Translations under genes and position numbers: made by a program
Notes under the pieces: model-generated
Database searches by the model: none
What the model saw: only the letters and a program-made list of their open reading frames with translations
What the model was told of the DNA's origin: nothing
Part shown: positions 1 through 51,502 of the stretch, one piece after another
Layout: every line of letters begins with the position of its first letter
How positions within the stretch are numbered: the stretch's first letter is position 1
Assembly (NCBI RefSeq): GCF_003334255.1
Contig: NZ_QOWU01000037.1
Reading direction: 5' to 3' (one strand)
DNA length: 51,502 nt
Source of the DNA: Escherichia coli
Lineage (GTDB): Bacteria > Pseudomonadota > Gammaproteobacteria > Enterobacterales > Enterobacteriaceae

Positions 1-208
1 ACGCGAGGCATCGTCTTAACGAGGCACCGAGGCGTCGCATTCTTCAGATGGTTCAACCCTTAAGTTAGCGCTTATGGGGATTTGCCCCCCCGGTAGAGTT
101 GCCCCTACTCCGGTTTTCGAGACCGGTCCAATCATCAAACGAAACATAAAATTAATTCACATTATGAGGAAAAGTATCTTTTTTGTACTTGTAAATTCAA
201 AGGCTTAG

Positions 209-1078
<870 letters not shown>

Positions 1079-1135
1079 GTCTTTAAGTGATAAGCATAAA
1101 CCGCAGCACGATCTTGCATACGACGTGCTACGGTT

Positions 1136-1690
1136 TCATTTATCTCCGACCGGAAACTTCTTATACAGTGTCGATATACCAACATCATAGATGATCGCCA
1201 CCTTCTGGCGAGGAACGCCTGATGCAATTAATCGCCCGGCCTGCGCCCATTGTTCTGGTGTAAGTTTGGGACGACGTCCACCAATTCGTCCCTGTGCGCG
1301 AGCAGCCTCCAGTCCAGCTTTTGTTCGTTCAACAATCAGTTCTCGTTCCATTTCAGCCAGGGCCCCCATCACATGAAAGAAAAAACGCCCCATCGGTGTG
1401 CTGGTATCAATAGCATCCGTCAGGCTGCGAAAATTAACGCCACGTTCGCGCAACTCCTCAACCAGAATGACCAGATGCCGCATACTACGCCCCAGCCGCT
1501 CCAGCTTCCAGACAACCAGAGTGTCACCTGCCGATAATGTCCTGAGCAGTTTTTTCAGTCCCGGCCTTTCGGACTTTGTACCGCTTATCTTGTCTTCAAA
1601 AATCAGCTCGCATCCTGCACAGTTCAGCGCATTACGTTGTAGATCTGTGTTCTGGTCATTTGTTGACACACGTACATAGCCAATAAGCAT
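1136..1690 (-). CDS. pin: DNA invertase, Pin/Gin/Hin-family serine recombinase
   Basis: MLIGYVRVSTNDQNTDLQ...GRIGGRRPKL matches Pin of e14 by recall; start taken at internal ATG 1690 rather than ORF-track 1726. Confidence 0.9.
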   Translation of the reverse strand: MLIGYVRVSTNDQNTDLQRNALNCAGCELIFEDKISGTKSERPGLKKLLRTLSAGDTLVVWKLERLGRSMRHLVILVEELRERGVNFRSLTDAIDTSTPMGRFFFHVMGALAEMERELIVERTKAGLEAARAQGRIGGRRPKLTPEQWAQAGRLIASGVPRQKVAIIYDVGISTLYKKFPVGDK

Positions 1691-1716
1691 GGTAGATCTC
1701 CCTGACAAAAGCAGGA

Positions 1717-2130
1717 ATGATGCCATTTGCTTGTTATTTCTGCATTTTCATAAACGTTGGTTTGGGAGAAGCGGCAAGACGAAATGTGGGAACAGGGGAA
1801 AATCAGATACCGGACATGGCTTCATTTAGTGGGGTGAGGGATTATTACGGAAAACAACTTTTGCCAGGAGGGTTGATACTTCAGTGGCTGACGATTCCAT
1901 CAAGTGCAGCAGCCAACGCTGTAACACTGAATAATGGTAATTATCAGCTGTCAGGCTATAAATGGCCCCAGTCATTTGGTGTCCTGTTTGCTGTGTTTGC
2001 TACAAAAGTTTCTGGCTCGACTAACGAAGCATATGCAATCTCAGTTAATCGTCACTCTACCGATGTAATTGTCACCTGGAATGCCCGTAAGGCTGATGAT
2101 GTCCACATTTTAGGAATTGGGAAATTATGA
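1717..2130 (+). CDS. Alternative tail-fibre C-terminal variable segment (silent orientation; no independent start)
   Basis: ORF begins inside the inverted repeat, shares LGLGEA junction with expressed fibre, followed by its own tfa. Confidence 0.5.
1752..1772. repeat. Left inversion crossover site (pix/gix-like inverted repeat)
   Basis: Inverted-repeat partner of 3460..3480, directly upstream of pin start. Confidence 0.55.
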
Positions 2131-2546
2131 AAATGAAATGGTCACCATCTGTTCAGGGATTTTTCTCTGAAAATAACAGCGATATTCCCGATGATGCTTT
2201 CGATATTGAAGATGCTCTTTATTATGAACTTATGAATGGTCAGAGTACGGGGAAAATTATTATCAATAACCCGGATAACTACCCTGTACTTACTGAATAT
2301 CCAGCGAAGACACAGGAACAGGAAATAGCTGAAGCGGAGGGAATGAAAAGTATACTTATTGAACAGGCCAACGAATACATGAACAGTAAGCAATGGCCTG
2401 GTAAAGCCGCTATTGGTCGTCTGAAAGGTGAGGAACTGGCGCAATATAATTTGTGGCTGGATTACCTGGACGCACTGGAACTGGTCGATACTTCCGGTGC
2501 GCCAGATATTGAATGGCCTACGCCTCCGGCAGTTCAGGCCAGATGA
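2127..2546 (+). CDS. Tail fibre assembly protein (Tfa, alternative orientation)
   Basis: 139 aa, Tfa-like; positioned after alternative fibre segment. Confidence 0.7.
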
Positions 2547-2781
2547 CGTCCGGCGCGGTGCTGGTATCTGATTCCATCACCGCGTCGATATTACCAACAT
2601 CATATTCAGTCATTTCCGGTTCCGGTGGTGCTATAAACTCTCCGTCAGAATAGAACCAACCGACGCCTGCATCTATATGATCAATATTTATAATTTCGCA
2701 GTTAGAGAATAAATCACCCTCTCCATCCCAGATAATAATATTTTTCACCACGCCATGTTCAATCAGAGCAAAATTACTCAT
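2518..2781 (-). CDS. Tail fibre assembly protein (Tfa, expressed orientation)
   Basis: 87 aa; C-terminal [12 protein letters not shown] motif parallels [12 protein letters not shown] of the convergent tfa. Confidence 0.6.
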   Translation of the reverse strand: MSNFALIEHGVVKNIIIWDGEGDLFSNCEIINIDHIDAGVGWFYSDGEFIAPPEPEMTEYDVGNIDAVMESDTSTAPDVIWPELPEA

Positions 2782-3764
2782 CAGGCATACTCCTCAACAA
2801 TAACTATTCCCGGGGCACCGTCACCTCCCGATTGAGCCTCACTTCCGGCAGGTGCGCAGGCTCCGCCTCCGCCAGCACCAAAGCCCTCAGCTTTACCACC
2901 ACCACGTCCGCTGAATGATGAAGAACTTGCACCACCTATACCGCCTGAACCTAGTGGTGTATCCCCCCCGGTACCACCTGCAACAGCTTTAACAGAGATA
3001 ACCATTGCTCCTGGTGTTTTTGCACTACAGCGAAATGCTCTTAGTACAGTACCGGACGATGTCGGACTGGCACCCCATGAAATACCCTGAATATATGATG
3101 TGTTTGCAGATGCTCCCCCCGCGCCACCGCCTGTACCACCCGGTGCAGTTATCAGGGAACCGAAATAAGTTGTGCCACCTTCACTACCTGAATTTCTTCC
3201 GGCTCCCCCCCCTTTACCTGCAGCACCGATAATAACGTTGACTTCGAAATCATTATCAACCTCGAAAAATGCTTCAATAAATGCACCGCTCAATCCAGCT
3301 CCGGCTGTTGCCTGCTGATTTTCTGTTGTTTCAGGAACCCCACCGCCGCCGCCACCGCCACCAGAGGCAATGACCCTTATCTTTTTTGTCCCTGGTGTTG
3401 GGATATATTTTCCAGAGCTTTTAAAAATATTCGTGTTTAACAAACGACCAGAGAATCTGGCTTCTCCCAAACCAAGGTTTTCGAGAGCCGTTTGCACAGT
3501 GCCATCCGATTTGATATCGCCAAACGGATTCTTGCGGCTTAACAGCAGCGCACGAAGTGCGGTAAGCATCTGGTCATGCCGCCCTTTCTCCAGGCTGGCA
3601 CCGGAGGCCTCCACCACGCTACAAAGTTCTTCCTGCAACATGTCAAAGTAGTCATCATCCAGATCGGTGGCAGGTGTGCCGGTCTGGGGGTTACCACGGG
3701 TAAAACCGTTCTTACCCGCGCCGAACTTATCCTTCTGCGCGGTTTTCGTGTCTATACGATGCAT
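2781..3764 (-). CDS. Tail fibre protein (constant N-term 3481..3764 + variable Gly-rich C-term)
   Basis: [18 protein letters not shown]-terminus typical of Mu/P2-type fibres; poly-Gly tracts; ATGA overlap with tfa. Confidence 0.8.
3460..3480. repeat. Right inversion crossover site (pix/gix-like inverted repeat)
   Basis: Lies inside tail-fibre CDS at the constant/variable junction (about aa 95). Confidence 0.55.
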
Positions 3765-3767
3765 GGA

Positions 3768-4352
3768 TTACTCCGGATATTTAAAAATTACGTAGGTATG
3801 CGAAGGGCAGAGTTTGTTAAGCACGCACTCGACAACGGTGTCGCCCCAGATACGCAGTGCGGAATCACAGGGATCGCCACATGTCATCCAGGTGGTGTTG
3901 GTGGCGGCTGGCATGTTGACCTGCCAGTAATACCGCCATTCCGGCGCATTCACTGCGTCAGTACAGGCCGATGAGCAGGTGAACGTGCTTTTATCGTATC
4001 GCGTGATAGTGGCGTCTGGTCTGCCCAGGGCAGCAAGCTGTGCAAGGTAAAAATCCTCATTGATGCCGCCCGCCAGATTAACCTTCGCATCCAGCCGTTG
4101 CTGACGCTGGCGAAGGGTCTGTGTCCCTGCGGGAATACATTCATCCGGCAGACCGCACAGACGCTCCCAGCGGTTTATCAGTTCAGTGGTGGTGCGCGGA
4201 TCCAGCTCCCGCATCAGGGCATCCGCACGCTGATGAACGCGGGTTAATGAAGGTGCCGCACCGGCAATCGCCGGATCGCTGGCTGACCATGCAGGACCGG
4301 GCGGCAACAGTGCCGATAACAGGCGGATGTAATCATCGTTTGTCACGTCCAT
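3768..4352 (-). CDS. Tail protein, YmfQ / Mu gp48-like
   Basis: 194 aa; position between baseplate J and tail fibre as in e14 ymfQ. Confidence 0.65.
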
Positions 4353-5401
4353 GAAATCGTCCCCAGAACCGCCAGTTCATTTTTTGCAATGGAGATATTG
4401 TCCGCCGGGGCAAGCAACTGATGGCTGTATTCCCCGTTCGCACCGGAAATCGCCTCACTGATACGCGATACCTTCAGTTCTCCCTGAGGATAACCATCAC
4501 GCAGCAGGAACGAACGCAACTCTGCGGTGATGGCAGCCCGTATTTCCGGTGTGTCCGGCGTCACGCGGATATGAAAATCCACTTTATGCGCCACCGGCCT
4601 GAATACATACAAATCAGAGCCTGCCACCGGGGCCAGTGGCTCAATGTGTTGTCTTGCCGCCGTTTCCGTTGATTCTTCCGGAATGGGATTAATCAGGTCA
4701 CTGCTGGCAATCATCACACCGACAGTTCCCGTTCCCATCCAGTGACGGTATGTCCATGCGCGGGTAATGCCGGGCACTTCTTTAGCCCAGACGACATAGT
4801 CCACGTCAGCCCCGCCCTGCGGCGTCCAGTAATACCGCTCAATGATGCGGGCGCGCCACGTTTCCAGATCTTCAGTATCAAATCCGCCTGTCAGGGTGTC
4901 AGCCACACCGGAAGACGGCAGACCATTCACCGGCGTGACCAGGATTAATGACGTACCGTCGTCAGCGTTACCGACCGCGCCTGAACTTGAGCAGGCGATC
5001 GGCACGCGCAGGACACCACCGGAGCTGGTTGCATCGGCAGTTGCCGTGTACTGAACCAGGTCATCGCGCTGAATAACACTCCCGGCGGTCACCTTCAGGC
5101 CATCGCTGACACCTTCCCAGCGCATATACCCGCTGGCAGCCGTGGCCCCCTTGCGCGGACACCGTTTCATCGCAGCATGTCGCGCCAGCCAGGACTCATC
5201 GCACAGGTCAGGCAGCATGTTCATTGCCAGATAATCGATGTAACCGTAAACCGTATGCAGCGCCGCCGCATACACCTTTGCCCGCACGTCTTCATCCATG
5301 CGCCGGAGCGTGTCGCTGACGTCCAGCCTGGCGAATAAATCGTTACGGAGCATACTGATATTTTCTGCCAGCGTCGGGCGCTGAAATTCACTGTCCGCCA
5401 T
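4343..5401 (-). CDS. Baseplate J-like protein (Mu gp47-like)
   Basis: 352 aa; gene order within Mu-like baseplate module. Confidence 0.7.
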
Positions 5402-5816
5402 GCGTTATCGCACTCCACAGATCATCAAAAGAAATCATTACCGGTCCGTCACGACGCCAGAGAGTGATACTGTTACCCAGTTCATTAATCCCGGTGCGGC
5501 GGATATCCAGATCAATACGGGACACCACGCCATCATCAATCATCCATTGCAGGCATTCGCGGATATACCCCCTTACCGTCTGCACCAGCTGATTGGTCAG
5601 TTTGCTGCGCTGAAGCAGCCACAGTCGGGAGCCGTAACGGTCATTCTGTACCGCAGGCCAGGTATCCCCCCACCATCCCATCGGGACGTCGGCGTTGTCA
5701 TCAGGCTCCGCCCGCCGCCAGGTAAACAGGGAAATCACCACGGAGCGGGTCAGCGGATCCAGCGGTGCGCTGGCGCAGGTGCGTTTACCGTTCACCGTCA
5801 GCCACAGTTCCATCAT
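5388..5816 (-). CDS. Baseplate wedge protein (GPW/gp25-like, Mu gp46-like)
   Basis: 142 aa; size and position. Confidence 0.6.
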   Translation of the reverse strand: MMELWLTVNGKRTCASAPLDPLTRSVVISLFTWRRAEPDDNADVPMGWWGDTWPAVQNDRYGSRLWLLQRSKLTNQLVQTVRGYIRECLQWMIDDGVVSRIDLDIRRTGINELGNSITLWRRDGPVMISFDDLWSAITHGGQ

Positions 5817-6361
5817 GCCTCCATCGCTTTATCCGGTTTGTCGGTGTTACTGCCCTGACCGTTCTCTCTGTGACGATGCCCGTTATAGGCAAGCCGCATC
5901 GCTGACATGGTGGTGCCGCCGGAGTCGCACAGGTCTTTCACCTGTCCGGTCACTTCCAGGTCCATTTCAAAACGTGCTTCAGGTGCATTGCGAAACGTGA
6001 TCGTTTTACCTGCACCGTCCACCACGATCCCCTCCCGGGTCAGCGTCACGGACTGCCCCTGATCGTCATAGACAGCCACCTCGCCCGTCTGCAGCCCTTT
6101 CAGGCGGTAGCGACGGTCCGACACCGTAACAACCACCGCATGAGAACGGTCGCCATCCGGAAACAACACAACCGCTTCCGCACCGCTGTTTGCCCTTGCG
6201 GTAAAACCGTAGGGTTCAAGATGTTCAACCCCGGCTTTGGGTTCACCGGCAATCAGGGACACATCCACGGTCTGACATTTCGTGGCGGCACTGATGCTTT
6301 TCACCACGGCCCGCCCAATCAGGCCGAGGAGTTGTCGCTGCATGGCTTCAATCGTCCTCAT
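5813..6361 (-). CDS. Baseplate assembly/spike protein (gpV / Mu gp45-like)
   Basis: 182 aa; size and position. Confidence 0.6.
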   Translation of the reverse strand: MRTIEAMQRQLLGLIGRAVVKSISAATKCQTVDVSLIAGEPKAGVEHLEPYGFTARANSGAEAVVLFPDGDRSHAVVVTVSDRRYRLKGLQTGEVAVYDDQGQSVTLTREGIVVDGAGKTITFRNAPEARFEMDLEVTGQVKDLCDSGGTTMSAMRLAYNGHRHRENGQGSNTDKPDKAMEA

Positions 6362-7440
6362 CAGAACGGGTCCTCCTGTACTCTGGCTTTTTTCTTTTTC
6401 CGCGCGCCGGGGGCTTCGGGTTCAGGCAGATAAGCATCAGGCGGGCCGACACGGATTTCCGTCAGGGTGCCGTTCTGGTCCTGAGTAAACGTGACTTCCG
6501 AAACAAGCAGTTCGGTATTGTCGAAACCACAGACCGGATCAAAGACAATCACCCGCTGGTTGGGCTGCCACAGCGTACCGTTACCCTGTCGCCAGCCCTG
6601 CACCACATAGGTGGTTTCATCCGTCCGCGCCGCCCGTTGTCGGGCTTCAAAGTCCGCACGGGCAATACAACCTGCCCCCGTAGCCTGCCCTGTCTGCCTG
6701 ATATACATCGGACGGTAACGGGCAATAAATGCGTCCTCTGTGCGGGCCCGCAGCGCGGTGGTGGTGGCCTCACCGAAATCATCGTCGTTCCCGGCACGCT
6801 GCCCCGCCACCTGGTAAACAGAAAATCGCTCCCGGATACTCTTCTCCGTATCGCAGGAAAGGATGTTTTCCCCGAGTACCAGCGCGGTATGTGCCCGCGT
6901 TGAGCCAATACCGCCAATCACCAGCCTGCCGTGCGGGTCGTCGTAAGCCAGTGCCTGCTGCTGACCGAGTATTTTGTTGATTACCTCAATCACCGTTTCA
7001 CCGTGATCAGGCTGAACATCAGGAATAACACCCGACGGCGCACCGCTGTTCACCACCTCAATGCCGAAAGGCGCAGCAAGCGCCTGCGCAATCTGCACCA
7101 GCGAGCGTCCGTTAAACTGTGTCGGTTCGGCTGCACAGTCAATCAGGTCAGCCGTCAGACTACGTCCGGCAATACCGGTGCTGACCGAACGGGCATCGTA
7201 ACGAACGGGAGTCGCCTCCACCCAGCCGGTGATCACCAGCTCATCACCAATCAGCACTTCCACTTTTGAACCGTTTCTAATGCGCGGCTGAAGCGTGGTG
7301 ATACCCTCATCTCCCGGCCACTGGCGAGTGATCTCCACACTGAAATCCCGCGCCAGCCGTTCAATACCGGCACCGATGCGCACCGATGTCCAGCCATTCC
7401 ACTCCCGGCCATTTACCCGTAGCGTGACATTGTCGTTCAT
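6361..7440 (-). CDS. Baseplate hub protein (Mu gpP/gp44-like)
   Basis: 359 aa; size and position in module. Confidence 0.6.
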   Translation of the reverse strand: MNDNVTLRVNGREWNGWTSVRIGAGIERLARDFSVEITRQWPGDEGITTLQPRIRNGSKVEVLIGDELVITGWVEATPVRYDARSVSTGIAGRSLTADLIDCAAEPTQFNGRSLVQIAQALAAPFGIEVVNSGAPSGVIPDVQPDHGETVIEVINKILGQQQALAYDDPHGRLVIGGIGSTRAHTALVLGENILSCDTEKSIRERFSVYQVAGQRAGNDDDFGEATTTALRARTEDAFIARYRPMYIRQTGQATGAGCIARADFEARQRAARTDETTYVVQGWRQGNGTLWQPNQRVIVFDPVCGFDNTELLVSEVTFTQDQNGTLTEIRVGPPDAYLPEPEAPGARKKKKARVQEDPF

Positions 7441-8813
7441 TGCACTGGCACCTTCAGAGGGATCACCGGCACAAAGCCGGGATGCGTAATGGCATTACGC
7501 CGGATAATGTCCGCGTCACGCGCCGCGTTATCAAACCAGGTCGCCGCCAGCACCAGCGCGGGTAAAACCTCATCCGGTGTGCGCTGAATGATCCGTGCAG
7601 ACTGTTCAAGGCGCGTGTTGATATCCGCATTCAGATCTGCTTTCACCCGGCGCAGCGCCAGAAACAGCGCATCACTGGTTGTACGGGACAACTCCTTATC
7701 AATTGCCGTATTCAGTGTGTCGCGAATGTCAGTCAGTTCTTCCCACGTCGGCAGGTCAACCGTGTTTTTCACCGCCGGTGCATTGTTCAGTGCCGGATGC
7801 GTGACGGAAGGCCAGCCAGTGCTCTGCGCAGGTGTTGTTGCCTGCCCCACTGCGGAATTCTGCATCACCGCGGAAGTTGTTGGCGCAGGCAATCGGGTGA
7901 CGGCATACGCCGCTTCACTGATTGCGGTCGTACGAAGGGTGCTGGCAACCACATTACGCTGCTGCGTAGCCGTGGCGGTGGTTTTACTGTCCGTTTTCCA
8001 GACGCCGCGCGGTTGCAGATCGCTGCCGAGGCTGACACCGGAAAGCGTTTTGATCATGGTGACCAGGTCGCTGGCGTTACCATAAAGGCGTTTCCCGGTA
8101 CGCCACATTTTCTGCACCTGCTCAACGAGATTTTTGCCTGACGATGGTGGCGGCAGAAGTACCGAGATATCCCCCTGCAACAGCCTGGCAGCATCCGATA
8201 CGGCAGAATCCACCACTTTCATCGCATCAGAAACATACCCAAGCATTGTGCTGACATTACCAACGACGTCGTTCTGCACGAAATCCGCCACGCCATCGAT
8301 ACTGAAACCTCTGAAGCTGTCACTGATGCAGTCATCCAGTGCAGAACAGGATGACATCAGCGTCTGCGCCGTCGCCGCACCTGAAGTGGGGTAAGAGAGT
8401 TCTCCCGCTTCGACAAACTTCAGGTCAAAGCGGACAATACGCCCTTCACTCTTCGATGTGCTGACCCGAACTTCTCCGTCAACACAGACTTTCAGCTCAC
8501 CGTATGTCGGATGGACAAGCGTGCCGGGACCGGGTTTATTCAGCGCGTCAATCAGGCGATCGCGCTGGTCAAAGCAGTCATCTCCCACCACATAAGCCGT
8601 GATGGACGGGCGAAAAGTGATTTTCCCCAGGTCTTCGGTATAGGGTTTGTCGCGGTTCGGGTATTCATGTGTTTCCACACGGCGACCGGTTCCCGCACTT
8701 TCTTCTTCAACCTTAAACGGCACGCCGCGAAATGACGCGTCCTGAAGTCTGTCACGCCAGCCTGAAGACGACGAAAGTAATGAAGGTCGGGTGGGAAATG
8801 AGGATAAATCCAT
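7437..8813 (-). CDS. DNA circulation protein (Mu gpN-like)
   Basis: 458 aa immediately downstream of tape measure. Confidence 0.6.
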   Translation of the reverse strand: MDLSSFPTRPSLLSSSSGWRDRLQDASFRGVPFKVEEESAGTGRRVETHEYPNRDKPYTEDLGKITFRPSITAYVVGDDCFDQRDRLIDALNKPGPGTLVHPTYGELKVCVDGEVRVSTSKSEGRIVRFDLKFVEAGELSYPTSGAATAQTLMSSCSALDDCISDSFRGFSIDGVADFVQNDVVGNVSTMLGYVSDAMKVVDSAVSDAARLLQGDISVLLPPPSSGKNLVEQVQKMWRTGKRLYGNASDLVTMIKTLSGVSLGSDLQPRGVWKTDSKTTATATQQRNVVASTLRTTAISEAAYAVTRLPAPTTSAVMQNSAVGQATTPAQSTGWPSVTHPALNNAPAVKNTVDLPTWEELTDIRDTLNTAIDKELSRTTSDALFLALRRVKADLNADINTRLEQSARIIQRTPDEVLPALVLAATWFDNAARDADIIRRNAITHPGFVPVIPLKVPVQ

Positions 8814-8837
8814 AGACTGACCTCAAAAAGGACTGCG

Positions 8838-10745
8838 TTATCGTGGAAAACGAAAAGGGGAATACCCCACATCGTGCGTGATTTTCATCAGGGGATCGGC
8901 TTTGCCCGGTACATCAATTATCTTCATACCTGGCGGAGCATTCTCGAACGTGACTTTCAGCTCGCTGTGCTGTGTCATGGAAGAAGATGGATTCAACAGC
9001 GGAACATTGGGTTTGTACTGACTCAGGCTGGCCTGATACTGCTCGTACTCTTTACGATCAAAAAAAGGCGTCCAGTCTGAAGCCAGAAACAGCCCTTTAT
9101 TATCCAGCCAGTTAACCGTATCTTCAGGAACAACACTTTCCAGAGTATCTTTAACCGGCTCATACATCAGGGTTCCCAGAAAACCATATACCCCGGCCTT
9201 CCCGATAAAGCCGCGGCCTTTCCCCATCAATCCCGTTTCTGCCGATACCTTCCCCAGCGTACGCATCTCTCTGGTCACTGCGGTAATGGATTTGGTAACG
9301 TCAGCAACCCATTTGGTTGCCATAAACAGGGCAATCGCTTTCAGAACAGTTTCCCATCCCCCCATCGCCTGCGCCGTTTCATCCACCACGTGCCAGACTT
9401 TTTTTATGACAGGACCTACGGTTTCCCAGTTATCAATAATGAGGTAAGCGCCACCAACCAGAAGAGCAATCAGCCCCTTAGCAGGCGTCATATTCATCAC
9501 ACCGCCGAGAACTTTCATAATTCTGGACAAAGAGCCTGCAGCGGCTCCCACCGTCAGTAAGGCCAGACCGATTTTAGCAATGGTCTTAACGAGCTCCGGG
9601 TTTTCACGGACAAACGTTCTCACTTCCTCAAGGAGCGGTTTTACCGCTTCAAGACCATCATTAACCTCAGGAAGAAACGTTTCCCCCAGCGTGGAAGAAA
9701 TGGCATCAAGTTGATTTTGCAGAAGTAAAAGCTGGTTTTCCGTCGTCGCTGCCCTCGAAGCATATTCCTTCTGCATCGAACTGCCATACTGCTGGGAATC
9801 CGCAACCCGCCTGAAGTTGGTACGCAACAAATCAAGGTTAGTCAGCAGAGGTGCTATCGCGCCCAGAGACTCTTTCCCGAACAGGGCATTCAGCACAGCT
9901 GCCTGTTTTTCTTTGGGCACTTTAGCCATCGCATCCAGTACAGACAGCATGGTTCCCCGGGCATCTTTCTGCATATCAGCAGCTAATTTCTTCGGATTGA
10001 TCCGCAGAAAACGTAATGCCTGTTTCTGCGATTTTGTCGCGGAATTTCCCGCGGTCAGGGAAAGCATGAAGTTCTTGATCCCTGTGGCGGCAATTTCTGA
10101 CTCCACGCCCATCCCGGCAATGGTTGCCCCCATTGCCGCGATTTCGCCGGAAGCCACACCTGCAACACCACCTAAAGGACCAATACGCGTAACAATATCG
10201 GAGATTTTCTTCGCATTCGCCGGGCCGGTATTACCAAGGTAGTTGATTTTGTCAGCCAGCCCGGCCACTTCATCCTGCGTCATATTAAACGCAGTACGCC
10301 ACTGGGCCATCATCTGCCCGGACTCTTCAGCCGTGGTATCAAAGGCCACGCCCATCTTCACCGCATCAGTGGCAAACTGCATCAGTTCATCACGTGCAAT
10401 CCCGGCCTGACCGCCAGCCGCCACAATTTCCGCGATCCCGTCTGCAGACATGGGAAGCTCAGTAGACAAAGCGCGTACCTGCTCCGTCATGGCCTTAAAC
10501 GCATCCGGCGTATCCAGACCGTCTACCACTTTGCGGACATCAGCCATCTTCGATTCAAGGGTGATGGCTGATTTTACAGGGAGTGCCAGTGCCCCCATTA
10601 TTGCAGTACCCGCCCCGGCAGCGCCCAGAGCAAGGCTGGAGACTTCTTTCTGAAACCCCTTAAGCTGACGCTGCATACCTTTAAGCGGGCCGGACAGCCT
10701 GTCAACGGCGGTGATGATGGCTTTCAGCTGAAAATTATCAGCCAT
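8838..10745 (-). CDS. Tail tape measure protein
   Basis: 635 aa, Ala/Gly-rich helical protein with hydrophobic central segment; RBS gaggag upstream. Confidence 0.8.
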   Translation of the reverse strand: MADNFQLKAIITAVDRLSGPLKGMQRQLKGFQKEVSSLALGAAGAGTAIMGALALPVKSAITLESKMADVRKVVDGLDTPDAFKAMTEQVRALSTELPMSADGIAEIVAAGGQAGIARDELMQFATDAVKMGVAFDTTAEESGQMMAQWRTAFNMTQDEVAGLADKINYLGNTGPANAKKISDIVTRIGPLGGVAGVASGEIAAMGATIAGMGVESEIAATGIKNFMLSLTAGNSATKSQKQALRFLRINPKKLAADMQKDARGTMLSVLDAMAKVPKEKQAAVLNALFGKESLGAIAPLLTNLDLLRTNFRRVADSQQYGSSMQKEYASRAATTENQLLLLQNQLDAISSTLGETFLPEVNDGLEAVKPLLEEVRTFVRENPELVKTIAKIGLALLTVGAAAGSLSRIMKVLGGVMNMTPAKGLIALLVGGAYLIIDNWETVGPVIKKVWHVVDETAQAMGGWETVLKAIALFMATKWVADVTKSITAVTREMRTLGKVSAETGLMGKGRGFIGKAGVYGFLGTLMYEPVKDTLESVVPEDTVNWLDNKGLFLASDWTPFFDRKEYEQYQASLSQYKPNVPLLNPSSSMTQHSELKVTFENAPPGMKIIDVPGKADPLMKITHDVGYSPFRFPR

Positions 10746-10829
10746 GCTTCATCTCCTCATTTATACGGACGGCCTCTGCCTCCAGATCAGCAAAGTGGGA
10801 AATAGCCGTCCGGCGAAGTTCAAGGGGGT

Positions 10830-11153
10830 TTAATTTCCAGAACCACGCGACATTGTAGAATCGCTTCCGGAGGTCTCTTCCGTCTCCAAGCCGGTAAAAA
10901 AACGCATTACAATCATGCCTGCCTTGAAAATATCCAGCTTCGTCATCTGCGCTGCAGACGAGCGCGGGATCCCGGCCAGAAGCGGGATATATTTCAGCGC
11001 TACCTGACTGTCCATTTTCATACCACCATCAGGTGAAACAGAGAAAGGGAACCCCAGCGCCTCAATCTCGTCATACGTAGGCTCACGTATTTCCAGCACA
11101 TGCAGTGTTTCTTTGTGGGCGATGATCGGTTTTTTAAGTACAAGCTCAATCAC
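10830..11153 (-). CDS. Tail assembly chaperone
   Basis: 107 aa between tail tube and tape measure. Confidence 0.5.
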   Translation of the reverse strand: MIELVLKKPIIAHKETLHVLEIREPTYDEIEALGFPFSVSPDGGMKMDSQVALKYIPLLAGIPRSSAAQMTKLDIFKAGMIVMRFFTGLETEETSGSDSTMSRGSGN

Positions 11154-11506
11154 TGGTAATCCCCTTCTTCACCGTGGAACTCAAGATCAACCGTGCCTTC
11201 TTCGGCATTATGGTTCGCTTCGCCGTGCAGCCAGGCAGACGACAGTACATAGACCTGACCGTTCGCCAGCTCGGCAGTGATGGTCATCTCATCAGACGAG
11301 GTGATTTTGCTCACCGGAAAATTCTTCGGCACCTTGAAGGTCCCTTTGACATAGGGCGCACGGTGAGTTTCCTTGCGGTCCACTGAACCGTCCAGGCCGA
11401 TGATGTCATCATTGACCGTCCTGTTCATGGGCACCTCAATGCCGCCGGTCAGCGATAGCTGCTGACCGTCAATTTTGAAATAACAGGTTCCCCCGATACG
11501 GGCCAT
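11150..11506 (-). CDS. Tail tube protein (Mu gpM-like)
   Basis: 118 aa directly after sheath gene. Confidence 0.65.
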   Translation of the reverse strand: MARIGGTCYFKIDGQQLSLTGGIEVPMNRTVNDDIIGLDGSVDRKETHRAPYVKGTFKVPKNFPVSKITSSDEMTITAELANGQVYVLSSAWLHGEANHNAEEGTVDLEFHGEEGDYQ

Positions 11507-22019: not shown

Positions 22020-22481
22020 CTATCTGCACTGCTCATTAATATACTTCTGGGTTCCTTCCAGTTGTTTTTGCATAGTGATCAGCCTCTCTCTGAGGGTGAA
22101 ATAATCCTGTTCAGCGGTGTCTGCCAGTCGGGGGGAGGCTGCATTATCCACGCCGGAGGCGGTGGTGGCTTCACGCACTGACTGACAGACTGCTTTGATG
22201 TGCAACCGACGACGACCAGCGGCAACATCATCACGCAGAGCATCATTTTCAGCTTTCGCATCAGCTAACTCCTTCGTGTATTTTGCATCGAGCGCAGCAA
22301 CATCACGCTGACGCATCTGCATGTCAGTAATTGCCGCGTTCGCCAGCTTCAGTTCTTTGGCATTTTTGTCGCGCTGGGCTTTATAGGTAATGGCGTTATC
22401 ACGGTAATGATTAACAGCCCATGACAGGCAGACGATGATGCAGATAACCAGAGCGGAGATAATCGCGGTTACTCTGTTCAT
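22020..22481 (-). CDS. Rz: Spanin inner-membrane subunit Rz
   Basis: [30 protein letters not shown]... near-identical to lambda Rz. Confidence 0.9.
22079..22261 (-). CDS. Rz1: Spanin outer-membrane lipoprotein Rz1 (embedded in Rz, +1 frame)
   Basis: [23 protein letters not shown]...PPPPP; lipobox VVGC. Confidence 0.85.
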
Positions 22482-22975
22482 TGCTGACCCCACAAACAGA
22501 TTTCACGCTCAATCTCACGACGAGTCATGAGACCTTTCCATTGCTTACCGCCAGCATATGTCCAGCGACGTAACTGATCACATGCGCCTTTGATATCGCC
22601 CTGGTTTATTTTGCGAAGAAGCGTCGATGTTCTGAAATTGCCAGCACCCACGTTGTAAACGAATGAGTAAAGAGCGCCGCGCGTTGTTTCCGGTATATCG
22701 ACTTCGATGTATGGGTTAATTTGTCTGGCGACAGTGGCAAGGTCTTTATTCAAGAGTGCTTTGCATTCTGCTTTGGTATACGTTTTACCGAGCATGATGT
22801 CTTTTCCTGTATGCCCGTGACATACGGTCCATACACCAACAATATCTTTGTATGGTATGTAGCTGACACCTTCCAGACCATCGTTACCACTTGGGCCAGT
22901 GATTAACACTGATGCTATAGCAATTGCTCCGCCACCAATAGCAGCAGCAACGGCTTTTCGTAATGATGGAGGCAT
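22478..22975 (-). CDS. SAR endolysin (phage 21 R-type lysozyme)
   Basis: N-terminal SAR helix [18 protein letters not shown] followed by lysozyme domain. Confidence 0.9.
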
Positions 22976-23190
22976 TATTCACCTCTCGCAGCCTTGCGCT
23001 TATCTTCTTTAATCTTGAAATAAAGGTTTGTCAGGTACGTCAGCAGGCCAAATACCAGGCTACCCAGCACACCTATTGCTGCCCACTGTGAGGGCGTGAC
23101 TTTATCGAGCAGCTGTAAAAACCAGTAACCGGCACTACCTGCTGAGGTGCCATAGGCGACACCCGTTGTTAACTTATCCATGGATTTCAT
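22975..23190 (-). CDS. Pinholin (phage 21 S-type holin)
   Basis: [26 protein letters not shown]...; start at ATG 23190 with gaggtg SD. Confidence 0.85.
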
Positions 23191-23778
23191 AACCCCACCT
23201 CGCAGACAAAGCGGGTGTAAATTGAGGGAATACAACGTATCGCAAAAAAGCAGAAACGTAACAGACTCGGAGTCAGTGAATAACTCAGGTATTGAGTTAT
23301 CAGCTAATATCGAGACTCAAAAAATGGAAAAACCAGCTCGACGGCGGGTTTAAGCTGTGTGACGAAGTAACCACTCTTAACAGCATAACCAATTTTTTAC
23401 GTACGTAAACCACTGAATGATATTTATGAGAATGCTACCGAGTGTTCAAAACACCACCACAAATACATAAGAAAACCTCAACAAATAACCAATAAATAAT
23501 TTCCGGCGTTATTTTTAGTTAATTTAAATTAAACCATCGAATTATAGACCCCCCATAAATAACAGCCATTAATATAAATTAGCTAATAGGTTTATTTTTG
23601 TTCAAATAAGAGCCATAAATAGGTTTCGATAGAAAAAGTTCAGATAAAAATAGAGATCTACTTCACAAATTAAATGAGAAACTAAAACTTACATCTTGAA
23701 ATAATCACATTGATTAGATGAATATTTATCGCGCAGTGACATCATTTTTTAATAATAGTTCAAAAAAAAGGGCTCACG

Positions 23779-24861
23779 ATGAAAAAATTAACAGTGGCAA
23801 TTTCTGCTGTAGCTGCATCAGTACTGATGGCGATGTCTGCTCAGGCAGCTGAAATTTATAATAAAGACAGTAACAAGCTGGATCTGTACGGGAAAGTTAA
23901 TGCTAAGCACTACTTCTCCTCTAATGATGCAGATGATGGTGATACTACTTATGCCCGTCTTGGCTTCAAAGGTGAAACCCAAATCAACGATCAACTGACT
24001 GGTTTCGGTCAGTGGGAATATGAATTCAAAGGCAACCGCGCTGAATCTCAAGGTTCCTCCAAAGATAAAACCCGTCTTGCCTTCGCTGGCCTGAAATTCG
24101 GTGACTACGGCTCCATCGATTACGGCCGTAACTACGGTGTAGCATACGACATCGGTGCGTGGACTGACGTCCTGCCAGAATTCGGTGGTGACACTTGGAC
24201 TCAAACAGATGTGTTCATGACTGGTCGCACCACTGGTGTTGCAACTTATCGTAACAACGACTTCTTTGGTCTGGTTGATGGTCTGAACTTTGCTGCTCAG
24301 TATCAGGGTAAAAATGACCGCACTGACGTAACTGAAGCTAATGGTGATGGTTTCGGTTTCTCCACTACTTATGAGTATGAAGGATTCGGTGTAGGTGCAA
24401 CCTATGCTAAATCTGATCGCACTAATAATCAGGTTATCTACGGTAACAACGGTCTGAATGCTTCTGGTCAAAATGCTGAAGTATGGGCAGCTGGTCTGAA
24501 ATATGATGCGAACAACATCTATCTGGCCACCACCTATTCTGAAACCCAGAACATGACTGTTTTTGGTAATAACCATATTGCCAACAAAGCACAAAACTTC
24601 GAAGCTGTTGCACAATATCAGTTCGACTTCGGCCTGCGTCCATCCGTTGCTTACCTGCATTCTAAAGGAAAAGACTTGGGTGTTTGGGGTGATCAGGACC
24701 TGGTTGAATATGTTGATGTAGGTGCAACCTATTACTTCAACAAAAATATGTCCACTTTTGTTGACTACAAAATCAACCTGATTGATAAGAGCGATTTCAC
24801 GAAAGCATCTGGCGTTGCTACCGATGATATCGTTGCTGTAGGTATGGTTTACCAGTTCTAA
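23779..24861 (+). CDS. Outer-membrane porin, prophage-encoded (NmpC/Lc/OmpC family)
   Basis: 360 aa; signal peptide ...AMSAQA; AEIYNKD...; C-terminal YQF; paralog of phoE in the window. Confidence 0.9.
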
Positions 24862-24997
24862 TTTGATTACTAAAAGATATGTTGTGGGAGGCTTTGCCTC
24901 CCCAACATATAAGTGGCTCCCTCAAGCCACTTCCTTTAGAAGCACAACCTTGCTTCTAACTATACAAACCTTCTGTTATATATTACCCTTTATTTTT

Positions 24998-25022
24998 GGG
25001 GGCGTTTCAACGCCCCATTTTT
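24998..25022 (+). terminator. Intrinsic terminator downstream of porin gene
   Basis: gggggcgtttcaacgcccc hairpin followed by attttt; preceded by three further hairpins (24879..24958). Confidence 0.5.
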
Positions 25023-25049
25023 AATAACTTTTAGTAAATAATTGGCGTA

Positions 25050-25433
25050 TTAATTAGAGTTATTAACAACGATATCCATCTCTAACCGGATATCTAATGC
25101 CATTAACATCCCTTCAATTATGCCCTCAGCCTTCTGTAACCTTTTCCCGATATAACCATCAGAGCAGCAATGCTTACCTGCCAGTGACATGAATGTCATA
25201 CCGACTACATAATAATCTACTAATAAATCGTGCAAATCGCTGTTGTTCTTTTTCAGACGGGCCATGCACCCGCAAATGATCATCGCGTCATCGTCACAAC
25301 ATTGCGGGCGAGATTTTACTTTTGAAGTAATTAATCCCTTAAAACCGGCGGCAATGGACGACCAGGTCACATCTTCATGATTATTAGCCGCCCACGCTCC
25401 CCAACGCTCAAGAACCATCTGAATATCACGCAT
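25050..25433 (-). CDS. Late-gene antiterminator Q (QuuD/phage 21-82 type)
   Basis: [21 protein letters not shown]...; start at ATG 25433. Confidence 0.85.
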
Positions 25434-25655
25434 CAACTTACTCCACAAAAATCAGACCAGAACGCCAATTACAAGCAAAAATCAACAAAACAGTATTAGT
25501 TGATTGTTATCTCTGACTTCATACTCCTGCTCCTGTCAGGGTTTTGGCGTAATTCTTCAGTATTCGGTAATCGGTCAAAACAGAACCGGGGAAACGATAT
25601 AAGCGCAGACGCCCCCAGCGGTGGCGAAGAAGTTCTGCCATATTAAACTCAAACA

Positions 25656-26018
25656 TCATTCATTCCCCATTTCGGTGATGGTCAGTTCCAGCCTCCCACC
25701 TTTGGTAACAGGCATCTTCACAACACGGTAATCAACGACCTGAGCATCATCCAGCCAGAAACCTGCTTTGGTGAGTGCGTCAAAAGCGGCTTTTTGCAGA
25801 TTATCCAGGTCACGGCGACGGCGATCCGGCATGTGGCACTCAATACGGATTTTCACTGGCATAGCCAGGCCGATATCCAGCATGGAGCCTTTGATGATTC
25901 GGGCGACGTTATCGCGGTATGCCTGCCCTTCTGCGCTGACGTGCGTGCGCCCGCGATTATGGCGGTAATAGCGATTATTGCTCGGAGGCCAGGGTAATGT
26001 GATGCTGTAGGTATTCAC
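25656..26018 (-). CDS. rusA: Holliday-junction resolvase RusA
   Basis: 120 aa [27 protein letters not shown]... matches RusA. Confidence 0.9.
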
Positions 26019-26305
26019 GCCTTAATTACCCCCTCTTTCAGCCAGATAACCTGCGTTCTCGCCATACCTTCCAGCGCGCATTCTTTTGCATATCCAGCGT
26101 CAACAAAATGCGTGCGGCGGTCGATTTCGTCGTGGCAGGCAGAACATGCAATGGTGGCAATCAGGTCTGGCGGTTTCGTACCGGTGCCGCACAATCCAGT
26201 CAGCCGGATATGTGCCAGTACAGACGTTTCAGGGTTGCCATTACATACGCCAGGGATTCTTACCTGGCATTCCCGACCACGCGCTGCTTTTCTCAAATCA
26301 GCCAT
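26015..26305 (-). CDS. DUF1364/YbcO-like nin-region protein
   Basis: Cys-rich [14 protein letters not shown]...CSACHDEID; start at ATG 26305. Confidence 0.65.
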
Positions 26306-26468
26306 GATTCCTCCTTGCTGCCAGTCGCAACCATTTTTTATCAACCAGGCTAGCGGTATATCCGAGCAGTGTTGGTATTTCGGATGGTTTCAGCTCAGGC
26401 TTACGCTTACGACGATTTGGTACTCTGTAGATGTGTCCGTTCATGACACGAATAAGCGGTGTAGCCAT
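26298..26468 (-). CDS. NinE-like small basic protein (56 aa)
   Basis: Below ORF-track cutoff; [24 protein letters not shown]...[11 protein letters not shown]; TAATG coupling with upstream gene. Confidence 0.45.
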   Translation of the reverse strand: MATPLIRVMNGHIYRVPNRRKRKPELKPSEIPTLLGYTASLVDKKWLRLAARRNHG

Positions 26469-26923
26469 TACGCCTCCTGCTTGTCGCGCAGCAGCTGGAA
26501 CTCGCAGCTCTGCGGAATAGTCAGGTGGCAGCCAATATTCATCGCCCAGGCTTCAACCTTACACAGGAAGACATACATCTCTCCGCTATCAAGATTGGAG
26601 GTATGACGTAATGACTGAATGGTGGTGATTTCACCGGTTACGACATCAACCAGTTCTTTGGTTTCATAACCGAGATAAGTGTGTTTGAGAGCATCTTTTA
26701 CCCAAGCTGGAGTGGCGAACGTTTTACCCCTGCTGATGAGGTATTCACTGATTTCGCTGTACCACATGTGGCTGAGTGCATTCTGGGAAAGACTGCGTCT
26801 CTCGCGCCACGGTTTAAGCACCATGCGAAAGCATTTGCCGTCCTCCAGATAAGGCTGGATCTGCTGGCCGATAGCGGTGAAGTTACCGCGATGCAATTTG
26901 ATACCATCTTGTGGGAGGTTCAC
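26468..26923 (-). CDS. YbcN-like nin-region protein (DUF1367-like)
   Basis: 151 aa; ggaggtga SD; DLP12 ybcN-like by recall. Confidence 0.65.
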
Positions 26924-27110
26924 GCTTCACCTCCGCAGAGATCAAACGCTGGATGCAAAATATCGCAGGTGCATTTCTGCATCTGTGAATGGAGAAGAGA
27001 GGTTGGATTGTATGTGCGCATAAACGTCCCCGTTTAGCGCAGAAGTCACCGGAGTTGTTCAGGCTCCGATGACATGATTATGGCGGGTTGATTATGGAAA
27101 ATCAATCAAG

Positions 27111-27620
27111 CTATGTTTCATCGGCGAGGTCATCATCTGTGACAATCATGAGGTTAAAGAATGAAATAATGTTTAACCACTGCGAGTAAATATCGCTCGT
27201 CATGCTGGTTAGCTCCTCTCCGTGAAAGAAGGCATCAGGCCCAACCTCATAGTTGAGCTCTTCAAAAAGCTCCATGTTTAATTGGCTAATAAAGAATTGC
27301 TTCAGACCTTTCATTGCATCCTGATTGTTGGTATCTGAGTAATTTATTATGCTCCCCATTGCCATGTTCAAACATCGAACAATATTGGCTGCGTCATGAA
27401 AGCTCCAGTCAGCCCCTTTCTTTCCTTTTGAGTATGAATTCGCTCTCTCAGCGCAAGCTTTTAATGTCTCGTACAAATACTGCTTTCCTTGCAACTGCAA
27501 AGCTTTTTCGGATGTGGCCCTGCTAGCTTCTGAGGATCGCCATGCTAAATAAGTTGCTACCGCAGATGCGATAGCTGCAATCGCAGAAACTGCATCTATA
27601 CCGTTATCCCAACCAGACAT
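27111..27620 (-). CDS. Hypothetical single-pass membrane protein (169 aa), low GC
   Basis: N-terminal hydrophobic helix AVSAIAAIASAVATYLAW, no recognised domain; AT-richer than flanks by eye. Confidence 0.55.
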   Translation of the reverse strand: MSGWDNGIDAVSAIAAIASAVATYLAWRSSEASRATSEKALQLQGKQYLYETLKACAERANSYSKGKKGADWSFHDAANIVRCLNMAMGSIINYSDTNNQDAMKGLKQFFISQLNMELFEELNYEVGPDAFFHGEELTSMTSDIYSQWLNIISFFNLMIVTDDDLADET

Positions 27621-27646
27621 AAAAACCCCCTCGATTATTTGAGGGG
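27621..27646 (-). terminator. Intrinsic terminator-like hairpin immediately upstream of the 169-aa gene start
   Basis: Minus-strand cccctcaaataatcgaggggg followed by ttttt, abutting the ATG. Confidence 0.4.
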
Positions 27647-27669
27647 ATTATACCTTCAAAGTTTCCGCG

Positions 27670-27891
27670 CTACCCATTCATAACTAAAGCTTTTGCTTTC
27701 CAATGAGAAAGCGCGCTATGTTCGCTAGAACCTGTTTCGACTATATGGCGCCCCCAGGAATCTCCCCATGCTCTCCACGTTGACTTGCCGGTTTGGACTA
27801 CTGTGACAACATACTCTTTGCCGTCGATGTTAACTTCATGCTGCACTGGTGATTGTGATTTCATTTTCAAACCTCTGCTTATCGTTGACAT
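27670..27891 (-). CDS. Hypothetical small protein (73 aa)
   Basis: ORF; Trp-rich motif WRAWGDSWGRH; no recognised family. Confidence 0.45.
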   Translation of the reverse strand: MSTISRGLKMKSQSPVQHEVNIDGKEYVVTVVQTGKSTWRAWGDSWGRHIVETGSSEHSALSHWKAKALVMNG

Positions 27892-27915
27892 CGCAATTAT
27901 GCTGTCACGACATAA

Positions 27916-28722
27916 TCACTTCGCCTCCTGCTGCGGTGCTGCTGCGATCATGGCCTTCCATTGGTGGTCTGGGCTCCATAATCTACCGCCATCTTCACAC
28001 TCTTCCTGCGCCTGATGGTACGCCTCACGCATTTCTGGAGTTGGCTCCTTAGGAACCAGCACCCAACCATCCGGAATCACCGGAGAGTTGCTGACGGGCG
28101 ACTCGGAAATTTTTGGCGAAGAATCTAGGGCTGGCGCGGTCTGCATGGTGGTGGGCGACTCGGCTTTTTCGGCACCCTGAAGCATGGCGTCGCGGCATCC
28201 GTCATACGCTTCTTTCATAGCATCACGCACCCATCCGACAGGTTTCTGCTCAGTCAACTCACACCATTTCTCGAATGTGGGCACAGATACCGGAACTGGC
28301 GGTGCTGCATAAAGCGCCTGACAACTCCAGCCAGACCAGTGAGCACCCTCCGCTCTCTCATCATCTTCAGGGCGAACAAGCGTGACTTCGCTCGGGTGTT
28401 TCCTGTGTGACCACAGCCAGGCTACGGTTTCGGCATTGGCTGGCTCTGGCGGGGCGGAGTAAAAATACTCATCCTCAATCCCATCAACGGGCTTTGAGAA
28501 GCCGATAAAATCACCATAATGCCAAGGATAGGGGCCGTATGGCTCAGAGGTCACACGACGCCACCGGTGAATGGCAGGCTCCGCTTCGAGCGATGCCAGC
28601 GCGATACGCAGTGCCGCCAGCGTGTTGCTGTCGCCTTCGTCCAGACCGAACGGGATTTCATCTCTGGCTGCTTCCATGTCGGCAATTTTCTGCTGCAGCC
28701 ATTGTTTGGTAATAGTGCTCAT
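27916..28722 (-). CDS. Hypothetical prophage protein (possibly DUF550/DUF551-type)
   Basis: 268 aa, Pro/Trp-rich; ATGA overlap with downstream ead-like gene. Confidence 0.55.
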   Translation of the reverse strand: MSTITKQWLQQKIADMEAARDEIPFGLDEGDSNTLAALRIALASLEAEPAIHRWRRVTSEPYGPYPWHYGDFIGFSKPVDGIEDEYFYSAPPEPANAETVAWLWSHRKHPSEVTLVRPEDDERAEGAHWSGWSCQALYAAPPVPVSVPTFEKWCELTEQKPVGWVRDAMKEAYDGCRDAMLQGAEKAESPTTMQTAPALDSSPKISESPVSNSPVIPDGWVLVPKEPTPEMREAYHQAQEECEDGGRLWSPDHQWKAMIAAAPQQEAK

Positions 28723-29132
28723 GATGCCTCTCCTTTACCGGATGCGGCGGCGATCAGCTTCTGCGCCTGCTGAATGTCAGGATTGCCTGCAATCATCACT
28801 TCTGGCGCGTCACAGTCACCGCCAAGGTCAAGAATGCGCTCATGTCCGGTACGCAGGCAGGATTTGTATCCTGAAACCGTCTGCTTGAGCGATTCGGTCA
28901 GCACAGCAATCCTCTGGTCTTTGGCTTCCAGCTCATCCAGCAGCGCCAGCACTGTGGCTGGGTTGGCTACGGAGTTCAGCGCGTTCAAGGCAGTGATATC
29001 TGCATCAAGCTGAGTTCCTTCTGCCAGTGAGATATCGAAAATGTCATCAGGCGGCATAACACTAAGGCGCTCATGTGCACCAACTGCTGCCTCAGCGATT
29101 TCACGTAATGCGCGTTTGTCGATGTTGCTCAT
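28719..29132 (-). CDS. ead/Ea22-like protein
   Basis: 137 aa starting MSNIDK; coiled-coil-like. Confidence 0.55.
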   Translation of the reverse strand: MSNIDKRALREIAEAAVGAHERLSVMPPDDIFDISLAEGTQLDADITALNALNSVANPATVLALLDELEAKDQRIAVLTESLKQTVSGYKSCLRTGHERILDLGGDCDAPEVMIAGNPDIQQAQKLIAAASGKGEAS

Positions 29133-29147
29133 TCTTCATCCTCCAAC

Positions 29148-29360
29148 TCAGATACGGCGTCCATTACATCTGAGCCGCGAATGGTTTCGAATGCCACACA
29201 AGACCATTTCAAAGCACAGGCGCTCATGCGGGTGCGGAGATTGCCAATACTTGAAGCCAGGACGATGCGAATAGCCCTGCATCGCATAAAACTCTCCGGC
29301 CAATTCAATGGCGGCATCCACCAGTTCACGGTTTGTCATTGGTTTGTCGATGTTGCTCAT
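29148..29360 (-). CDS. Hypothetical protein with ead-like N-terminus (paralogous start)
   Basis: Starts MSNIDK; 19-nt identical 5' end with the neighbouring gene (29114..29132 vs 29342..29360). Confidence 0.45.
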   Translation of the reverse strand: MSNIDKPMTNRELVDAAIELAGEFYAMQGYSHRPGFKYWQSPHPHERLCFEMVLCGIRNHSRLRCNGRRI

Positions 29361-29557
29361 TGGGCGGCCTCCTGGATTAACTTTTCGAGAATGGCATCAA
29401 GGGCTTTCCGTTTTCCGATATACCCGCCACCAACCCACTCTCCACGAAGCAAGGCGTAATATTTCCCGTCGTCTTCGTGATACGGTCCTCGGATAGACCA
29501 GTCGGTTGTGATGGCGTCGATAGCCTTTTTAGTTTCTGCGAAATCCATCATGCTCAT
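29357..29557 (-). CDS. Hypothetical protein
   Basis: ORF 29357..29614; start placed at MSMMDFAE (29557), directly after ren stop. Confidence 0.45.
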   Translation of the reverse strand: MSMMDFAETKKAIDAITTDWSIRGPYHEDDGKYYALLRGEWVGGGYIGKRKALDAILEKLIQEAAQ

Positions 29558-29847
29558 ACCCCTACCCTCCCCCAAACCATCAACACCCGCTTCATCGCGG
29601 CACTCTGGCGACACTCCTTAAAAATCAGGTTAGTGCTCACCTTTCCTTCCCGTTCTTCCCTGGTAGCGAATCTGTAATACACCGTTCGCCAGACCTTACC
29701 ATCTATGACCAAGATTCCTGCCCGCGCCATTTTAGCCGCAGCCTGATTTATGCTGGTTACTGTTGCGCCTGTTACCGCGGCAACGTCCAGCGCACAGAAG
29801 CTCTTATGCGTCCCCAGGTAATAAATAATTGCCTCTTTACCCGTCAT
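29554..29847 (-). CDS. ren: Ren protein (lambda Ren-like)
   Basis: MTGKEAIIYYLGTHKSFCALDVAAVTGATVTSINQAAAKMARAG... near-identical to lambda Ren. Confidence 0.85.
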   Translation of the reverse strand: MTGKEAIIYYLGTHKSFCALDVAAVTGATVTSINQAAAKMARAGILVIDGKVWRTVYYRFATREEREGKVSTNLIFKECRQSAAMKRVLMVWGRVGV

Positions 29848-30545
29848 ACACTTGCTCCTTTCAGCCCAAACTTAGCTTTGATTTCTGCGATCTTCGCCAG
29901 AGCCTGTGCACGATTTAGAGGTCTACCGCCCATAACAGGAAGTTGTTTTACTGGTTCAGGTATCGTCTCACCACGGTTAATTCGCGCTGTCATACAGGTC
30001 AGTTCATCGGCAGCCTTGCGCCGTAATTCCGCGTCAGTCAGCGCATTGGCCCGCATGTTCTGGTACAAGTTGGTAACCAACCAGTAATGCGCGTTCGATT
30101 TCCACGGATAAGACTCTGCATCCGGATACAGGCCACGCTTCCGGCAATACTCGTAAACCATATCAACCAGCTCGCTGACGTTTGGCAGCCCGGCGTTAAC
30201 AGATGCTTCTTCCCGGCACCAGGCGACAAACTGCCCGGGTGATGGCAGGAATGGTCGATTCTGCCGACGGGCTACGCGCATTCCAGCGTTAACCTGTTCC
30301 ATTGTGGTGATCCCGTTTTCCCGGAAAGCCAGAACCCACTGGCGACGGATTTCGTTCAGTTCATTCTGGTCACGGTTAGCCAGGCTCGCCGGGAAAGTTG
30401 CCAGTAACTGGCTGAACACACCGTTGATGATCTGCGCTACCTGCTGTACCTGTGGCTTTTCGTCGTACTGTTCCGGCATGTTGTTGGCGATCCGGCGCAT
30501 CTGCTCACAGTCAAAGTTAACCATCTGTGCGGCGATGTTTTTCAT
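29844..30545 (-). CDS. P: Replication protein P (DnaB helicase loader)
   Basis: 233 aa, MKNIAAQMVNFDCEQMRRIANNMPEQYDEK... near-identical to lambda P. Confidence 0.95.
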   Translation of the reverse strand: MKNIAAQMVNFDCEQMRRIANNMPEQYDEKPQVQQVAQIINGVFSQLLATFPASLANRDQNELNEIRRQWVLAFRENGITTMEQVNAGMRVARRQNRPFLPSPGQFVAWCREEASVNAGLPNVSELVDMVYEYCRKRGLYPDAESYPWKSNAHYWLVTNLYQNMRANALTDAELRRKAADELTCMTARINRGETIPEPVKQLPVMGGRPLNRAQALAKIAEIKAKFGLKGASV

Positions 30546-31471
30546 AGCTCCACCCCGTAAATCCAGTCAGTGTTCGTCAGGTCGAGTTTTGGTTTGCCGG
30601 CTGTCACGCCAGCCTGTTGCTTGTTTCGGTTGATTTCGAGCTGGGTCCACTTGTCGCGGAGTTTGGCCGGACTTAGCACGTTACCGGACCAGAAGTTGTC
30701 CTGGCATGCCCAGCGGAACAGCACGCACATGTCGCGGTGGTTACGTCCGTCACGTTCACGCATCAGGCGGATATCGTTAGCCCACCCAGCAAAATTCGGT
30801 TTTCTGGCTGATGGCGCGATGGTCTTCACCATGTCAAACATCCACTCTGCGGCGGTCAGGTCTTCTGCTGTCCCCCACTTGCTGCCGCTCTGAATTGCAG
30901 CATCTGGTTTCACCACAGGAAGATCGTTTTCTGGTTGGTCAGAGGATTCGCCAGAATTCTCGGACGAAAAAGGTTTTATATTGTCTTTTGTTAGTTTGTC
31001 TTTTGTGTTTACCTGATTCGGGTAAACGCCTTTACCTGATTTGGGTAAACTTTTTTTACCTGATTCAGGTAAATTTACCTCTTTCAGGTAAACTTTATTT
31101 TTCTTACCTGATTCGGGTAATGTTGACCATTCACTGACCACATTATTAATGCCGGTATTCCGCCCGCTCTGAATAAAAATCCCACGCTTTACCAGAACAC
31201 TTTTTGCAGCAGAACACTTGTGCGGCAATATCCCGGTTAATTCGGAAAGTTGCTCGTTGCTAACCCAATCCAGTTTTTTATTAAAGCCATATGTTTTGCG
31301 CATGACAGCCAGAAAGACCAGAAGCTGGTGCTGTGTTAATCCGGCCAGCATCACAGCTTCCAGCAACTCATTTGCAATGCGCGTATAACCATCATCGAGA
31401 TCTGCCACGCGCGGCTCCTTTTGTGCCGCATCCGGCACTGGAAAATTGAATATCTCAGCAGTGTTTGCCAT
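30542..31471 (-). CDS. O: Replication initiator O
   Basis: C-terminal half near-identical to lambda O; start placed at ATG 31471 (MANTAEIF) with ggagg SD; iterons internal. Confidence 0.85.
   Translation of the reverse strand: MANTAEIFNFPVPDAAQKEPRVADLDDGYTRIANELLEAVMLAGLTQHQLLVFLAVMRKTYGFNKKLDWVSNEQLSELTGILPHKCSAAKSVLVKRGIFIQSGRNTGINNVVSEWSTLPESGKKNKVYLKEVNLPESGKKSLPKSGKGVYPNQVNTKDKLTKDNIKPFSSENSGESSDQPENDLPVVKPDAAIQSGSKWGTAEDLTAAEWMFDMVKTIAPSARKPNFAGWANDIRLMRERDGRNHRDMCVLFRWACQDNFWSGNVLSPAKLRDKWTQLEINRNKQQAGVTAGKPKLDLTNTDWIYGVEL
31008..31120. repeat. ori iterons (5 x ~19 bp, O-binding sites) with adjacent AT-rich region 30960..31007
   Basis: ttacctgattcgggtaaac and four variants in tandem inside O coding sequence. 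Confidence 0.75.
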
Positions 31472-31557
31472 AATTCCTCCCGCAATGAGTGTGTTACGAT
31501 TTGCACCTGAAAGTCGGTTCTGTTCCAGCAGACCGGCTTTCGCCATTTCTGAACCTG

Positions 31558-32097
31558 TCATATCGCCCCCAGCATGGTAGTAACCATCGCCATCAATGGA
31601 CCAGCCAGATCTGGGTCCACACGAAACATCGACACAATACCTTCACTAATTTCCTTCAGTTTCTGGTGGCGTGGTGCGTTGAGAATGACAGCCTGTTTTG
31701 CCTCACTGAGTTCCTTTTCCATTTCAGCCAACCTAGCCATGAAGCTATCCTGCTCAACCAGGTAACCGCGATATTCCAGCGGTAGTACCGCCAGAATTGC
31801 CGGGGTCAGTTCACGCACGTTATTTCGGTATTTTTCAGAATCGAATTTGTTATCGAGGAAGCGGAACAGCTTCTGGCGTGCACGGCTGACATCATCAGGG
31901 AAATCGATGGTGCCGCCGCCCTGCTCCCGATACTCATTCACAATGAGTGTGGCAACGACATCCTGATTATCTACAGCCGACCAGGCGCGGACGGCATCAC
32001 GGATTTTTTCGTGGCCTGGCACCTGTTTTGTTTGAGAACGATTTATCACCGCAGTCGGGCTAAATCCGCTAGTCTGTTGGTATGTAAGTGGTTGCAT
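31558..32097 (-). CDS. YdaT-family protein (CII-position regulator)
   Basis: 179 aa; motifs NEYREQGGG and LTPAILAVLPLEYR resemble Rac YdaT by recall. Confidence 0.6.
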   Translation of the reverse strand: MQPLTYQQTSGFSPTAVINRSQTKQVPGHEKIRDAVRAWSAVDNQDVVATLIVNEYREQGGGTIDFPDDVSRARQKLFRFLDNKFDSEKYRNNVRELTPAILAVLPLEYRGYLVEQDSFMARLAEMEKELSEAKQAVILNAPRHQKLKEISEGIVSMFRVDPDLAGPLMAMVTTMLGAI

Positions 32098-32166
32098 AAT
32101 TGACTCCTTTAGTTTGAATTGACTGTTAAGTTGATTGCTTATTGTTAAAGAGCGTGAAATGGAAAT

Positions 32167-32397
32167 TTAAGCTGCGTTCTTTTCGGTGTGTGGAAACAAC
32201 TTCGGAAGATCCGGGCGAATCTGGTATGCCTTCACTACTCCACCAGTAGCCGTAACAATGCTGCCGACATGTTCAGGGGATACCTTTGCTTTGTTGTGAA
32301 GCCACTTATAGACGGCCTGCTGTGAAACTTCGCAAGCAGCGCCCAGTTTCTTTTGTGAACCAACGATATTGATCGCTGTTTTGATAGCTGGGTTCAT
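32167..32397 (-). CDS. Cro-like HTH regulator (YdaS/Cro family)
   Basis: 76 aa, HTH VSQQAVYKWL; divergent from repressor gene. Confidence 0.65.
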   Translation of the reverse strand: MNPAIKTAINIVGSQKKLGAACEVSQQAVYKWLHNKAKVSPEHVGSIVTATGGVVKAYQIRPDLPKLFPHTEKNAA

Positions 32398-32501
32398 AAC
32401 AACCTCCGTGGTTAATTTGAATCAAGATTAAAACTATGGTTGTTTTTAGTCAACAACCATTTTCGTTTGATGGAATAAAACCTTGGTTGTACATTTGGAC
32501 T
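32398..32501. promoter_or_regulatory. Immunity-region operator/promoter (OR-like) between cro-like and cI-like genes
   Basis: Inverted repeat atggttgtttttagtcaacaaccat plus further aaccttggttg half-sites. Confidence 0.5.
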
Positions 32502-33191
32502 ATGAAAACAACACTCTCAGAAAGACTTAAAGAAGCCAGATTAGCGCGAGGCCTTACACAAAAGGCGCTTGGGGATTTGGTCGGGGTTAGCCAGGCTGCT
32601 ATTCAGAAAATCGAAACAGGGAAAGCTAATCAAACAACTAAAATCGTGGAGATCGCGAACGCTTTGGGTGTGCGCGCAGAATGGTTATCTTCTGGCGTTG
32701 GAAATATGTCAGACAGTACAGTGCAACCAATACAATCAACTGTCAGCCATTCCAAATACTTCAAGATTGACGTTCTTGATATAGAAGTCAGTGCTGGGCC
32801 GGGAGTCATCAACCGTGAGTTTGTAGAAGTTCTACGCTCGGTTGAGTACTCGTTTGACGATGCTCGTCACATGTTCGATGGTAGGAAGGCGGAAAATATC
32901 CGCATCATTAACGTGCGTGGTGACAGCATGTCAGGAACGATCGAACCAGGTGATCTGCTGTTCGTTGATATCACAGTTAAATCTTTCGACGGTGATGGTA
33001 TCTATGCGTTTCTGTACGACGACACAGCCCATGTAAAGCGCCTGCAAATGATGAAGGATAAGCTGCTGGTCATCTCTGATAACAAAAGCTACTCACCGTG
33101 GGACCCGATCGAGAAAGACGAGATGAACCGGGTGTTCATCTTCGGTAAGGTTATTGGGAGCATGCCGCAGACATATAGGAAGCATGGGTAG
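32502..33191 (+). CDS. CI-type repressor (HTH + S24 LexA-like peptidase domain)
   Basis: ORF 32436..33191; start at MKTTLSERLKEARLARGLTQKALGD; C-terminal S24-like with GDSM. Confidence 0.85.
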   Translation: MKTTLSERLKEARLARGLTQKALGDLVGVSQAAIQKIETGKANQTTKIVEIANALGVRAEWLSSGVGNMSDSTVQPIQSTVSHSKYFKIDVLDIEVSAGPGVINREFVEVLRSVEYSFDDARHMFDGRKAENIRIINVRGDSMSGTIEPGDLLFVDITVKSFDGDGIYAFLYDDTAHVKRLQMMKDKLLVISDNKSYSPWDPIEKDEMNRVFIFGKVIGSMPQTYRKHG

Positions 33192-33312
33192 TACCAATTA
33201 AAAATTATCAACTGGGCATTGTGCTCATTCAGTAAAGAACTAATTCCTATCTTTGCTCTAGGTAGTAATATTAAGCCACCGCAATAATATCTTTACCTAA
33301 CGGCGTAAGAAT

Positions 33313-33339
33313 CCCGGTCACCGTGCCGGGTTTTCTTTT
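33313..33339 (+). terminator. Intrinsic terminator downstream of repressor gene
   Basis: cccggtcaccgtgccggg hairpin followed by ttttctttt. Confidence 0.5.
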
Positions 33340-33439
33340 GCCCTCCCCTCATCACACACACCGTTAAAAAAACCACCATAACCTCGCTTCAGTTATCGCT
33401 ATGCGATTCAAGTCACAAAATAAATCCATCCTAAATACA

Positions 33440-33520
33440 ACCAGTTATATCTAAAACAACCAATAAAACAACTTTTGTTGTTGACGATAAAACAACTATA
33501 GTTTTAAATAAGTTCATCGC
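33440..33520 (+). promoter_or_regulatory. Candidate OL/PL-like region
   Basis: Operator-like aacaacttttgttgtt palindrome and repeated aacaac half-sites; ttgacg and possible -10 nearby. Confidence 0.35.
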
Positions 33521-33702
33521 AACAACACAACGATACGGCAACTACCTGATTCACCGTTGCGATGACCGCTTAGATCCGCAGTTTGAATTTCAGCAGGCTT
33601 CGGGGAGTGCGAGGGGTGAAACGGACGCGTGAACGTCGGTGTGACCAGCTGAAATTAACTCAACATTTCATACCTTAGTCGCTTCAACGAGGCGGCTTAG
33701 TT

Positions 33703-33993
33703 ATGACAACCGGCGGCCATCCACCGCCTGAATACGCGCAGAAGTCTCTATATGTTCAGCAGCCCAGCTTACGGGCAGGAGTTTTTATGGTTCATCAACA
33801 TTATGGAACGCAGACCGTTAATCGAGGTGCGGTCATGCCAGGAATGCTGGTCAAACACAAAGATGGTACCTGGACTGCATCAGCTAATTTACGCGGACGG
33901 CTTTATCTGCATCGCGGCATCGAGTGCACTTATACCCGTGATTTGCTCGTGGAAGTTTTTCTCGACGGACGCGGTAACGGCCTGAATCACTAA
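33703..33993 (+). CDS. Hypothetical protein in kil position (possible Kil-like host-division inhibitor)
   Basis: ORF immediately upstream of gam; internal starts (MVHQHYGTQ) possible; no confident homology. Confidence 0.35.
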
Positions 33994-34068
33994 TCCCCTT
34001 TCCTGTTTTCCTAATCAGCCTGGCATTTCGCGGGCGATATTTTCACAGCCATTTTCAGGAGGTCAGCC

Positions 34069-34365
34069 ATGAACGCTTATTACATTCAGGATCGTCTTGA
34101 GGCTCAGAGCTGGGCGCGTCACTACCAGCAGATCGCCCGTGAAGAGAAAGAGGCAGAACTGGCAGACGACATGGAAAAAGGCCTGCCCCAGCACCTGTTT
34201 GAATCGCTATGCATCGATCATTTGCAACGCCACGGGGCCAGCAAAAAAGCCATTATCCGTGCGTTTGATGACGATGTTGAGTTTCAGGAGCGCATGGCAG
34301 AACACATCCAGTACATGGTTGAAACCATTGCTCACCACCAGGTTGATATTGATTCAGAGGTATAA
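34069..34365 (+). CDS. gam: Gam, RecBCD inhibitor
   Basis: 98 aa [21 protein letters not shown]... near-identical to lambda Gam short form. Confidence 0.95.
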
Positions 34366-34370
34366 AACGG

Positions 34371-35156
34371 ATGAGTACAGCACTCGCAACGCTGGCAGGG
34401 AAGCTGGCTGAACGTGTCGGCATGGATTCTGTCGACCCACAGGAACTGATCACCACTCTTCGCCAGACGGCATTTAAAGGTGATGCCAGCGATGCGCAGT
34501 TCATCGCATTGTTGATCGTCGCCAACCAGTACGGCCTTAATCCGTGGACGAAAGAAATTTACGCCTTCCCTGATAAGCAGAACGGCATCGTTCCGGTGGT
34601 GGGCGTTGATGGCTGGTCCCGCATCATCAATGAAAACCAGCAGTTTGATGGCATGGACTTTGAGCAGGACAATGAATCCTGTACATGCCGGATTTACCGC
34701 AAGGACCGTAATCATCCGATCTGCGTTACCGAATGGATGGATGAATGCCGCCGCGAACCATTCAAAACTCGCGAAGGCAGAGAAATCACGGGGCCGTGGC
34801 AGTCGCATCCCAAACGGATGTTACGGCATAAAGCCATGATTCAGTGTGCCCGTCTGGCCTTCGGATTTGCTGGTATCTATGACAAGGATGAAGCCGAGCG
34901 CATTGTCGAAAATACTGCATACACTGCAGAACGTCAGCCAGAACGCGACATCACTCCGGTTAACGATGAAACCATGCAGGAGATTAACACTCTGCTGATC
35001 GCCCTGGATAAAACATGGGATGACGACTTATTGCCGCTCTGTTCCCAGATATTTCGCCGCGACATTCGCGCATCGTCAGAACTGACACAGGCCGAAGCAG
35101 TGAAAGCTCTTGGATTCCTGAAACAGAAAGCCACTGAGCAGAAGGTGGCAGCATGA
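34371..35156 (+). CDS. bet: Bet (Red-beta single-strand annealing protein)
   Basis: 261 aa [26 protein letters not shown]... near-identical to lambda Bet. Confidence 0.95.
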
Positions 35157-35833
35157 CACCGGACATTATCCTGCAGCGTACCGGGATCGACGTGAGAGCT
35201 GTCGAACAGGGGGATGATGCGTGGCACAAATTACGGCTCGGCGTCATCACCGCTTCAGAAGTTCACAATGTGATAGCAAAACCCCGCTCCGGAAAGAAAT
35301 GGCCTGACATGAAAATGTCCTACTTCCACACCCTGCTTGCCGAGGTTTGCACCGGTGTGGCTCCGGAAGTTAACGCTAAGGCGCTGGCCTGGGGAAAACA
35401 GTACGAGAACGACGCCAGAGTCCTGTTTGAGTTTACTTCCGGCGTGAATGTTACTGAATCACCGATCATCTATCGCGACGAAAGTATGCGCACCGCCTGC
35501 TCTCCCGATGGTTTATGCAGTGACGGCAATGGCCTTGAGCTGAAATGCCCGTTTACCTCCCGGGATTTCATGAAGTTCCGGCTCGGTGGTTTCGAGGCCA
35601 TAAAGTCAGCTTACATGGCCCAGGTGCAGTACAGCATGTGGGTGACTCGAAAAGATGCCTGGTACTTTGCCAACTATGACCCGCGCATGAAGCGTGAAGG
35701 CCTGCATTATGTCGTGATTGAGCGGAATGAAAAGTACATGGCGAGTTTTGACGAGATGGTGCCGGAGTTCATCGAAAAAATGGACGAGGCACTGGCTGAA
35801 ATTGGTTTTGTATTTGGGGAGCAATGGCGATGA
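35153..35833 (+). CDS. exo: Exo (Red-alpha 5'-3' exonuclease)
   Basis: 226 aa [30 protein letters not shown]... near-identical to lambda Exo. Confidence 0.95.
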
Positions 35834-36012
35834 CGCATCCTCACGATAATATCCGCGTAGGCACGATCACTTTCGTCTACTCCGTTACGAAGCGAGGCTG
35901 GGTATTTCCCGGCCTTTCTGTTATCCGAAATCCCCTGAAAGCACAGCGGCTGGCTGAGGAGATAAATAATAAACGGGGAGCTGTATGCACAAAGCATCTC
36001 CCGTTGAGTTAA
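35824..36012 (+). CDS. Hypothetical small protein (lambda early-left orf-like)
   Basis: 62-aa ORF overlapping exo stop. Confidence 0.5.
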
Positions 36013-36176
36013 GAACGAGTATCGAGATGGCACATAGCCTCGCTCAAATTGGAGTCAGGTTTGTGCCAATACCAGTAGAAACAGACGAAGAATTTCATAC
36101 GTTAGCCGCATCCCTTTCACAAAAGCTGGAAATGATGGTGGCGAAAGCAGAAGCAGATGAGAGAGACCAGGTATGA
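35985..36176 (+). CDS. Hypothetical small protein (lambda orf63-like)
   Basis: 63-aa ORF. Confidence 0.5.
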   Translation: MHKASPVELRTSIEMAHSLAQIGVRFVPIPVETDEEFHTLAASLSQKLEMMVAKAEADERDQV

Positions 36177-36252
36177 CAACCACTGAATGCATTTTTCTGG
36201 CAGCGGGCTTCATATTCTGTGTGCTTATGCTTGCCGACATGGGGCTTGTTCA

Positions 36253-36468
36253 ATGACACCTCAGCAAGAAAACGCCCTTCGCAGCATTGCCCGTCAGGCT
36301 AATTCTGAAATCAAAAAAGCCAGACAGCAGTTTCCGGATAAAAACGTCGATGACATTTGCCGTAGCGTACTAAAGAAGCACCGCGAAACGGTAACGCTGA
36401 TGGGATTCACACCGACTCATTTAAGCCTGGCGATCGGCATGTTGAACGGCGTCTTTAAGGAACGGTGA
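36253..36468 (+). CDS. Hypothetical small protein
   Basis: ORF 36187..36468; start placed at MTPQQENALRSIARQ (36253). Confidence 0.45.
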   Translation: MTPQQENALRSIARQANSEIKKARQQFPDKNVDDICRSVLKKHRETVTLMGFTPTHLSLAIGMLNGVFKER

Positions 36469-36489
36469 ACATGAAAAGCAAAATCATCA

Positions 36490-36512
36490 GGGAGCTACAG
36501 GCTCCTTTTTTA
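36490..36512 (+). terminator. Terminator-like hairpin
   Basis: ggagctacaggctcc followed by ttttttatt. Confidence 0.35.
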
Positions 36513-36566
36513 TTGTTCGCATTCACCCTCAAGCGTATTAACCAACAATTCAGGGATTAATGGAAG

Positions 36567-36785
36567 ATGGCAGACATCATTGATTCAGCATCAGAAATTG
36601 AAGAATTACAGCGCAACACAGCAATAAAAATGCACCGCCTGAACCACCAGGCTATATCTGCCACTCATTGTTGTGAGTGTGGCGATCCGATAGATGAACT
36701 AAGACGTCTGGCCGTTCAGGGTTGTCGGACTTGTGCAAGTTGCCAGGAGGAGATCGAACTTAAGAACAAACAATGGGGATTGTGA
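36567..36785 (+). CDS. TraR/DksA-family C4 zinc-finger protein
   Basis: CCECGDPIDELRR...CRTCASCQEE. Confidence 0.75.
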   Translation: MADIIDSASEIEELQRNTAIKMHRLNHQAISATHCCECGDPIDELRRLAVQGCRTCASCQEEIELKNKQWGL

Positions 36786-36833
36786 TGGCCTCAAAGCAGC
36801 AAATTTCAACATCAGTCCAACTGAGGTGTAAAA

Positions 36834-37112
36834 ATGTTCAGAATCATTTTTCCTAACACCTGGTACGTCGACCACCACGGCACTCCCTGCAAAATCCTGC
36901 GTTCTACCCACAACAAAGTTCACTACATCCGAAAAGGCAGAACATGTATCGCCAGCATGTTCCGCTTTAATCATGACTTTGAACCTGTGAATAAAGCTGA
37001 TGCAGATCGGATAGCAGAAGAGATCGAAACGGCAGAACACATTAAGAAGTTACGTGACATGCGTTCAAAAAGCAGAGGTAACCATGGAATCATACAGCCT
37101 CACACTCGATGA
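36834..37112 (+). CDS. Hypothetical protein
   Basis: 92-aa ORF upstream of xis; overlaps xis start. Confidence 0.45.
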   Translation: MFRIIFPNTWYVDHHGTPCKILRSTHNKVHYIRKGRTCIASMFRFNHDFEPVNKADADRIAEEIETAEHIKKLRDMRSKSRGNHGIIQPHTR

Positions 37113-37434
37113 GGCCTGTCAGTTTCTCAAGATATCCAGACCTACCGCTACCAACTGGATACGAACAGGCCGCCTACAGGCAACACGCAAAGACCCCACT
37201 AAACCAAAATCTCCTTACCTCACAACGCGACAAGCCTGCATTGCGGCGCTTCAGTCTCCGCTGCATACTATCAAGGTGAGCGCGGGTGATGGCATAACAG
37301 AGGAAAGAAAATGTCACTCTTCCGCAGAGGTGAAATATGGTACGCCAGTTTCACATTGCCGAACGGTAAAAGATTTAAACAGTCTCTTGGAACAAAGGAC
37401 AAAAGGCAGGCGACAGAACTCCATGACAAGCTAA
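37084..37434 (+). CDS. xis: Excisionase-like HTH protein (Xis)
   Basis: [31 protein letters not shown]; agagg SD; 3' end overlaps int, true stop uncertain. Confidence 0.55.
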
Positions 37435-38474
37435 AGGCTGAAGCATGGCGGGTCAGCAAACTTGGTGAAATACCTGATATAACGTTCGAGGAAGCGTGTG
37501 TCAGGTGGCTTGAAGAGAAAGCACATAAAAAATCACTGGACGATGACAAAAGCCGGATCGGATTCTGGCTTCAACATTTCGCAGGAATGCAACTAAGAGA
37601 CATTACTGAATCAAAAATTTATTCAGCAATGCAGAAAATGACGAACCGGCGTCATGAGGAAAACTGGAAACTCAGGGCAGAAGCATGCAGAAAAAAAGGG
37701 AAACCTGTTCCAGAATACACGCCAAAACCAGCGTCCGTTGCAACGAAGGCTACGCATCTTTCATTTATAAAGGCCCTACTAAGAGCCGCAGAGCGTGAAT
37801 GGAAAATGCTGGATAAGGCACCAATTATTAAAGTGCCTCAACCAAAGAATAAACGGATCCGCTGGCTGGAGCCCCATGAAGCACAAAGGCTGATTGATGA
37901 ATGTCCGGAGCCATTAAAGTCTGTTGTTGAATTTGCACTGGCAACAGGCTTAAGACGCTCGAACATCATCAACCTTGAATGGCAACAAATAGATATGCAG
38001 CGCCGGGTGGCATGGATAAACCCGGAAGAGAGTAAATCAAACCGCGCAATCGGCGTTGCGCTGAATGATACTGCATGTCGCGTTTTGAAAAAACAAATCG
38101 GGAATCATCACCGTTGGGTATTTGTGTACAAGGAAAGCTGTACCAAACCAGACGGAACGAAAGCGCCAACAGTAAGGAAGATGCGGTATGACGCAAACAC
38201 AGCCTGGAAAGCAGCGCTGAGGCGGGCTGGTATTGATGATTTCAGATTTCACGACTTGAGACACACCTGGGCAAGTTGGCTGGTTCAAGCCGGAGTCCCG
38301 TTGTCAGTGTTACAGGAAATGGGAGGCTGGGAGTCTATCGAAATGGTTCGTCGATATGCTCACCTTGCACCTAATCACCTTACCGAACACGCACGGCAAA
38401 TAGACTCGATCCTGAACCCATCGGTCCCAAATTCGTCCCAGTCAAAAAATAAGGAAGGTACTAATGATGTGTAA
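37311..38474 (+). CDS. int: Tyrosine integrase (IntD/DLP12-type)
   Basis: 387 aa [22 protein letters not shown]...[10 protein letters not shown]...VRRYAHL; ends 14 bp from tRNA 3' end. Confidence 0.9.
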
Positions 38475-38488
38475 CTTATTGATTTAAA

Positions 38489-38564
38489 TGGTGCCGATAA
38501 TAGGAGTCGAACCTACGACCTTCGCATTACGAATGCGCTGCTCTACCAACTGAGCTATATCGGC
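38489..38564 (-). tRNA. thrW: tRNA-Thr (anticodon CGU), thrW-like; prophage attachment site
   Basis: Reverse complement GCCGATATAGCTCAGTTGGTAGAGCAGCGCATTCGTAATGCGAAGGTCGTAGGTTCGACTCCTATTATCGGCACCA folds as cloverleaf. Confidence 0.9.
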
Positions 38565-38678
38565 CCTGAAAGGACATGTTCACGAACGTGAATCACGGTG
38601 GACAAGGTTAAAACTAACCGGGCGATGCGTCAATGGCCTTGTGAATCAAATGGCTACTTTTGCATCACCCGGTTTTAT

Positions 38679-39932
38679 TTACGCACGAATGGTGTAATCA
38701 CCAATGCCGATCCACTTGTAAGTGGTCAGTGCTTCCAGCCCCATTGGGCCACGCGCGTGGAGTTTTTGTGTGCTTACCGCCACTTCCGCACCCAGACCAA
38801 ACTGGCCGCCGTCGGTAAAACGCGTAGAGGCGTTAACGTAAACAGCGGACGAATCCACTTCGTTAACAAAACGCTGGGCGTTGCGCATATCGCGGGTCAG
38901 GATCGCATCGGAGTGTTGTGTGCCGTGTTCACGAATATGGGCGATGGCATCGTCAAGATCGCTGACGATTTTGACGTTCAAATCTAATGACAGAAACTCA
39001 TCGTCATACTCTTCGGCTTTAACAGCAACCACCTTCGCAGGGCCTGCCTGCAACTGCGCCAGTGCAGCTGCATCTGCGTGTAATGTCACGCCGCTTTCCG
39101 CCATTTGTTTGCTTAATGCGGGCAGGAAGCTATCGGCGATGTTTTTATTCACCAGCAACGTTTCAACCGTATTACATGTGCTCGGACGCTGAGTTTTCGC
39201 GTTGACGATCACTTTTAATGCTTCAGCGATCTCTACACTTTCATCAACGTAAATATGGCATACGCCTATACCACCTGTGATCACCGGGATTGTCGACTGT
39301 TCACGGCACAGTTTATGCAAACCAGCGCCACCACGCGGGATCAGCATGTCGATGTATTTATCCATACGCAGCATTTCACTGACCAGCGCACGGTCAGGAT
39401 TATCAATCGCCTGCACGGCACCCGCCGGTAAGCCGCAGGATTTCAGGGCGTCCTGAATCACCGCCACCGTTGCAGCGTTAGTGCGACACGTTTCTTTGCC
39501 ACCGCGCAGGATCACCGCATTACCGGTTTTCAGGCACAGCGAAGCGACATCAACCGTCACGTTCGGGCGCGCTTCATAAATCACGCCAATAACCCCCAGC
39601 GGTACGCGACGACGCTCAAGACGCAGGCCGCTGTCCAGTACGCCGCCATCGATTACCTGCCCCACCGGATCGGCGAGGTTGCACACCTGACGTACATCGT
39701 CGGCAATGCCTTTCAGCCGTGCGGGCGTCAGTGCCAGACGGTCAAGCATCGCTTCGCTAAGGCCATTGGCTCGCGCGTCAGCAACATCCTGGGCGTTAGC
39801 GTTGAGGATGATTTCGCTTTGTGCTTCCAGTTCATCGGCGATTTTTTCCAGCACGCGATTTTTTTCGCGGCTGGAGAGTTGCGCTAATTTATACGAGGCT
39901 TGCTTCGCGGCAATGCCCATTTGTTCCAGCAT
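38679..39932 (-). CDS. proA: Gamma-glutamyl phosphate reductase
   Basis: 417 aa; matches E. coli ProA. Confidence 0.95.
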
Positions 39933-39943
39933 CAGCCTGCTCC

Positions 39944-41047
39944 TTAACGGGTAATCATGTCATCACGGTGAACGGCAACCGGGCCGTATTCATATCCCAG
40001 TATTGCATCAATTTCTTGCGAGTGGTGTCCGGCAATACGGCGTAATGCATCGCTGTTGTAACGACTGACGCCGTGGGCGATATCGCGGCCTTCGAGGTTG
40101 CAAATGCGGATGACTTCACCACGCGAGAAATTGCCAGTCACGCTTTTAATGCCTTTCGGCAACAGGGAGCTGCCGCGTTCCAGAATGGCGGCAGTTGCCC
40201 CTTCATCTACCGTGATTTCACCCGCCGGCGGCGCACCGAAAATCCAGCGTTTACGGTTTTCAAGCGGAGTCGCCTGGGCATGGAACAGCGTACCGACGGA
40301 AATGCCTTCCATCACATCACCAATAACGCCCGGCTTGCTGCCCGCGGCAATAATGGTGTCGATACCCGCACGGCAAGCCACGTCAGCGGCCTGCAATTTG
40401 GTACTCATGCCGCCAGTTCCGAGGCCTGAAACGCTGTCACCGGCAATCGCGCGCAGTGCGTCATCAATGCCGTAAACATCTTTAATCAGTTCTGCCTGCG
40501 GATTGCTGCGCGGGTCAGCGGTATACAAACCTTTTTGATCGGTCAGCAGCAACAGTTTATCGGCACCCGCAAGAATCGCCGCCAGCGCAGAAAGGTTATC
40601 GTTATCGCCGACCTTAATCTCTGCCGTAGCGACAGCATCGTTCTCATTGATTACCGGAACGATATTGTTATCGAGCAACGCTCGCAGGGTGTCGCGGGCG
40701 TTCAGGAAGCGTTCACGGTCTTCCATATCAGCACGGGTCAGCAGCATTTGCCCGACGTGAATGCCATAAATCGAAAACAGCTGTTCCCACAGTTGAATCA
40801 GTCGACTCTGCCCTACCGCCGCCAGCAGTTGTTTCGAGGCGATGGTCGCTGGCAGTTCCGGGTAACCCAGGTGCTCACGTCCGGCGGCGATCGCGCCCGA
40901 CGTCACAATAACAATCCGATGCCCGGCGGCATGTAACTGCGCGCACTGGCGAACAAGTTCAACGATATGGGCACGGTTCAGACGGCGCGATCCGCCTGTT
41001 AGCACACTGGTGCCGAGTTTTACCACCAGCGTCTGGCTGTCACTCAT
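39944..41047 (-). CDS. proB: Glutamate 5-kinase
   Basis: Start at [16 protein letters not shown] (41047); 367 aa; matches ProB. Confidence 0.95.
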
Positions 41048-41235
41048 GATTCTCTGCCATTCAATTTTAGGAAAAATGATATCAAACGAACGTTTTAGCA
41101 GGACTGTCGTCGGTTGCCAACCATCTGCGAGCAAAGCATGGCGTTTTGTTGCGCGGGATCAGCAAGCCTAGCGGCAGTTGTTTACGCTTTTATTACAGAT
41201 TTAATAAATTACCACATTTTAAGAATATTATTAAT

Positions 41236-41257
41236 CTGTAATATATCTTTAACAATC
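41236..41257 (+). promoter_or_regulatory. Pho box (PhoB binding site) upstream of phoE
   Basis: ctgtaatatatctttaacaatc, direct repeats of CTGTAAT-like half sites ~80 bp before start. Confidence 0.6.
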
Positions 41258-41334
41258 TCAGGTTAAAAACTTTCCTGTTTTCAACGGGACTCTCCCGCTG
41301 AATATTCGCGCGTTAATTAAAATCAGGAATGAAA

Positions 41335-42390
41335 ATGAAAAAGAGCACTCTGGCATTAGTGGTGATGGGCATTGTGGCATCTGCATCTGTACAGGCTGCA
41401 GAAATATATAATAAAGACGGTAATAAACTGGATGTCTATGGCAAAGTTAAAGCCATGCATTATATGAGTGATAACGCCAGTAAAGATGGCGACCAGAGTT
41501 ATATCCGTTTTGGTTTTAAAGGCGAAACACAAATTAACGATCAACTGACTGGTTATGGTCGTTGGGAAGCAGAGTTTGCCGGTAATAAAGCAGAGAGTGA
41601 TACTGCACAGCAAAAAACGCGTCTCGCTTTTGCCGGGTTGAAATATAAAGATTTGGGTTCTTTCGATTATGGTCGTAACCTGGGGGCGTTGTATGACGTG
41701 GAAGCCTGGACCGATATGTTCCCGGAATTTGGTGGCGATTCCTCGGCGCAGACCGACAACTTTATGACCAAACGCGCCAGCGGTCTGGCGACGTATCGGA
41801 ACACCGACTTCTTCGGCGTTATCGATGGCCTGAACTTAACCCTGCAATATCAAGGGAAAAACGAAAACCGCGACGTTAAAAAGCAAAACGGCGATGGCTT
41901 CGGCACGTCATTGACATATGACTTTGGCGGCAGCGATTTCGCCATTAGTGGGGCCTATACCAACTCAGATCGCACCAACGAGCAGAACCTGCAAAGCCGT
42001 GGCACAGGCAAGCGTGCAGAAGCATGGGCAACAGGTCTGAAATACGATGCCAATAATATTTATCTGGCAACTTTCTATTCTGAAACACGCAAAATGACGC
42101 CAATAACTGGCGGCTTTGCCAATAAGACACAGAACTTTGAAGCGGTCGCTCAATACCAGTTTGACTTTGGTCTGCGTCCATCGCTGGGTTATGTCTTATC
42201 GAAAGGGAAAGATATTGAAGGTATCGGTGATGAAGATCTGGTCAATTATATCGACGTCGGTGCTACGTATTATTTCAACAAAAATATGTCAGCGTTTGTT
42301 GATTATAAAATCAACCAACTGGATAGCGATAACAAATTGAATATTAATAATGATGATATTGTCGCGGTTGGCATGACGTATCAGTTTTAA
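41335..42390 (+). CDS. phoE: Phosphate-starvation porin PhoE
   Basis: [31 protein letters not shown]...; 351 aa. Confidence 0.95.
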
Positions 42391-42397
42391 TGAATAT

Positions 42398-42420
42398 TGC
42401 CGGATGTGATGCATCCGGCA
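42398..42420. terminator. Bidirectional terminator hairpin between convergent phoE and crl
   Basis: tgccggatg-tgatg-catccggca. Confidence 0.5.
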
Positions 42421-42428
42421 CATTTCAC

Positions 42429-42887
<459 letters not shown>

Positions 42888-44132
42888 TTAACACAAGCGT
42901 TTTTCGATCCAGTCGGTGATTTCCTGAAGACCTTTGTCAAAATTCCGATACACCGGGTTAAATGGGATCTCTAATAATTTACCGTCAGCAGATGATGAGG
43001 TGATTAAGCGTGAGTCCTCTTCCGGGCTGAACGGATCGTTCTTCCAGTAGCCTGATAACATTGGCGTTGGGCAGCGACGTCCCAGCAATCCTTGCACTTT
43101 TAATGAATAGCGATTCAGCTCCACGCGCAACGCTTCATCGGAAGCATCATGCATCCCCAAACGACTGGCCAGAACGTCAAGATACATTTCCGGCACCTGT
43201 TGCTGGCACTTAAAATCACTCAACAGGGTATGAACTACCGGACCAAGACAGGCAACCGCTTTCAGACGCGGCGATTCAAGGTATGCCAGACGCACGGCAA
43301 CGTTAGCGCCGAAACGGAAACCAAAGGCCGCGACGCGAGTGTGATCCACCCACGGTACGTTAGGCAGCGCCTTTAAGACGTGCTGATGCAACAGGCTGGA
43401 GTCCTGGGTGAGCTTCCATTTTGAAGAAAAGCCCACCGACGGCATATCAATAGTCAGCATCGCAATGCCGCGCGGCGCAAAATAACGTTCATACAGGCTG
43501 TAATAGTCCGTCTGCATCGCATCCAGACCACCACACATTAATACCGTCGGGAACGGGCCATCGCCTTTCGGCATATGCAAAAAGCCGGTGATGGGCGCAC
43601 CGCCGGGTACGGTAAACTCCATCTGCCGCATCGTGCCCGGTAGACGCTGAGCGGCCTCTTCATAGGCGCGGTTTGACAAAGCCTGCGCTTGCTCGGCCAG
43701 GTCATCTCCTTTCAGATGAGGATAGGCGGCAATGTTGTACAACGTAGCCGCATGCAGCCAGTGACGACCACTGAGTTGCGGATCGTCTTCCGCACAGGCT
43801 TTTTGTTGCCACACCATCGCCTGGGTGGCCCACTCATAAATCCAGTTGCCGCCACGGTAGCCAATCACCGTATCGTATAAATCATCGTCGGTACGTTCGG
43901 CATCGCTCATCACAATACGTGCCTGGACGTCGAGGATTTCGCGTGGGTCAATGCCGCGCCAGATCCACATCAGACGGTTAATCATGCGATACCAGTGAGG
44001 GATGGTTTTACCATCAAGGGCCGACTGCACAGGCGGTTGTGCGCCGTGATTAAAGCGGCGGACTAGCGTCGAGGTTTCAGGATGTTTAAAGCGGGGTTTG
44101 AACAGGGTTTCGCTCAGGTTTGCCTGTGTCAT
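42888..44132 (-). CDS. frsA: Esterase FrsA (fermentation/respiration switch protein)
   Basis: 414 aa [26 protein letters not shown]... Confidence 0.95.
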
Positions 44133-44223
44133 GGATGCAGCCTCCAGAATACTTACTGGAAACTATTGTAACCCGCCTGAAGTTAAAAAGAACAACGCCC
44201 GGCAGTGCCAGGCGTTGAAAAGA

Positions 44224-51502: not shown

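Follow-up and report, generated by a model that had tools for sequence, protein, structure and literature searches.

Pseudo-tRNA att relics lie at prophage ends in Escherichia coli K-12, among them ptwF (thrW'), pauD (argU') and pawZ (argW'). Specialised-transducing phages of the lambda gal and lambda bio type carry an att hybrid together with adjacent host DNA after imprecise excision. The tRNA-Ser gene serU is a documented integration site of prophages and islands (PMC8767318; PMC7545054), and the GenBank record of phage SerU-LTIIb (KU052038) labels a fragment equivalent to the one described here as pseudo tRNA-Ser. The insertion sequence IS186 uses the target 5'-GGGG(N6/N7)CCCC-3', in either orientation (PMC5009759).

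The window, by which we mean the whole 51,502-bp stretch of E. coli DNA that was analysed, begins with a junction of two such mobile-element relics. We hold with high confidence that its first bases are an IS186 end followed by a fragment of serU, and that the fragment is a relic. Like the K-12 relics and that of SerU-LTIIb, it is a 3' tRNA fragment, extending from about the anticodon stem to CCA, and a direct repeat of the integration-target tRNA; its place is the tail-fibre/moron end of a prophage. It differs from them in being displaced to thrW, inside a thrW-using prophage, with only 278 bp of serU flank, and in having a T-loop change of TT to GG and an interruption by IS186. The sequence of window 1-130 is acgcgaggcatcgtcttaacgaggcaccgaggcgtcgcattcttcagatggttcaacccttaagttagcgcttatggggatttgcccccccggtagagttgcccctactccggttttcgagaccggtcc. 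The features are as follows.

1..53, plus strand: sub-terminal non-coding right end of IS186/IS421, assigned by identity to the K-12 copy; the remainder of the element is left of the window
54..76, no strand: IS186 terminal inverted repeat, 23 bp, caacccttaagttagcgcttatg, assigned by its exact reverse complement at the opposite element end
77..88, no strand: putative right-hand copy of the IS186 target-site duplication, gggatttgcccc, inside GGGG(N5-7)CCCC
77..129, minus strand: serU' fragment, assigned by alignment to the real serU; identity starts at 129
76-91, minus strand: T-arm remnant, from the serU alignment
92-109, minus strand: variable arm (class II tRNA, ggtagag…ctact), from the serU alignment
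110-126, minus strand: anticodon stem-loop ccggttttcgagaccgg (ccggtttt…accgg), with the anticodon CGA inside 115-121
130..304, plus strand: AT-rich phage-side arm (P arm) of the putative relic attR and upstream region of the GIY-YIG gene, assigned by the same arm at the serU locus; GC 32%
305..1078, plus strand: LEM-3-like GIY-YIG domain gene, from the RefSeq annotation of a near-identical genome
38489..38564, minus strand: thrW, tRNA-Thr(CGU), the apparent working attL of the resident prophage, called by ARAGORN, with the integrase adjacent

Seven complete E. coli genomes match the first 300 bases over at least 80% of their length, and almost every genome matches some part of them. Over the whole window the identity to E. 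coli G1/2 (NZ_CP060083) is 99.9-100%, except for one inverted segment. The order in G1/2 is paoABCD, a yagP fragment, an IS3-family fragment, an AraC-family regulator, the transposase, window position 1, the GIY-YIG gene, pin and the tail genes. The inverted segment is a 1.7-kb piece of the tail-fibre region, 1752-3480, with 21-bp overlaps at 1752-1772 and 3460-3480. It is a Pin/Gin-type invertible host-range segment in the other orientation, and the gene for the Pin recombinase is at 1136-1726 on the minus strand.

The IS186 end and its target site

Positions 1-76, which the initial annotation had missed as an insertion sequence end, are identified as the right end of IS186/IS421 (IS4 family) by comparison with K-12. 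Over window 1-78 the identity is 100% to the IS186 that K-12 has between dnaJ and mokC (locus L009, 1801-1878). This copy, at 15387-16732, is listed as IS186 (PMC3045373), and its RefSeq label is 'IS4-like element IS421 family transposase'. In 2,142 E. coli genomes window 1-76 has matches of 100% identity; the median is 3 copies, and plasmids carry them as well as chromosomes. The exact reverse complement of window 54-76, CATAAGCGCTAACTTAAGGGTTG, is present at the other end of the element in G1/2 (L001), BE311 (L003), STEC309 (L013) and the K-12 copy. The element measures 1339-1344 bp in L003, L013 and L009, and 1210 bp in the deleted L001 copy. The stop codon of the InsL transposase, whose ORF ends in …PPRSAGSEKKN*, is 95 nt before window position 1 (the ORF ends at L009 1705 and at L001 7905). 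InsL, a 370-aa DDE transposase, is annotated at the left in the near-identical genomes, frameshifted in G1/2 and STEC309 and intact in BE311. An IS110-family or bridge-RNA-type non-coding end, brought to mind by a 'transposase' of about 330 aa upstream, was ruled out by the inverted repeat and the InsL sequence.

The G1/2 copy (L001 6867-8076) has 1210 bp, compared with 1339 bp for an intact element, and its transposase is annotated as frameshifted; the STEC309 copy, of 1344 bp, is likewise frameshifted. Both copies are probably immobile.

The insertion at this point is explained by the match of the relic T-arm to the highly specific IS186 target. The T-arm, GGGGG-ATTTG-CCCCCCC (GGGGGATTTGCCCCCCC), is the sole GGGG(N5-7)CCCC site of the 51,502-bp window, and the uninterrupted site, gagagGGGGGATTTGCCCCCCCggtagag, is seen in 2EC1 (L002) and in L006. 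In G1/2, where both junctions are visible, the flanks are …GCCCC and GGATTTG…, with a duplication of 11 bp. In STEC309 they are …GCC and GGGATTTG…, and in BE311 …GCCC and GGATTTG…; the duplication is 10 bp in both, and the BE311 element is in the opposite orientation. The K-12 reference copy has the same flank pattern, GGGGATCACTCC on one side and GGATCACTCCCC on the other. The right flank in the window begins GGGATTTG…, and pairing it with the left flank of G1/2 gives a 12-bp duplication. The differing duplication limits and orientation show that these are three independent IS186 insertions at one site.

The G homopolymer at the junction (window 77-79 versus L001 8077-8078) has three G's in the window and STEC309 and two in G1/2 and BE311. 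This one-G difference may mean that the target duplications truly differ, or it may come from an error in sequencing the homopolymer. For the window's own IS186 copy, we infer completeness and the exact target duplication from near-identical genomes that differ by one G. IS186 would have transposed into the relic T-arm, duplicating about 11-12 bp, and the window begins inside the element. In the genome of the window, the T-arm/acceptor-stem half of serU (..CCCCTCTCTCCGCCA) should then be on the far side of IS186. On the plus strand, the sequence expected to the left of IS186 is ..GGGGGATTTGCCCC followed by TCTCTCCGCC, the reverse complement of the tRNA 3' end ..GGCGGAGAGA.

The agreement with what is described for IS186/IS421 (K-12 insL1-3) is close. 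The terminal 76 bp, including the 23-bp inverted repeat, are identical, the target motif fits, the duplications are of 10-12 bp, and both insertion orientations are seen at one site, as has been described (PMC5009759; for the lon promoter, PMC3045373). The mechanism is the same as at the known hot spots in the lon promoter, fimA and menC, whereas the target here is a relic tRNA T-arm within a prophage.

The serU fragment and its host flank

The reverse complement of window 77-129 is GGACCGGTCTCGAAAACCGGAGTAGGGGCAACTCTACCGGGGGGGCAAATCCCC, and the sequence of the real tRNA-Ser gene, located between mtfA and yodB, is ...GGACCGGTCTCGAAAACCGGAGTAGGGGCAACTCTACCGGGGGTTCAAATCCCCCTCTCTCCGCCA. The fragment matches annotated tRNA-Ser at 96.2% over 53 nt (51/53; E = 4e-15) in 5,423 of 5,426 genomes. 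The two mismatches to serU are both in the T-loop, changing TT to GG, and homology to serU includes the anticodon loop CUCGAAA. ARAGORN calls the real serU (L005 1477-1566) as tRNA-Ser with anticodon cga, and it calls no tRNA at 77-150 of the window or in the uninterrupted 2EC1 copy. A complete, callable cloverleaf cannot be formed: the tRNA has lost its first 24 nt, with the 5' acceptor strand and D-arm, the T-loop is altered, and IS186 severs the 3' acceptor strand, so that the tRNA's final 12 nt (CTCTCTCCGCCA) are beyond the element. The alignment thus identifies window 77-129 as a truncated, inactive 3' fragment of tRNA-Ser(CGA), serU, amounting to the 3' two-thirds of the gene. The RefSeq records examined annotate neither an IS end nor a tRNA att scar here (the entry under the match is 'none').

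Uninterrupted copies of the fragment run through the CCA and into 278 bp of serU-downstream DNA (344 bp at 97.1%), where the similarity ends abruptly. The 2EC1 copy, which has no transposase, reads across the site as ...ggcggagagagggggatttgcccccccggtagagttgcccctactccggttttcgagaccggtcc... The other limit of the serU homology is tRNA position 25, at which the AT-rich arm leading to the GIY-YIG gene begins. Essentially all E. coli genomes have the 278-bp sequence downstream of serU, where it adjoins yodB. The uninterrupted copy therefore has the arrangement of an attR, a tRNA 3' fragment with phage DNA on one side and the native downstream flank on the other.

The same junction is found at the true serU locus. 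A chimeric query, in which the serU flank from beyond the 278 bp was joined to the GIY-YIG arm, returned 13 genomes with both parts about 350 bp apart, beside yodB at the real serU locus. In one of these genomes, RMDEC332 (L015), the order is zinT, yodB, flank, serU fragment, GIY-YIG gene and tail-fibre genes, and the T-loop still has the wild-type TT. The combination of P arm, tRNA 3' part and host flank, present likewise at the true serU in 13 genomes, marks this as an authentic attR of serU-integrating prophages. We therefore interpret the fragment in the window as the fossil attR of a serU-integrating phage, a relic that no longer codes for a tRNA.

At the true serU locus of SX4 (L007 4609-5457), yodB is absent, and an integrase-bearing island with shufflon/PilV genes is located at serU. 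The serU flank of SX4 is the closest, among those examined, to the copy at the thrW locus (99.3%).

The serU fragment and the GIY-YIG gene together form a conserved block of 1.06 kb, window 76-1136, which is 97.6-99.7% identical at L002 (6001-7061), L003 (4001-5083), L006 (7011-8075) and L015 (3977-5041). Across about 440 genomes the conservation of the block is 97-100%. The limit of the block coincides exactly with that of the adjacent pin or tail-fibre-assembly gene, and the block is joined to at least four different tail-fibre modules, including Pin-containing SfV/e14-like modules, lambda Stf/Tfa/Lom/J and others. With such varied partners, it acts as a moron that is portable and sits at the att-proximal end.

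The prophage at thrW and the relic in free phages

The genes of the resident prophage run from tail through head, lysis and replication genes to int, over window ~1,100-38,470, and the integrase abuts thrW. In the annotation of L004 the integrase is at 37354-38472 and the tRNA-Thr gene at 38487-38562; the gene is identified as an integrase from this RefSeq annotation. Two morons are placed around the lysis cassette at window ~21,700-24,900, iss, a serum-survival lipoprotein gene (21694-21987), and an ompC-like porin gene (23778-24860), both from the L004 annotation of a near-identical genome.

There is no thrW 3' repeat inside window 1-38488. The initial annotation had proposed a search for a tRNA-Thr 3' repeat upstream, and one is indeed present in the near-identical genome of G1/2. 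This copy comprises the last 48 bp of thrW, beginning in the anticodon loop. It occupies L001 4978-5025, some 3.0 kb to the left of where the window starts, beyond the AraC gene and the IS3 fragment. It marks where the resident prophage really ends on that side (attR). The prophage therefore reaches beyond the left edge of the window, and the GIY-YIG gene, the serU fragment, its flank and the AraC gene are internal cargo. Similar ptwF-like copies of the thrW 3' part are found at L002 4126-4173 and L003 796-844. In 2EC1, the thrW 3' copy lies between this block and a CP4-6-like element, an arrangement that indicates tandem integration at thrW.

The suggestion that the segment might be a recombination site was thus correct insofar as it is a relic attR; it derives from serU and not from tRNA-Thr, and the resident prophage has its working att site elsewhere. 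The serU fragment does not make a working pair with the other end of the prophage, which is thrW with the adjacent integrase, for which the partner is the thrW 3' copy. Since the prophage is bounded by thrW and this copy, the serU fragment is a relic and not a working attR.

Could the site nevertheless be live, either as the resident attR or as a secondary attB for serU-specific integrases, allowing prophage-in-prophage integration or arm exchange? The uninterrupted form keeps the whole block of identity between serU and serU-type attP, from position 25 to CCA. Two phage-side arms, that of the GIY-YIG block and that of O111, ev099 and mEp332 (described below), are found on the same combination of fragment, flank and AraC block, which a swap at the core could yield, and attB sites inside prophages have been reported (PMC8767318). 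However, homologous recombination explains the arm swapping equally well, and none of the loci examined has an element integrated into the relic. In the window, IS186 splits the site within the T-arm, and the integrase next to thrW, the flanking thrW copies and the use of the lambda attP by ev099 all point away from serU. We regard a live site as very unlikely. That the relic, its 278-bp flank and the AraC gene circulate as a 'portable attB' for serU-specific integrases inside other prophages is unlikely as well; if true, it would give prophage-in-prophage arrays, or swaps of moron arms (GIY-YIG versus O111/ev099) at the tRNA core.

The relic block is also carried, at 98% identity, by two free lambdoid phages, ev099 (LR597635; L011/L014) and mEp332 (PV340541; L010 746-2388). 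In both, the block consists of the IS3 fragment, AraC gene, 278-bp flank and serU fragment, and it is placed between the tail-fibre genes and int, in the b-region. The phage-side arm differs from that of the window; it is identical to the serU attR arm that an O111:H8 strain has at its true serU, and it closely resembles the arm of SerU-LTIIb. Phage ev099 has a lambda-type int and xis, and the lambda attP core, GCTTTTTTATACTAA, is beside int. These features rule out the serU fragment as the attP of ev099.

We propose that the relic probably reached the phages from the host by aberrant excision. A temperate phage with the GIY-YIG gene at its tail-fibre end would have integrated into serU, leaving the host-side half of the attR. 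The serU prophage may then have been excised imprecisely, in a manner like specialised transduction, taking with it the attR and 278 bp of host DNA. Recombination could subsequently have passed the block between lambdoid and SfV-like phages whose integration modules differ. The lineage now at thrW would have gained the TT to GG change and, finally, the IS186 insertion. The relic is now a passenger in the non-essential 'b-region' of such phages, and its carrier here is integrated at thrW. As in phages of the lambda gal/bio type, a complete attR-type junction (arm, tRNA 3' part and 278-bp flank) is held by ev099 and mEp332. Unlike in those phages, the captured piece is tiny and contains no host gene, there is a separate working int and attP (lambda-type in ev099), and the capture is one that we infer.

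Transfer in the reverse direction would make the chromosomal 278 bp old phage DNA, the P' arm of a decayed prophage, and the phage block the ancestral attP. The identity of phage and chromosome is indeed about 97% from tRNA position 25/29 to +278 and stops sharply there, and in ev099 the fragment faces the int side, as an attP would. However, the 278 bp are located downstream of serU, next to yodB, throughout essentially the whole species, and the relic arms are identical to those of attR sites at the true serU (L008/L012; L015), in an order that fits attR and not attP. Furthermore, between the fragment and int lie about 2.4 kb of AraC and IS fragments, and this int belongs to lambda and comes with an attP of its own. 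Reverse transfer is therefore very unlikely, and less likely than capture from host to phage.

Structure, reading frame and significance

The initial annotation described positions 1-110 as a GC-rich structured segment. The segment is richer in GC than the adjacent arm (56% for 1-110 and 64% for 77-129, compared with 32% for 130-304, before the GIY-YIG gene starts at 305), and its hairpins are real, but it has no unusual structure. The nested short inverted repeats placed at ~30..100 were located by direct reading at 76-88 (ggggatttgcccc, nested in ggggatttgccccccc at 76-91) and at 110-126 (ccggttttcgagaccgg), with a third repeat, ggtagag..ctact, between them at 92-109. These hairpins are there because they are arms of the tRNA, the T-arm (ggggatttgcccc) and the anticodon arm with the variable arm between them. 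The stems have only 4-5 bp, shorter than the 6-nt seed of the repeat finder, which reported solely 6-nt palindromes in 1-200. Neither strand of 1-140 folds with excess stability relative to dinucleotide shuffles (z = -0.73 for the plus strand and +0.32 for the minus strand). In the covariance-model scan with cmscan, no Rfam family reached its gathering threshold; the top match was tRNA-Sec, of the tRNA clan, on the minus strand at 72-149 (21.8 bits compared with 47; E = 0.085), and the remaining matches had E > 0.5. The folding and covariance analyses that had been called for thus gave shuffle-level stability and a sub-threshold match, a lead toward tRNA-Ser and not a family membership. The signal that lies far beyond chance is homology, not structure.

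These results bear on the idea of a functional structured RNA, a tRNA-like small RNA or other regulatory RNA, upstream of the GIY-YIG gene. What stands of it, in a trivial sense, is that a truncated tRNA-Ser(CGA) supplies the stems, as its anticodon, variable and T arms. The intact sequence of these three arms, the weak tRNA-Sec match and the conservation across about 440 genomes would all favour such an RNA. However, the score is far below threshold, the folding is no better than that of shuffles, and ARAGORN makes no call even where IS186 is absent, with the 5' acceptor strand and D-arm gone and the T-loop changed. In this genome, moreover, IS186 parts the 3' acceptor strand from the rest; its insertion has been tolerated in at least three lineages, and the recent common descent of a mobile block accounts for the conservation. 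A functional RNA is highly improbable. A simple scan of 130-304 found no consensus sigma-70 promoter.

The remaining suggestion, that the 3' end and intrinsic terminator of an ordinary protein gene enter the window from the left, has next to no probability: although frame 1 is open from position 1 to the TAA at 61-63, where the initial annotation had correctly placed a stop, and GC-rich hairpins follow, that frame has only 21 codons, as the identical IS186 copy of K-12 has a stop directly before the point where the window starts, extension to the left in L001 and L009 refutes the suggestion by leading into the body of IS186, whose transposase ends 95 nt upstream in another register, the hairpins are tRNA arms of the opposite strand, and the promoter/terminator scan of 1-400 found no rho-independent terminator (GC-rich stem-loop and T-run) on either strand.

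The segment is ordinary mobile-element debris, and not a novel RNA, a terminator, the end of a coding sequence or an active att site. Both the IS186 end and the tRNA att relic belong to kinds that are already known; what is mildly notable is the recurrent hot spot in the T-arm and the fossil attR in free phages. The three independent insertions imply that a phage-borne tRNA T-arm can act as a recurrent hot spot for IS186. The complete serU attR with its host flank in free phages would record imprecise excision and the exchange of modules as a small datable fossil, and it is possibly a marker of phage ancestry. The importance of these findings is little for biology and somewhat greater for annotation, where an IS end joined to a tRNA-derived att scar can account completely for a 'structured', GC-rich segment at the edge of a contig or window.

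Follow-up and report, generated by a model that had tools for sequence, protein, structure and literature searches.

A probable e14/Mu-type tail-fibre inversion switch in an SfV/SfIV-like prophage of Escherichia coli

The locus described here carries a serine invertase gene, pin, beside two convergent tail-fibre cassettes enclosed by inverted repeats. It raises the question of whether this arrangement is a phase-variation switch, and which fibres such a switch would produce. In the 51.5-kb stretch of DNA analysed (the window) we find, as the original prediction held, all the structural elements of a Gin/Pin-type fibre switch: an invertase, two sites, a constant N-terminus and two alternative C-termini. 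We read the locus, with a probability of about 0.85, as a tail-fibre phase-variation switch of the e14/Mu type, carried by an SfV/SfIV-like prophage that is integrated beside thrW and is apparently complete.

The prophage is SfV/SfIV-like, with int adjoining tRNA-Thr (thrW), and its structural module is 97-98% identical to those of phages SfIV, SfII and vB_EcoM-720R4. The late operon follows the gene order of Mu gp44-gp49, the Mu-like baseplate genes, and ymfQ (3768..4352) precedes the constant fibre N-terminus in it. A PD-T4-3 defence gene adjoins pin. No second copy of the thrW 3' end, as a prophage end near the pin side, was found within positions 1-1300. Judged by its sequence, the prophage appears to be complete.

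Crossover sites, cassettes and chaperone genes

The features of the locus, in window coordinates, are as follows.

1136..1690, minus strand: pin, a 184-aa serine DNA invertase with Ser9 present and a rare D64E change (WKLERLGRS)
1606..1669, minus strand: candidate enhancer, two Fis-core-like 15-mers inside the pin 5' coding region
1606-1620, minus strand: candidate enhancer 15-mer at pin +71..+85, GTGCAGGATGCGAGC, Fis-core-like, G-N13-C
1655-1669, minus strand: candidate enhancer 15-mer at pin +22..+36, GTGTCAACAAATGAC, Fis-core-like, G-N13-C
1745..1770, plus strand: pin-proximal pix site, TTTTCATAAACG TT GGTTTGGGAGAA, core 1757-1758, identical to the K-12 e14 pin-side site; one arm of the inverted repeat
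1759..2130, plus strand: silent alternative fibre C-terminus, about 122 aa, weak match to Pfam Gp53-like_C (E 0.007), phrog_2557 (E 9e-35)
2127..2546, plus strand: canonical tail-fibre assembly chaperone (Tfa), 139 aa, Pfam Caudo_TAP (3e-23), phrog_188 (2e-51)
2391..2589, both strands: conserved central block, the 3' ends of both chaperone genes including their 29-nt overlap
2518..2781, minus strand: 87-aa 'mini-Tfa', whose gene overlaps that of the expressed fibre at TGATG (translational coupling), with only the last ~20 residues Tfa-like
2781..3764, minus strand: expressed fibre ORF, 327 aa
2781..3473, minus strand: expressed variable fibre C-terminus, a glycine-rich domain, Pfam Gly_rich_2 (3e-07, aa 121-324), phrog_6202 tail fiber (7e-60)
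3462..3487, minus strand: fibre-proximal pix site, CTCTCGAAAACC TT GGTTTGGGAGAA on the minus strand, core 3474-3475, identical to the K-12 e14 Sc-side site
3474..3764, minus strand: Sc, the constant N-terminal part of the fibre (aa 1-97), not within the invertible DNA, matching the tail-fibre N-terminus families phrog_1396 and phrog_2617

The repeats had been predicted to bracket a segment of about 1.7 kb, and a repeat search agrees. The two 21-nt arms (1752-1772 and 3460-3480) are complementary at 20 of 21 positions with 1687 nt between them, and the pattern is confined to these two places in the whole window (0 expected, from 100 shuffles). Two 26-bp crossover sites in inverted orientation, 1745-1770 and 3462-3487, bracket the 1.72-kb segment. 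Both are imperfectly palindromic with the same 2-bp core, TT (AA on the other strand), and the invertible segment measures 1,717 bp from core to core. Alignment to gix and pix, suggested as a check, gave 26 of 26 matches to a pix site of the K-12 e14 P segment at each site; the gix sequence differs. In K-12, PinE and PinQ both invert the P segment, which lies between TTGGTTTGGGAGAAGG repeats, and the segment is locked in pinE mutants (PMC12529663).

The expressed fibre was predicted to cross the right repeat at about aa 95, and the repeat does span aa 95-102 of the 327-aa ORF, with the fibre-proximal core inside codon Leu97. The single G/C mismatch between the arms lies outside the crossover point and remains with the pin flank. 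Because of this mismatch the claim that both frames encode LGLGEA fails: the motif is found in the minus frame only (aa 97-102) and the plus frame reads VGLGEA.

In each of the two convergent cassettes of the segment, a chaperone gene follows a fibre tip. The plus-strand frame reads through the left repeat and on into the 139-aa Tfa gene, whose start overlaps the end of the silent C-terminus at an ATGA that couples the two. The silent ORF does hold a different C-terminus and its own tfa (2127..2546), as described originally, although its ATG at 1717 is incidental and meaningful coding begins at the crossover core. In a simulated inversion the silent C-terminus is expressed only once flipped, within a 220-aa fibre. 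The silent cassette is without a promoter or start of its own. The promoter/terminator scan found no promoter-like excess over shuffles inside the segment, and the consensus scan found no terminator between the two cassettes.

The two chaperone genes are not equivalent. PF02413 covers the 139-aa Tfa over model positions 17-130 of 131 (E 3e-23). In the 87-aa protein the same family (Caudo_TAP) matches at E 0.026 and over residues 68-86 only, against the final 19 positions of the model; residues 1-56 match phrog_14370 (unknown function) and residues 65-86 match phrog_3792. The protein has full-length relatives at 44% in Klebsiella phage Kp4865-2 and at 32% in phage Goslar, where the annotation is tail fiber assembly. 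On these profile matches the 87-aa protein is neither a full Caudo_TAP family member nor a canonical tfa product. Its position, coupling, C-terminal motif and the Goslar annotation suggest that it probably has a chaperone-like role. Of the predicted pair of convergent, overlapping tfa genes, the 29-nt overlap is exact (2518-2546) but the minus-strand gene is not a canonical tfa. The overlap is a conserved feature, and the K-12 genes tfaP and tfaE likewise overlap by 29 nt. In the central block (199 nt) each strand encodes ...DTSxAPDxxWPxxP, and within the segment this block alone recurs in the K-12 e14 P segment (85%) and in the locus L007 (88%).

For the glycine-rich C-terminus, tblastn found no matching phage record, an outcome probably due to low-complexity filtering, and the domain was typed by PHROG and Pfam profiles instead. 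NCBIfam gave no match for the four cassette proteins. Chimeric fibre genes of this kind are mislabelled as pseudogene or hypothetical protein by automated annotation.

Pin and the orientation of the segment

The pin gene lies just outside the invertible segment. Its product is a small serine recombinase with an N-terminal catalytic domain (YVRVST, Ser9) and a C-terminal HTH (Pfam Resolvase 7e-51, HTH_7 1e-12). Residues 1-181 align with the Gin structures 3uj3 (E about 4e-93) and 4m6f, and identity is 94.6% to K-12 PinE and 72.5% to Mu Gin. The presence of an intact small serine invertase next to the segment supports the proposed control by Pin. A 196-aa ORF from 1726 was rejected as the real Pin; it lacks a Shine-Dalgarno sequence and overruns the Gin N-terminus, and the homologues begin MLIGY. 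The promoter scan found no consensus sigma-70 match for pin (invertase promoters are weak), and Rfam gave only a sub-threshold CssrB match at the pin 3' end.

The pin 5' region had been named as the place to look for a recombinational enhancer, and two conserved Fis-core-like 15-mers stand there as candidate sites. Their positions are conserved in K-12 pinE and Mu gin in the alignment. The centre of the proximal 15-mer is ~96 bp from the left crossover core, and the two motifs are 49 bp apart from centre to centre, counted by hand. The Fis sites of hin are 48 bp apart from centre to centre. The choice of the pin 15-mers as candidate Fis sites is based partly on the hin sequence. In Hin about 100 bp separate hixL from the proximal Fis site, and a TAATG tract lies between the sites (PMC3798978).

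By analogy with Gin, Hin and PinE, Pin dimers would bind the two 26-bp pix sites, and the bound sites would synapse at a Fis-bound enhancer within the pin 5' coding region. Pin would then cut the 2-bp TT/AA cores and exchange strands, leaving 1,717 bp inverted. The late baseplate operon would continue from the 97 constant codons of the fibre N-terminus into the cassette that happens to face them. The window state would give the 327-aa fibre with a glycine-rich tip and the 87-aa mini-chaperone; the flipped state would give a 220-aa fibre with a gp53-like tip and the 139-aa Tfa. Fis dependence of the inversion would follow from the same analogy. We infer that the D64E Pin of the window is active and that the two tips recognise different receptors, in other words that the switch acts on host range.

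The evidence on orientation comes from comparison among isolates. The original prediction was to fall if only one orientation was ever observed and pin proved inactive, or if the repeats were not recombinogenic; both orientations occur in public genomes, among isolates. Near-identical prophages of strains G1/2, G6/7 and G8 have the flipped state between identical flanks. Compared with G6/7, the flanks of the window are 100% and 99.9% identical and the segment is inverted at 99.5%. In these comparisons with other genomes the breakpoints of the flip fall exactly at the repeats. Junction searches of complete genomes found the window-state junction in 3 and the flipped junction in 12. The window state is present, at 100% identity over 5,690 bp, in LR882050 and in the locus L009. 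The 220-aa fibre predicted for the flipped state occurs verbatim in at least 59 index blocks and is annotated in strain G1/2, and the exact 327-aa fibre occurs in 51 index blocks. The same cargo with a D64 Pin is found in both orientations (L018-L020 against L013-L015).

Alternative readings and meaning

The alternative that fares best, though we hold it unlikely, is that D64E cripples Pin. The architecture would be intact but the allele hypomorphic or locked, the lineage would be effectively fixed as glycine-rich-ON, and a paralogous PinQ, PinR or P2-type invertase would act in trans. Every active-site residue of Pin is conserved save Asp64, here Glu. Of the 120 best cluster representatives among the homologues, 118 can be aligned at this position, and all 118 have Asp there. 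The residue corresponds to Asp67 of Tn3/gamma-delta resolvase; in that enzyme the D67A and D67N mutants show no resolution in vivo, and their cleavage is ~60-fold slower (PMC2794168). Neither of these mutants is a D-to-E change, Glu retains the carboxylate, and the same authors hold that D67 is not essential for chemistry (PMC2794168). A literature search for Hin or Gin mutants at the Asp64/65 position returned nothing relevant. Action in trans has a precedent in PinQ, which inverts the e14 P segment (PMC12529663).

The E64 allele is a real circulating variant, present in 17 contigs. All three E64 loci with the cargo of the window (the window, L009, which equals L021, and L011) are glycine-rich-ON, as a locked allele would predict, but this is a tiny sample that may be clonal. 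Against a locked switch, the loci L007 and L008 have identical E64 Pin and 100% identical flanks around a 1,852-bp segment in opposite orientations, with only 2 mismatches, consistent with swapped outer G/C positions. Inversion has therefore occurred in an E64 background.

A second alternative, which we consider improbable, places the main benefit to the lysogen in anti-phage defence and not in virion host range. The chimeric fibre of one orientation would block phage adsorption, as StfE2 of the K-12 e14 P segment is reported to do for incoming phages; inversion of that segment by PinQ and PinE protects against T2 (PMC12529663). The sites, Sc and Pin frame are the same as in e14, and PD-T4-3 is a neighbour of pin. 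However, StfE2 runs from the silent ORF on the pin side to the C-terminus of StfP, and the C-termini of the window are unrelated to those of K-12. Unlike cryptic e14, the prophage also looks complete and is close to isolated viable phages, so virion host range is the simpler reading.

That the repeats are chance or relic, and the cassettes merely convergent neighbours without recombination, is ruled out by the 0 matches expected, by the segment flipped between identical flanks elsewhere with breakpoints at the repeats, and by the identity of the crossover sites to proven pix sites (PMC12529663).

Gin/Pin/Cin fibre switches are textbook, so the phase-variation reading teaches little about mechanism. 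What it offers is an e14-type frame that carries interchangeable, uncharacterised, putative receptor-binding cassettes, which circulate in P2-like prophages too and bear on the prediction and engineering of phage host range. It also flags a natural variant of the Pin active site, whose activity is measurable. Two more speculative readings, which we regard as doubtful, take D64E Pin as a natural hypomorph and the constant frame as a universal cassette socket. The hypomorph would turn a fast phase switch into a near-heritable glycine-rich-ON state, reset only by paralogous invertases in trans. The socket would consist of the two pix sites and the central block with its antisense overlap of chaperone 3' ends. 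Through it, myophage lineages unrelated to one another (SfV-like, e14, P2-like) would exchange half and whole cassettes, and the glycine-rich tip with the 87-aa mini-chaperone would be an uncharacterised class of receptor-binding module.

Relationship to known inversion systems

The closest relative is the e14 P segment with PinE. The two are alike in their 26-bp sites (identical), in Pin (94.6%), in ymfQ upstream, and in the 29-nt chaperone overlap with its conserved central block. Sc of the window matches the first 101 residues of K-12 StfP at 100 of 101 positions. They differ in that neither the variable C-termini of the window's fibres nor its chaperones, in their N-terminal parts, are related to StfP-C/TfaP and StfE-C/TfaE; the variable C-termini have no blastp similarity to those of K-12 e14. 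One chaperone in the window is an 87-aa mini-protein, and its Pin has D64E. Furthermore, e14 is an icd-integrated cryptic remnant with mcrA next to pin, whereas the window holds a thrW prophage with PD-T4-3 in the place of mcrA.

The Mu G segment with Gin (S-U / S'-U') has the same layout, in which baseplate genes lead into Sc and then two convergent tip and chaperone cassettes. Like pin in the window, gin lies outside the segment in the same reading direction with the enhancer in the invertase 5' end (a candidate enhancer in the window). Mu differs in its gix sequence (TTATCCAAAACC TC GGTTTACAGGAA), in the 3-kb length of the G segment, in U and U' without overlap, and in an Sc of ~170 aa against 97 aa in the window.

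Compared by description, the C segment of phage P1 with Cin and the Min multiple-inversion region of plasmid p15B rely on the same enzyme family and likewise serve to alternate tail-fibre C-termini. Min is described as having six sites with many cassettes, in contrast to the two sites in the whole window. Shuffling of cassettes among phages was reportedly established by Sandmeier, Iida and Arber. Hin, which drives flagellar phase variation in Salmonella, is an invertase of the same subclass; its hix sites are 26 bp long with a core of 2 bp, and the invertase gene contains a Fis enhancer that lies ~100 bp away from the proximal site. The Hin system differs in flipping a promoter and not coding cassettes, and in having hin inside its invertible segment.

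Finally, a P2-like prophage (L003, NZ_CP138217) carries the same 1.7-kb cassette pair at 99.7% identity with the same crossover-site bounds. It departs from the window in its outer half-sites, in an invertase of only 82% identity, and in having a 350-aa P2 H-type N-terminus as the constant part.

Organization of the invertible segment

The 21-bp inverted repeats that the original prediction placed around the segment are present, with arms at 1752-1772 and 3460-3480 that are complementary at 20 of 21 positions and lie 1687 nt apart. Their motif is unique to these two places in the 51.5-kb window (0 expected from 100 dinucleotide-preserving shuffles). Taken as recombination sites, the repeats belong to two 26-bp elements. 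These have the same sequence as the pair of Pin crossover sites (pix) bounding the P segment of e14, a cryptic prophage of K-12; that segment is flanked by TTGGTTTGGGAGAAGG repeats, has been inverted in experiments by PinE and by PinQ, and is locked in a pinE mutant (PMC12529663). The two sites share the same inner half-site and the same 2-bp core. The lone G/C mismatch falls at the final position of the outer half-sites and so remains with the flanks upon inversion.

Features of the switch (window coordinates)
1136..1690, minus: pin, 184 aa
1606-1620: candidate enhancer 15-mer 2 (pin +71..+85), GTGCAGGATGCGAGC
1655-1669: candidate enhancer 15-mer 1 (pin +22..+36), GTGTCAACAAATGAC
1745-1770, plus: left (pin-proximal) 26-bp site, TTTTCATAAACG TT GGTTTGGGAGAA
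2127..2546, plus: canonical Tfa, 139 aa (Caudo_TAP 3e-23), coupled through an ATGA overlap with a ~122-aa tip
2518..2781, minus: 87-aa ORF, start overlapping the fibre stop codon (TGATG)
2781..3764, minus: expressed fibre, 327 aa
3462-3487, minus: right (fibre-proximal) 26-bp site, CTCTCGAAAACC TT GGTTTGGGAGAA

The fibre, convergent genes and pin described earlier agree with the ORFs found, and the genes at 2127..2546 (+) and 2518..2781 (-) do overlap by 29 nt. Pin contains Resolvase and HTH_7 domains. Its alignment to the crystallised Gin invertase runs from end to end (E 3.7e-93), and it shares 94.6% identity with K-12 PinE and 72.5% with Mu Gin. The first ~100 residues of the fibre match tail-fibre N-termini and are one residue off K-12 StfP, and residues 121-324 are a glycine-rich domain (PF21722). 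LGLGEA had been read in both frames across the repeat; it is found in the fibre at aa 97-102, but the left frame encodes VGLGEA. Entered at the left core, the plus-strand frame yields the ~122-aa tip, which has weak gp53-like similarity and a strong phrog_2557 match. The Tfa-family match of the 87-aa ORF is limited to its last ~20 residues (Caudo_TAP E 0.026; phrog_3792). Klebsiella phage Kp4865-2 has a full-length relative next to an invertase, and another, in phage Goslar, carries the annotation tail fibre assembly.

A recombinational enhancer had been suggested for the 5' region of pin, and a search there identified two G-N13-C 15-mers, whose position is kept in K-12 pinE and Mu gin. They may be exact homologues of the hin sites. 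The centre of the proximal 15-mer is ~96 bp from the left core, and TAATG lies between the two. Both this distance and this tract fit the Hin enhancer, which is ~100 bp from hixL and has ATTTA and TAATG tracts between its Fis sites (PMC3798978). On sequence grounds the pair is a plausible, putative enhancer.

Both orientations among isolates

A simulated crossover at the cores produces a 220-aa fibre ending in ...GIGKL. The exact 220-aa CDS is annotated in strain G1/2, which has the same prophage with the glycine-rich tip silent and adjoining pin. When the window is compared with G6/7, the flanks are 100% and 99.9% identical and 1752-3480 aligns in reverse at 99.5%. Queries of 300 nt spanning the junctions (at least 80% coverage) found the window state in 3 and the flipped state in 12 of 5,426 complete genomes. 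Exact copies of the 327-aa and the 220-aa fibre are indexed in 51 and 59 blocks of public assemblies, respectively, and window 1-5690 is a 100% match to a GCA_965136505.1 contig. The comparison is across isolates, not within one culture; at this level, an invertible segment with alternative fibre C-termini is borne out by both orientations within (near-)identical flanks. The original observation is thus confirmed and its interpretation supported, with small corrections.

The classical fibre-switch model is best supported. Pin together with Fis would invert the segment, and late transcription of the baseplate operon would run from the 97 constant codons into the tip that faces them, the coupled downstream gene providing a chaperone matching that tip. 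The cassette facing away has neither promoter nor start of its own; a promoter scan of the window segment gave no excess over shuffles. By analogy with Mu, P1 and e14, switching the tip would change host range. For the K-12 P segment a defence role has recently been reported, in which StfE2 blocks T2 adsorption (PMC12529663). A similar additional function is possible but less likely here, because neither tip is related to the K-12 tips and this prophage appears complete.

Automated annotation serves chimeric invertible fibre genes badly. In NZ_LR882050.1, the closest complete genome (matching window 2781-4352), PGAP reduces the glycine-rich fibre to a partial 'stfP' pseudogene and marks ymfQ as frameshifted, whereas both genes are intact in the window. 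The 87-aa gene is labelled a truncated pseudogene in G1/2.

A glutamate at position 64 of Pin

In the window Pin, WKLERLGRS replaces the WKLDRLGRS shared by K-12 PinE, Gin, the P2-like invertase and the Pin of G1/2. A single-base change in codon 64 (GAG, 1499-1501) accounts for D64E; the active-site Asp is otherwise invariant, being present in 118/118 alignable proteins from the best 120 homologue cluster representatives. Since 17 public contigs encode the identical protein, E64 Pin is a circulating allele and not a one-off or sequencing error. Residue 64 corresponds to Asp67 of Tn3/gamma-delta resolvase, where D67A and D67N abolish resolution in vivo and slow cleavage ~60-fold; the authors regard the side chain as non-essential for the chemistry, and the substitutions there were A and N, not Glu (PMC2794168).

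An attenuated or locked allele is an unlikely reading, to which we give perhaps one chance in five. All E64 loci with the window cargo, that is, its two cassettes (the window, L009=L021 and L011), are glycine-rich-ON, as this reading would have it, and D64 loci occur in both orientations. Against it, two loci with identical E64 Pin and different cargo (L007 and L008) have 100% identical flanks around an oppositely oriented 1,852-bp segment. Only two bases differ between these segments, and we read them as the outer G/C positions having changed places. Inversion has therefore occurred in an E64 background, either by E64 Pin itself or by a paralogue in trans, as PinQ acts on the K-12 P segment (PMC12529663); since a paralogue could account for it, the attenuated allele is retained as a rival.

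Prophage setting and relation to e14 and P2-like prophages

The window comes from the E. coli chromosome. The fibre is preceded on its own strand by ymfQ (Mu gp48-like), baseplate J, gp46, gp45 and gp44, which lie upstream in the order of Mu. The structural module is 97-98% identical to SfIV, SfII, SfV and vB_EcoM-720R4, and the integrase adjoins tRNA-Thr. A search of 1-1300 turned up no copy of the thrW 3' end, which leaves the pin-side prophage end undefined inside the window. By eye ~75-130 is tRNA-fragment-like, with an anticodon-arm-like CCGGTTTTCGAGACCGG; ARAGORN called no tRNA gene there. A 257-aa LEM-3-like GIY-YIG protein (305-1078, +) matches the PADLOC defence model PD-T4-3 over its full length (E 2e-140). 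It fills the slot beyond pin held by mcrA/HNH in K-12 e14 and at locus L012, which suggests a position for defence-gene 'morons' next to the invertase. Where pin ends (3' end; 1102-1158, -), Rfam gives a sub-threshold match to CssrB (Shigella sRNA B), which scores 32 bits where the gathering score is 76 and is probably not meaningful. Window 8753-11116 and 21169-37084 do not align to the otherwise near-identical NZ_LR882050.1 prophage; the tape-measure and early/regulatory regions are mosaic replacements.

Around the switch, the window and K-12 have only three DNA blocks in common.

Blocks shared with K-12 (window coordinates)
3461-5130: 96.5%, fibre constant part and baseplate genes
1135-1771: 92%, pin and left site
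2391-2589: 85%, central block, 3' ends of both chaperone genes

The variable tips have no similarity to StfP-C or StfE-C. K-12 tfaP and tfaE also overlap by 29 nt, so the overlap, which encodes ...DTSxAPDxxWPxxP on both strands, is a conserved trait of this segment family and not peculiar to this locus. The central block is kept at 85-88% in segments with otherwise unrelated cargo (K-12 e14, L007), and several database matches stop at it (at window 2542 or 2589). This pattern suggests that half-cassettes may be swapped by homologous recombination there. The same 1.7-kb cassette pair is found at 99.7% in a P2-like prophage (L003, NZ_CP138217, 2998-4721). Its fusion partner there is a 473-aa H-type fibre, and the adjacent invertase is only 82% identical. 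The homology ends at the crossover sites, indicating exchange of whole cassettes between phage lineages.

The switch adds one more example to a thoroughly known kind. It is mildly notable only for its rare Pin active-site variant, its mini-chaperone paired with a glycine-rich tip, and the evidence for movement of the same cassette between SfV-like, e14 and P2-like prophages. The e14/Pin frame is kept here, with identical sites and a near-identical invertase and constant fibre part, but with different tip cassettes and in an SfV-like prophage.

Follow-up and report, generated by a model that had tools for sequence, protein, structure and literature searches.

A lambdoid porin cassette of the lc/nmpC type, with an IpeX-like 3' untranslated region, probably separates antiterminator Q from its late promoter in an Escherichia coli prophage

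The prophage porin locus described here is best explained, with a probability of roughly 0.8, as the PA-2 lc/DLP12 nmpC cassette, placed between the antiterminator gene Q and PR', the promoter on which Q would act, and carrying the small RNA IpeX as its 3' untranslated region (3'UTR). Judged by homology, the locus is a porin cassette long familiar from lambdoid prophages of E. coli as lc/nmpC, and to that extent its biology is already known. It lies in a window of 51,502 nucleotides (the whole stretch of E. coli DNA that was analysed), in which the positions of the open reading frames give the order Q(-), porin(+), holin(-) (Table 1). The cassette is present in 2457 out of 5426 E. coli genomes and in 36 phage records, and the layout quuD-nmpC-essD is found in ~46% of complete E. 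coli genomes. What is possibly unreported is a MicC-like linker within IpeX that is predicted to pair with the leader of ompC.

The identity of the cassette is best illustrated by its two classical relatives. The phage PA-2 lc record J02580 (Blasband, Marcotte & Schnaitman 1986) aligns with the locus end to end over 2816 bp at 92.8% identity, in the collinear order Rz-R-S-spacer-lc-3'UTR, and agrees with it in orientation, upstream region, 3' hairpins and PR' segment. Gene order and spacers are also alike in the K-12 prophage DLP12 (qsr'), quuD-nmpC-essD, where the Q-porin spacer is ~97% identical and the PR' segment is identical at key positions. An earlier sequence-only reading of this DNA had taken the porin for lysogenic-conversion cargo and named PA-2 lc and DLP12 nmpC as the comparisons to make, and both bear it out. 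The locus nevertheless differs from each. Compared with PA-2, its porin allele is 5 aa shorter and differs in three stretches, and the prophage backbone has a P27-type terminase and a contractile-tail module. Compared with DLP12, which is inserted at argU, this prophage sits at thrW, a tRNA-Thr site adjoining proA-proB-phoE; its porin is intact whereas K-12 nmpC is broken by IS5, and K-12 has a perfect PR'-proximal hairpin and a leader 16 nt shorter, neither of which is true here. The window also holds, as noted previously, the cargo gene bor and the chromosomal porin paralog phoE (~41335..42389, +). In contrast to the porin cassette, bor/iss does sit within the late operon, on the opposite strand.

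The limits of the insertion can be traced at the Q side. Q is 78% identical to the Q of the Stx2 II phage over residues 1-120 and divergent beyond, its last seven codons (~25050-25073) have no homology to Stx-phage Q, and DNA homology to phage 1H12 stops at 25074; the 188-bp spacer between Q and the porin gene is found, among phage records, only in those that carry the porin. We suggest from this pattern that the last seven codons of Q arrived with the porin cassette, which would be ~1.66 kb long (roughly 23411..25073). With regard to its status as a moron, the cassette has a terminator of its own, a promoter of its own supported by K-12 genetics, and a GC content of 0.28-0.44 as against 0.51 for the window, and Q and PR' are contiguous in Stx2 phages that lack it. 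It lies upstream of PR', however, rather than inside the late operon where late transcription would cross it.

Table 1. Positions of the porin cassette, its parts and its neighbours in the window
Feature	Position	Strand	Basis
bor/iss lipoprotein gene	21695..21988	+	Identical genome record: 'increased serum survival lipoprotein Iss'
Holin EssD (S), first late-operon gene	22975..23190	-	Annotation in identical genome record
Predicted late (lysis) transcript leader	23191..23374	-	From PR' position
Promoter-proximal hairpin and U-runs, +25 to +57 of predicted late transcript	23319..23351	-	Alignment
Putative late promoter PR' (933W/Sp5 type)	23375..23409	-	Homology to mapped Stx-phage PR'
Porin control region, very AT-rich (GC 0.28)	23411..23778	+	Composition, seven-copy alignment
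Prophage porin, Lc/NmpC allele, 360 aa	23779..24861	+	Open reading frame, no stops
Porin 3'UTR, probable IpeX region (5' AU-rich tail, H1-H3, linker, terminator)	24862..25023	+	Homology, fold
H1	24877..24910	+	15 bp and one bulge, -22.2 kcal/mol
H2	24911..24932	+	8 bp
H3	24936..24959	+	8-9 bp
Single-stranded linker, ~39 nt	24960-24998	+	Fold
Conserved linker segment, predicted seed against ompC leader -32..-6 (MicC site and Shine-Dalgarno)	24966..24996	+	RNAduplex, alleles
Terminator	24999..25016, then AUUUUU, U-run to 25022	+	Terminator scan
Antiterminator Q (QuuD, 127 aa)	25050..25433	-	Pfam PF06530, E = 4e-53

Downstream of the porin gene, the three stem-loops and terminator described by the sequence-only reading are all present, but they appear to be more than terminators and to form the 3'UTR-derived sRNA IpeX. 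The 167-nt stretch folds at -58.5 kcal/mol, compared with -28.9 +/- 3.3 for shuffled sequences (z = -9.0, 0 of 200 as good), and its structure is therefore far beyond chance. The hairpin cluster shares ~97% identity with the nmpC-quuD spacer of K-12, where IpeX lies according to the literature, and 95% with the sequence downstream of PA-2 lc. It resembles IpeX (Castillo-Keller, Vuong & Misra 2006) in sequence, in its place right after the porin stop codon and in its Rho-independent terminator, and the few substitutions that set it apart are confined to the loops, the bulge and the 5' tail. A review and other secondary sources describe IpeX as a 167-nt RNA carried on the porin transcript of DLP12 and PA-2 and processed from it, and the sequence downstream of nmpC/lc has been reported to repress OmpC and OmpF post-transcriptionally. 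Here, 161-164 nt separate the porin stop codon from the U-run, which fits that length. On these grounds of homology and fold we identify the hairpin cluster as IpeX.

The distribution and variation of the sequence are consistent with this identification. The IpeX sequence is found in 2510 out of 5426 E. coli genomes and, among phage records, only in the 36 that carry the porin. Across six alleles, substitutions avoid the stems, with 4 variable columns out of 78 in stems and 18 out of 84 elsewhere (Fisher p = 0.003). A covariation test on the same six alleles found no two-sided changes in the hairpins, since the alleles are too similar. Rfam searches at gathering and permissive thresholds matched neither the hairpins nor the spacer; apart from chance snoRNA hits they picked up only a tRNA-Thr and, likewise in another part of the window, an IS3 ALIL pseudoknot.

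The part of IpeX that hints at a mode of action is the linker between H3 and the terminator. It has a mean probability of being unpaired of 0.77. Among the six alleles it differs only in how long its 3' T-run is, whereas the loops of the hairpins are variable. Its blocks GUUAUAU and CCUUUAUU amount to 15 of the first 16 nt of MicC with their order kept; in MicC the two are joined by G, whereas in IpeX they are split by AUUAC. Using the linker only (whole IpeX against whole leaders gave meaningless 120-nt 'duplexes') and taking shuffles and real 5' regions as controls, RNAduplex predicts pairing with the ompC leader at -26.4 kcal/mol through 15 bp and 9 bp of complementarity that extend over the Shine-Dalgarno sequence, and none of 500 shuffles was as good. 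The authentic MicC-ompC duplex, computed by the identical method, reaches -26.5 kcal/mol. The same stretch of the ompC leader is thus predicted for both RNAs at equal energy, the IpeX pairing running farther 3'-ward than that of MicC, over the Shine-Dalgarno sequence. IpeX is 3'UTR-derived and prophage-borne and otherwise dissimilar to MicC. None of 61 real 5' regions reached the ompC value, yet the best of them, at -24.2, makes specificity by energy alone modest. Pairing with ompF is weak (-18.8, reached by 7% of shuffles), and neither the porin's own mRNA (-14.3 kcal/mol) nor that of phoE (-13.7 kcal/mol) is a predicted target. In 5365 out of 5426 genomes the ompC leader has an identity of 99% or more. 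When one genome per species was searched for exact copies of the linker, the single match was a 5-kb contig labelled Lachnospiraceae; it carries an E. coli yedK-porin-ybcM-ybcL remnant and is probably mis-binned.

We speculate, tentatively, that IpeX may act by plain antisense pairing and that its invariant linker is a prophage-borne mimic of the MicC seed. It is also possible, if doubtful, that IpeX represses OmpC without any direct pairing, for instance because it titrates some factor or because the additional porin sets off envelope-stress signalling, as would match the original description. The abstract of that description reportedly states that the authors found no complementarity to ompC and that ompC is affected independently of Hfq. 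A review likewise holds that the mechanism does not rely solely on complementarity, and IpeX has been described as Hfq-independent. Against action without pairing stand the ompC complementarity itself, which has a stability like that of MicC and covers the Shine-Dalgarno sequence, and the fact that the complementary segment is both accessible and invariant.

The conservation of the linker bears on a further possibility, that the hairpin cluster is mainly a two-way transcriptional insulator and its sRNA activity incidental. On the plus strand a GC-rich hairpin followed by a U-run would end the porin transcript, and on the minus strand H1 followed by CUUUUAG would end the early transcript after Q. 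The genes for Q and the porin are convergent, all four hairpins fold equally well on both strands, and the letters after H1 on the minus strand are CUUUUAG in the window and CUUUUUCG in K-12 and PA-2. However, one terminator would be enough for that purpose, the most conserved part is the 39-nt unpaired linker with its MicC-like blocks, and the repression of OmpC and OmpF by this sequence is published. We thus consider it unlikely that insulation is the main function, although an insulator role and an sRNA role are mutually compatible.

The porin gene itself is intact, at the position and in the orientation given previously, between Q and holin on the opposite strand. Its product has a 23-aa signal peptide and a C-terminus (...VYQF) that ends in Phe. 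It scores 514.7 bits against the NCBIfam NF007841 'porin OmpC' subfamily model (cutoff 484) and falls below the cutoffs of both the PhoE and the OmpF equivalog models, and its residues 24-360 align over the full length with the solved OmpC, OmpK36, PhoE and OmpF chains (E ~1e-135 against OmpC chain residues 1-343). By these comparisons it is a complete general bacterial porin of the 16-strand OmpC/OmpF/PhoE type. It is 90.7% identical both to PA-2 Lc and to the reconstructed K-12 NmpC, and the differences cluster in three stretches which, judged by their position, are probably surface loops.

The porin is probably expressed in the lysogen. Its homologs are thermoregulated, rank among the strongest 37 C-induced genes and have been detected as protein too; moreover, PnmpC is active in K-12. 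These reports, and the intact reading frame, whose identical protein WP_000737272.1 is annotated in an identical genome record, make it improbable that the porin is silent cargo here, either silenced by H-NS or decaying like K-12 nmpC::IS5. The very AT-rich upstream region and the IS insertions that recur in this gene (K-12, F8704-2, ML35 and JB2) would favor such silence. By contrast, the cassette persists where prophages have decayed to remnants devoid of Q and the lysis genes.

The region upstream of the porin turned out to be composite. The spacer between holin and porin, 23191..23778, is 588 bp long, the earlier start at 23236 having come from a longer TTG reading frame. What had been described as one very AT-rich upstream region of ~540 bp is indeed AT-rich (GC 0.32 over 23236..23778), but it combines a late promoter and leader with the porin control region: the segment 23191..23410, which contains the former, has a GC content of 0.42, and only the control region is very AT-rich. 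In an alignment of seven copies, the proximal 145 bp of the control region (23634-23778) are nearly invariant, and in K-12 deletion of -199..-1 abolishes PnmpC activity. A consensus promoter scan recovered neither a porin promoter nor PR'. We tentatively place the porin promoter at TTGAAA (23696-23701) and GAATAT (23720-23725), with an 18 bp spacer and with CRP at about -72, the CRP-like site 23650-23670 being transferred from the PA-2 record J02580. A distal CRP site of that record (~23354-23374) was rejected as a porin activator because it lies 405 bp from the porin ATG and within the initial transcribed region of PR', a region conserved in Stx phages too, where it takes a less CRP-like form.

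The late promoter lies beyond the cassette. Its -35 element TTTACG (23409-23404) is embedded in the palindrome TTTACGTACGTAAA, its -10 element is TATGCT (23387-23382), and its predicted start is near 23375. By BLAST and alignment, homologs are found in Stx2 II, Sakai Sp5, the 75/02 Stx1 phage and 06-3462, and the homologous segment is annotated pR' in the 933W-type record OP797663. In Sp5, dRNA-seq placed the start 258 nt upstream of the 3' end of tR', and this mapped start falls 7 nt after the -10 element. The hexamers are weak (4/6 and 4/6) and stay under the threshold of the promoter scan, but the motif (23409..23369, -) is unique in the window and none of 100 shuffles contains a match. The first hairpin of the transcript is terminator-like and would yield an RNA of ~50 nt. 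Its stem is weakened by a C.U mismatch in the window and perfect in 4 of 6 DLP12-type copies, Stx2 and Stx1 phages differ in it by a compensatory A-U to C-G change, and the 933W-type record labels it a 'possible rho-independent terminator'. No second terminator was found between this hairpin and holin, and the fold of the leader is unremarkable (z = -2.0).

The -35, -10, initial transcribed sequence and first hairpin are thus homologous to the PR'-StxS-tR' system of Stx phages (933W, Sp5), whose cognate Q is 78-81% identical to the Q of this prophage, and we infer that this copy of PR' is Q-dependent as well. The PR' of most Stx phages overlaps the end of Q and gives a transcript (StxS) that reaches tR' after 258 nt; in this prophage 1.66 kb lie between Q and PR', homology extends no farther than the first hairpin, and holin is no more than 185 nt away. 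With PR' situated in the porin-holin spacer, Q and PR' are separated by the cassette, the late promoter points away from that of the porin, and the late operon can be transcribed without traversing the porin. The sequence-only reading had deduced from the gene order that late transcription must cross the porin antisense, which does not agree with where the window has its sole PR'-like sequence; the one transcription that could run antisense to the porin is early transcription from PR that continues past Q. It is very improbable that PR' instead adjoins Q, so that Q-modified transcription runs antisense through IpeX and porin to holin and silences the porin in lytic growth: the gene order and the example of lambda and most Stx phages, with PR' directly after Q, would suit such an arrangement, but no PR' is homologous to the 188-bp Q-porin spacer, which is restricted to porin-carrying phage records, the promoter scan found no minus-strand promoter in 24862..25049, the only PR' homolog in the window, with conserved -35/-10 and hairpin, is at 23409..23319, the PR' segment of the 75/02 Stx1 phage is also apart from Q, by a 594-bp ORF, and the literature puts the DLP12 lysis-operon promoter just upstream of essD.

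In phage 1H12, with a Q that is 87.5% identical, different cargo follows Q, and no copy of this PR' could be recognised. As a corollary weaker than our tentative proposal for the linker, the gap between Q and PR' might be a recurrent cargo slot shielded from late transcription, occupied by the porin here, by an ORF in the 75/02 Stx phage and by blc in 1H12.

Taken as the PA-2 lc/DLP12 nmpC cassette inserted between Q and PR', the locus would work as follows. The conserved AT-rich control region would drive the porin in the lysogen, as the 37 C induction of its homologs suggests, and the porin mRNA would end in the 160-nt structured 3'UTR, IpeX. Given the activity reported for it in the literature, IpeX would lower the synthesis of host OmpC and OmpF, and by this the prophage would replace the host porins with its own, which would change phage and colicin receptors and permeability. 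The linker might serve as a MicC-like antisense seed that blocks translation by pairing with a stretch of the ompC leader reaching from the MicC site across the Shine-Dalgarno sequence. The late operon would start past the cassette at PR', with a short hairpin and U-run before holin.

The cassette thus represents a textbook lysogenic conversion of the cell surface, carried by nearly half of complete E. coli genomes, and OmpC and OmpF are phage and colicin receptors and routes of antibiotic entry. The late promoter beyond the cassette shows that gene order alone can be misleading on transcription. IpeX is absent from Rfam, and none of the 40 RefSeq matches listed has it annotated, which hides it from standard pipelines. 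The MicC-like pairing, if real, would offer a simple mechanism for an sRNA that is 20 years old and still said to act in an unclear way, and the published view of no complementarity would need revision. In that case, a phage sRNA derived from a 3'UTR would have come, by convergence or by copying, to act on the target site of a core-genome sRNA, turning the host porin off while sparing its own.

The window, identical in sequence to strain G1/2, comes from an E. coli chromosome in which a lambdoid prophage is integrated at tRNA-Thr beside proA-proB-phoE; an IS3-type ALIL frameshift pseudoknot lies close to the end of the window (50966-51082 (+), 121 bits). ORF and fold analysis placed the porin, Q, the holin and the downstream hairpins where the sequence-only reading had them (Table), and its boundary at 23236 proved to be based on a longer TTG ORF, not on the annotated essD. 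The porin scores above the cutoff of the NCBIfam 'porin OmpC' subfamily model, and its mature chain aligns end to end, residue 1 through the C-terminal Phe, with the solved OmpC, OmpK36, PhoE and OmpF structures. The entire PA-2 record (Rz-R-S-lc, 2816 bp) aligns to 22288..25087 at 92.8%, and the gene order of DLP12 in K-12 is identical (quuD-nmpC::IS5-essD-rrrD-rzpD-borD). The comparison that the sequence-only reading had proposed thus shows the locus to be the same element as PA-2 lc and DLP12 nmpC, and this homology, with the porin family match, bears out its interpretation as a lysogenic-conversion porin. Both the cassette and this role are already known. Of 5426 complete E. coli genomes, 2457 carry the 2.1-kb segment with at least 80% coverage, as do 36 phage records. 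The porin is 90.7% identical to PA-2 Lc and to K-12 NmpC (the latter reconstructed across its IS5), the differences falling in three stretches that we take, from their position relative to OmpF/OmpC, to be loops L4-L6.

Where late transcription begins is indicated by comparison with Stx phages. QuuD, a Pfam PF06530 protein, shares 78-81% identity with the Q proteins of 933W-, Sp5- and H-19B-type Stx phages, whose Q-dependent late promoter PR' overlaps the end of the Q gene. For Sakai Sp5, the PR' start was mapped by dRNA-seq and Term-seq to 258 nt before the 3' end of tR' (PMC7547250). As read from the sequence, this start lies 7 nt past a TATCAT -10 element, with TTTACG as the -35 element; a 933W-type record labels the same 28 bp pR' and the hairpin after them a possible terminator. 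The Stx PR' segment aligns to 23410..23328 (-), not to the Q-porin spacer, and the motif occurs once in the window and in all five DLP12-type copies examined that retain the spacer. Because PR' homology starts at 23410 and homology to Stx Q ends past residue 120, near 25073, sequence comparison indicates that Q and PR' were parted by the insertion of a cassette of ~1.66 kb (23411..25073), which holds the last seven Q codons, the sRNA IpeX, the porin and the porin control region. This fits the published position of the DLP12 lysis-operon promoter, immediately before essD, and also the Shigella Stx1 phage 75/02, where a 594-bp ORF likewise parts Q from the same PR'. The gap after Q looks like a site of repeated insertion. 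The porin and late promoters are predicted to diverge, the late transcript starting 185 nt before the holin. The earlier view that late transcription must cross the porin antisense is therefore not upheld, since the PR' homolog lies past the cassette and the late operon starts there; antisense to the porin could come only from early PR transcription running past Q. Unlike the porin, bor/iss does sit within the late operon, oriented against it. Cargo after a QuuD-like Q was also seen as the 75/02 ORF, before PR' (3881-4662 of the 75/02 locus compared), and, directly after Q in phage 1H12, as reverse-strand blc lipocalin and ybgA-like genes (3878-6929 of the 1H12 locus compared).

Coordinates of features in the prophage porin region
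Feature	Position	Strand	Basis or remark
bor/iss	21695..21988	+	within late operon, strand opposite to operon
Holin essD	22975..23190	-	annotated gene
PR' and late leader	23191..23410		GC 0.42
PR'-proximal hairpin and U-runs	23351..23319	-	alignment to Stx phages
Late start, predicted	near 23375	-	register with Sp5 PR'
PR' -10 TATGCT	23387-23382	-	alignment to Stx-phage PR'
PR' -35 TTTACG	23409-23404	-	alignment to Stx-phage PR'
Porin control DNA	23411..23778		GC 0.28
Porin ORF	23779..24861	+	360 aa, no interruption
H1	24877-24910	+	hairpin
H2	24911-24932	+	hairpin
H3	24936-24959	+	hairpin
Terminator	24999-25016	+	GC-rich stem, then AUUUUU
Q	25050..25433	-	ORF
tRNA-Thr	38492-38564	-	abuts integrase; prophage attachment site

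The PR' -35 element lies within a perfect 14-bp palindrome, TTTACGTACGTAAA (23396-23409 (-)), and the Stx2-phage sequence at this position, TTTACGATCGTAAA, is likewise perfectly palindromic; a protein, possibly Q or a repressor, could bind here. The stem of the PR'-proximal hairpin (23330-23351 (-)) has a C.U mismatch in the window and PA-2, both porin-intact, is perfect in the aligned K-12, 5735, SCU-124 and JB2 copies, and is kept between Stx1 and Stx2 phages by a compensatory A-U to C-G change. This hairpin would yield a short RNA of ~50 nt, which is annotated in no record. In the 1986 PA-2 record, a distal 'CRP site' (GCTGTGTGACGAAGTAACCAC) is marked that falls at 23354-23374, +1..+22 of the predicted late transcript; the resemblance may be fortuitous, or the sequence may belong to a Q-loading or pause region. 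K-12 lacks 16 nt of the late leader (CTGCTTTTTTGCGATA, 23237-23252) that are present in the window and PA-2, just upstream of the holin ribosome-binding site.

The ~540-bp upstream region of the sequence-only reading is indeed AT-rich (GC 0.32 over 23236..23778 versus 0.51 for the window), but it is a composite of PR' and leader with the porin control DNA. Across seven copies, two diverged ones among them, the proximal 145 bp (23634..23778) are nearly invariant and the distal part drifts. In K-12, deletion of -199..-1 abolished PnmpC-driven transcription. A consensus promoter scan found no porin promoter; a putative one, TTGAAA (23696-23701), 18 bp, GAATAT (23720-23725), would place the CRP site marked in the PA-2 record, which maps to about 23650-23670, near -72. 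Porin homologs are strongly induced at 37 C versus 23 C in RNA and protein, which fits H-NS-type thermoregulation of AT-rich DNA and argues against a silent porin, the outcome that the sequence-only reading had named as a refutation.

The stretch downstream of the porin folds nine standard deviations better than shuffled sequences, and the porin-Q spacer is ~97% identical to the K-12 nmpC-quuD spacer and 95% identical to the DNA after PA-2 lc. In the literature, IpeX is a 167-nt sRNA of DLP12/PA-2 that is part of the porin transcript, is processed out of it, and represses OmpC and OmpF. It reportedly begins at the nmpC stop codon and extends to a Rho-independent terminator; the 161-164 nt between stop codon and U-run in the window fit its length. 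By this correspondence the hairpins can be identified as IpeX, so that the three stem-loops and terminator of the sequence-only reading exist but were under-interpreted. There is no Rfam model for the element. At 90-100% identity it was found in 2510 of 5426 genomes, with no annotated feature under it among the 40 matches listed. Among phage records it occurs only where the porin is also carried, and thus belongs to the porin cassette rather than to Q. Across six alleles, variable columns number 4/78 in stems versus 18/84 elsewhere (Fisher p = 0.003), and two-sided covariation is absent because these alleles are too similar. The stop-codon context UAA|UUUGAUU (24859-24866) resembles an RNase E site, whose consensus is R-N|W-U-U; a cut there would free an RNA close to the reported size of IpeX. 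The minus-strand copy of H1 (15 bp) precedes CUUUUAG in the window and CUUUUUCG in K-12 and PA-2; it could terminate the Q transcript, in which case the Q mRNA 3' end would fully complement IpeX.

The most conserved part of this 3'UTR is not a hairpin but the unpaired linker 24960-24998 (mean P(unpaired) 0.75; 0.77 for 24966-24996). Positions 24966-24996 could pair with -32..-6 of the K-12 ompC leader; in the predicted duplex, which covers the Shine-Dalgarno sequence, 15 bp (one G.U) and 9 bp flank a small internal loop. The predicted energy of -26.4 kcal/mol was reached by 0/500 shuffles and is close to that of the authentic MicC-ompC duplex by the same method (-26.5). None of 61 real control 5' regions reached it; since the best gave -24.2, specificity on energy alone is only moderate. 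The linker carries GUUAUAU and CCUUUAUU, 15 of the first 16 nt of MicC in the same order, separated by AUUAC in IpeX and by G in MicC. Of 5426 genomes, 5365 carry an ompC leader of at least 99% identity. Neither the cassette's own porin (-14.3) nor phoE (-13.7) is a predicted target, and ompF is marginal (-18.8, matched by 7% of shuffles). By this pairing the linker would occlude the ribosome-binding site of ompC, a simple mechanism resembling that of MicC. This conflicts with the literature, where complementarity is held not to account for the IpeX effect; the original abstract reportedly takes the same position. The pairing was not found described in the literature examined, and may have been noted elsewhere; the MicC-like seed, a prediction, is the only possibly new element here.

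In E. coli SCU-123, porin and IpeX (1216-2486 of the SCU-123 locus compared) are kept, flanked by yedK on one side and ybcM-ybcL-emrE on the other, in a degraded DLP12 remnant without Q, PR' or lysis genes. This survival, together with the allele-variable loop stretches, points to selection on the cassette itself. However, the porin gene has been disrupted repeatedly, in K-12, F8704-2, ML35 and JB2, by IS5, an IS3-family element and, twice, ISKpn26, which suggests an opposite pressure on the porin in some lineages; in K-12 the IS5 transposase is reported to be driven by the porin promoter. A 5-kb contig assigned to a Lachnospiraceae MAG shows the same yedK/ybcM-ybcL-emrE porin context and is probably E. 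coli DNA that was mis-binned. In a lysogen, the prophage would make its own porin allele, and the same transcript would supply an RNA lowering the host porins. PA-2 uses OmpC for adsorption, and its lysogens lose this porin; the cassette would thus confer superinfection exclusion, and it would also alter colicin and antibiotic entry.

Follow-up and report, generated by a model that had tools for sequence, protein, structure and literature searches.

Two independent cargo genes, one encoding a predicted membrane-anchored protein behind a terminator-like leader, between ren and ninB of a DLP12-like prophage in Escherichia coli

Introduction

Two short, adjacent open reading frames lie between ren and ninB in a lambdoid prophage of Escherichia coli, and a hairpin with a T-tract separates them. 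Do the two genes act together, and what does the hairpin control? The stretch of DNA analysed here (51,502 nucleotides of contig NZ_QOWU01000037.1; hereafter the window) was identical to the E. coli G1/2 chromosome over 901 compared bases. An earlier note, made from the sequence alone, had proposed that the pair forms a superinfection-exclusion or abortive-infection module under separate control. Adjacency and the hairpin indeed suggested a defence operon; the comparative context points instead to two unlinked cargo genes and a generic leader. We consider this architecture, in which two independent cargo genes occur together and the membrane-anchored 169-aa protein is encoded behind a terminator-like leader, to be probable (about 0.85).

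Results

The slot between ren and ninB

The locus is a DLP12-like lambdoid prophage with its early-right operon on the minus strand. The features of the interval are as follows.

Early-right gene order, minus strand: O, P, ren, four small ORFs (one frameshifted), the region of interest, a 33-aa ylcH-like ORF, ybcN/ninB, ninE, ybcO, rusA, ylcG, quuD
29554-29847: ren
27670..27864, minus strand: 64-aa gene, given as a 73-aa ORF in the earlier note and shortened here (conserved start, SD, dN/dS, AF2 model; no PGAP annotation)
27621..27652, minus strand: junction leader with a tR2-type terminator-like hairpin (folding, pattern scan)
27111..27620, minus strand: 169-aa cargo gene (ORF; PGAP hypothetical protein WP_000017329.1; PHROG 1779)
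26468-26923: ninB (ybcN/ninB)

The region had been placed in the ren-nin interval, and it does lie between ren and ninB, although it does not adjoin ren, from which four annotated ORFs separate the small ORF. Both reading frames were found on the minus strand at the positions first reported, the start of the smaller one being later moved to 27864. The GC content was 43.1% for the 169-aa gene and 46.7% for the small ORF, compared with a window mean of 50.9% and with 50–57% in the flanking genes, and the 169-aa gene ranked at about the 11th percentile of 510-bp windows; i.e., the AT-richness attributed to both ORFs relative to their flanks is real but modest.

The interval had also been described as a variable cargo region. 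In agreement with this, both genes are accessory and occupy a slot at which the early-right operon is hypervariable; other genes are found there in other phages, and in lambda, tR2 and ninB come directly after ren. When E. coli and Klebsiella prophages were compared, one segment from approximately 27900 to approximately 27060 was common to both at 88–100% identity, and the neighbours differed on both sides. PD-lambda-1, a known defence system, lies within the ren-ninB interval of the related phage PhiR26_1. That is, the slot is a cargo and defence hotspot. In this prophage, two separate cargo cassettes of one gene each occupy it, with the replication/ren block on one side and the ninB leader on the other.

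The small ORF is a conserved 64-aa gene

The smaller frame had been reported as an unrecognised 73-aa ORF. The absence of a recognisable family was upheld, whereas the length was revised to 64 aa with a start at 27864. All five database relatives of the small protein are 64 aa long and start at the second Met (M10 of the longer ORF; 27864), the upstream ATG used in the earlier note is CTA in Klebsiella, and AGGAG or AGAGG sits 7 nt 5' of the second ATG. The product is rich in Trp as described, with 4 Trp among its 64 residues.

Among the 18 listed E. coli records that carry a full-length copy of at least 99% identity, none has a PGAP feature at the small ORF, which would imply a chance ORF or a non-coding spacer, and the want of a family match for its product is in keeping with such a reading. 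However, exactly 64 codons were kept in four variants of the small ORF, down to 59% identity, and dN/dS was 0.10–0.37, with the differences concentrated at third codon positions (e.g., 23/35), showing that the 64-aa gene is under purifying selection. The good SD before the start, the prediction of the ORF by gene callers in Klebsiella assemblies and a confident AF2 model (four strands and a helix, compact, pLDDT 91.7) also speak against a chance ORF, which we regard as hardly credible. The 64-aa gene is thus genuine and assorts independently of the 169-aa gene beside it, and its omission from the RefSeq annotation of these E. coli prophages is an annotation gap affecting a conserved gene.

An AP2-type domain was the initial idea for the 64-aa protein and was not borne out. 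A dsRBD identity was rejected as well; the alpha1 helix and the KKxAK motif were absent, and there was no sequence-level match. In a dsRBD, the KKxAK RNA-contact motif begins the last helix. The 64-aa protein has SSEHSA at that point, and the N-terminal helix of the dsRBD is missing, with an extra strand in its place.

The two genes part beyond a recently shared segment

We compared the partners of both genes across loci. In a tblastn search of all loci, the small ORF was detected solely where the neighbouring 169-aa gene was at least 95% identical. No copy was found by tblastn beside the more distant homologues of that gene, at 71% (E. coli), 62% (Enterobacter), 59%, 55% (Serratia) and 49% (Scandinavium) identity. 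Conversely, variants of the small ORF had other partners: an 81% variant has a DNA-pol-III-theta-like gene behind it, again spaced by 50 nt, a 59% variant has a DUF1643-like gene there, and in E. coli A2, the gene coupled to a 58-aa relative is an unrelated one of 210 aa. The 64-aa and 169-aa genes travel as a pair on a short timescale and separate beyond the recent shared segment. Because the small ORF is absent beside the diverged homologues and its variants have other partners, the two are independent accessory genes and not a module.

If the pair formed a two-component module for superinfection exclusion or abortive infection, controlled by an element of its own, this would account for the adjacency and shared orientation of the genes, for their GC content below that of the flanks, for the single segment of 88–100% identity in prophages that otherwise differ, and for the presence of the small ORF in approximately 25 of the 26 E. 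coli genomes with a near-identical 169-aa gene. Against it, the genes part in both directions outside that segment, the hairpin is generic (see below), and neither protein matches a defence family. The single module of the earlier note therefore gives way to what amounts to random co-occurrence, and we consider it very improbable.

The 169-aa protein belongs to a small family and is predicted to be membrane-anchored

The larger protein had been described as having no recognisable family. This was correct in that no Pfam, NCBIfam, PADLOC or PDB sequence match was obtained for it; however, it is a full-length member of PHROG 1779, a group without assigned function (E 2.5e-77; residues 3–167 against profile positions 2–169 of 169), which was its sole PHROG match. 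In PADLOC-DB v2, no known or candidate defence family was matched at E ≤ 1 by either the 169-aa or the small protein. A profile search among 1.84 billion representative proteins found 36 clusters, nearly all of them single-domain proteins of 150–180 aa, and a later large protein search with the broad family alignment yielded no further names or domains. The family is therefore tiny. It is a family of enterobacterial temperate phages, and a literature search found nothing on it, with DUF4760 (see below) mentioned only in passing in one paper.

All family contexts seen were early regions of temperate phages or prophages, namely the slot before ninB or DUF1367 and also the early-left arm near int. 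In every context examined, the family gene was co-directional with the early operon and had no fixed neighbour, and each context checked showed a non-coding gap upstream of it. The 169-aa gene moves horizontally as a self-contained unit. A near-identical gene occurs in 26 complete E. coli genomes, and approximately 175 more, including O104:H4 strains, carry a diverged type, giving 201 of 5426 complete E. coli genomes (~4%) for the family as a whole. The isolated phages PhiR26_1 and PhiR5_1 carry the diverged type, annotated as 'hypothetical protein'. We take the PhiR phage records to come from the temperate-phage panel of the Brenes and Laub group (2025 prophage-defence screen).

The N-terminal transmembrane helix that the earlier note had recognised was recovered as one hydrophobic segment.

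27540..27599, minus strand: predicted single transmembrane helix, codons 8–27, IDAVSAIAAIASAVATYLAW (hydropathy; rich in small residues)

Residues 8–27 had a Kyte-Doolittle 19-residue mean of 1.74 and formed the sole such N-terminal segment. The segment was kept in every full-length relative, with means of 1.5–2.5 in nearly all of them and near 1.0 in two. Every full-length member shows an aromatic/acidic N-terminal cap, a helix of approximately 20 residues rich in Ala, Gly and Ser, and then Lys/Arg, so that acidic residues precede the anchor helix and K/R follow it. In the 288-aa relative P0061, a predicted 3-TM protein is fused to the family domain, and the anchor is placed after the 3-TM part. 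This fusion fits an N-out/C-in orientation. The 169-aa protein is probably a single-pass inner-membrane protein whose N-terminus lies outside and whose body is cytoplasmic, a topology derived from hydropathy and charge heuristics only, with low AF2 confidence over residues 1–40.

The soluble domain proposed to follow the helix was likewise recovered, and it is predicted to face the cytoplasm. The AF2 model of the 169-aa protein was all helical (pLDDT 70), and a structure search including Foldseek gave no informative fold match. The protein is acidic, with 23 D+E and 12 K+R. In the wide family alignment, S33 was the sole invariant residue, and M1, Q44, L53, N61, W72, A87, L114, P128 and W148 were nearly invariant; none of these is acidic, basic or histidine, and therefore no catalytic-type constellation is conserved. 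The body after the anchor is an acidic helical domain of approximately 140 residues without invariant catalytic-type residues.

Membership in Pfam DUF4760 (PF15956) was prompted by UniProt names in the Foldseek output and was rejected after three negative Pfam scans. UniProt gives the name DUF4760 to some relatives (55% and 30% identity), and the proteins resemble each other in size and in having an N-terminal helix. However, the Pfam model did not match the 169-aa query even at E ≤ 10, and it matched 0/21 close and 0/29 broad family members at E ≤ 0.1. In Foldseek, the sequence relatives named DUF4760 matched strongly, whereas independent DUF4760 proteins matched weakly (E 0.03–0.8, TM about 0.4–0.5).

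The hairpin before the 169-aa gene is a portable leader

The junction between the two genes consists of the following elements.

27652-27647, minus strand: TATAAT
27649-27641, minus strand: 5' arm of the stem, AATCCCCTC
27640-27633, minus strand: loop of 8 nt, AAATAATC
27632-27624, minus strand: 3' arm of the stem, GAGGGGGTT, containing the SD and followed by a T-run up to the ATG

The earlier note had observed a hairpin and a T-tract abutting the start codon of the 169-aa gene, with an SD-like GAGGGGG inside the stem, and both observations were reproduced. The stem (27649-27624) has 9 pairs (5 G-C) around an 8-nt loop and is directly followed by UUUAUG, with 5 consecutive T. The GAGGGGG (27632-27626) makes up the 3' arm at 5 nt from the ATG, and the A/T flank of the stem also pairs with the T-tract. 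The pattern CCCCTC-N5-11-GAGGGG occurred once in the window and in 0 of 100 shuffles.

The same arrangement, TATAAT-CCCCTC-(7–9 nt variable loop)-GAGGGG-(5–7 nt)-ATG, was present at three types of junction: between the small ORF and the 169-aa gene, between the small ORF and the theta-like gene, and between an unrelated 57-aa ORF and the 71% homologue of the 169-aa gene. An exact-pattern scan placed it in at least 120 viral contigs. Among the matches listed, an ATG lay 5–9 nt after the stem in 91/124 copies, and the downstream ORFs fell into at least 10 unrelated clusters. Homologues of DNA polymerase III theta accounted for 58 copies, and the other clusters included an HNH endonuclease, a predicted 3-TM protein and several functionally unassigned families. 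A fixed slot order of hairpin, one gene and ninB leader was considered and rejected, as only 30/125 hairpin copies among the matches listed showed it.

Separate control of the 169-aa gene had been suggested on the strength of this hairpin. Because at least 10 unrelated families have this leader in front of them, the hairpin provides no evidence for special control of that gene, and its layout is that of lambda tR2. By its pattern and distribution, it is a generic portable cassette leader and not a defence-specific control element. We read it as a predicted tR2-type terminator turned into a portable leader that carries the ribosome-binding site of the next gene.

Not every family member or leader copy retains all elements. 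The hairpin was absent from three Serratia members of the 169-aa family (loci L009, L030 and L031), the copy at locus L014 had no clean U-tract, and locus L033 kept the TATAAT and the SD and had lost the 5' arm of the stem. No conserved -35 element was found 5' of the TATAAT among the leader copies, the best candidate in the window being TGGGTA-18-TATAAT with 9/12 matches; many copies read TGnTATATAAT. For most members of the 169-aa family, there was no promoter-like match upstream and no consistent sigma-70 promoter.

A promoter-like box and two hairpins precede ninB

On the other side of the 169-aa gene, the slot ends at a second conserved element.

27077..27105, minus strand: promoter-like box, TTGATT-17 nt-CATAAT; right boundary of the variable slot, belonging to the ninB leader and not to the cargo gene
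27016..27072, minus strand: ninB leader with two conserved hairpins
27072-27046, minus strand: hairpin 1, loop CCUGAACAA
27040-27016, minus strand: hairpin 2, GNRA tetraloop GGGA; its 3' arm holds the start codon (27021) of the 33-aa ylcH-like ORF

The box contains an inverted repeat (TTGATT...AATCAA), and both hexamers were invariant in 17 diverged copies. The 56-bp flank matched 369 E. coli genomes and several phages, and the box and leader precede ninB whatever gene lies upstream. The 33-aa ylcH-like ORF overlaps the ninB start. In loop-anchored folding of each variant, the stems varied by compensatory substitutions and the loops were fixed; RNAalifold on a MAFFT alignment of the leader returned only the TTGAT/ATCAA repeat, the indel-rich stems being misaligned. 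No Rfam family was found across 26300–28300. The element looks like a promoter and structured leader for the nin genes.

Discussion

The comparisons above argue for two independent cargo genes, the larger of which would act as follows. The 169-aa gene would be transcribed mainly on the antiterminated early-right transcript after induction or infection, and the hairpin would stop unmodified transcription and damp translation through the stem that contains the SD. The product would be anchored in the inner membrane, with its N-terminus out and its body in the cytoplasm, and would act probably without enzymatic activity, its TM helix packing against its own copies or against an inner-membrane protein of the host. 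Of the specific roles considered, an inner-membrane conflict function, i.e., the exclusion of or defence against other phages, is the likeliest; this functional part is a guess that we hold tentatively, as neither protein has a PADLOC match or an informative fold match to point to exclusion or abortive infection. Architecture and functional guess taken together stand at about even odds.

By our guess, a lytic-phase role in host takeover or counter-defence is about as likely as exclusion or defence. The 169-aa protein would then be an early accessory that counters defences, takes over the host or modulates an inner-membrane machine of the host, and not a protector of the lysogen. The family genes are co-directional in delayed-early operons of the right and left arms, the gene lies behind a terminator-like hairpin, so that its expression would depend on antitermination, no consistent promoter of its own was found, and accessories of replication and recombination, theta and HNH among them, occupy the same slot, all of which would suit such a role. 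On the other hand, there is no homology to a known anti-defence or takeover protein, and the sporadic distribution (201/5426 genomes) fits either role. This reading likewise falls well short of even odds.

A gene of the classical moron type, expressed in the lysogen, is a more doubtful account. Here the TATAAT at 27652-27647 would act as a -10 element, and the product would protect the lysogen, e.g., by blocking DNA entry at the inner membrane. Transcripts would then start inside the 5' arm and leave the SD free, whereas early transcripts reading through would be terminated or have their SD occluded. The perfect TATAAT is retained in the window, in Klebsiella and in the 71% homologue despite different upstream genes, the frequent TGnTATATAAT could be an extended -10, and the L033 copy retains TATAAT and SD without the stem. 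The gene also has the lower GC content and the non-coding gaps on both sides that are seen in morons, and in a related phage the slot is occupied by a defence system. However, the -35 element is not conserved, even the best match in the window scoring 9/12, and the pairing of the A/T flank with the T-tract is also what an ordinary terminator shows. Theta homologues and an HNH endonuclease, for which a role in a lysogen is not obvious, stand behind the same leader; the gene always runs in the direction of the early operon; and no terminator-like site lies between its stop (27111) and the promoter-like box (27105-27077). The more far-reaching proposal, that the 169-aa family is a new single-protein anti-phage factor (for exclusion or abortive infection) anchored in the inner membrane and that the shared TATAAT-hairpin-SD leader is a two-state switch, in which transcripts from the embedded -10 lack the 5' arm and would be translated in the lysogen and read-through transcripts would be terminated or SD-masked, is more improbable still.

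Setting these alternatives beside the preferred reading of two independent cargo genes, the 169-aa protein is a clean candidate for a single-gene screen, being predicted to be membrane-anchored, specific to temperate phages and present in about 4% of complete E. coli genomes. The portable terminator/SD leader, which serves at least 10 gene families, and the box and hairpins before ninB may tell more than the cargo genes themselves about how lambdoid phages accommodate and express their accessory genes.

Several known systems resemble parts of this locus. SieA of P22, SieB of lambda and P22, and HK97 gp15 are, like the 169-aa protein, small prophage membrane proteins that act as single genes from a comparable accessory location; they differ in showing no sequence or profile similarity to it, and the bulk of the 169-aa protein is predicted to be cytoplasmic. 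The morons of lambdoid phages, a concept of Juhala and Hendrix, are exemplified by HK97 gp15 and by lambda bor and lom. The 169-aa gene shares with them its dispensability, its lower GC content (43.1% against 50–57%), its insertion with non-coding flanks between genes that are adjacent in other phages (ren is followed by tR2/ninB in lambda) and its horizontal exchange. Unlike morons, it has no demonstrable promoter of its own, although a perfect TATAAT is present, shows no terminator-like site before the ninB leader box and lies co-directionally in an early operon.

The leader resembles lambda tR2, which lies in the ren-ninB spacer, the region removed by the nin5 deletion. Both elements lie between the replication/ren block and the nin genes, and both combine a G+C-rich stem with an 8-nt loop and a T-run, after which the next gene starts; their predicted stabilities are similar (dG -15.7 kcal/mol for lambda tR2 and -14.2 kcal/mol for the hairpin here). 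In lambda, the SD comes after the T-tract, whereas here it is inside the 3' arm with the ATG 5 nt after it. In addition, a perfect TATAAT abuts the 5' arm here, and the element is portable, preceding many different cargo genes.

The leader of ninB and a possibly coupled ORF

A conserved leader precedes ninB on the minus strand and comprises the following elements:

27105-27016, minus strand: ninB leader, with a conserved promoter-like box and two hairpins
27072-27046, minus strand: hairpin 1; its loop (CCUGAACAA) is fixed and its stem covaries
27040-27016, minus strand: hairpin 2; its stem covaries and is capped by a GGGA tetraloop

The box (TTGATT-17-CATAAT) is invariant, and its TTGATT...AATCAA also forms an inverted repeat. 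We found the leader in dozens of lambdoid loci, irrespective of the preceding gene, and the 56-bp flank containing the box, compared with 5426 E. coli genomes, matched 369 of them. The leader had no match in Rfam. The leader may be a nin-operon promoter followed by a regulatory or antitermination leader. A 33-aa ylcH-like ORF (26920-27021, minus strand) has its start codon (27021) within the 3' arm of hairpin 2 and ends in a stop codon that overlaps with the GTG at which ninB begins (26923). This arrangement suggests a leader ORF whose translation is coupled to that of ninB.

The 64-aa gene and its upstream motif

The 64-aa gene (27670-27864, minus strand) is conserved. RefSeq/PGAP left it unannotated in 18/18 of the listed E. 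coli genomes with a full-length copy of at least 99% identity. One further element adjoins this small ORF:

27899-27913, minus strand: palindromic motif ATGTCGTGACAGCAT, just upstream of the small ORF

The same motif also lies 5' of a variant of the small ORF with 59% identity (locus L123); therefore, it could represent an operator of the small-ORF cassette or mark the left-hand junction of that cassette.

Other features of the prophage

Two more features were recorded:

23779-24861, plus strand: intact OmpC/NmpC-like porin gene, between Q and the lysis genes
29129-29360: frameshifted pseudogene (PGAP call), among the small ORFs that separate ren from the ead/Ea22-like gene

The porin gene is preceded by a very AT-rich tract (23350-23800, GC 0.27-0.30). 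An iss/bor-like lipoprotein gene is located farther along in the record of E. coli strain G1/2.

Relatives of the 169-aa protein and the ren-ninB interval

The prophage of E. coli 2020CK-00188 (L002) is rearranged, with a junction at approximately 5558-5782 of the locus. Similarity to the window stops within the 169-aa gene, approximately 13 nt in from its 5' end. The protein encoded at this locus has a different N-terminus, and gam-bet-exo, on the opposite strand, are the next annotated genes.

In P0061, a 288-aa relative, a predicted 3-TM protein is fused to the 169-aa family domain. The predicted 3-TM protein was also found separately:

L033 4001-4867 and L034 3582-4448: P0061 fusion gene
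L050 5927-5532: standalone predicted 3-TM protein, after the same hairpin leader that precedes the 169-aa gene
L031 2621-3031: predicted 3-TM protein, approximately 1 kb upstream of a 169-aa family member

The two membrane proteins may therefore be functionally linked.

Finally, the known defence system PD-lambda-1 (L024 743-2245, opposite strand) and a 169-aa family member occupy the same ren-ninB interval in phage PhiR26_1, which marks this interval as a hotspot for defence and cargo.

Follow-up and report, generated by a model that had tools for sequence, protein, structure and literature searches.

The mosaic genomes of lambdoid phages have been proposed to arise by homologous exchange at short conserved boundary sequences, for which PMC3029335 and PMC2327257 cite Clark et al. 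2001, and the "linker" idea is attributed in the same two sources to Susskind & Botstein 1978. In T4-type phages, the promoter-early stem-loop (PeSL) cassettes are described by Arbiol et al. 2010 (PMC2839356) as short elements that flank non-essential genes in hyperplastic regions. Recombination at PeSLs inserts, deletes and replaces single genes, and genes located between two copies are looped out as mini-circles (PMC2839356).

We analysed a 51,502-nt stretch of Escherichia coli DNA (GCF_003334255.1 NZ_QOWU01000037.1; hereafter the window), in which two adjacent prophage genes begin with the same 19 nucleotides. From sequence comparison we consider it probable (roughly 0.8) that the two gene starts are copies of a conserved boundary or linker junction between ea/ead-type accessory cassettes of P22-like and lambdoid enterobacterial phages, exchanged by recombination. 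Features of this kind have been described before, and P22 contains the same sequence.

The locus and its two junction copies

The minus strand of the window holds the early-right operon of a lambdoid prophage, which is 100% identical to E. coli G1/2 (NZ_CP060083.1). Along this strand, the replication gene O (31561-30542) is followed by P (30545-29844), ren (29847-29554), a 66-aa gene of unassigned function (29357-29557), a small gene encoding 76 aa if intact (29129-29360), an ead/Ea22-like gene of 137 aa (28719-29132), a 268-aa gene (28722-27916) and, beyond it, ybcN-ninE-ybcO-rusA-quuD. The gam-bet-exo (Red) genes of the same prophage are on the plus strand (34069-35833, as annotated by PGAP in E. 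coli G1/2, where the region is identical).

Several features of the prophage were observed in passing. Its ea/ead-type cassettes are in the nin region downstream of ren, in the PR operon (window 27916-29557), a placement also seen in mEp237 and E. coli FDAARGOS_1250. The exo-xis region (35830-37433), where P22 and lambda have ead/ea22, is occupied by DUF1317, DUF1382, TraR/DksA and DUF4222 genes. An ATG-initiated ORF of 73 aa (27670-27891, minus strand), with no PGAP call, fills the gap between the 268-aa gene and a 169-aa gene. Both iss (21695-21988) and an ompC-like porin gene (23779-24861) lie on the strand opposite the late genes and are moron-like. The integration site adjoins tRNA-Thr and proA (integrase 37355-38473; tRNA 38488-38563); in P22, attB lies within the thrW tRNA-Thr gene (PMC8022706).

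The 19-mer, ATGAGCAACATCGACAAAC, occurs exactly at 29360-29342 and 29132-29114 on the minus strand, with starts 228 nt apart, and nowhere else in the 51.5-kb window when up to 3 mismatches are allowed. Shuffled sequences contained a mean of 0.04 matches, and two or more were found in none of 100 shuffles, so the pair is not a chance occurrence. Both copies are the ATG starts of ORFs, and the sequences of the two genes part after position +19. The first-pass annotation had reported an identical 19-nt start followed by divergence, and was accurate in both respects. It was also right that one gene is ead/Ea22-like and the other unrecognised: the product of the gene at 29132 matches Pfam PF13935 (Ead_Ea22; E = 4.5e-23, residues 2-100 against model positions 1-113 of 139) and is labelled "ead/Ea22-like family protein" by PGAP, while the repaired 76-aa product of the gene at 29360 had no Pfam match even at E ≤ 10 and matched only phrog_4132, a family with no assigned function.

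The repeat extends beyond the 19-mer to 31 nt, of which 26 are identical, with GGAGG at -12 to -8 in both copies. Copy 1 (29342-29372, minus strand) has the full canonical form of this unit of about 31 nt, GGAGGCCGCCCA followed by ATGAGCAACATCGACAAAC, the 19-mer being its gene-proximal half. The unit contains a Shine-Dalgarno (SD) site and the closing codons of the gene upstream (E-A-A-Q-stop), whose stop overlaps the next start as ATGA, and then the MSNIDK codons; here, the upstream half consists of the final four codons and stop of the 66-aa gene. Copy 2 (29114-29144, minus strand) has the same 19-mer and the same GGAGG, and its upstream half is GGAGGATGAAGA, which is the family-conserved 3' end of the small gene itself (..LEDEE-stop). 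Homologues of the small gene with this 3' end precede other genes elsewhere.

Conservation, spread and reassortment of the junction

Loci were gathered by exact match to the 19-mer or to the 15-mer upstream, so conservation within the search pattern is there by construction, and the independent evidence comes only from the other half of the junction and from the flanks. When 114 distinct copies were aligned on the 19-mer, positions -12 to -1 (GGAGGCCGCCCA, outside the search pattern) were conserved at 0.67-0.95 per position. Upstream of -14 the profile was random; downstream, conservation, which derives from the ead N-terminus (QALREAAEKA), had faded by about +47. The overlapping TGA closes an ORF of 40 codons or more in 118 of 125 copies; the encoded proteins are unrelated, and xEAAQ is the C-terminus of most of them. 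Anchoring on the upstream 15-mer alone, the exact 19-mer came next in 48 of 80 matches. About 11 further matches were followed by variants (MSNINK, MSSIDK, MSNIDI, MTALNK twice, MSNVTK, the MSTTLNEW/MSATLKEW/MSTTLKEW types and possibly MSTIDI), one differed solely by a synonymous change (GAT for GAC), and about 20 of the 80 looked unrelated. The anatomy and conservation of the junction can both be read directly from these aligned copies. The "conserved 5' linker" of the first-pass annotation is indeed a conserved linker with many different genes behind it; it is not only a 5' element, being a junction of about 31 nt that also takes in the ribosome-binding site and the final codons of the gene upstream.

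The synonymous sites of MSNIDK are nearly invariant, whereas the neighbouring conserved Q/RALRE codons are written in 17 nucleotide versions in 49 copies. Judged by this contrast, the conservation probably stems from constraint on, or homogenisation of, the DNA or RNA and not from selection for the peptide.

The exact 19-mer was present in at least 120 IMG/VR viral contigs. A 33-nt form of the junction was found in 97 phage records, including P22, ST64T, L, epsilon34, ES18, Gifsy-1/2, ST64B, Sf101, epsilon15 and mEp phages, and the junction was found in 118 of 5,426 complete E. coli genomes. The shared sequence is not peculiar to this genome; the first-pass annotation had named the opposite outcome, uniqueness, as part of what would count against its reading.

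P22 has two exact copies of the 19-mer, 356 nt apart, one opening an eaF-type ORF (MSNIDKLNDHELV...) and the other opening ead (MSNIDKQALREEF...). As in the window, the identical 19-mer stands at two consecutive ORF starts, each after ..GCCCA, and P22 ead and the window ead gene belong to the same Pfam family. The P22 pair differs in that its first gene is eaF (119 aa, phrog_6018) and not the small 76-aa gene, and in its location in the early-left ea region (PL operon), whereas the window cassettes are in the nin region of the PR operon. Common sequence between P22 eaF and the small gene is limited to about 45 nt at their 5' ends, which suggests, from this alignment, a further joint near +45. 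In the aligned copies (window 29316-29369, minus strand; L124 2647-2698 for P22), similarity runs for about 26 nt past the 19-mer before the genes become unrelated, at 85.7% over 56 nt with a small indel (PMTNRELVD versus LNDHELVD).

A second type of junction separates the ead gene from the 268-aa gene (28704-28739, minus strand), with the sequence GGTAAAGGAGAGGCATC followed by ATGAGCACTATTACCAAAC (..GKGEAS-stop/MSTITK). Its start matches the 19-mer at 14 of 19 positions, and 27 copies in distinct contexts were found among the fetched loci, allowing up to 3 mismatches. About half of the 124 proteins encoded behind the 19-mer end in xKGE or KGEAS, and at one locus (L040) the body of the 268-aa gene stands behind MSNIDK instead of MSTITK. 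Within the ead gene there is also a conserved island, CTGCTGGATGAGCTGGAA (28926-28943, minus strand), encoding LLDELE. This motif occurs in 67 of the 124 proteins, at protein positions 24-99 and in 50 cases with the identical 18 nt, and 21 nt at the island are identical to P22 ead. From this pattern, the island is probably a third exchange point, inside coding sequence.

We compared the flanks of 126 distinct junction copies, clustering them at 80% identity over 150 nt. There were 61 upstream and 69 downstream clusters in 116 combinations; 25 upstream clusters had more than one downstream partner and 22 downstream clusters had more than one upstream partner. Pairs of copies were similar upstream only in 87 cases, downstream only in 82 and on both sides in 9, and identity was below 60% on both flanks in 4,637 of 7,875 pairs. 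Behind the junction stand many mosaic ead-like genes, as well as eaF (phrog_6018), DUF551-like genes (phrog_60), genes for a PAPS reductase (phrog_424) and an HNH endonuclease (phrog_99), and several whose products have no family match. Relatives of the 3' end of the 66-aa gene precede different MSNIDK genes at two other loci (L054 and L120). In about 48 E. coli records that share the 5' region of the window ead gene at 93-94% identity, similarity begins at the linker edge, behind various upstream genes.

Breakpoints fall at the edges of the junction. Among pairs similar upstream (n = 120), similarity was lost at +19 to +22 in 78 and by +45 in 106; among pairs similar downstream (n = 147), it was lost between -1 and -13 in 99. 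For pairs at least 85% identical on at least one side, similarity continued across the junction in 5%, compared with 13%, 26%, 36% and 72% at control boundaries 150-300 nt away, which are out of register with any breakpoint and so flatter the junction's count of abrupt transitions. With similarity continuing in 13-26% at control boundaries, the DNA around the junction is highly mosaic too, which makes the junction the sharpest of several exchange points rather than the sole one. Reassortment and breakpoint positions are direct readings of the alignments, and the argument from them to recombination is comparative throughout. The prediction that different genes would be found behind the same 5' sequence in different phages was borne out by the 69 downstream clusters behind 126 copies, and module shuffling by recombination at the linker, as first proposed, is supported by this comparison, with mosaic joints at the linker edges.

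The small gene, the proposed exchange and its alternatives

Compared with its counterparts in E. coli S51, in viral contig L071 and in Salmonella phage SW-37, the ORF at 29360 carries one extra T, at window 29203. PGAP labels it "frameshifted", and both reading frames match phrog_4132; the small gene is a pseudogene in this genome, with a +1 frameshift. Among the full-length matches listed, 8 span 311 nt like the window and 14 span 310 nt, so the extra T is not a read error of one assembly. The small gene of S51, the only 310-nt copy aligned, is intact. The gene is thus a pseudogene in the window and intact in other E. coli, judged by S51 and by the 14 matches that are one base shorter. Accessory genes of this kind were seen to decay independently across hosts (window 29203, minus strand; L001 2462-2770; L197 1768-2181): the SW-37 copy of the small gene has a TTG start and a different 1-nt insertion, and the S51 ead gene is annotated with an internal stop.

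The small gene has 70 homologues, nearly all of them free-standing proteins of 66-87 aa. These rule out that the 70-aa ORF arose by internal deletion from a longer protein of the ead type, an idea prompted by the match of the ORF to positions 106-178 in the phrog_4132 profile, which has 179 positions; the length of that profile probably reflects a 179-aa Acinetobacter phage member. An AlphaFold2 model of the small protein (pLDDT 91.8) has three helices and found no informative match among PDB and viral folds.

Across the aligned family, Met8 is the first residue of the conserved core (MTNRELVDAAIELAG...), which is preceded by more than 35 kinds of leader of 0-14 residues, such as MEKET, MNQEP, MTEQT, MAAKR and MSKQP. 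MSNIDKP or MSNIDIP is a minority state, being the leader of 5 of 63 cluster representatives. The gene body is joined on directly after the 19-mer, with only a 3-nt ambiguity (AAC) relative to the MSKQP form. On this alignment, the MSNIDK leader of the small gene is a graft. The 3' end of the gene (..DLEDEE-stop) is conserved and provides the next gene with GGAGG and with an overlap, either ATGA or GTGA. The small gene has different neighbours, upstream as well as downstream, in three further genomic contexts. The gene is present in all 25 full-length E. coli matches, and no precise empty site, with the 66-aa gene joined directly to this ead gene, was found among the 5,426 E. coli genomes. Three candidate empty-site junctions (H105-H107) were rejected, as their upstream genes differ from the 66-aa gene.

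In the exchange that we propose, the junction would bring a ribosome-binding site, the overlapping stop and start and the first six codons, so that any gene placed behind it could be translated within the operon. The same 31 nt or so lie between many pairs of unrelated genes, in co-infecting phages as well as in resident prophages. Homologous recombination of the general kind inside the junction would swap, insert or delete whole genes cleanly, and would do so preferentially there. The most plausible agents would be phage single-strand-annealing systems, either Red, which this prophage encodes, or Erf. Red promotes recombination between diverged sequences (PMC2327257). A homology of 31 nt is short for RecA-dependent exchange and we infer a role for Red or Erf, with gam-bet-exo as candidate machinery for recombining such short homologies. 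The small three-helix-protein gene, normally found with other leaders, would have acquired the MSNIDK leader; placed between the full linker and the 19-mer of ead, it would form a cassette with direct repeats of 19-31 nt on either side, later inactivated by the 1-nt insertion. The junction may be kept for serving both expression and exchange.

The junction might instead be conserved only as a signal for translation initiation or coupling, or for a needed MSNIDK peptide, with recombination incidental and the joints reflecting selection for intact genes. The elements of such a signal are present (SD, 7-nt spacer, ATGA overlap and A-rich first codons), GGAGG at -12 to -8 with the ATGA overlap recurs in almost all copies, and the 3' end of the small gene also provides GGAGG at the same distance. 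Although 70-nt windows at linker starts fold slightly less stably than those at control starts (MFE -11.7 vs -14.5 kcal/mol), the predicted accessibility from SD to AUG does not differ (0.51 vs 0.49, p = 0.12), the structure of the two window copies is ordinary (z = 0.9 and 0.4), and no stable or unusual fold was found at the junction relative to controls or shuffles. Searches for other signals found no promoter-like site in 27800-30000, where terminator-like sites were at chance level; Rfam gave no match at the junction and a single weak, chance-level match in 26000-34000 (rliD, E = 0.6, 31006-31119). Also against a signal or peptide alone are the freely varying QALRE codons beside the almost invariant synonymous sites of MSNIDK, and the lower confidence of the leader-bearing first 10-residue block of the AlphaFold2 model (mean pLDDT 70). 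The unrelated upstream proteins, all of them forced into EAAQ ends, speak against it too, and it would leave unexplained why similarity stops at both junction edges. The translational role and the linker explanation are compatible rather than exclusive; as a complete account, we think the former unlikely.

The direct repeats 228 nt apart that bracket the small gene could also be the recognition site or target duplication of a dedicated site-specific system, integron-like or a homing endonuclease, with the gene as its mobile cassette, and HNH endonuclease genes do lie behind or beside the same junction in some phages. Such a system is very unlikely here: no recombinase or endonuclease adjoins the cassette in the window, there are no inverted repeats and no attC-like structure, the upstream half of the junction is missing from the right-hand repeat, and consecutive ordinary gene boundaries, such as P22 eaF/ead, carry the junction. 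Local duplication is the least credible origin. The two genes are adjacent, on the same strand and identical at their starts, and the first-pass annotation had called them paralogous. This is wrong, as BLASTP of the two products found MSNIDK and a weak RE..AA match over 18 residues and nothing more, leaving no similarity past codon 6 other than that weak match. One gene belongs to PF13935, whereas the product of the other is without a Pfam match and is predicted to fold differently, homologues of the small gene mostly have other leaders and other neighbours, and the same 19-mer precedes dozens of unrelated genes elsewhere. A bolder extension of the linker explanation, which we regard as improbable, is that the junction is an actively maintained "plug" defining an integron-like pool of accessory cassettes in Salmonella, E. 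coli, Enterobacter and related phages. If it were true, the synonymous sites would be frozen through recognition of the junction by a specific factor (phage protein or RNA), and recognition would serve coordinated translational control of all cassettes or targeted exchange, including looped-out circles. The plug would work in both PL (ea) and PR (nin) operons, with at least two companions, the ..KGEAS-stop/MSTITK junction and the LLDELE island.

Comparison with known exchange systems

The linker explanation places the junction among several described systems. Like integron gene cassettes (attC/attI), the locus is an array of promoterless single-gene cassettes split by a recurring short element. 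Unlike them, it has no integrase and no structured attC site, and exchange presumably proceeds via general homologous recombination.

PeSL cassettes would be the closest mechanistic analogue that has experimental support. In both cases the element also secures expression of the gene behind it, and a gene between two copies could loop out; mini-circles have been demonstrated for PeSL. A PeSL is an intergenic unit of about 100 bp with a sigma-70 promoter and a terminator stem-loop (PMC2839356). The junction has 31 nt, no promoter, no terminator and no stable structure, and in place of a spacer that could hold a promoter and stem-loop, its genes overlap at ATGA. It contains coding sequence of both neighbours, and its action would be at the level of translation. 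It is thus not a PeSL.

For annotation, identical starts in such clusters should not be taken as paralogy, and the junction can be used to place starts and stops in ea/ead clusters. The 2001 paper by Clark, Inwood, Cloutier and Dhillon is reportedly the HK620 genome paper. Among the papers searched, none contained "MSNIDK".

As a discovery the locus adds little, since boundary sequences were proposed in 1978 and reported in 2001, according to the citing papers, and the window copy brackets a decayed gene. It would be a clear and quantifiable case of temperate phages reshuffling accessory genes one at a time while their operons stay whole, in which one 31-nt unit appears to supply both translation signals and exchange homology, between dozens of unrelated gene pairs, including those of P22. 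The sequence relevant to comparison with the lambdoid boundary sequences is GGAGGCCGCCCAATGAGCAACATCGACAAAC. Like them, this junction is short, lies at a gene boundary and is shared by phages that otherwise differ from each other, the DNA on its two sides being unrelated, and mosaic joints occur at it with independent reassortment of the flanks.

Follow-up and report, generated by a model that had tools for sequence, protein, structure and literature searches.

Gene O of this Escherichia coli prophage contains what is very probably (we would put it at about nine chances in ten) a replication origin of the lambda (O/P) type, but one whose initiator and iterons have a specificity other than lambda's: five O-binding iterons, then an AT-rich stretch, acting, presumably, by a lambda-like mechanism. 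The sequence features that mark out lambda-type origins are all present: an initiator of the Phage_rep_O family, palindromic iterons inside its gene, an AT-rich stretch, and a lambda-type C-terminal domain in O with gene P downstream. That O binds these iterons, and that initiation depends on O and P, we infer from homology and from the way in which the iterons and the O N-domain vary together. The origin is a routine mosaic replication module, and a widespread member of the lambda-type family. Its interest lies in its being a clean natural case of a textbook rule, that the N-terminal domain of O and the iterons travel as one lambdoid specificity module. The AT-rich stretch, the C-terminus of O and the helicase loader belong to the other module, and the recombination joint lies inside the origin itself. 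The specificity type, moreover, is uncharacterized, and much commoner among E. coli prophages than lambda's own.

The iteron array

The window—the whole 51.5-kb stretch of DNA analysed—holds five copies of an imperfect palindrome, TTACC-N7-GGTAA, each 17–19 bp long with a 17-bp core, between positions 31009 and 31120 (Table 1). When the motif is searched for with up to three mismatches, eight strand-hits are found in the window, all of them within the five iterons. Shuffled sequence is expected to yield 0.07 hits, and none of 100 shuffles reached eight. Tandem Repeats Finder calls the same array; an Rfam search gave no match in the origin region. A first-pass annotation of this DNA had proposed five iterons here, inside the coding sequence of O and one more than in lambda, and this proved accurate in each respect, the annotated iterons of lambda being four. 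It had also described the AT-rich stretch as following the iterons. This holds in the orientation of the gene, which is on the minus strand—a point the annotation left unsaid—and in that orientation only: the array runs from 31120 to 31009, and the AT-rich stretch comes directly after the last iteron.

Table 1. Positions in the window of the origin elements and of genes O and P (sequences of iterons in the sense of gene O)
Feature	Position	Strand	Sequence	Remarks
Iteron 1	31104..31120	-	TTACCCGAATCAGGTAA	Frame 0, encodes LPESGK
Iteron 2	31075..31091	-	TTACCTGAAAGAGGTAA	Frame 2, encodes vYLKEVn; counterpart by position, lambda ITN1
Iteron 3	31056..31072	-	TTACCTGAATCAGGTAA	Frame 0, encodes LPESGK; counterpart by position, lambda ITN2
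Iteron 4	31032..31048	-	TTACCCAAATCAGGTAA	Frame 0, encodes LPKSGK; counterpart by position, lambda ITN3
Iteron 5	31009..31025	-	TTACCCGAATCAGGTAA	Frame 2, encodes vYPNQVn; counterpart by position, lambda ITN4; adjoins the AT-rich stretch
AT-rich stretch	30966..31008	-	ACACAAAAGACAAACTAACAAAAGACAATATAAAACCTTTTTC	Presumed DNA-unwinding element; 43 bp, 26% GC against 51% for the window
Gene O	30542..31471	-		309 aa + stop; N-terminal Phage_rep_O domain of non-lambda specificity, ori-encoded linker, lambda-type C-terminal half
Gene P	29844..30545	-		233 aa; DnaB helicase loader of lambda type (97% identity with lambda P)

Read in the sense of O, iterons 1 to 5 are spaced by 29, 19, 24 and 23 bp. 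They occupy the middle of the gene, codons ~118–155, which code for the linker between the initiator's two domains. Iterons 1 and 5 have the same 17-bp core, and in the E. coli type the half-sites of iteron 1 are perfect. Half-sites and spacing alike are invariant across the E. coli phages and the ~79%-identical Klebsiella phages (for iteron 1 of the Klebsiella type, see below).

An array inside a gene is also a stretch of protein, and three of the five units are translated as LP(E/K)SGK. The repeats might thus be viewed as a peptide repeat in the flexible linker of O, with no function at the level of DNA. The other two units, however, are in another frame, where they read VYLKEVN and VYPNQVN (the frames run 0, 2, 0, 0, 2), and three of the spacings (29, 19 and 23 bp) are not divisible by three. 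Inverted symmetry, present in every unit, is something that a peptide repeat would not call for, and the array is placed as it is in the experimentally defined origin of lambda. We rejected the peptide-repeat reading, which seems to us very improbable indeed, on the grounds that the units are palindromic and occur in two reading frames. Dyad symmetry and two reading frames together mean, therefore, that the repeat is maintained as DNA.

A joint inside the origin

By its domain content O is a homologue of lambda O: it matches Pfam Phage_rep_O (PF04492) at aa 21–115 with E = 1.6e-33, and PHROG 277, 'replication initiation O-like', with E = 1.6e-163. A sequence search of the PDB with O found no match. 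The resemblance to lambda is very unevenly spread. In BLASTP alignments, residues ~1–165—the N-terminal half and the linker—share about 45% identity with lambda O, and residues 167–309 about 98%, with two or three differences. Nucleotide identity, measured in sliding fashion, is 27–63% upstream of window position 31009 and 87–100% from about 30990 on through the O C-terminal region, P and ren. This step in identity places the mosaic joint where the last iteron gives way to the AT-rich stretch. To judge from the sequence, the joint divides a specificity module, made up of the O N-domain and the iterons, from a lambda-type module made up of the AT-rich stretch, the O C-domain and P.

In general plan the origin is that of lambda (and of phage 434, which is the same). 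There, too, it lies in mid-gene O and consists of palindromic iterons, of ~18 bp, with an AT-rich region after them, and the genes come in the order cII-O-P-ren. The iterons themselves differ: lambda's are TCCCTC-N5-GAGGGA, whereas those of the window are TTACC-N7-GGTAA. The lambda/434 specificity is defined by four iterons of consensus TCCCTCAAAACGAGGGA, to which lambda O binds, and no iteron of this type is present at the window origin. In direct alignment ITN1–4 of lambda, spaced by 20, 24 and 23 bp, fall onto iterons 2–5 of the window, spaced by 19, 24 and 23. Iteron 1 is thus the extra unit. It stands at the end of the array farther from the AT-rich stretch, 29 bp upstream of its neighbour, opposite lambda sequence that is not iteron, and it accounts for a 10-aa insertion, O having 309 aa here and 299 aa in lambda. 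The sequence of the iterons has changed together with the N-terminal domain of O, as a replication-specificity swap would have it. The first-pass annotation had called it just that, having noted an N-terminal half foreign to lambda joined to a lambda-like C-terminal half, and on both points we agree with it.

The AT-rich stretch is identical to that of lambda at 33 of its 43 positions. Its CACAAAAGACAA...ACAAAAGACAAT motif is found after the iterons in P22, in SEN34 and in Klebsiella phages as well, and the AT-rich element is common to specificity modules that are otherwise different.

Related origins and the extra iteron

Origins of this general kind are already on record with four iterons in lambda, four in P22, six of another kind in phage L, and six in the Stx phages (PMC7466680, PMC8022706). 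The Stx-converting phages (933W, P27, H-19B) likewise have extra iterons at the end of the array remote from the AT-rich stretch, and in them P and the C-terminus of O resemble lambda's. Their six iterons are of lambda type, however, two extra units where the window origin has one, and these iterons and the O N-domain are close to lambda's own, with few amino-acid changes. The N-terminal part of the window O has only 47–49% amino acid identity to that of Stx O, and belongs to a different specificity type.

The nearest characterized initiator N-domain is that of P22 gp18, at 55% aa identity over residues 19–158. P22 also has related TTACC...GGTAAA repeats in its annotated origin, a similar AT-rich motif, and an origin within the initiator gene (gene 18). 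It differs in having four repeats, with a shorter separation of 5–6 nt between half-sites, and in the other half of the initiator: the C-terminus of gp18 is unrelated, and its partner is a DnaB-type helicase, gp12, rather than lambda P (PMC8022706). Phage phi80 shares the architecture (its origin is in gene 15), and the cII-like gene upstream of O in the window is of phi80 type (66% aa), but phi80 has four annotated gp15 sites of TTCCCGAAAACGGGAA type, and gp15 is 42% identical overall, C-terminal half included. Identity with the lambda/434, phi80, P22 and Stx-phage origin types was ruled out by direct comparison.

The Klebsiella phages GZ7, ST11-VIM1phi8.2 and KO-TP1, and the prophage of E. 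coli KFu024, have the same type of O N-domain (~79% aa/nt) and five iterons with identical spacing. In GZ7, ST11-VIM1phi8.2 and KFu024 this is joined to a different O C-terminus and to a helicase loader of the DnaC/AAA type; in KO-TP1 the annotation of the gene downstream reads putative replication protein P. Salmonella phage SEN34 (L005, about 1890–1960) has yet a third type of iteron, TTAGC-N7-GCTAA, in three to four copies, followed as in the window by an AT-rich motif, CACAAAAGACAAACTAACAAAAGACAATAT, and here O C-terminus and P are lambda-like. In Escherichia phage D2 (L006, OM475427.1, 1411–2432) O is chimeric inside its N-terminal domain: 246 nt of window type come first, and what follows is of lambda type, with lambda iterons. 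The D2 record gives O as two CDSs, which signifies either a broken hybrid or a sequencing error.

Near-identical origins are abundant. The 482 nt that comprise the origin and the N-terminal part of O are 100% identical in two isolated, plaque-forming phages, PhiR34_1 and PhiR68_2, and 97.7–98.5% identical in 13 further coliphage records (4C10, 4A7, 1W, 3W, Perceval, Turner and IdasGreatGrand among them), 15 deposited coliphages in all. Of 5,426 complete E. coli genomes, no fewer than 2,417 (about 45%) carry this type of origin, counted with a 361-nt origin probe covered over at least 80% of its length, and relatives are encoded on at least 588 IMG/VR contigs. The origin could thus be marked in the annotation of thousands of prophages. 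The first-pass annotation had reckoned that the feature would be merely routine if it matched a well-known origin type, in count or in sequence. This was largely borne out: both recur in many phages and in thousands of prophages, but the type is not that of lambda/434, phi80, P22 or the Stx phages. A literature search, to which the classical comparisons of 1979 were out of reach, found no paper with the iteron sequence of the window or with a five-iteron lambdoid origin. When the phage collection was searched at 95% identity or more, no record of a phage 82 origin was matched. The O protein of phage 82 combines an N-terminus of its own with a C-terminus compatible with lambda, so the window origin may be of the phage 82 type.

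In 76 of the 80 closest IMG/VR loci the array again numbers exactly five units, spaced as here, a constancy that carries little independent weight because most of these close relatives are nearly identical. The other four, together with one E. coli prophage, make up five copy-number variants: L012 (E. coli DETEC-P836), and L014, L038, L071 and L090 (IMG/VR). Among them are arrays of 4, 4, 7 and 1 units, which arose by deletions of 23 bp, 24 bp and more, and by a 43-bp duplication, between repeats. O is frameshifted and truncated in four of the five—three of those from IMG/VR and the E. coli prophage—and the remaining one has an in-frame 24-bp deletion. In L012, O is an annotated frameshifted pseudogene beside IS elements. 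Because O is out of frame and truncated in four variants of five, the number of iterons is constrained by the reading frame that overlaps them.

Decayed relatives of this sort (L012, L014, L071 and L090), with iterons lost or duplicated and O out of frame, raise the question of whether the window origin is itself a relic in a decaying prophage, no longer able to fire; there is an IS element at the window's end, too. We consider this improbable. O, P, ren and the cII-like, cro-like and cI-like genes of the window are all intact open reading frames, and the origin is the one found, without a single difference over 482 nt, in the plaque-forming phages PhiR34_1 and PhiR68_2.

If the window origin does fire as lambda's does, events would run as follows. 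Dimers of O would bind the iterons by way of the N-terminal Phage_rep_O domain, as homology with lambda suggests (PMC7466680, PMC3985674), and the bound O would assemble into an O-some, bending the DNA and wrapping it. With the DNA negatively supercoiled and transcribed rightward, the adjacent AT-rich stretch would open. The lambda-like C-terminal half of O would recruit the P-DnaB complex, and host chaperones would release DnaB, whereupon theta replication would start; each of these steps, too, is modeled on lambda. Iteron 1, for its part, is most likely to serve as an accessory site for the binding of O, like the extra upstream iterons of the Stx phages. How much it contributes is uncertain, because in the Klebsiella-type relatives iteron 1 is degenerate, with a right half-site of GGTAC and an altered centre.

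It is conceivable, though we lean against it, that the working O-some forms on iterons 2–5 alone, and that iteron 1 is a tolerated duplication, kept mainly as coding sequence for O and with little or no role in initiation. Iterons 2–5 reproduce the lambda spacing closely enough, iteron 1 is the least conserved of the five across genera, and since four of the five known changes in iteron number break the frame, coding constraint alone could keep the unit in place. On the other hand, iteron 1 of the E. coli type has flawless half-sites and the very core of iteron 5, and its 29-bp offset has been kept across E. coli and Klebsiella phages alike. The Stx phages speak to both sides: of their six iterons, the four by the AT-rich region are bound efficiently and the two extra ones weakly (PMC7466680), but the weakly bound ones are still needed for efficient replication (PMC7466680, PMC3985674).

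An accessory site at iteron 1 is the reading we prefer, and it invites a larger proposal, which we offer as speculation and would not ourselves wager on: that the lambdoid origin type most widespread in E. coli, which about 45% of complete genomes carry, has five iterons and an initiator specificity never characterized, and that its conserved extra iteron, upstream of the rest, might give rise to an O-some unlike lambda's in stoichiometry or geometry. Were this so, the altered O-some would affect regulation in ways comparable with what has been reported for the Stx phages and their six iterons.

The early region and its prophage

Where O begins deserves comment. The longest open reading frame starts upstream, at ATG 31561 (339 aa), and is the choice of the ORF finder and of several GenBank relatives. 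The real start is most likely ATG 31471 (MANTAEIFNF...), which is preceded by a Shine-Dalgarno sequence, GGGAGGA, and corresponds in alignment to the points where lambda O, phi80 gp15 and the O genes of the Klebsiella phages begin. We favour the 309-aa form because of these homologous starts, the Shine-Dalgarno sequence, and the antisense promoter and hairpin in 31472–31561 (-). In several GenBank records, the start codon of O looks 30 codons too early.

The promoter in question is sigma-70-like, TTGAAT-17-CATAAT with TG. It overlaps the O start codon on the plus strand, antisense to O, within 31446–31541, at the place where lambda has pO. A strong hairpin (31509–31541) comes after it, in the interval that separates O from the cII-like gene, and the whole 81-nt stretch that includes the hairpin folds at -24.1 kcal/mol (z = -2.4). 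Promoter and hairpin together look like an antisense RNA unit of the oop/M3 type. The unit has no T-run terminator, and an Rfam search of it gave no match.

The early-right operon is on the minus strand and comprises the cro-like gene, the phi80-type cII-like gene, O, P and ren, with the cI-like repressor gene divergent; the start of P overlaps the stop of O (ATGA). The cII-like gene (31558–32097, -) codes for 179 aa of PHROG 163, 66% identical to the 180-aa cII-like protein of phi80, and is not of the 97-aa lambda CII type.

The prophage in the window is no siphovirus of the lambda kind: in it, head and contractile-tail genes like those of SfV, SfII and SfIV are joined to a lambdoid early region. 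The morphogenesis genes (window 1–25000) are 97–98% identical to those of the Shigella serotype-converting phages SfIV, SfII, SfI and SfV, whose tails are sheathed. At about 37580 the similarity to phage records comes to an end. A tRNA-Thr(CGT) gene lies at 38489–38564 (-), and because it is about 0.9 kb beyond that end we regard it as a candidate attachment site. Near the window's end, at 50966–51082 (+), Rfam identifies, at 121 bits, an ALIL pseudoknot, which is the element responsible for frameshifting in transposases of the IS3 family; the IS element at this end is outside the prophage.

Follow-up and report, generated by a model that had tools for sequence, protein, structure and literature searches.

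How does a lambda-like phage time its early genes if it has no N? Phage lambda reaches its delayed-early genes via N. We analyzed a window of 51,502 nucleotides of Escherichia coli DNA (by "the window" we mean this whole stretch), whose immunity region at 31558-33700 represents a very common lambdoid group without N, a nut pair or a put RNA; among 5,426 complete E. coli genomes, 1,243 (~23%) carry at least 80% of this region. As N, nut pairs and put RNA are absent and yet relatives form plaques, their early genes must be timed by other means. Two features stand out in the sequence, a left operon free of barriers and a nin-Q promoter covered by a YdaT operator. If this is true, then these phages use a promoter cascade in place of antitermination, and in many E. 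coli prophages the choice between lysis and lysogeny is wired in a way that departs from the lambda model, with a bearing on the prediction of prophage induction and of Kil toxicity.

Our main reading, to which we give a probability of roughly 0.55, is that a functional lambda-like prophage has its immunity and early-control module here, and that its early-left operon operates without N. Escherichia phage PhiR34_1, which was propagated on K-12, is 100% identical over window positions 31400-34100, the region is likewise identical in IdasGreatGrand and Turner, and plaque-forming or virion-producing relatives, such as the virion producer Perceval, have 94-99% identity to the same interval. All the features listed by an earlier sequence-only reading of this DNA were recovered at or near the places it had given them, and its gene assignments and operator idea stood up to profile searches and to alignment with hetero-immune relatives. 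As a finding this is of an ordinary kind: the switch is of a known type, the region had been deposited before, the protein families are published and the gain is incremental.

The switch and its operators

The repressor gene (32502..33191, plus strand) encodes a CI-type protein of 229 aa in which an HTH at the N terminus is followed by a self-cleaving S24 (LexA-like) domain at the C terminus (Pfam HTH_3, 1e-12; Peptidase_S24, 1.8e-18; phrog_4, 8.7e-73). Its ORF spans 32436-33191, the likely start being the ATG at 32502, as in the IdasGreatGrand annotation, and the protein carries the Ala-Gly (VSAGPG), GDSMS and HVKRL motifs. Since it combines an HTH with an S24 peptidase, this CI is probably cleavable in the SOS response. 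Divergent from it lies a cro-like gene (32167..32397, minus strand) with GGAGG 5 nt upstream of its ATG, whose 76-aa product belongs to the YdaS family (Pfam YdaS_toxin, PF15943, 4.9e-17; P22_Cro, 1.2e-4; HTH_3; phrog_35, 1.5e-27). The next gene of the same operon, in the cII position (31558..32097, minus strand), encodes a YdaT-family protein of 179 aa (Pfam YdaT_toxin, PF06254, 1.4e-29; phrog_163, "CII-like transcriptional activator," 3.9e-67). It matched the YdaT structure from CP-933P (8BT1) at E = 0.0019, the recognition helix being RARQKLFRF here versus RNTQKIFRW there. These matches bear out both the divergent CI-type/Cro-like pair and the YdaT-family protein that had been proposed from sequence, and the YdaS-family HTH gene followed by a YdaT-family gene constitutes a YdaS/YdaT module. 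YdaT is a CII analog in Rac and CP-933P (PMC9986795, PMC11879457, PMC8630535) and would serve as one here. On balance, we favor the view that the switch joins a lambda-style CI/Cro arrangement to a YdaS/YdaT pair of the Rac/CP-933P style.

The intergenic OR region (32398..32501) holds a perfect 9-nt inverted repeat, ATGGTTGTT-N7-AACAACCAT, at 32436-32460. The motif AACAAC/GTTGTT occurs four times within ~130 nt of OR and five times within ~105 nt of the OL area, against ~0.1 expected per region from the 45 copies on both strands of the 51.5 kb. We infer the positions of the promoters, from hexamers read in the sequence, and likewise the binding of the repressor and, further below, the direction of YdaT action. 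The proposed pR (minus strand) has its -35 (TTGACT) at 32453..32448 and its -10 (TTAATC) at 32431..32426, and the proposed pRM (plus strand) consists of TTGATG (32467-32472), 17 nt and TACATT (32490-32495), so placed that its transcript would begin at the cI ATG and be leaderless. At OL/pL (33436..33511, plus strand) there are AACAAC(C) half-sites at 33455, 33467 and 33491 and a GTTGTT at 33477, and the putative pL has its -35 (TTGACG) at 33481-33486, a 17-nt spacer, its -10 (TTAAAT) at 33504-33509 and a start near 33516.

Both pR and pL have the architecture TTGAC-N-AAAACAAC-ATAGTTTTAA, GTTGTT-N7/8-AACAAC palindromes overlie the -35 hexamers of both, with extra half-sites alongside, and CI bound to these palindromes would shut both promoters. 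In alignments with the hetero-immune phages 4A7, Perceval, PhiR68_2 and D2 it is exactly the OL/pL block that is swapped for ATCAATAGCAAT-type repeats, their pL hexamers (TTGATA-17-TATTAT) falling in the same alignment columns, and the operator/promoter block is the only part exchanged in these siblings. The predicted layout is thus that of a lambda-type switch, with repeated operators over pR/pRM and a second set at pL. The operator palindromes of the earlier reading are upheld by the inverted repeat, the motif enrichment and this swap; its OL-like AACAAC palindromes are upheld by the enrichment at OL except for the copy at 33521, which we rejected as an operator because it sits in a leader common to hetero-immune phages.

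The terminator proposed downstream of the repressor was found at 33313-33340 (plus strand; CCCGGTCACCGTGCCGGG plus a T-run, six pairs, five of them GC), where it would end the cI (immunity) transcript, and it is kept in all six aligned relatives. Just upstream of it is an accessory-gene slot (33192-33312) that is empty here, while relatives hold inserts of 1-4 kb between cI and this terminator.

The leader in the N position

Transcription from pL would produce an untranslated leader of ~270 nt that runs into a hairpin, a uORF, kilR, gam, bet and exo. The part of the leader occupying the N slot (33517..33662, plus strand) has >96% identity across immunity types and was found in at least 133 IMG/VR contigs beside three to four operator types. 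The claim that some 500 bp without any N-like ORF precede kil holds, and the non-coding stretch after cI is really ~595 nt as kil starts later than its long ORF. On the plus strand of 33192-33702 the only ORF of at least 30 aa is an Arg-rich one of 31 codons beginning with TTG (33583..33678; MNFSRLRGVRGVKRTRERRC...).

Has an N-type protein been missed, either as this 31-residue peptide or as a gene elsewhere in the prophage? The peptide includes KRTRERR, reminiscent of the arginine-rich motifs of N proteins, and in 4A7, Perceval and D2 the stop is lost (TAG to CAG) so that the frame runs on into kil, Perceval annotating a product of 139 aa. However, the TTG start has no SD, the three synonymous and four non-synonymous changes among relatives look neutral, the stop is gained or lost among close relatives, and the peptide has no PHROG family and no cognate nut hairpin. 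Known N proteins, such as that of lambda, are ~100 aa long with NusA- and RNAP-binding regions, for which the far shorter peptide has no room. With phi80 N and arginine-rich motifs as tblastn queries nothing credible was returned, including no phi80-N homolog. We therefore judge the ORF to be no gene; the ORF list, alignment, PHROG and tblastn searches gave no N directly downstream of pL, and a missed N is the least probable of all the alternatives we considered.

The sequence-only reading had also suggested that 33190..33700 be searched for nut- and put-like elements. In the pL leader there is no boxA at up to three mismatches and no nut-like site, and a nutL plus nutR pair, meaning a boxA with a boxB hairpin in both early transcripts, was not found. 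For put we built a covariance model from eight put RNAs; controls scored 48-100 bits, and the putR of UPF_BP1, on which the model was not trained, was found with 48 bits. Run with filters off over 24000-39000, the model gave at best 9.8 bits, inside the O gene, and it found nothing in five relatives, so that neither pL nor pR is followed by a ~74-nt two-stem put RNA with the CGAACGGCGCG...GGCGGGYTCAGGAWGARCGGCAAT core. The leader segment UCGGGGAGUGCGAGGGGU resembles HK022 putL by eye, a likeness that the model rejected. An Rfam scan of 28000-36000, at its E-value threshold, returned only a spurious rliD match on the ori iterons, although Rfam has no put family and HK022 itself gives no match.

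Could the leader instead be a new kind of cis-acting RNA, unrelated in sequence to put and similar in function, that makes RNAP resistant to Rho or to terminators? Its retention beside three to four operator sets in the viral contigs is in keeping with this, as are predicted local folds of -11.6 and -27.3 kcal/mol, a diversity (pi) of 0.025 (~0.030 without the 24-nt probe) versus 0.042-0.049 at nearby third codon positions, and segregating sites at 14% versus 25-39%. In addition, the cro DNA is 69-75% identical to the cro of the put-carrying UPF_BP1 and HK639, and the authors who described LLS, an N-less lambdoid phage, also guessed at a put-like mechanism (PMC12315714). Against it are the negative put model, a folding z-score of -0.75, that is, a whole leader that folds no better than shuffles, the lack of a second (putR-like) copy in the right operon or elsewhere in the window, and the lack of any strong terminator before exo on which it could act. 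The constraint, moreover, is mild and partly an artefact of collecting loci by an exact match to 24 leader bases, and a family >96% identical has too little variation to give power to a search for covariation; the T/C changes at 33582 and 33656 are linked but involve bases that do not pair. We consider such an RNA improbable, and slightly more so the stronger form in which the ~150-nt leader would define a new class, unlike put in fold and sequence and unchanged beside several operator sets, that shields early-left transcription with no phage protein. As a point against our main reading, the somewhat lower variability of the leader relative to nearby third codon positions hints at some function.

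Early transcription to the left and to the right

Beyond the leader is a conserved RNA hairpin (33674..33700, plus strand; AGTCGCTTC / GAGGCGGCT) that holds a GAGG just upstream of the uORF start. All 20 stem variants fold at one position, with pairing in 97.7% of cells (27-50% in slid controls), seven of the 11 pairs have compensatory changes, and the covariation score was reached by none of 500 shuffles. The uORF (33703..33786, plus strand) lies in a block that is near-invariant in a four-phage alignment, is in frame with kil here and ends before kil in phi80 and HK225; its first 24 nt served as the probe that recovered 129 loci. The kil-position ORF of the earlier reading (33703-33993) is KilR-like only from residue 29 (NF008465, 2.8e-16 over residues 29-96; phrog_294, 7.6e-38), which places the real start of a 68-aa KilR-type FtsZ inhibitor at 33787 (33787..33993, plus strand), behind an AGGAG at 33776-33780. 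Phage 4A7 annotates a 207-nt kil gene; we rejected the kil annotation of PhiR34_1 (33752-33985), which is in the wrong frame and has no family match. As had been proposed, gam comes next, followed by bet and exo, this lambda Red module (34069..35833, plus strand) containing the first long genes of the left operon according to the ORFs and the annotations of PhiR34_1, IdasGreatGrand and 4A7.

What, then, would an antiterminator have to overcome on the way to exo? Among the 129 loci the leader is joined directly to the hairpin in 39, and in the remaining 90 the slot contains variable ORFs and CCCGCnnCGGCGGGTTTTTT-type terminators. Both the strong terminator of the phi80-, HK225- and KO-TP1-type relatives and their accessory ORFs are absent from the slot here, and the plus strand of 33515-35890 has only weak terminator-like hairpins of at most six pairs. 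As far as exo, the left operon would require no processive antitermination, having nothing to read through, and most likely early-left expression is N-independent through the lack of a barrier. The earlier reading had held that early-left antitermination may be N-independent or absent here: its N-independence stands, there being no N, nut or put, and while sequence alone can not choose between the two, the missing terminator favors no antitermination for the left operon. Terminator-like hairpins do occur at 27649-27624 (minus strand), 35894-35916 and 36489-36507 (both plus strand), so that Q, xis and int expression may still need read-through. Sequence does not allow Rho-dependent terminators to be predicted, and an untranslated leader of 270 nt offers Rho a natural target, so there may also be some need for anti-Rho activity.

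An empty slot could alternatively be a sign of decay, the prophage having had nutL-N-tL1 deleted and its normal lytic program lost, as relatives with the same hairpin-uORF-kil junction have ORFs and a terminator in the slot and phi80 annotates an N gene there. This is very unlikely given the identical region in PhiR34_1, IdasGreatGrand and Turner, the virions of Perceval, and an arrangement that is fixed in the 133 or more viral contigs and in roughly one in four E. coli genomes; also, the leader has no detectable homology to the phi80-type leader, so it is no simple deletion derivative.

The right operon contains a feature that the N-free model leaves unexplained, a perfect boxA-like 13-mer, CGCTCTTTAACAA (32142..32154, minus strand), separated by 12 nt from the cro stop upstream and by 44 nt from the ydaT-like ATG downstream. 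It is the sole exact boxA match in the window, occupies the nutR position, and within it GCTCTTTAACA (32153..32143, minus strand) fits the published consensus GYTCTTTAANA (PMC5725501), as an rrn-type boxA would. Does a host-only, rrn-like Nus complex assemble here to shield pR transcripts from Rho, or to repress the translation of ydaT, in the manner of the boxA at suhB? Chance would produce only ~0.0015 exact matches in 103 kb (1.4 at up to two mismatches), and a boxA 44 nt before a start codon has the geometry studied in PMC5725501. Yet no boxB hairpin was predicted after cro, nor is there a boxC-like partner, the left operon has no boxA, and hetero-immune siblings with the same ydaT-O-P have only a 30-nt spacer with no boxA (18 nt in KO-TP1), which argues that a host-only boxA is non-essential. 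The complement of the motif also overlaps TTGATT-N6-TGTTAA at the cro/ydaT junction and may serve DNA binding instead. We hold a Nus complex at this site to be unlikely, if less so than a new leader RNA. As a group-wide feature boxA was rejected, being specific to the present immunity type. The earlier reading would have given way to an N-like ORF or clear nut sites, and what we found was no N ORF and no nut site in the leader, and this perfect boxA after cro with neither boxB nor N.

Support for a different means of timing can be found upstream of ninB...Q, where the promoter-like TTGATT-17-CATAAT (27077..27105, minus strand) has a -35 and spacer that coincide with an exact YdaT box (TTGATTN6AATCAA, 27088-27105). 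A YdaT box with a -10 is present upstream of the nin region in 21 of the 36 loci that encode YdaT and extend 9 kb or more on that side, an association to be read in light of nearly all collected loci encoding YdaT. At the cro/ydaT junction the box (T/A)TGATT-N6-AATCAA has no match at up to two mismatches, the best by eye being TTGATT-GCTTAT-TGTTAA (32131-32148; 9/12). The nin-Q block, with its Q-like antiterminator gene (25050-25448), would depend at least in part on a promoter of its own; as the exact YdaT box lies over this promoter, YdaT would delay Q in much the way that CII does via paQ.

Relation to known systems

How does this arrangement compare with those of other lambdoid phages? With the phi80 type, which together with the window type belongs to a large mosaic family, it shares the terminator-distal junction (CATACC, the covarying hairpin, the uORF ATGACAACCGGCGGCCATCCACCG and kilR). 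In contrast, the phi80 type has a ~250-nt leader with a hairpin plus GCTTTTTAACAA and with a boxA-like motif (17 distinct loci), variable ORFs, among them the phi80 gene annotated as N (phrog_25091, a family of unknown function), and a strong intrinsic terminator, whereas the window has none of these and no terminator stem before CATACC, hence no nutL-N-tL1 module of this type. A MAFFT alignment made leader homology to the phi80/KO-TP1 type look persuasive, but the local score of 26 lies within that of shuffles (mean 23.3, maximum 39), and an nhmmer profile of 16 phi80-type leaders did not match the window leader; we consequently dropped the idea of a simple nutL-N-tL1 deletion of phi80. The literature on the PhiR phages and on phi80 nutL yielded nothing useful. 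LLS (PQ299149), compared by its description only, is a different phage with a lambdoid genome that likewise has no N homolog; the put-like mechanism that its authors suggested and left untested (PMC12315714) was examined here and is unsupported.

HK022 and HK639 are also N-less lambdoids with an untranslated RNA directly after pL, and the cro of HK639 and UPF_BP1 is distantly related to that of the window (69-75% DNA identity). They differ in their put RNAs (48-100 bits with our model versus at most 9.8 here), and the window has no Nun-like gene and no putR-like copy after cro. Rac (RacR-YdaS-YdaT) and CP-933P (PaaR2-YdaS-YdaT) similarly have a Cro-like YdaS-family gene and then a YdaT-family gene after pR, a divergent repressor, a KilR-type kil in the left operon and no annotated N gene. 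Unlike theirs, the repressor here is a full CI that includes the S24 domain for self-cleavage, and they are cryptic whereas the phage here is intact and active. They have their YdaT box at the cro/ydaT junction; the best match at this junction here is 9/12, the exact box being on a promoter ~5 kb downstream, and the YdaT here, at 179 aa, has an extra N-terminal stretch and is distant from that of CP-933P (8BT1; E = 0.0019).

Relative to lambda, the window has no N, nutL, boxB or cIII, a YdaT of unrelated sequence replaces cII, kil is of the KilR type and the operators are GTTGTT-N7/8-AACAAC. It shares with lambda the divergent cI/cro pair flanking an operator of several sites, a second set of operators at pL, an accessory slot and terminator after cI in the position of rexAB, a pRM transcript that is probably leaderless, lambda-type O, P, ren, gam, bet and exo, and a Q-type late regulator.

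The switch module and its operators

The immunity module at 31558-33700 is a switch of an established type that joins lambda-style CI and Cro with the YdaS/YdaT pair known from publications. It is extremely common: when this region was used as a query, 1,243 of 5,426 complete E. coli genomes contained 80% or more of it. Relative to the lambda map the window is inverted, so that the + strand carries the leftward operon and the - strand the rightward one. Positions 31400-34100 are 100% identical to Escherichia phage PhiR34_1 (PV340559.1); with IdasGreatGrand, Turner, PhiR5_1, PhiR47_2, 4A7, Perceval and further members of the genus Bievrevirus, identity is 94-99%. In window 27100-29550, on the right-hand side of ren, gene content departs from that of PhiR34_1 (record L001, 1-2100), with phrog_14548, phrog_60 and phrog_1779 in the window and SMR and YbcK-recombinase genes in PhiR34_1; the prophage is therefore related to PhiR34_1 as a mosaic and is distinct from it.

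The sequence-only reading had named a CI-type repressor, a Cro-like/YdaT-like pair and a YdaT-family protein in the cII position, and database matches bore out all of them. CI (+ strand) is a 229-aa HTH and S24 protein starting, as in IdasGreatGrand, at ATG 32502 (the listed ORF start, 32436, falls within the operator palindrome), and Ala-Gly, GDSM and VKR motifs are readable in its sequence. The 76-aa Cro-like protein (32167-32397) matches Pfam YdaS_toxin (4.9e-17) and P22_Cro (1.2e-4), and the 179-aa YdaT-family protein (31558-32097) matches Pfam PF06254 (1.4e-29), phrog_163 'CII-like' (4e-67) and the solved CP-933P YdaT structure 8BT1. PGAP (NCBI) labels the region 'S24 family peptidase | toxin YdaT domain-containing protein | transcriptional regulator'. 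The neighbouring genes are O (30542-31561) and P (29844-30545); iterons near 31000-31120 lie inside O, four or five TACCTGATTCGGGTAAAC-like copies at 31003-31120 forming a lambda-type origin, and it is because of them that the sole Rfam near-match, a spurious rliD, arises.

The palindromic operators were likewise upheld. A perfect repeat, ATGGTTGTT-N7-AACAACCAT, occupies 32436-32460, and AACAAC/GTTGTT occurs four times in OR, five times near OL and 45 times across the whole 51.5-kb window. The best test of operators and promoters that sequence offers is the comparison with hetero-immune siblings, related phages with other operators: when 4A7, Perceval, PhiR68_2 and D2 are aligned with the window, only about 33440-33515 is swapped, for ATCAATAGCAAT-type repeats, the flanks on either side are more than 96% identical, and the promoter hexamers share alignment columns (TTGACG-17-TTAAAT in the window, TTGATA-17-TATTAT in the siblings). 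From the swapped block and the aligned hexamers we infer that pL occupies 33481-33509 and starts close to 33516. The putative pR and pL are built alike (TTGAC-N-AAAACAAC-ATAGTTTTAA), the -35 of both being covered by the palindrome GTTGTT-N7/8-AACAAC, and TTGATG-17-TACATT would start the predicted pRM at the cI ATG. The AACAAC repeats previously taken as OL-like hold near pL, except for the copy at 33521, which we rejected as an operator because it is part of the leader common to the siblings.

The N slot between cI and kil

A terminator downstream of the repressor had been proposed, and it is found at 33313-33340, kept in all aligned relatives. In relatives, 1-4 kb of accessory genes sit between cI and this terminator, encoding HipA-like proteins, GevT/GevA, or a hypothetical protein with an ASCH-domain protein; in the window this slot (33192-33312, from the cI stop to the terminator) is empty. 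Filled examples of this accessory/defence slot occur in two relatives' records (L002 4861-6417; L003 4840-6256), and its position corresponds to that of lambda rexAB.

Is there an N gene beyond it? On the + strand of 33192-33702 the only ORF that reaches 30 aa is a 31-codon TTG ORF at 33583-33678, whose product is arginine-rich (KRTRERR). As an N gene this ORF was rejected: it has no SD, shows three synonymous and four non-synonymous changes among relatives, and its stop codon reads CAG in 4A7, Perceval and D2. It matched no PHROG family, and tblastn with phi80 N and arginine-rich motifs returned nothing credible. On this ORF evidence and the negative tblastn we conclude that an N gene is lacking, as had been noted for the stretch before the kil-position ORF.

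That ORF (33703-33993, +) is KilR-like from residue 29 only (NF008465, 2.8e-16; phrog_294, 7.6e-38). The frame of the KilR homologue is 33787-33993, its ATG at 33787 having AGGAG ahead and agreeing with the 207-nt kil of 4A7; the hypothetical protein annotated in PhiR34_1 (33752-33985 = PV340559.1 4508-4741) has no family match. Downstream of kil lie gam, bet and exo. Just ahead of the ORF at 33703, the hairpin formed by 33674-33700 proved real: in 20 stem variants, 97.7% of the cells were paired, compensatory changes occurred in seven of 11 pairs, 0 of 500 shuffles reached its score, and slid controls were 27-50% paired. It sequesters a GAGG just ahead of a uORF (MTTGGHPPP...) that is in frame with kil in the window's phage type and stops earlier in phi80 and HK225. 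The block around the first 24 nt of the uORF is near-invariant in a four-phage alignment. The element may control Kil translation, and the PPP run suggests EF-P-dependent stalling. This hairpin-uORF element (33674-33730), which is not in Rfam, precedes a kilR-type kil in phi80, HK225 and Klebsiella and Enterobacter phages.

Counterparts of the segment 33666-33768 occur in phi80, HK225, Klebsiella KO-TP1 and Enterobacter phages; the one in phi80 directly follows the annotated 'N' gene, which is phrog_25091 (PHROG function label: unknown). Scanning IMG/VR with the first 24 nt of the uORF (ATGACAAYCGGCGGCCATCCACCG) gave at least 120 stretches, and at least 129 loci with the motif in all. In 90 of the 129 loci listed, the element comes after accessory ORFs that are hypervariable and after a strong terminator (CCCGCnnCGGCGGGTTTTTT or GCCGCCTAACCAGCGGCTTTTTT); the other 39 lack a terminator, a leader of the window type adjoining the element. 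Among the loci listed, no slot ORF is N-like.

The phi80-type phages share a pL leader of about 250 nt (L006 about 2280-2530; L007 1850-2100, both relatives' records), in which a GGCGGACAGCAAGUCGCC hairpin is followed by GCTTTTTAACAA, an rrn-like order of hairpin then boxA. The hairpin with GCTTTTTAACAA was found in at least 17 distinct loci on the + strand versus one on the - strand. Comparison of two subtypes shows seemingly compensatory changes in further blocks of this leader, and the ORFs 3' of it are hypervariable, phi80 'N' being present in only five of the loci listed. The window leader (33517-33662, +) looked alignable to the phi80-type leaders, but its score fell within shuffles and a profile HMM of those leaders does not find it; therefore we do not claim homology.

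Antitermination signals and a proposed route without N

Could the leader itself be a new cis-acting RNA? When 24 nt of it were used for another scan (at least 133 loci), the uORF kept a constant distance of 80-85 nt in 124 of the 133 loci listed, and the leader was joined to three or four operator types among the matches listed. Its diversity is pi 0.025 (about 0.030 once the ascertained 24 nt are excluded), lower than the 0.042-0.049 of third codon positions and the 0.034 of the kil-gam spacer; this amounts to a mild degree of constraint, as is typical for a 5' UTR. The leader folds no better than shuffles (z = -0.75) and has no second copy within the window. Such an RNA is possible but unlikely.

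HK022-type put RNA was sought with a covariance model of HK022 putL, reconstructed and with its numbering checked against the cryo-EM paper (PMC9378689), aligned with seven further put RNAs; six pairs of the consensus fold show compensatory changes. With this model, putL RNAs score 91-100 bits, HK022 putR 50 bits, and a UPF_BP1 site outside the training set 48 bits (E = 1.7e-13). That site is an unannotated putR-like RNA in Salmonella phage UPF_BP1, between cro and cII (L132 219-298, -). Run without filters on window 24000-39000, the model reached at most 9.8 bits, inside the O gene, and 4A7, IdasGreatGrand, KO-TP1, HK225 and phi80 gave nothing; by this model, HK022-type put RNA is absent.

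The search for nut-like sites had a divided outcome. The leader contains no boxA-like sequence, even at three mismatches, but a perfect CGCTCTTTAACAA, fitting the boxA consensus GYTCTTTAANA (PMC5725501) and unique in the window, follows cro at 32154..32142 (-), 44 nt ahead of the ydaT-like start and with no accompanying hairpin. A boxA mechanism using host factors only is conceivable, though unlikely: the boxA is missing in 4A7-type siblings despite their common ydaT-O-P (the spacer there is 30 nt, and 18 nt at the corresponding place in KO-TP1). It is specific to the window's immunity type, in a phage without N or boxB. Its complement overlaps TTGATT-GCTTAT-TGTTAA, at the same junction as the YdaT box of Rac and CP-933P (PMC9986795, PMC11879457). 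The boxA may be left over as a relic, may exert suhB-like, Nus-dependent control over ydaT, or may belong to a DNA site.

The best-supported mechanism combines a barrier-free left operon with a possible YdaT-gated promoter ahead of nin-Q. Between pL and the end of exo, the + strand has only weak hairpins of at most six pairs, the better terminator candidates lying at 35894-35916 and 36489-36507, ahead of xis and int; the left operon would thus present no barrier to transcription and so would need no N. The - strand has a single decent terminator candidate, 27649-27624. Beyond it, an exact YdaT box (TTGATTATGGAAAATCAA, 27088-27105), matching the published operator TTGATTN6AATCAA, supplies both the -35 and the spacer in a promoter-like TTGATT-17-CATAAT (27077-27105, -) that points at ninB...Q (Q, 25050-25448). 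Box and -10 are present in 21 of the 36 listed YdaT-encoding viral loci that extend far enough; on its upstream side the genes differ between loci, and on its downstream side GCCATAAT is conserved. The nin-Q block may have its own YdaT-gated promoter.

The sequence-only reading, that early-left antitermination may be N-independent or absent here, stands as a whole. Lambdoid phages without N are already on record, HK022 and LLS (PMC12315714), and the possible YdaT-gated internal promoter would be analogous to lambda CII acting through paQ.
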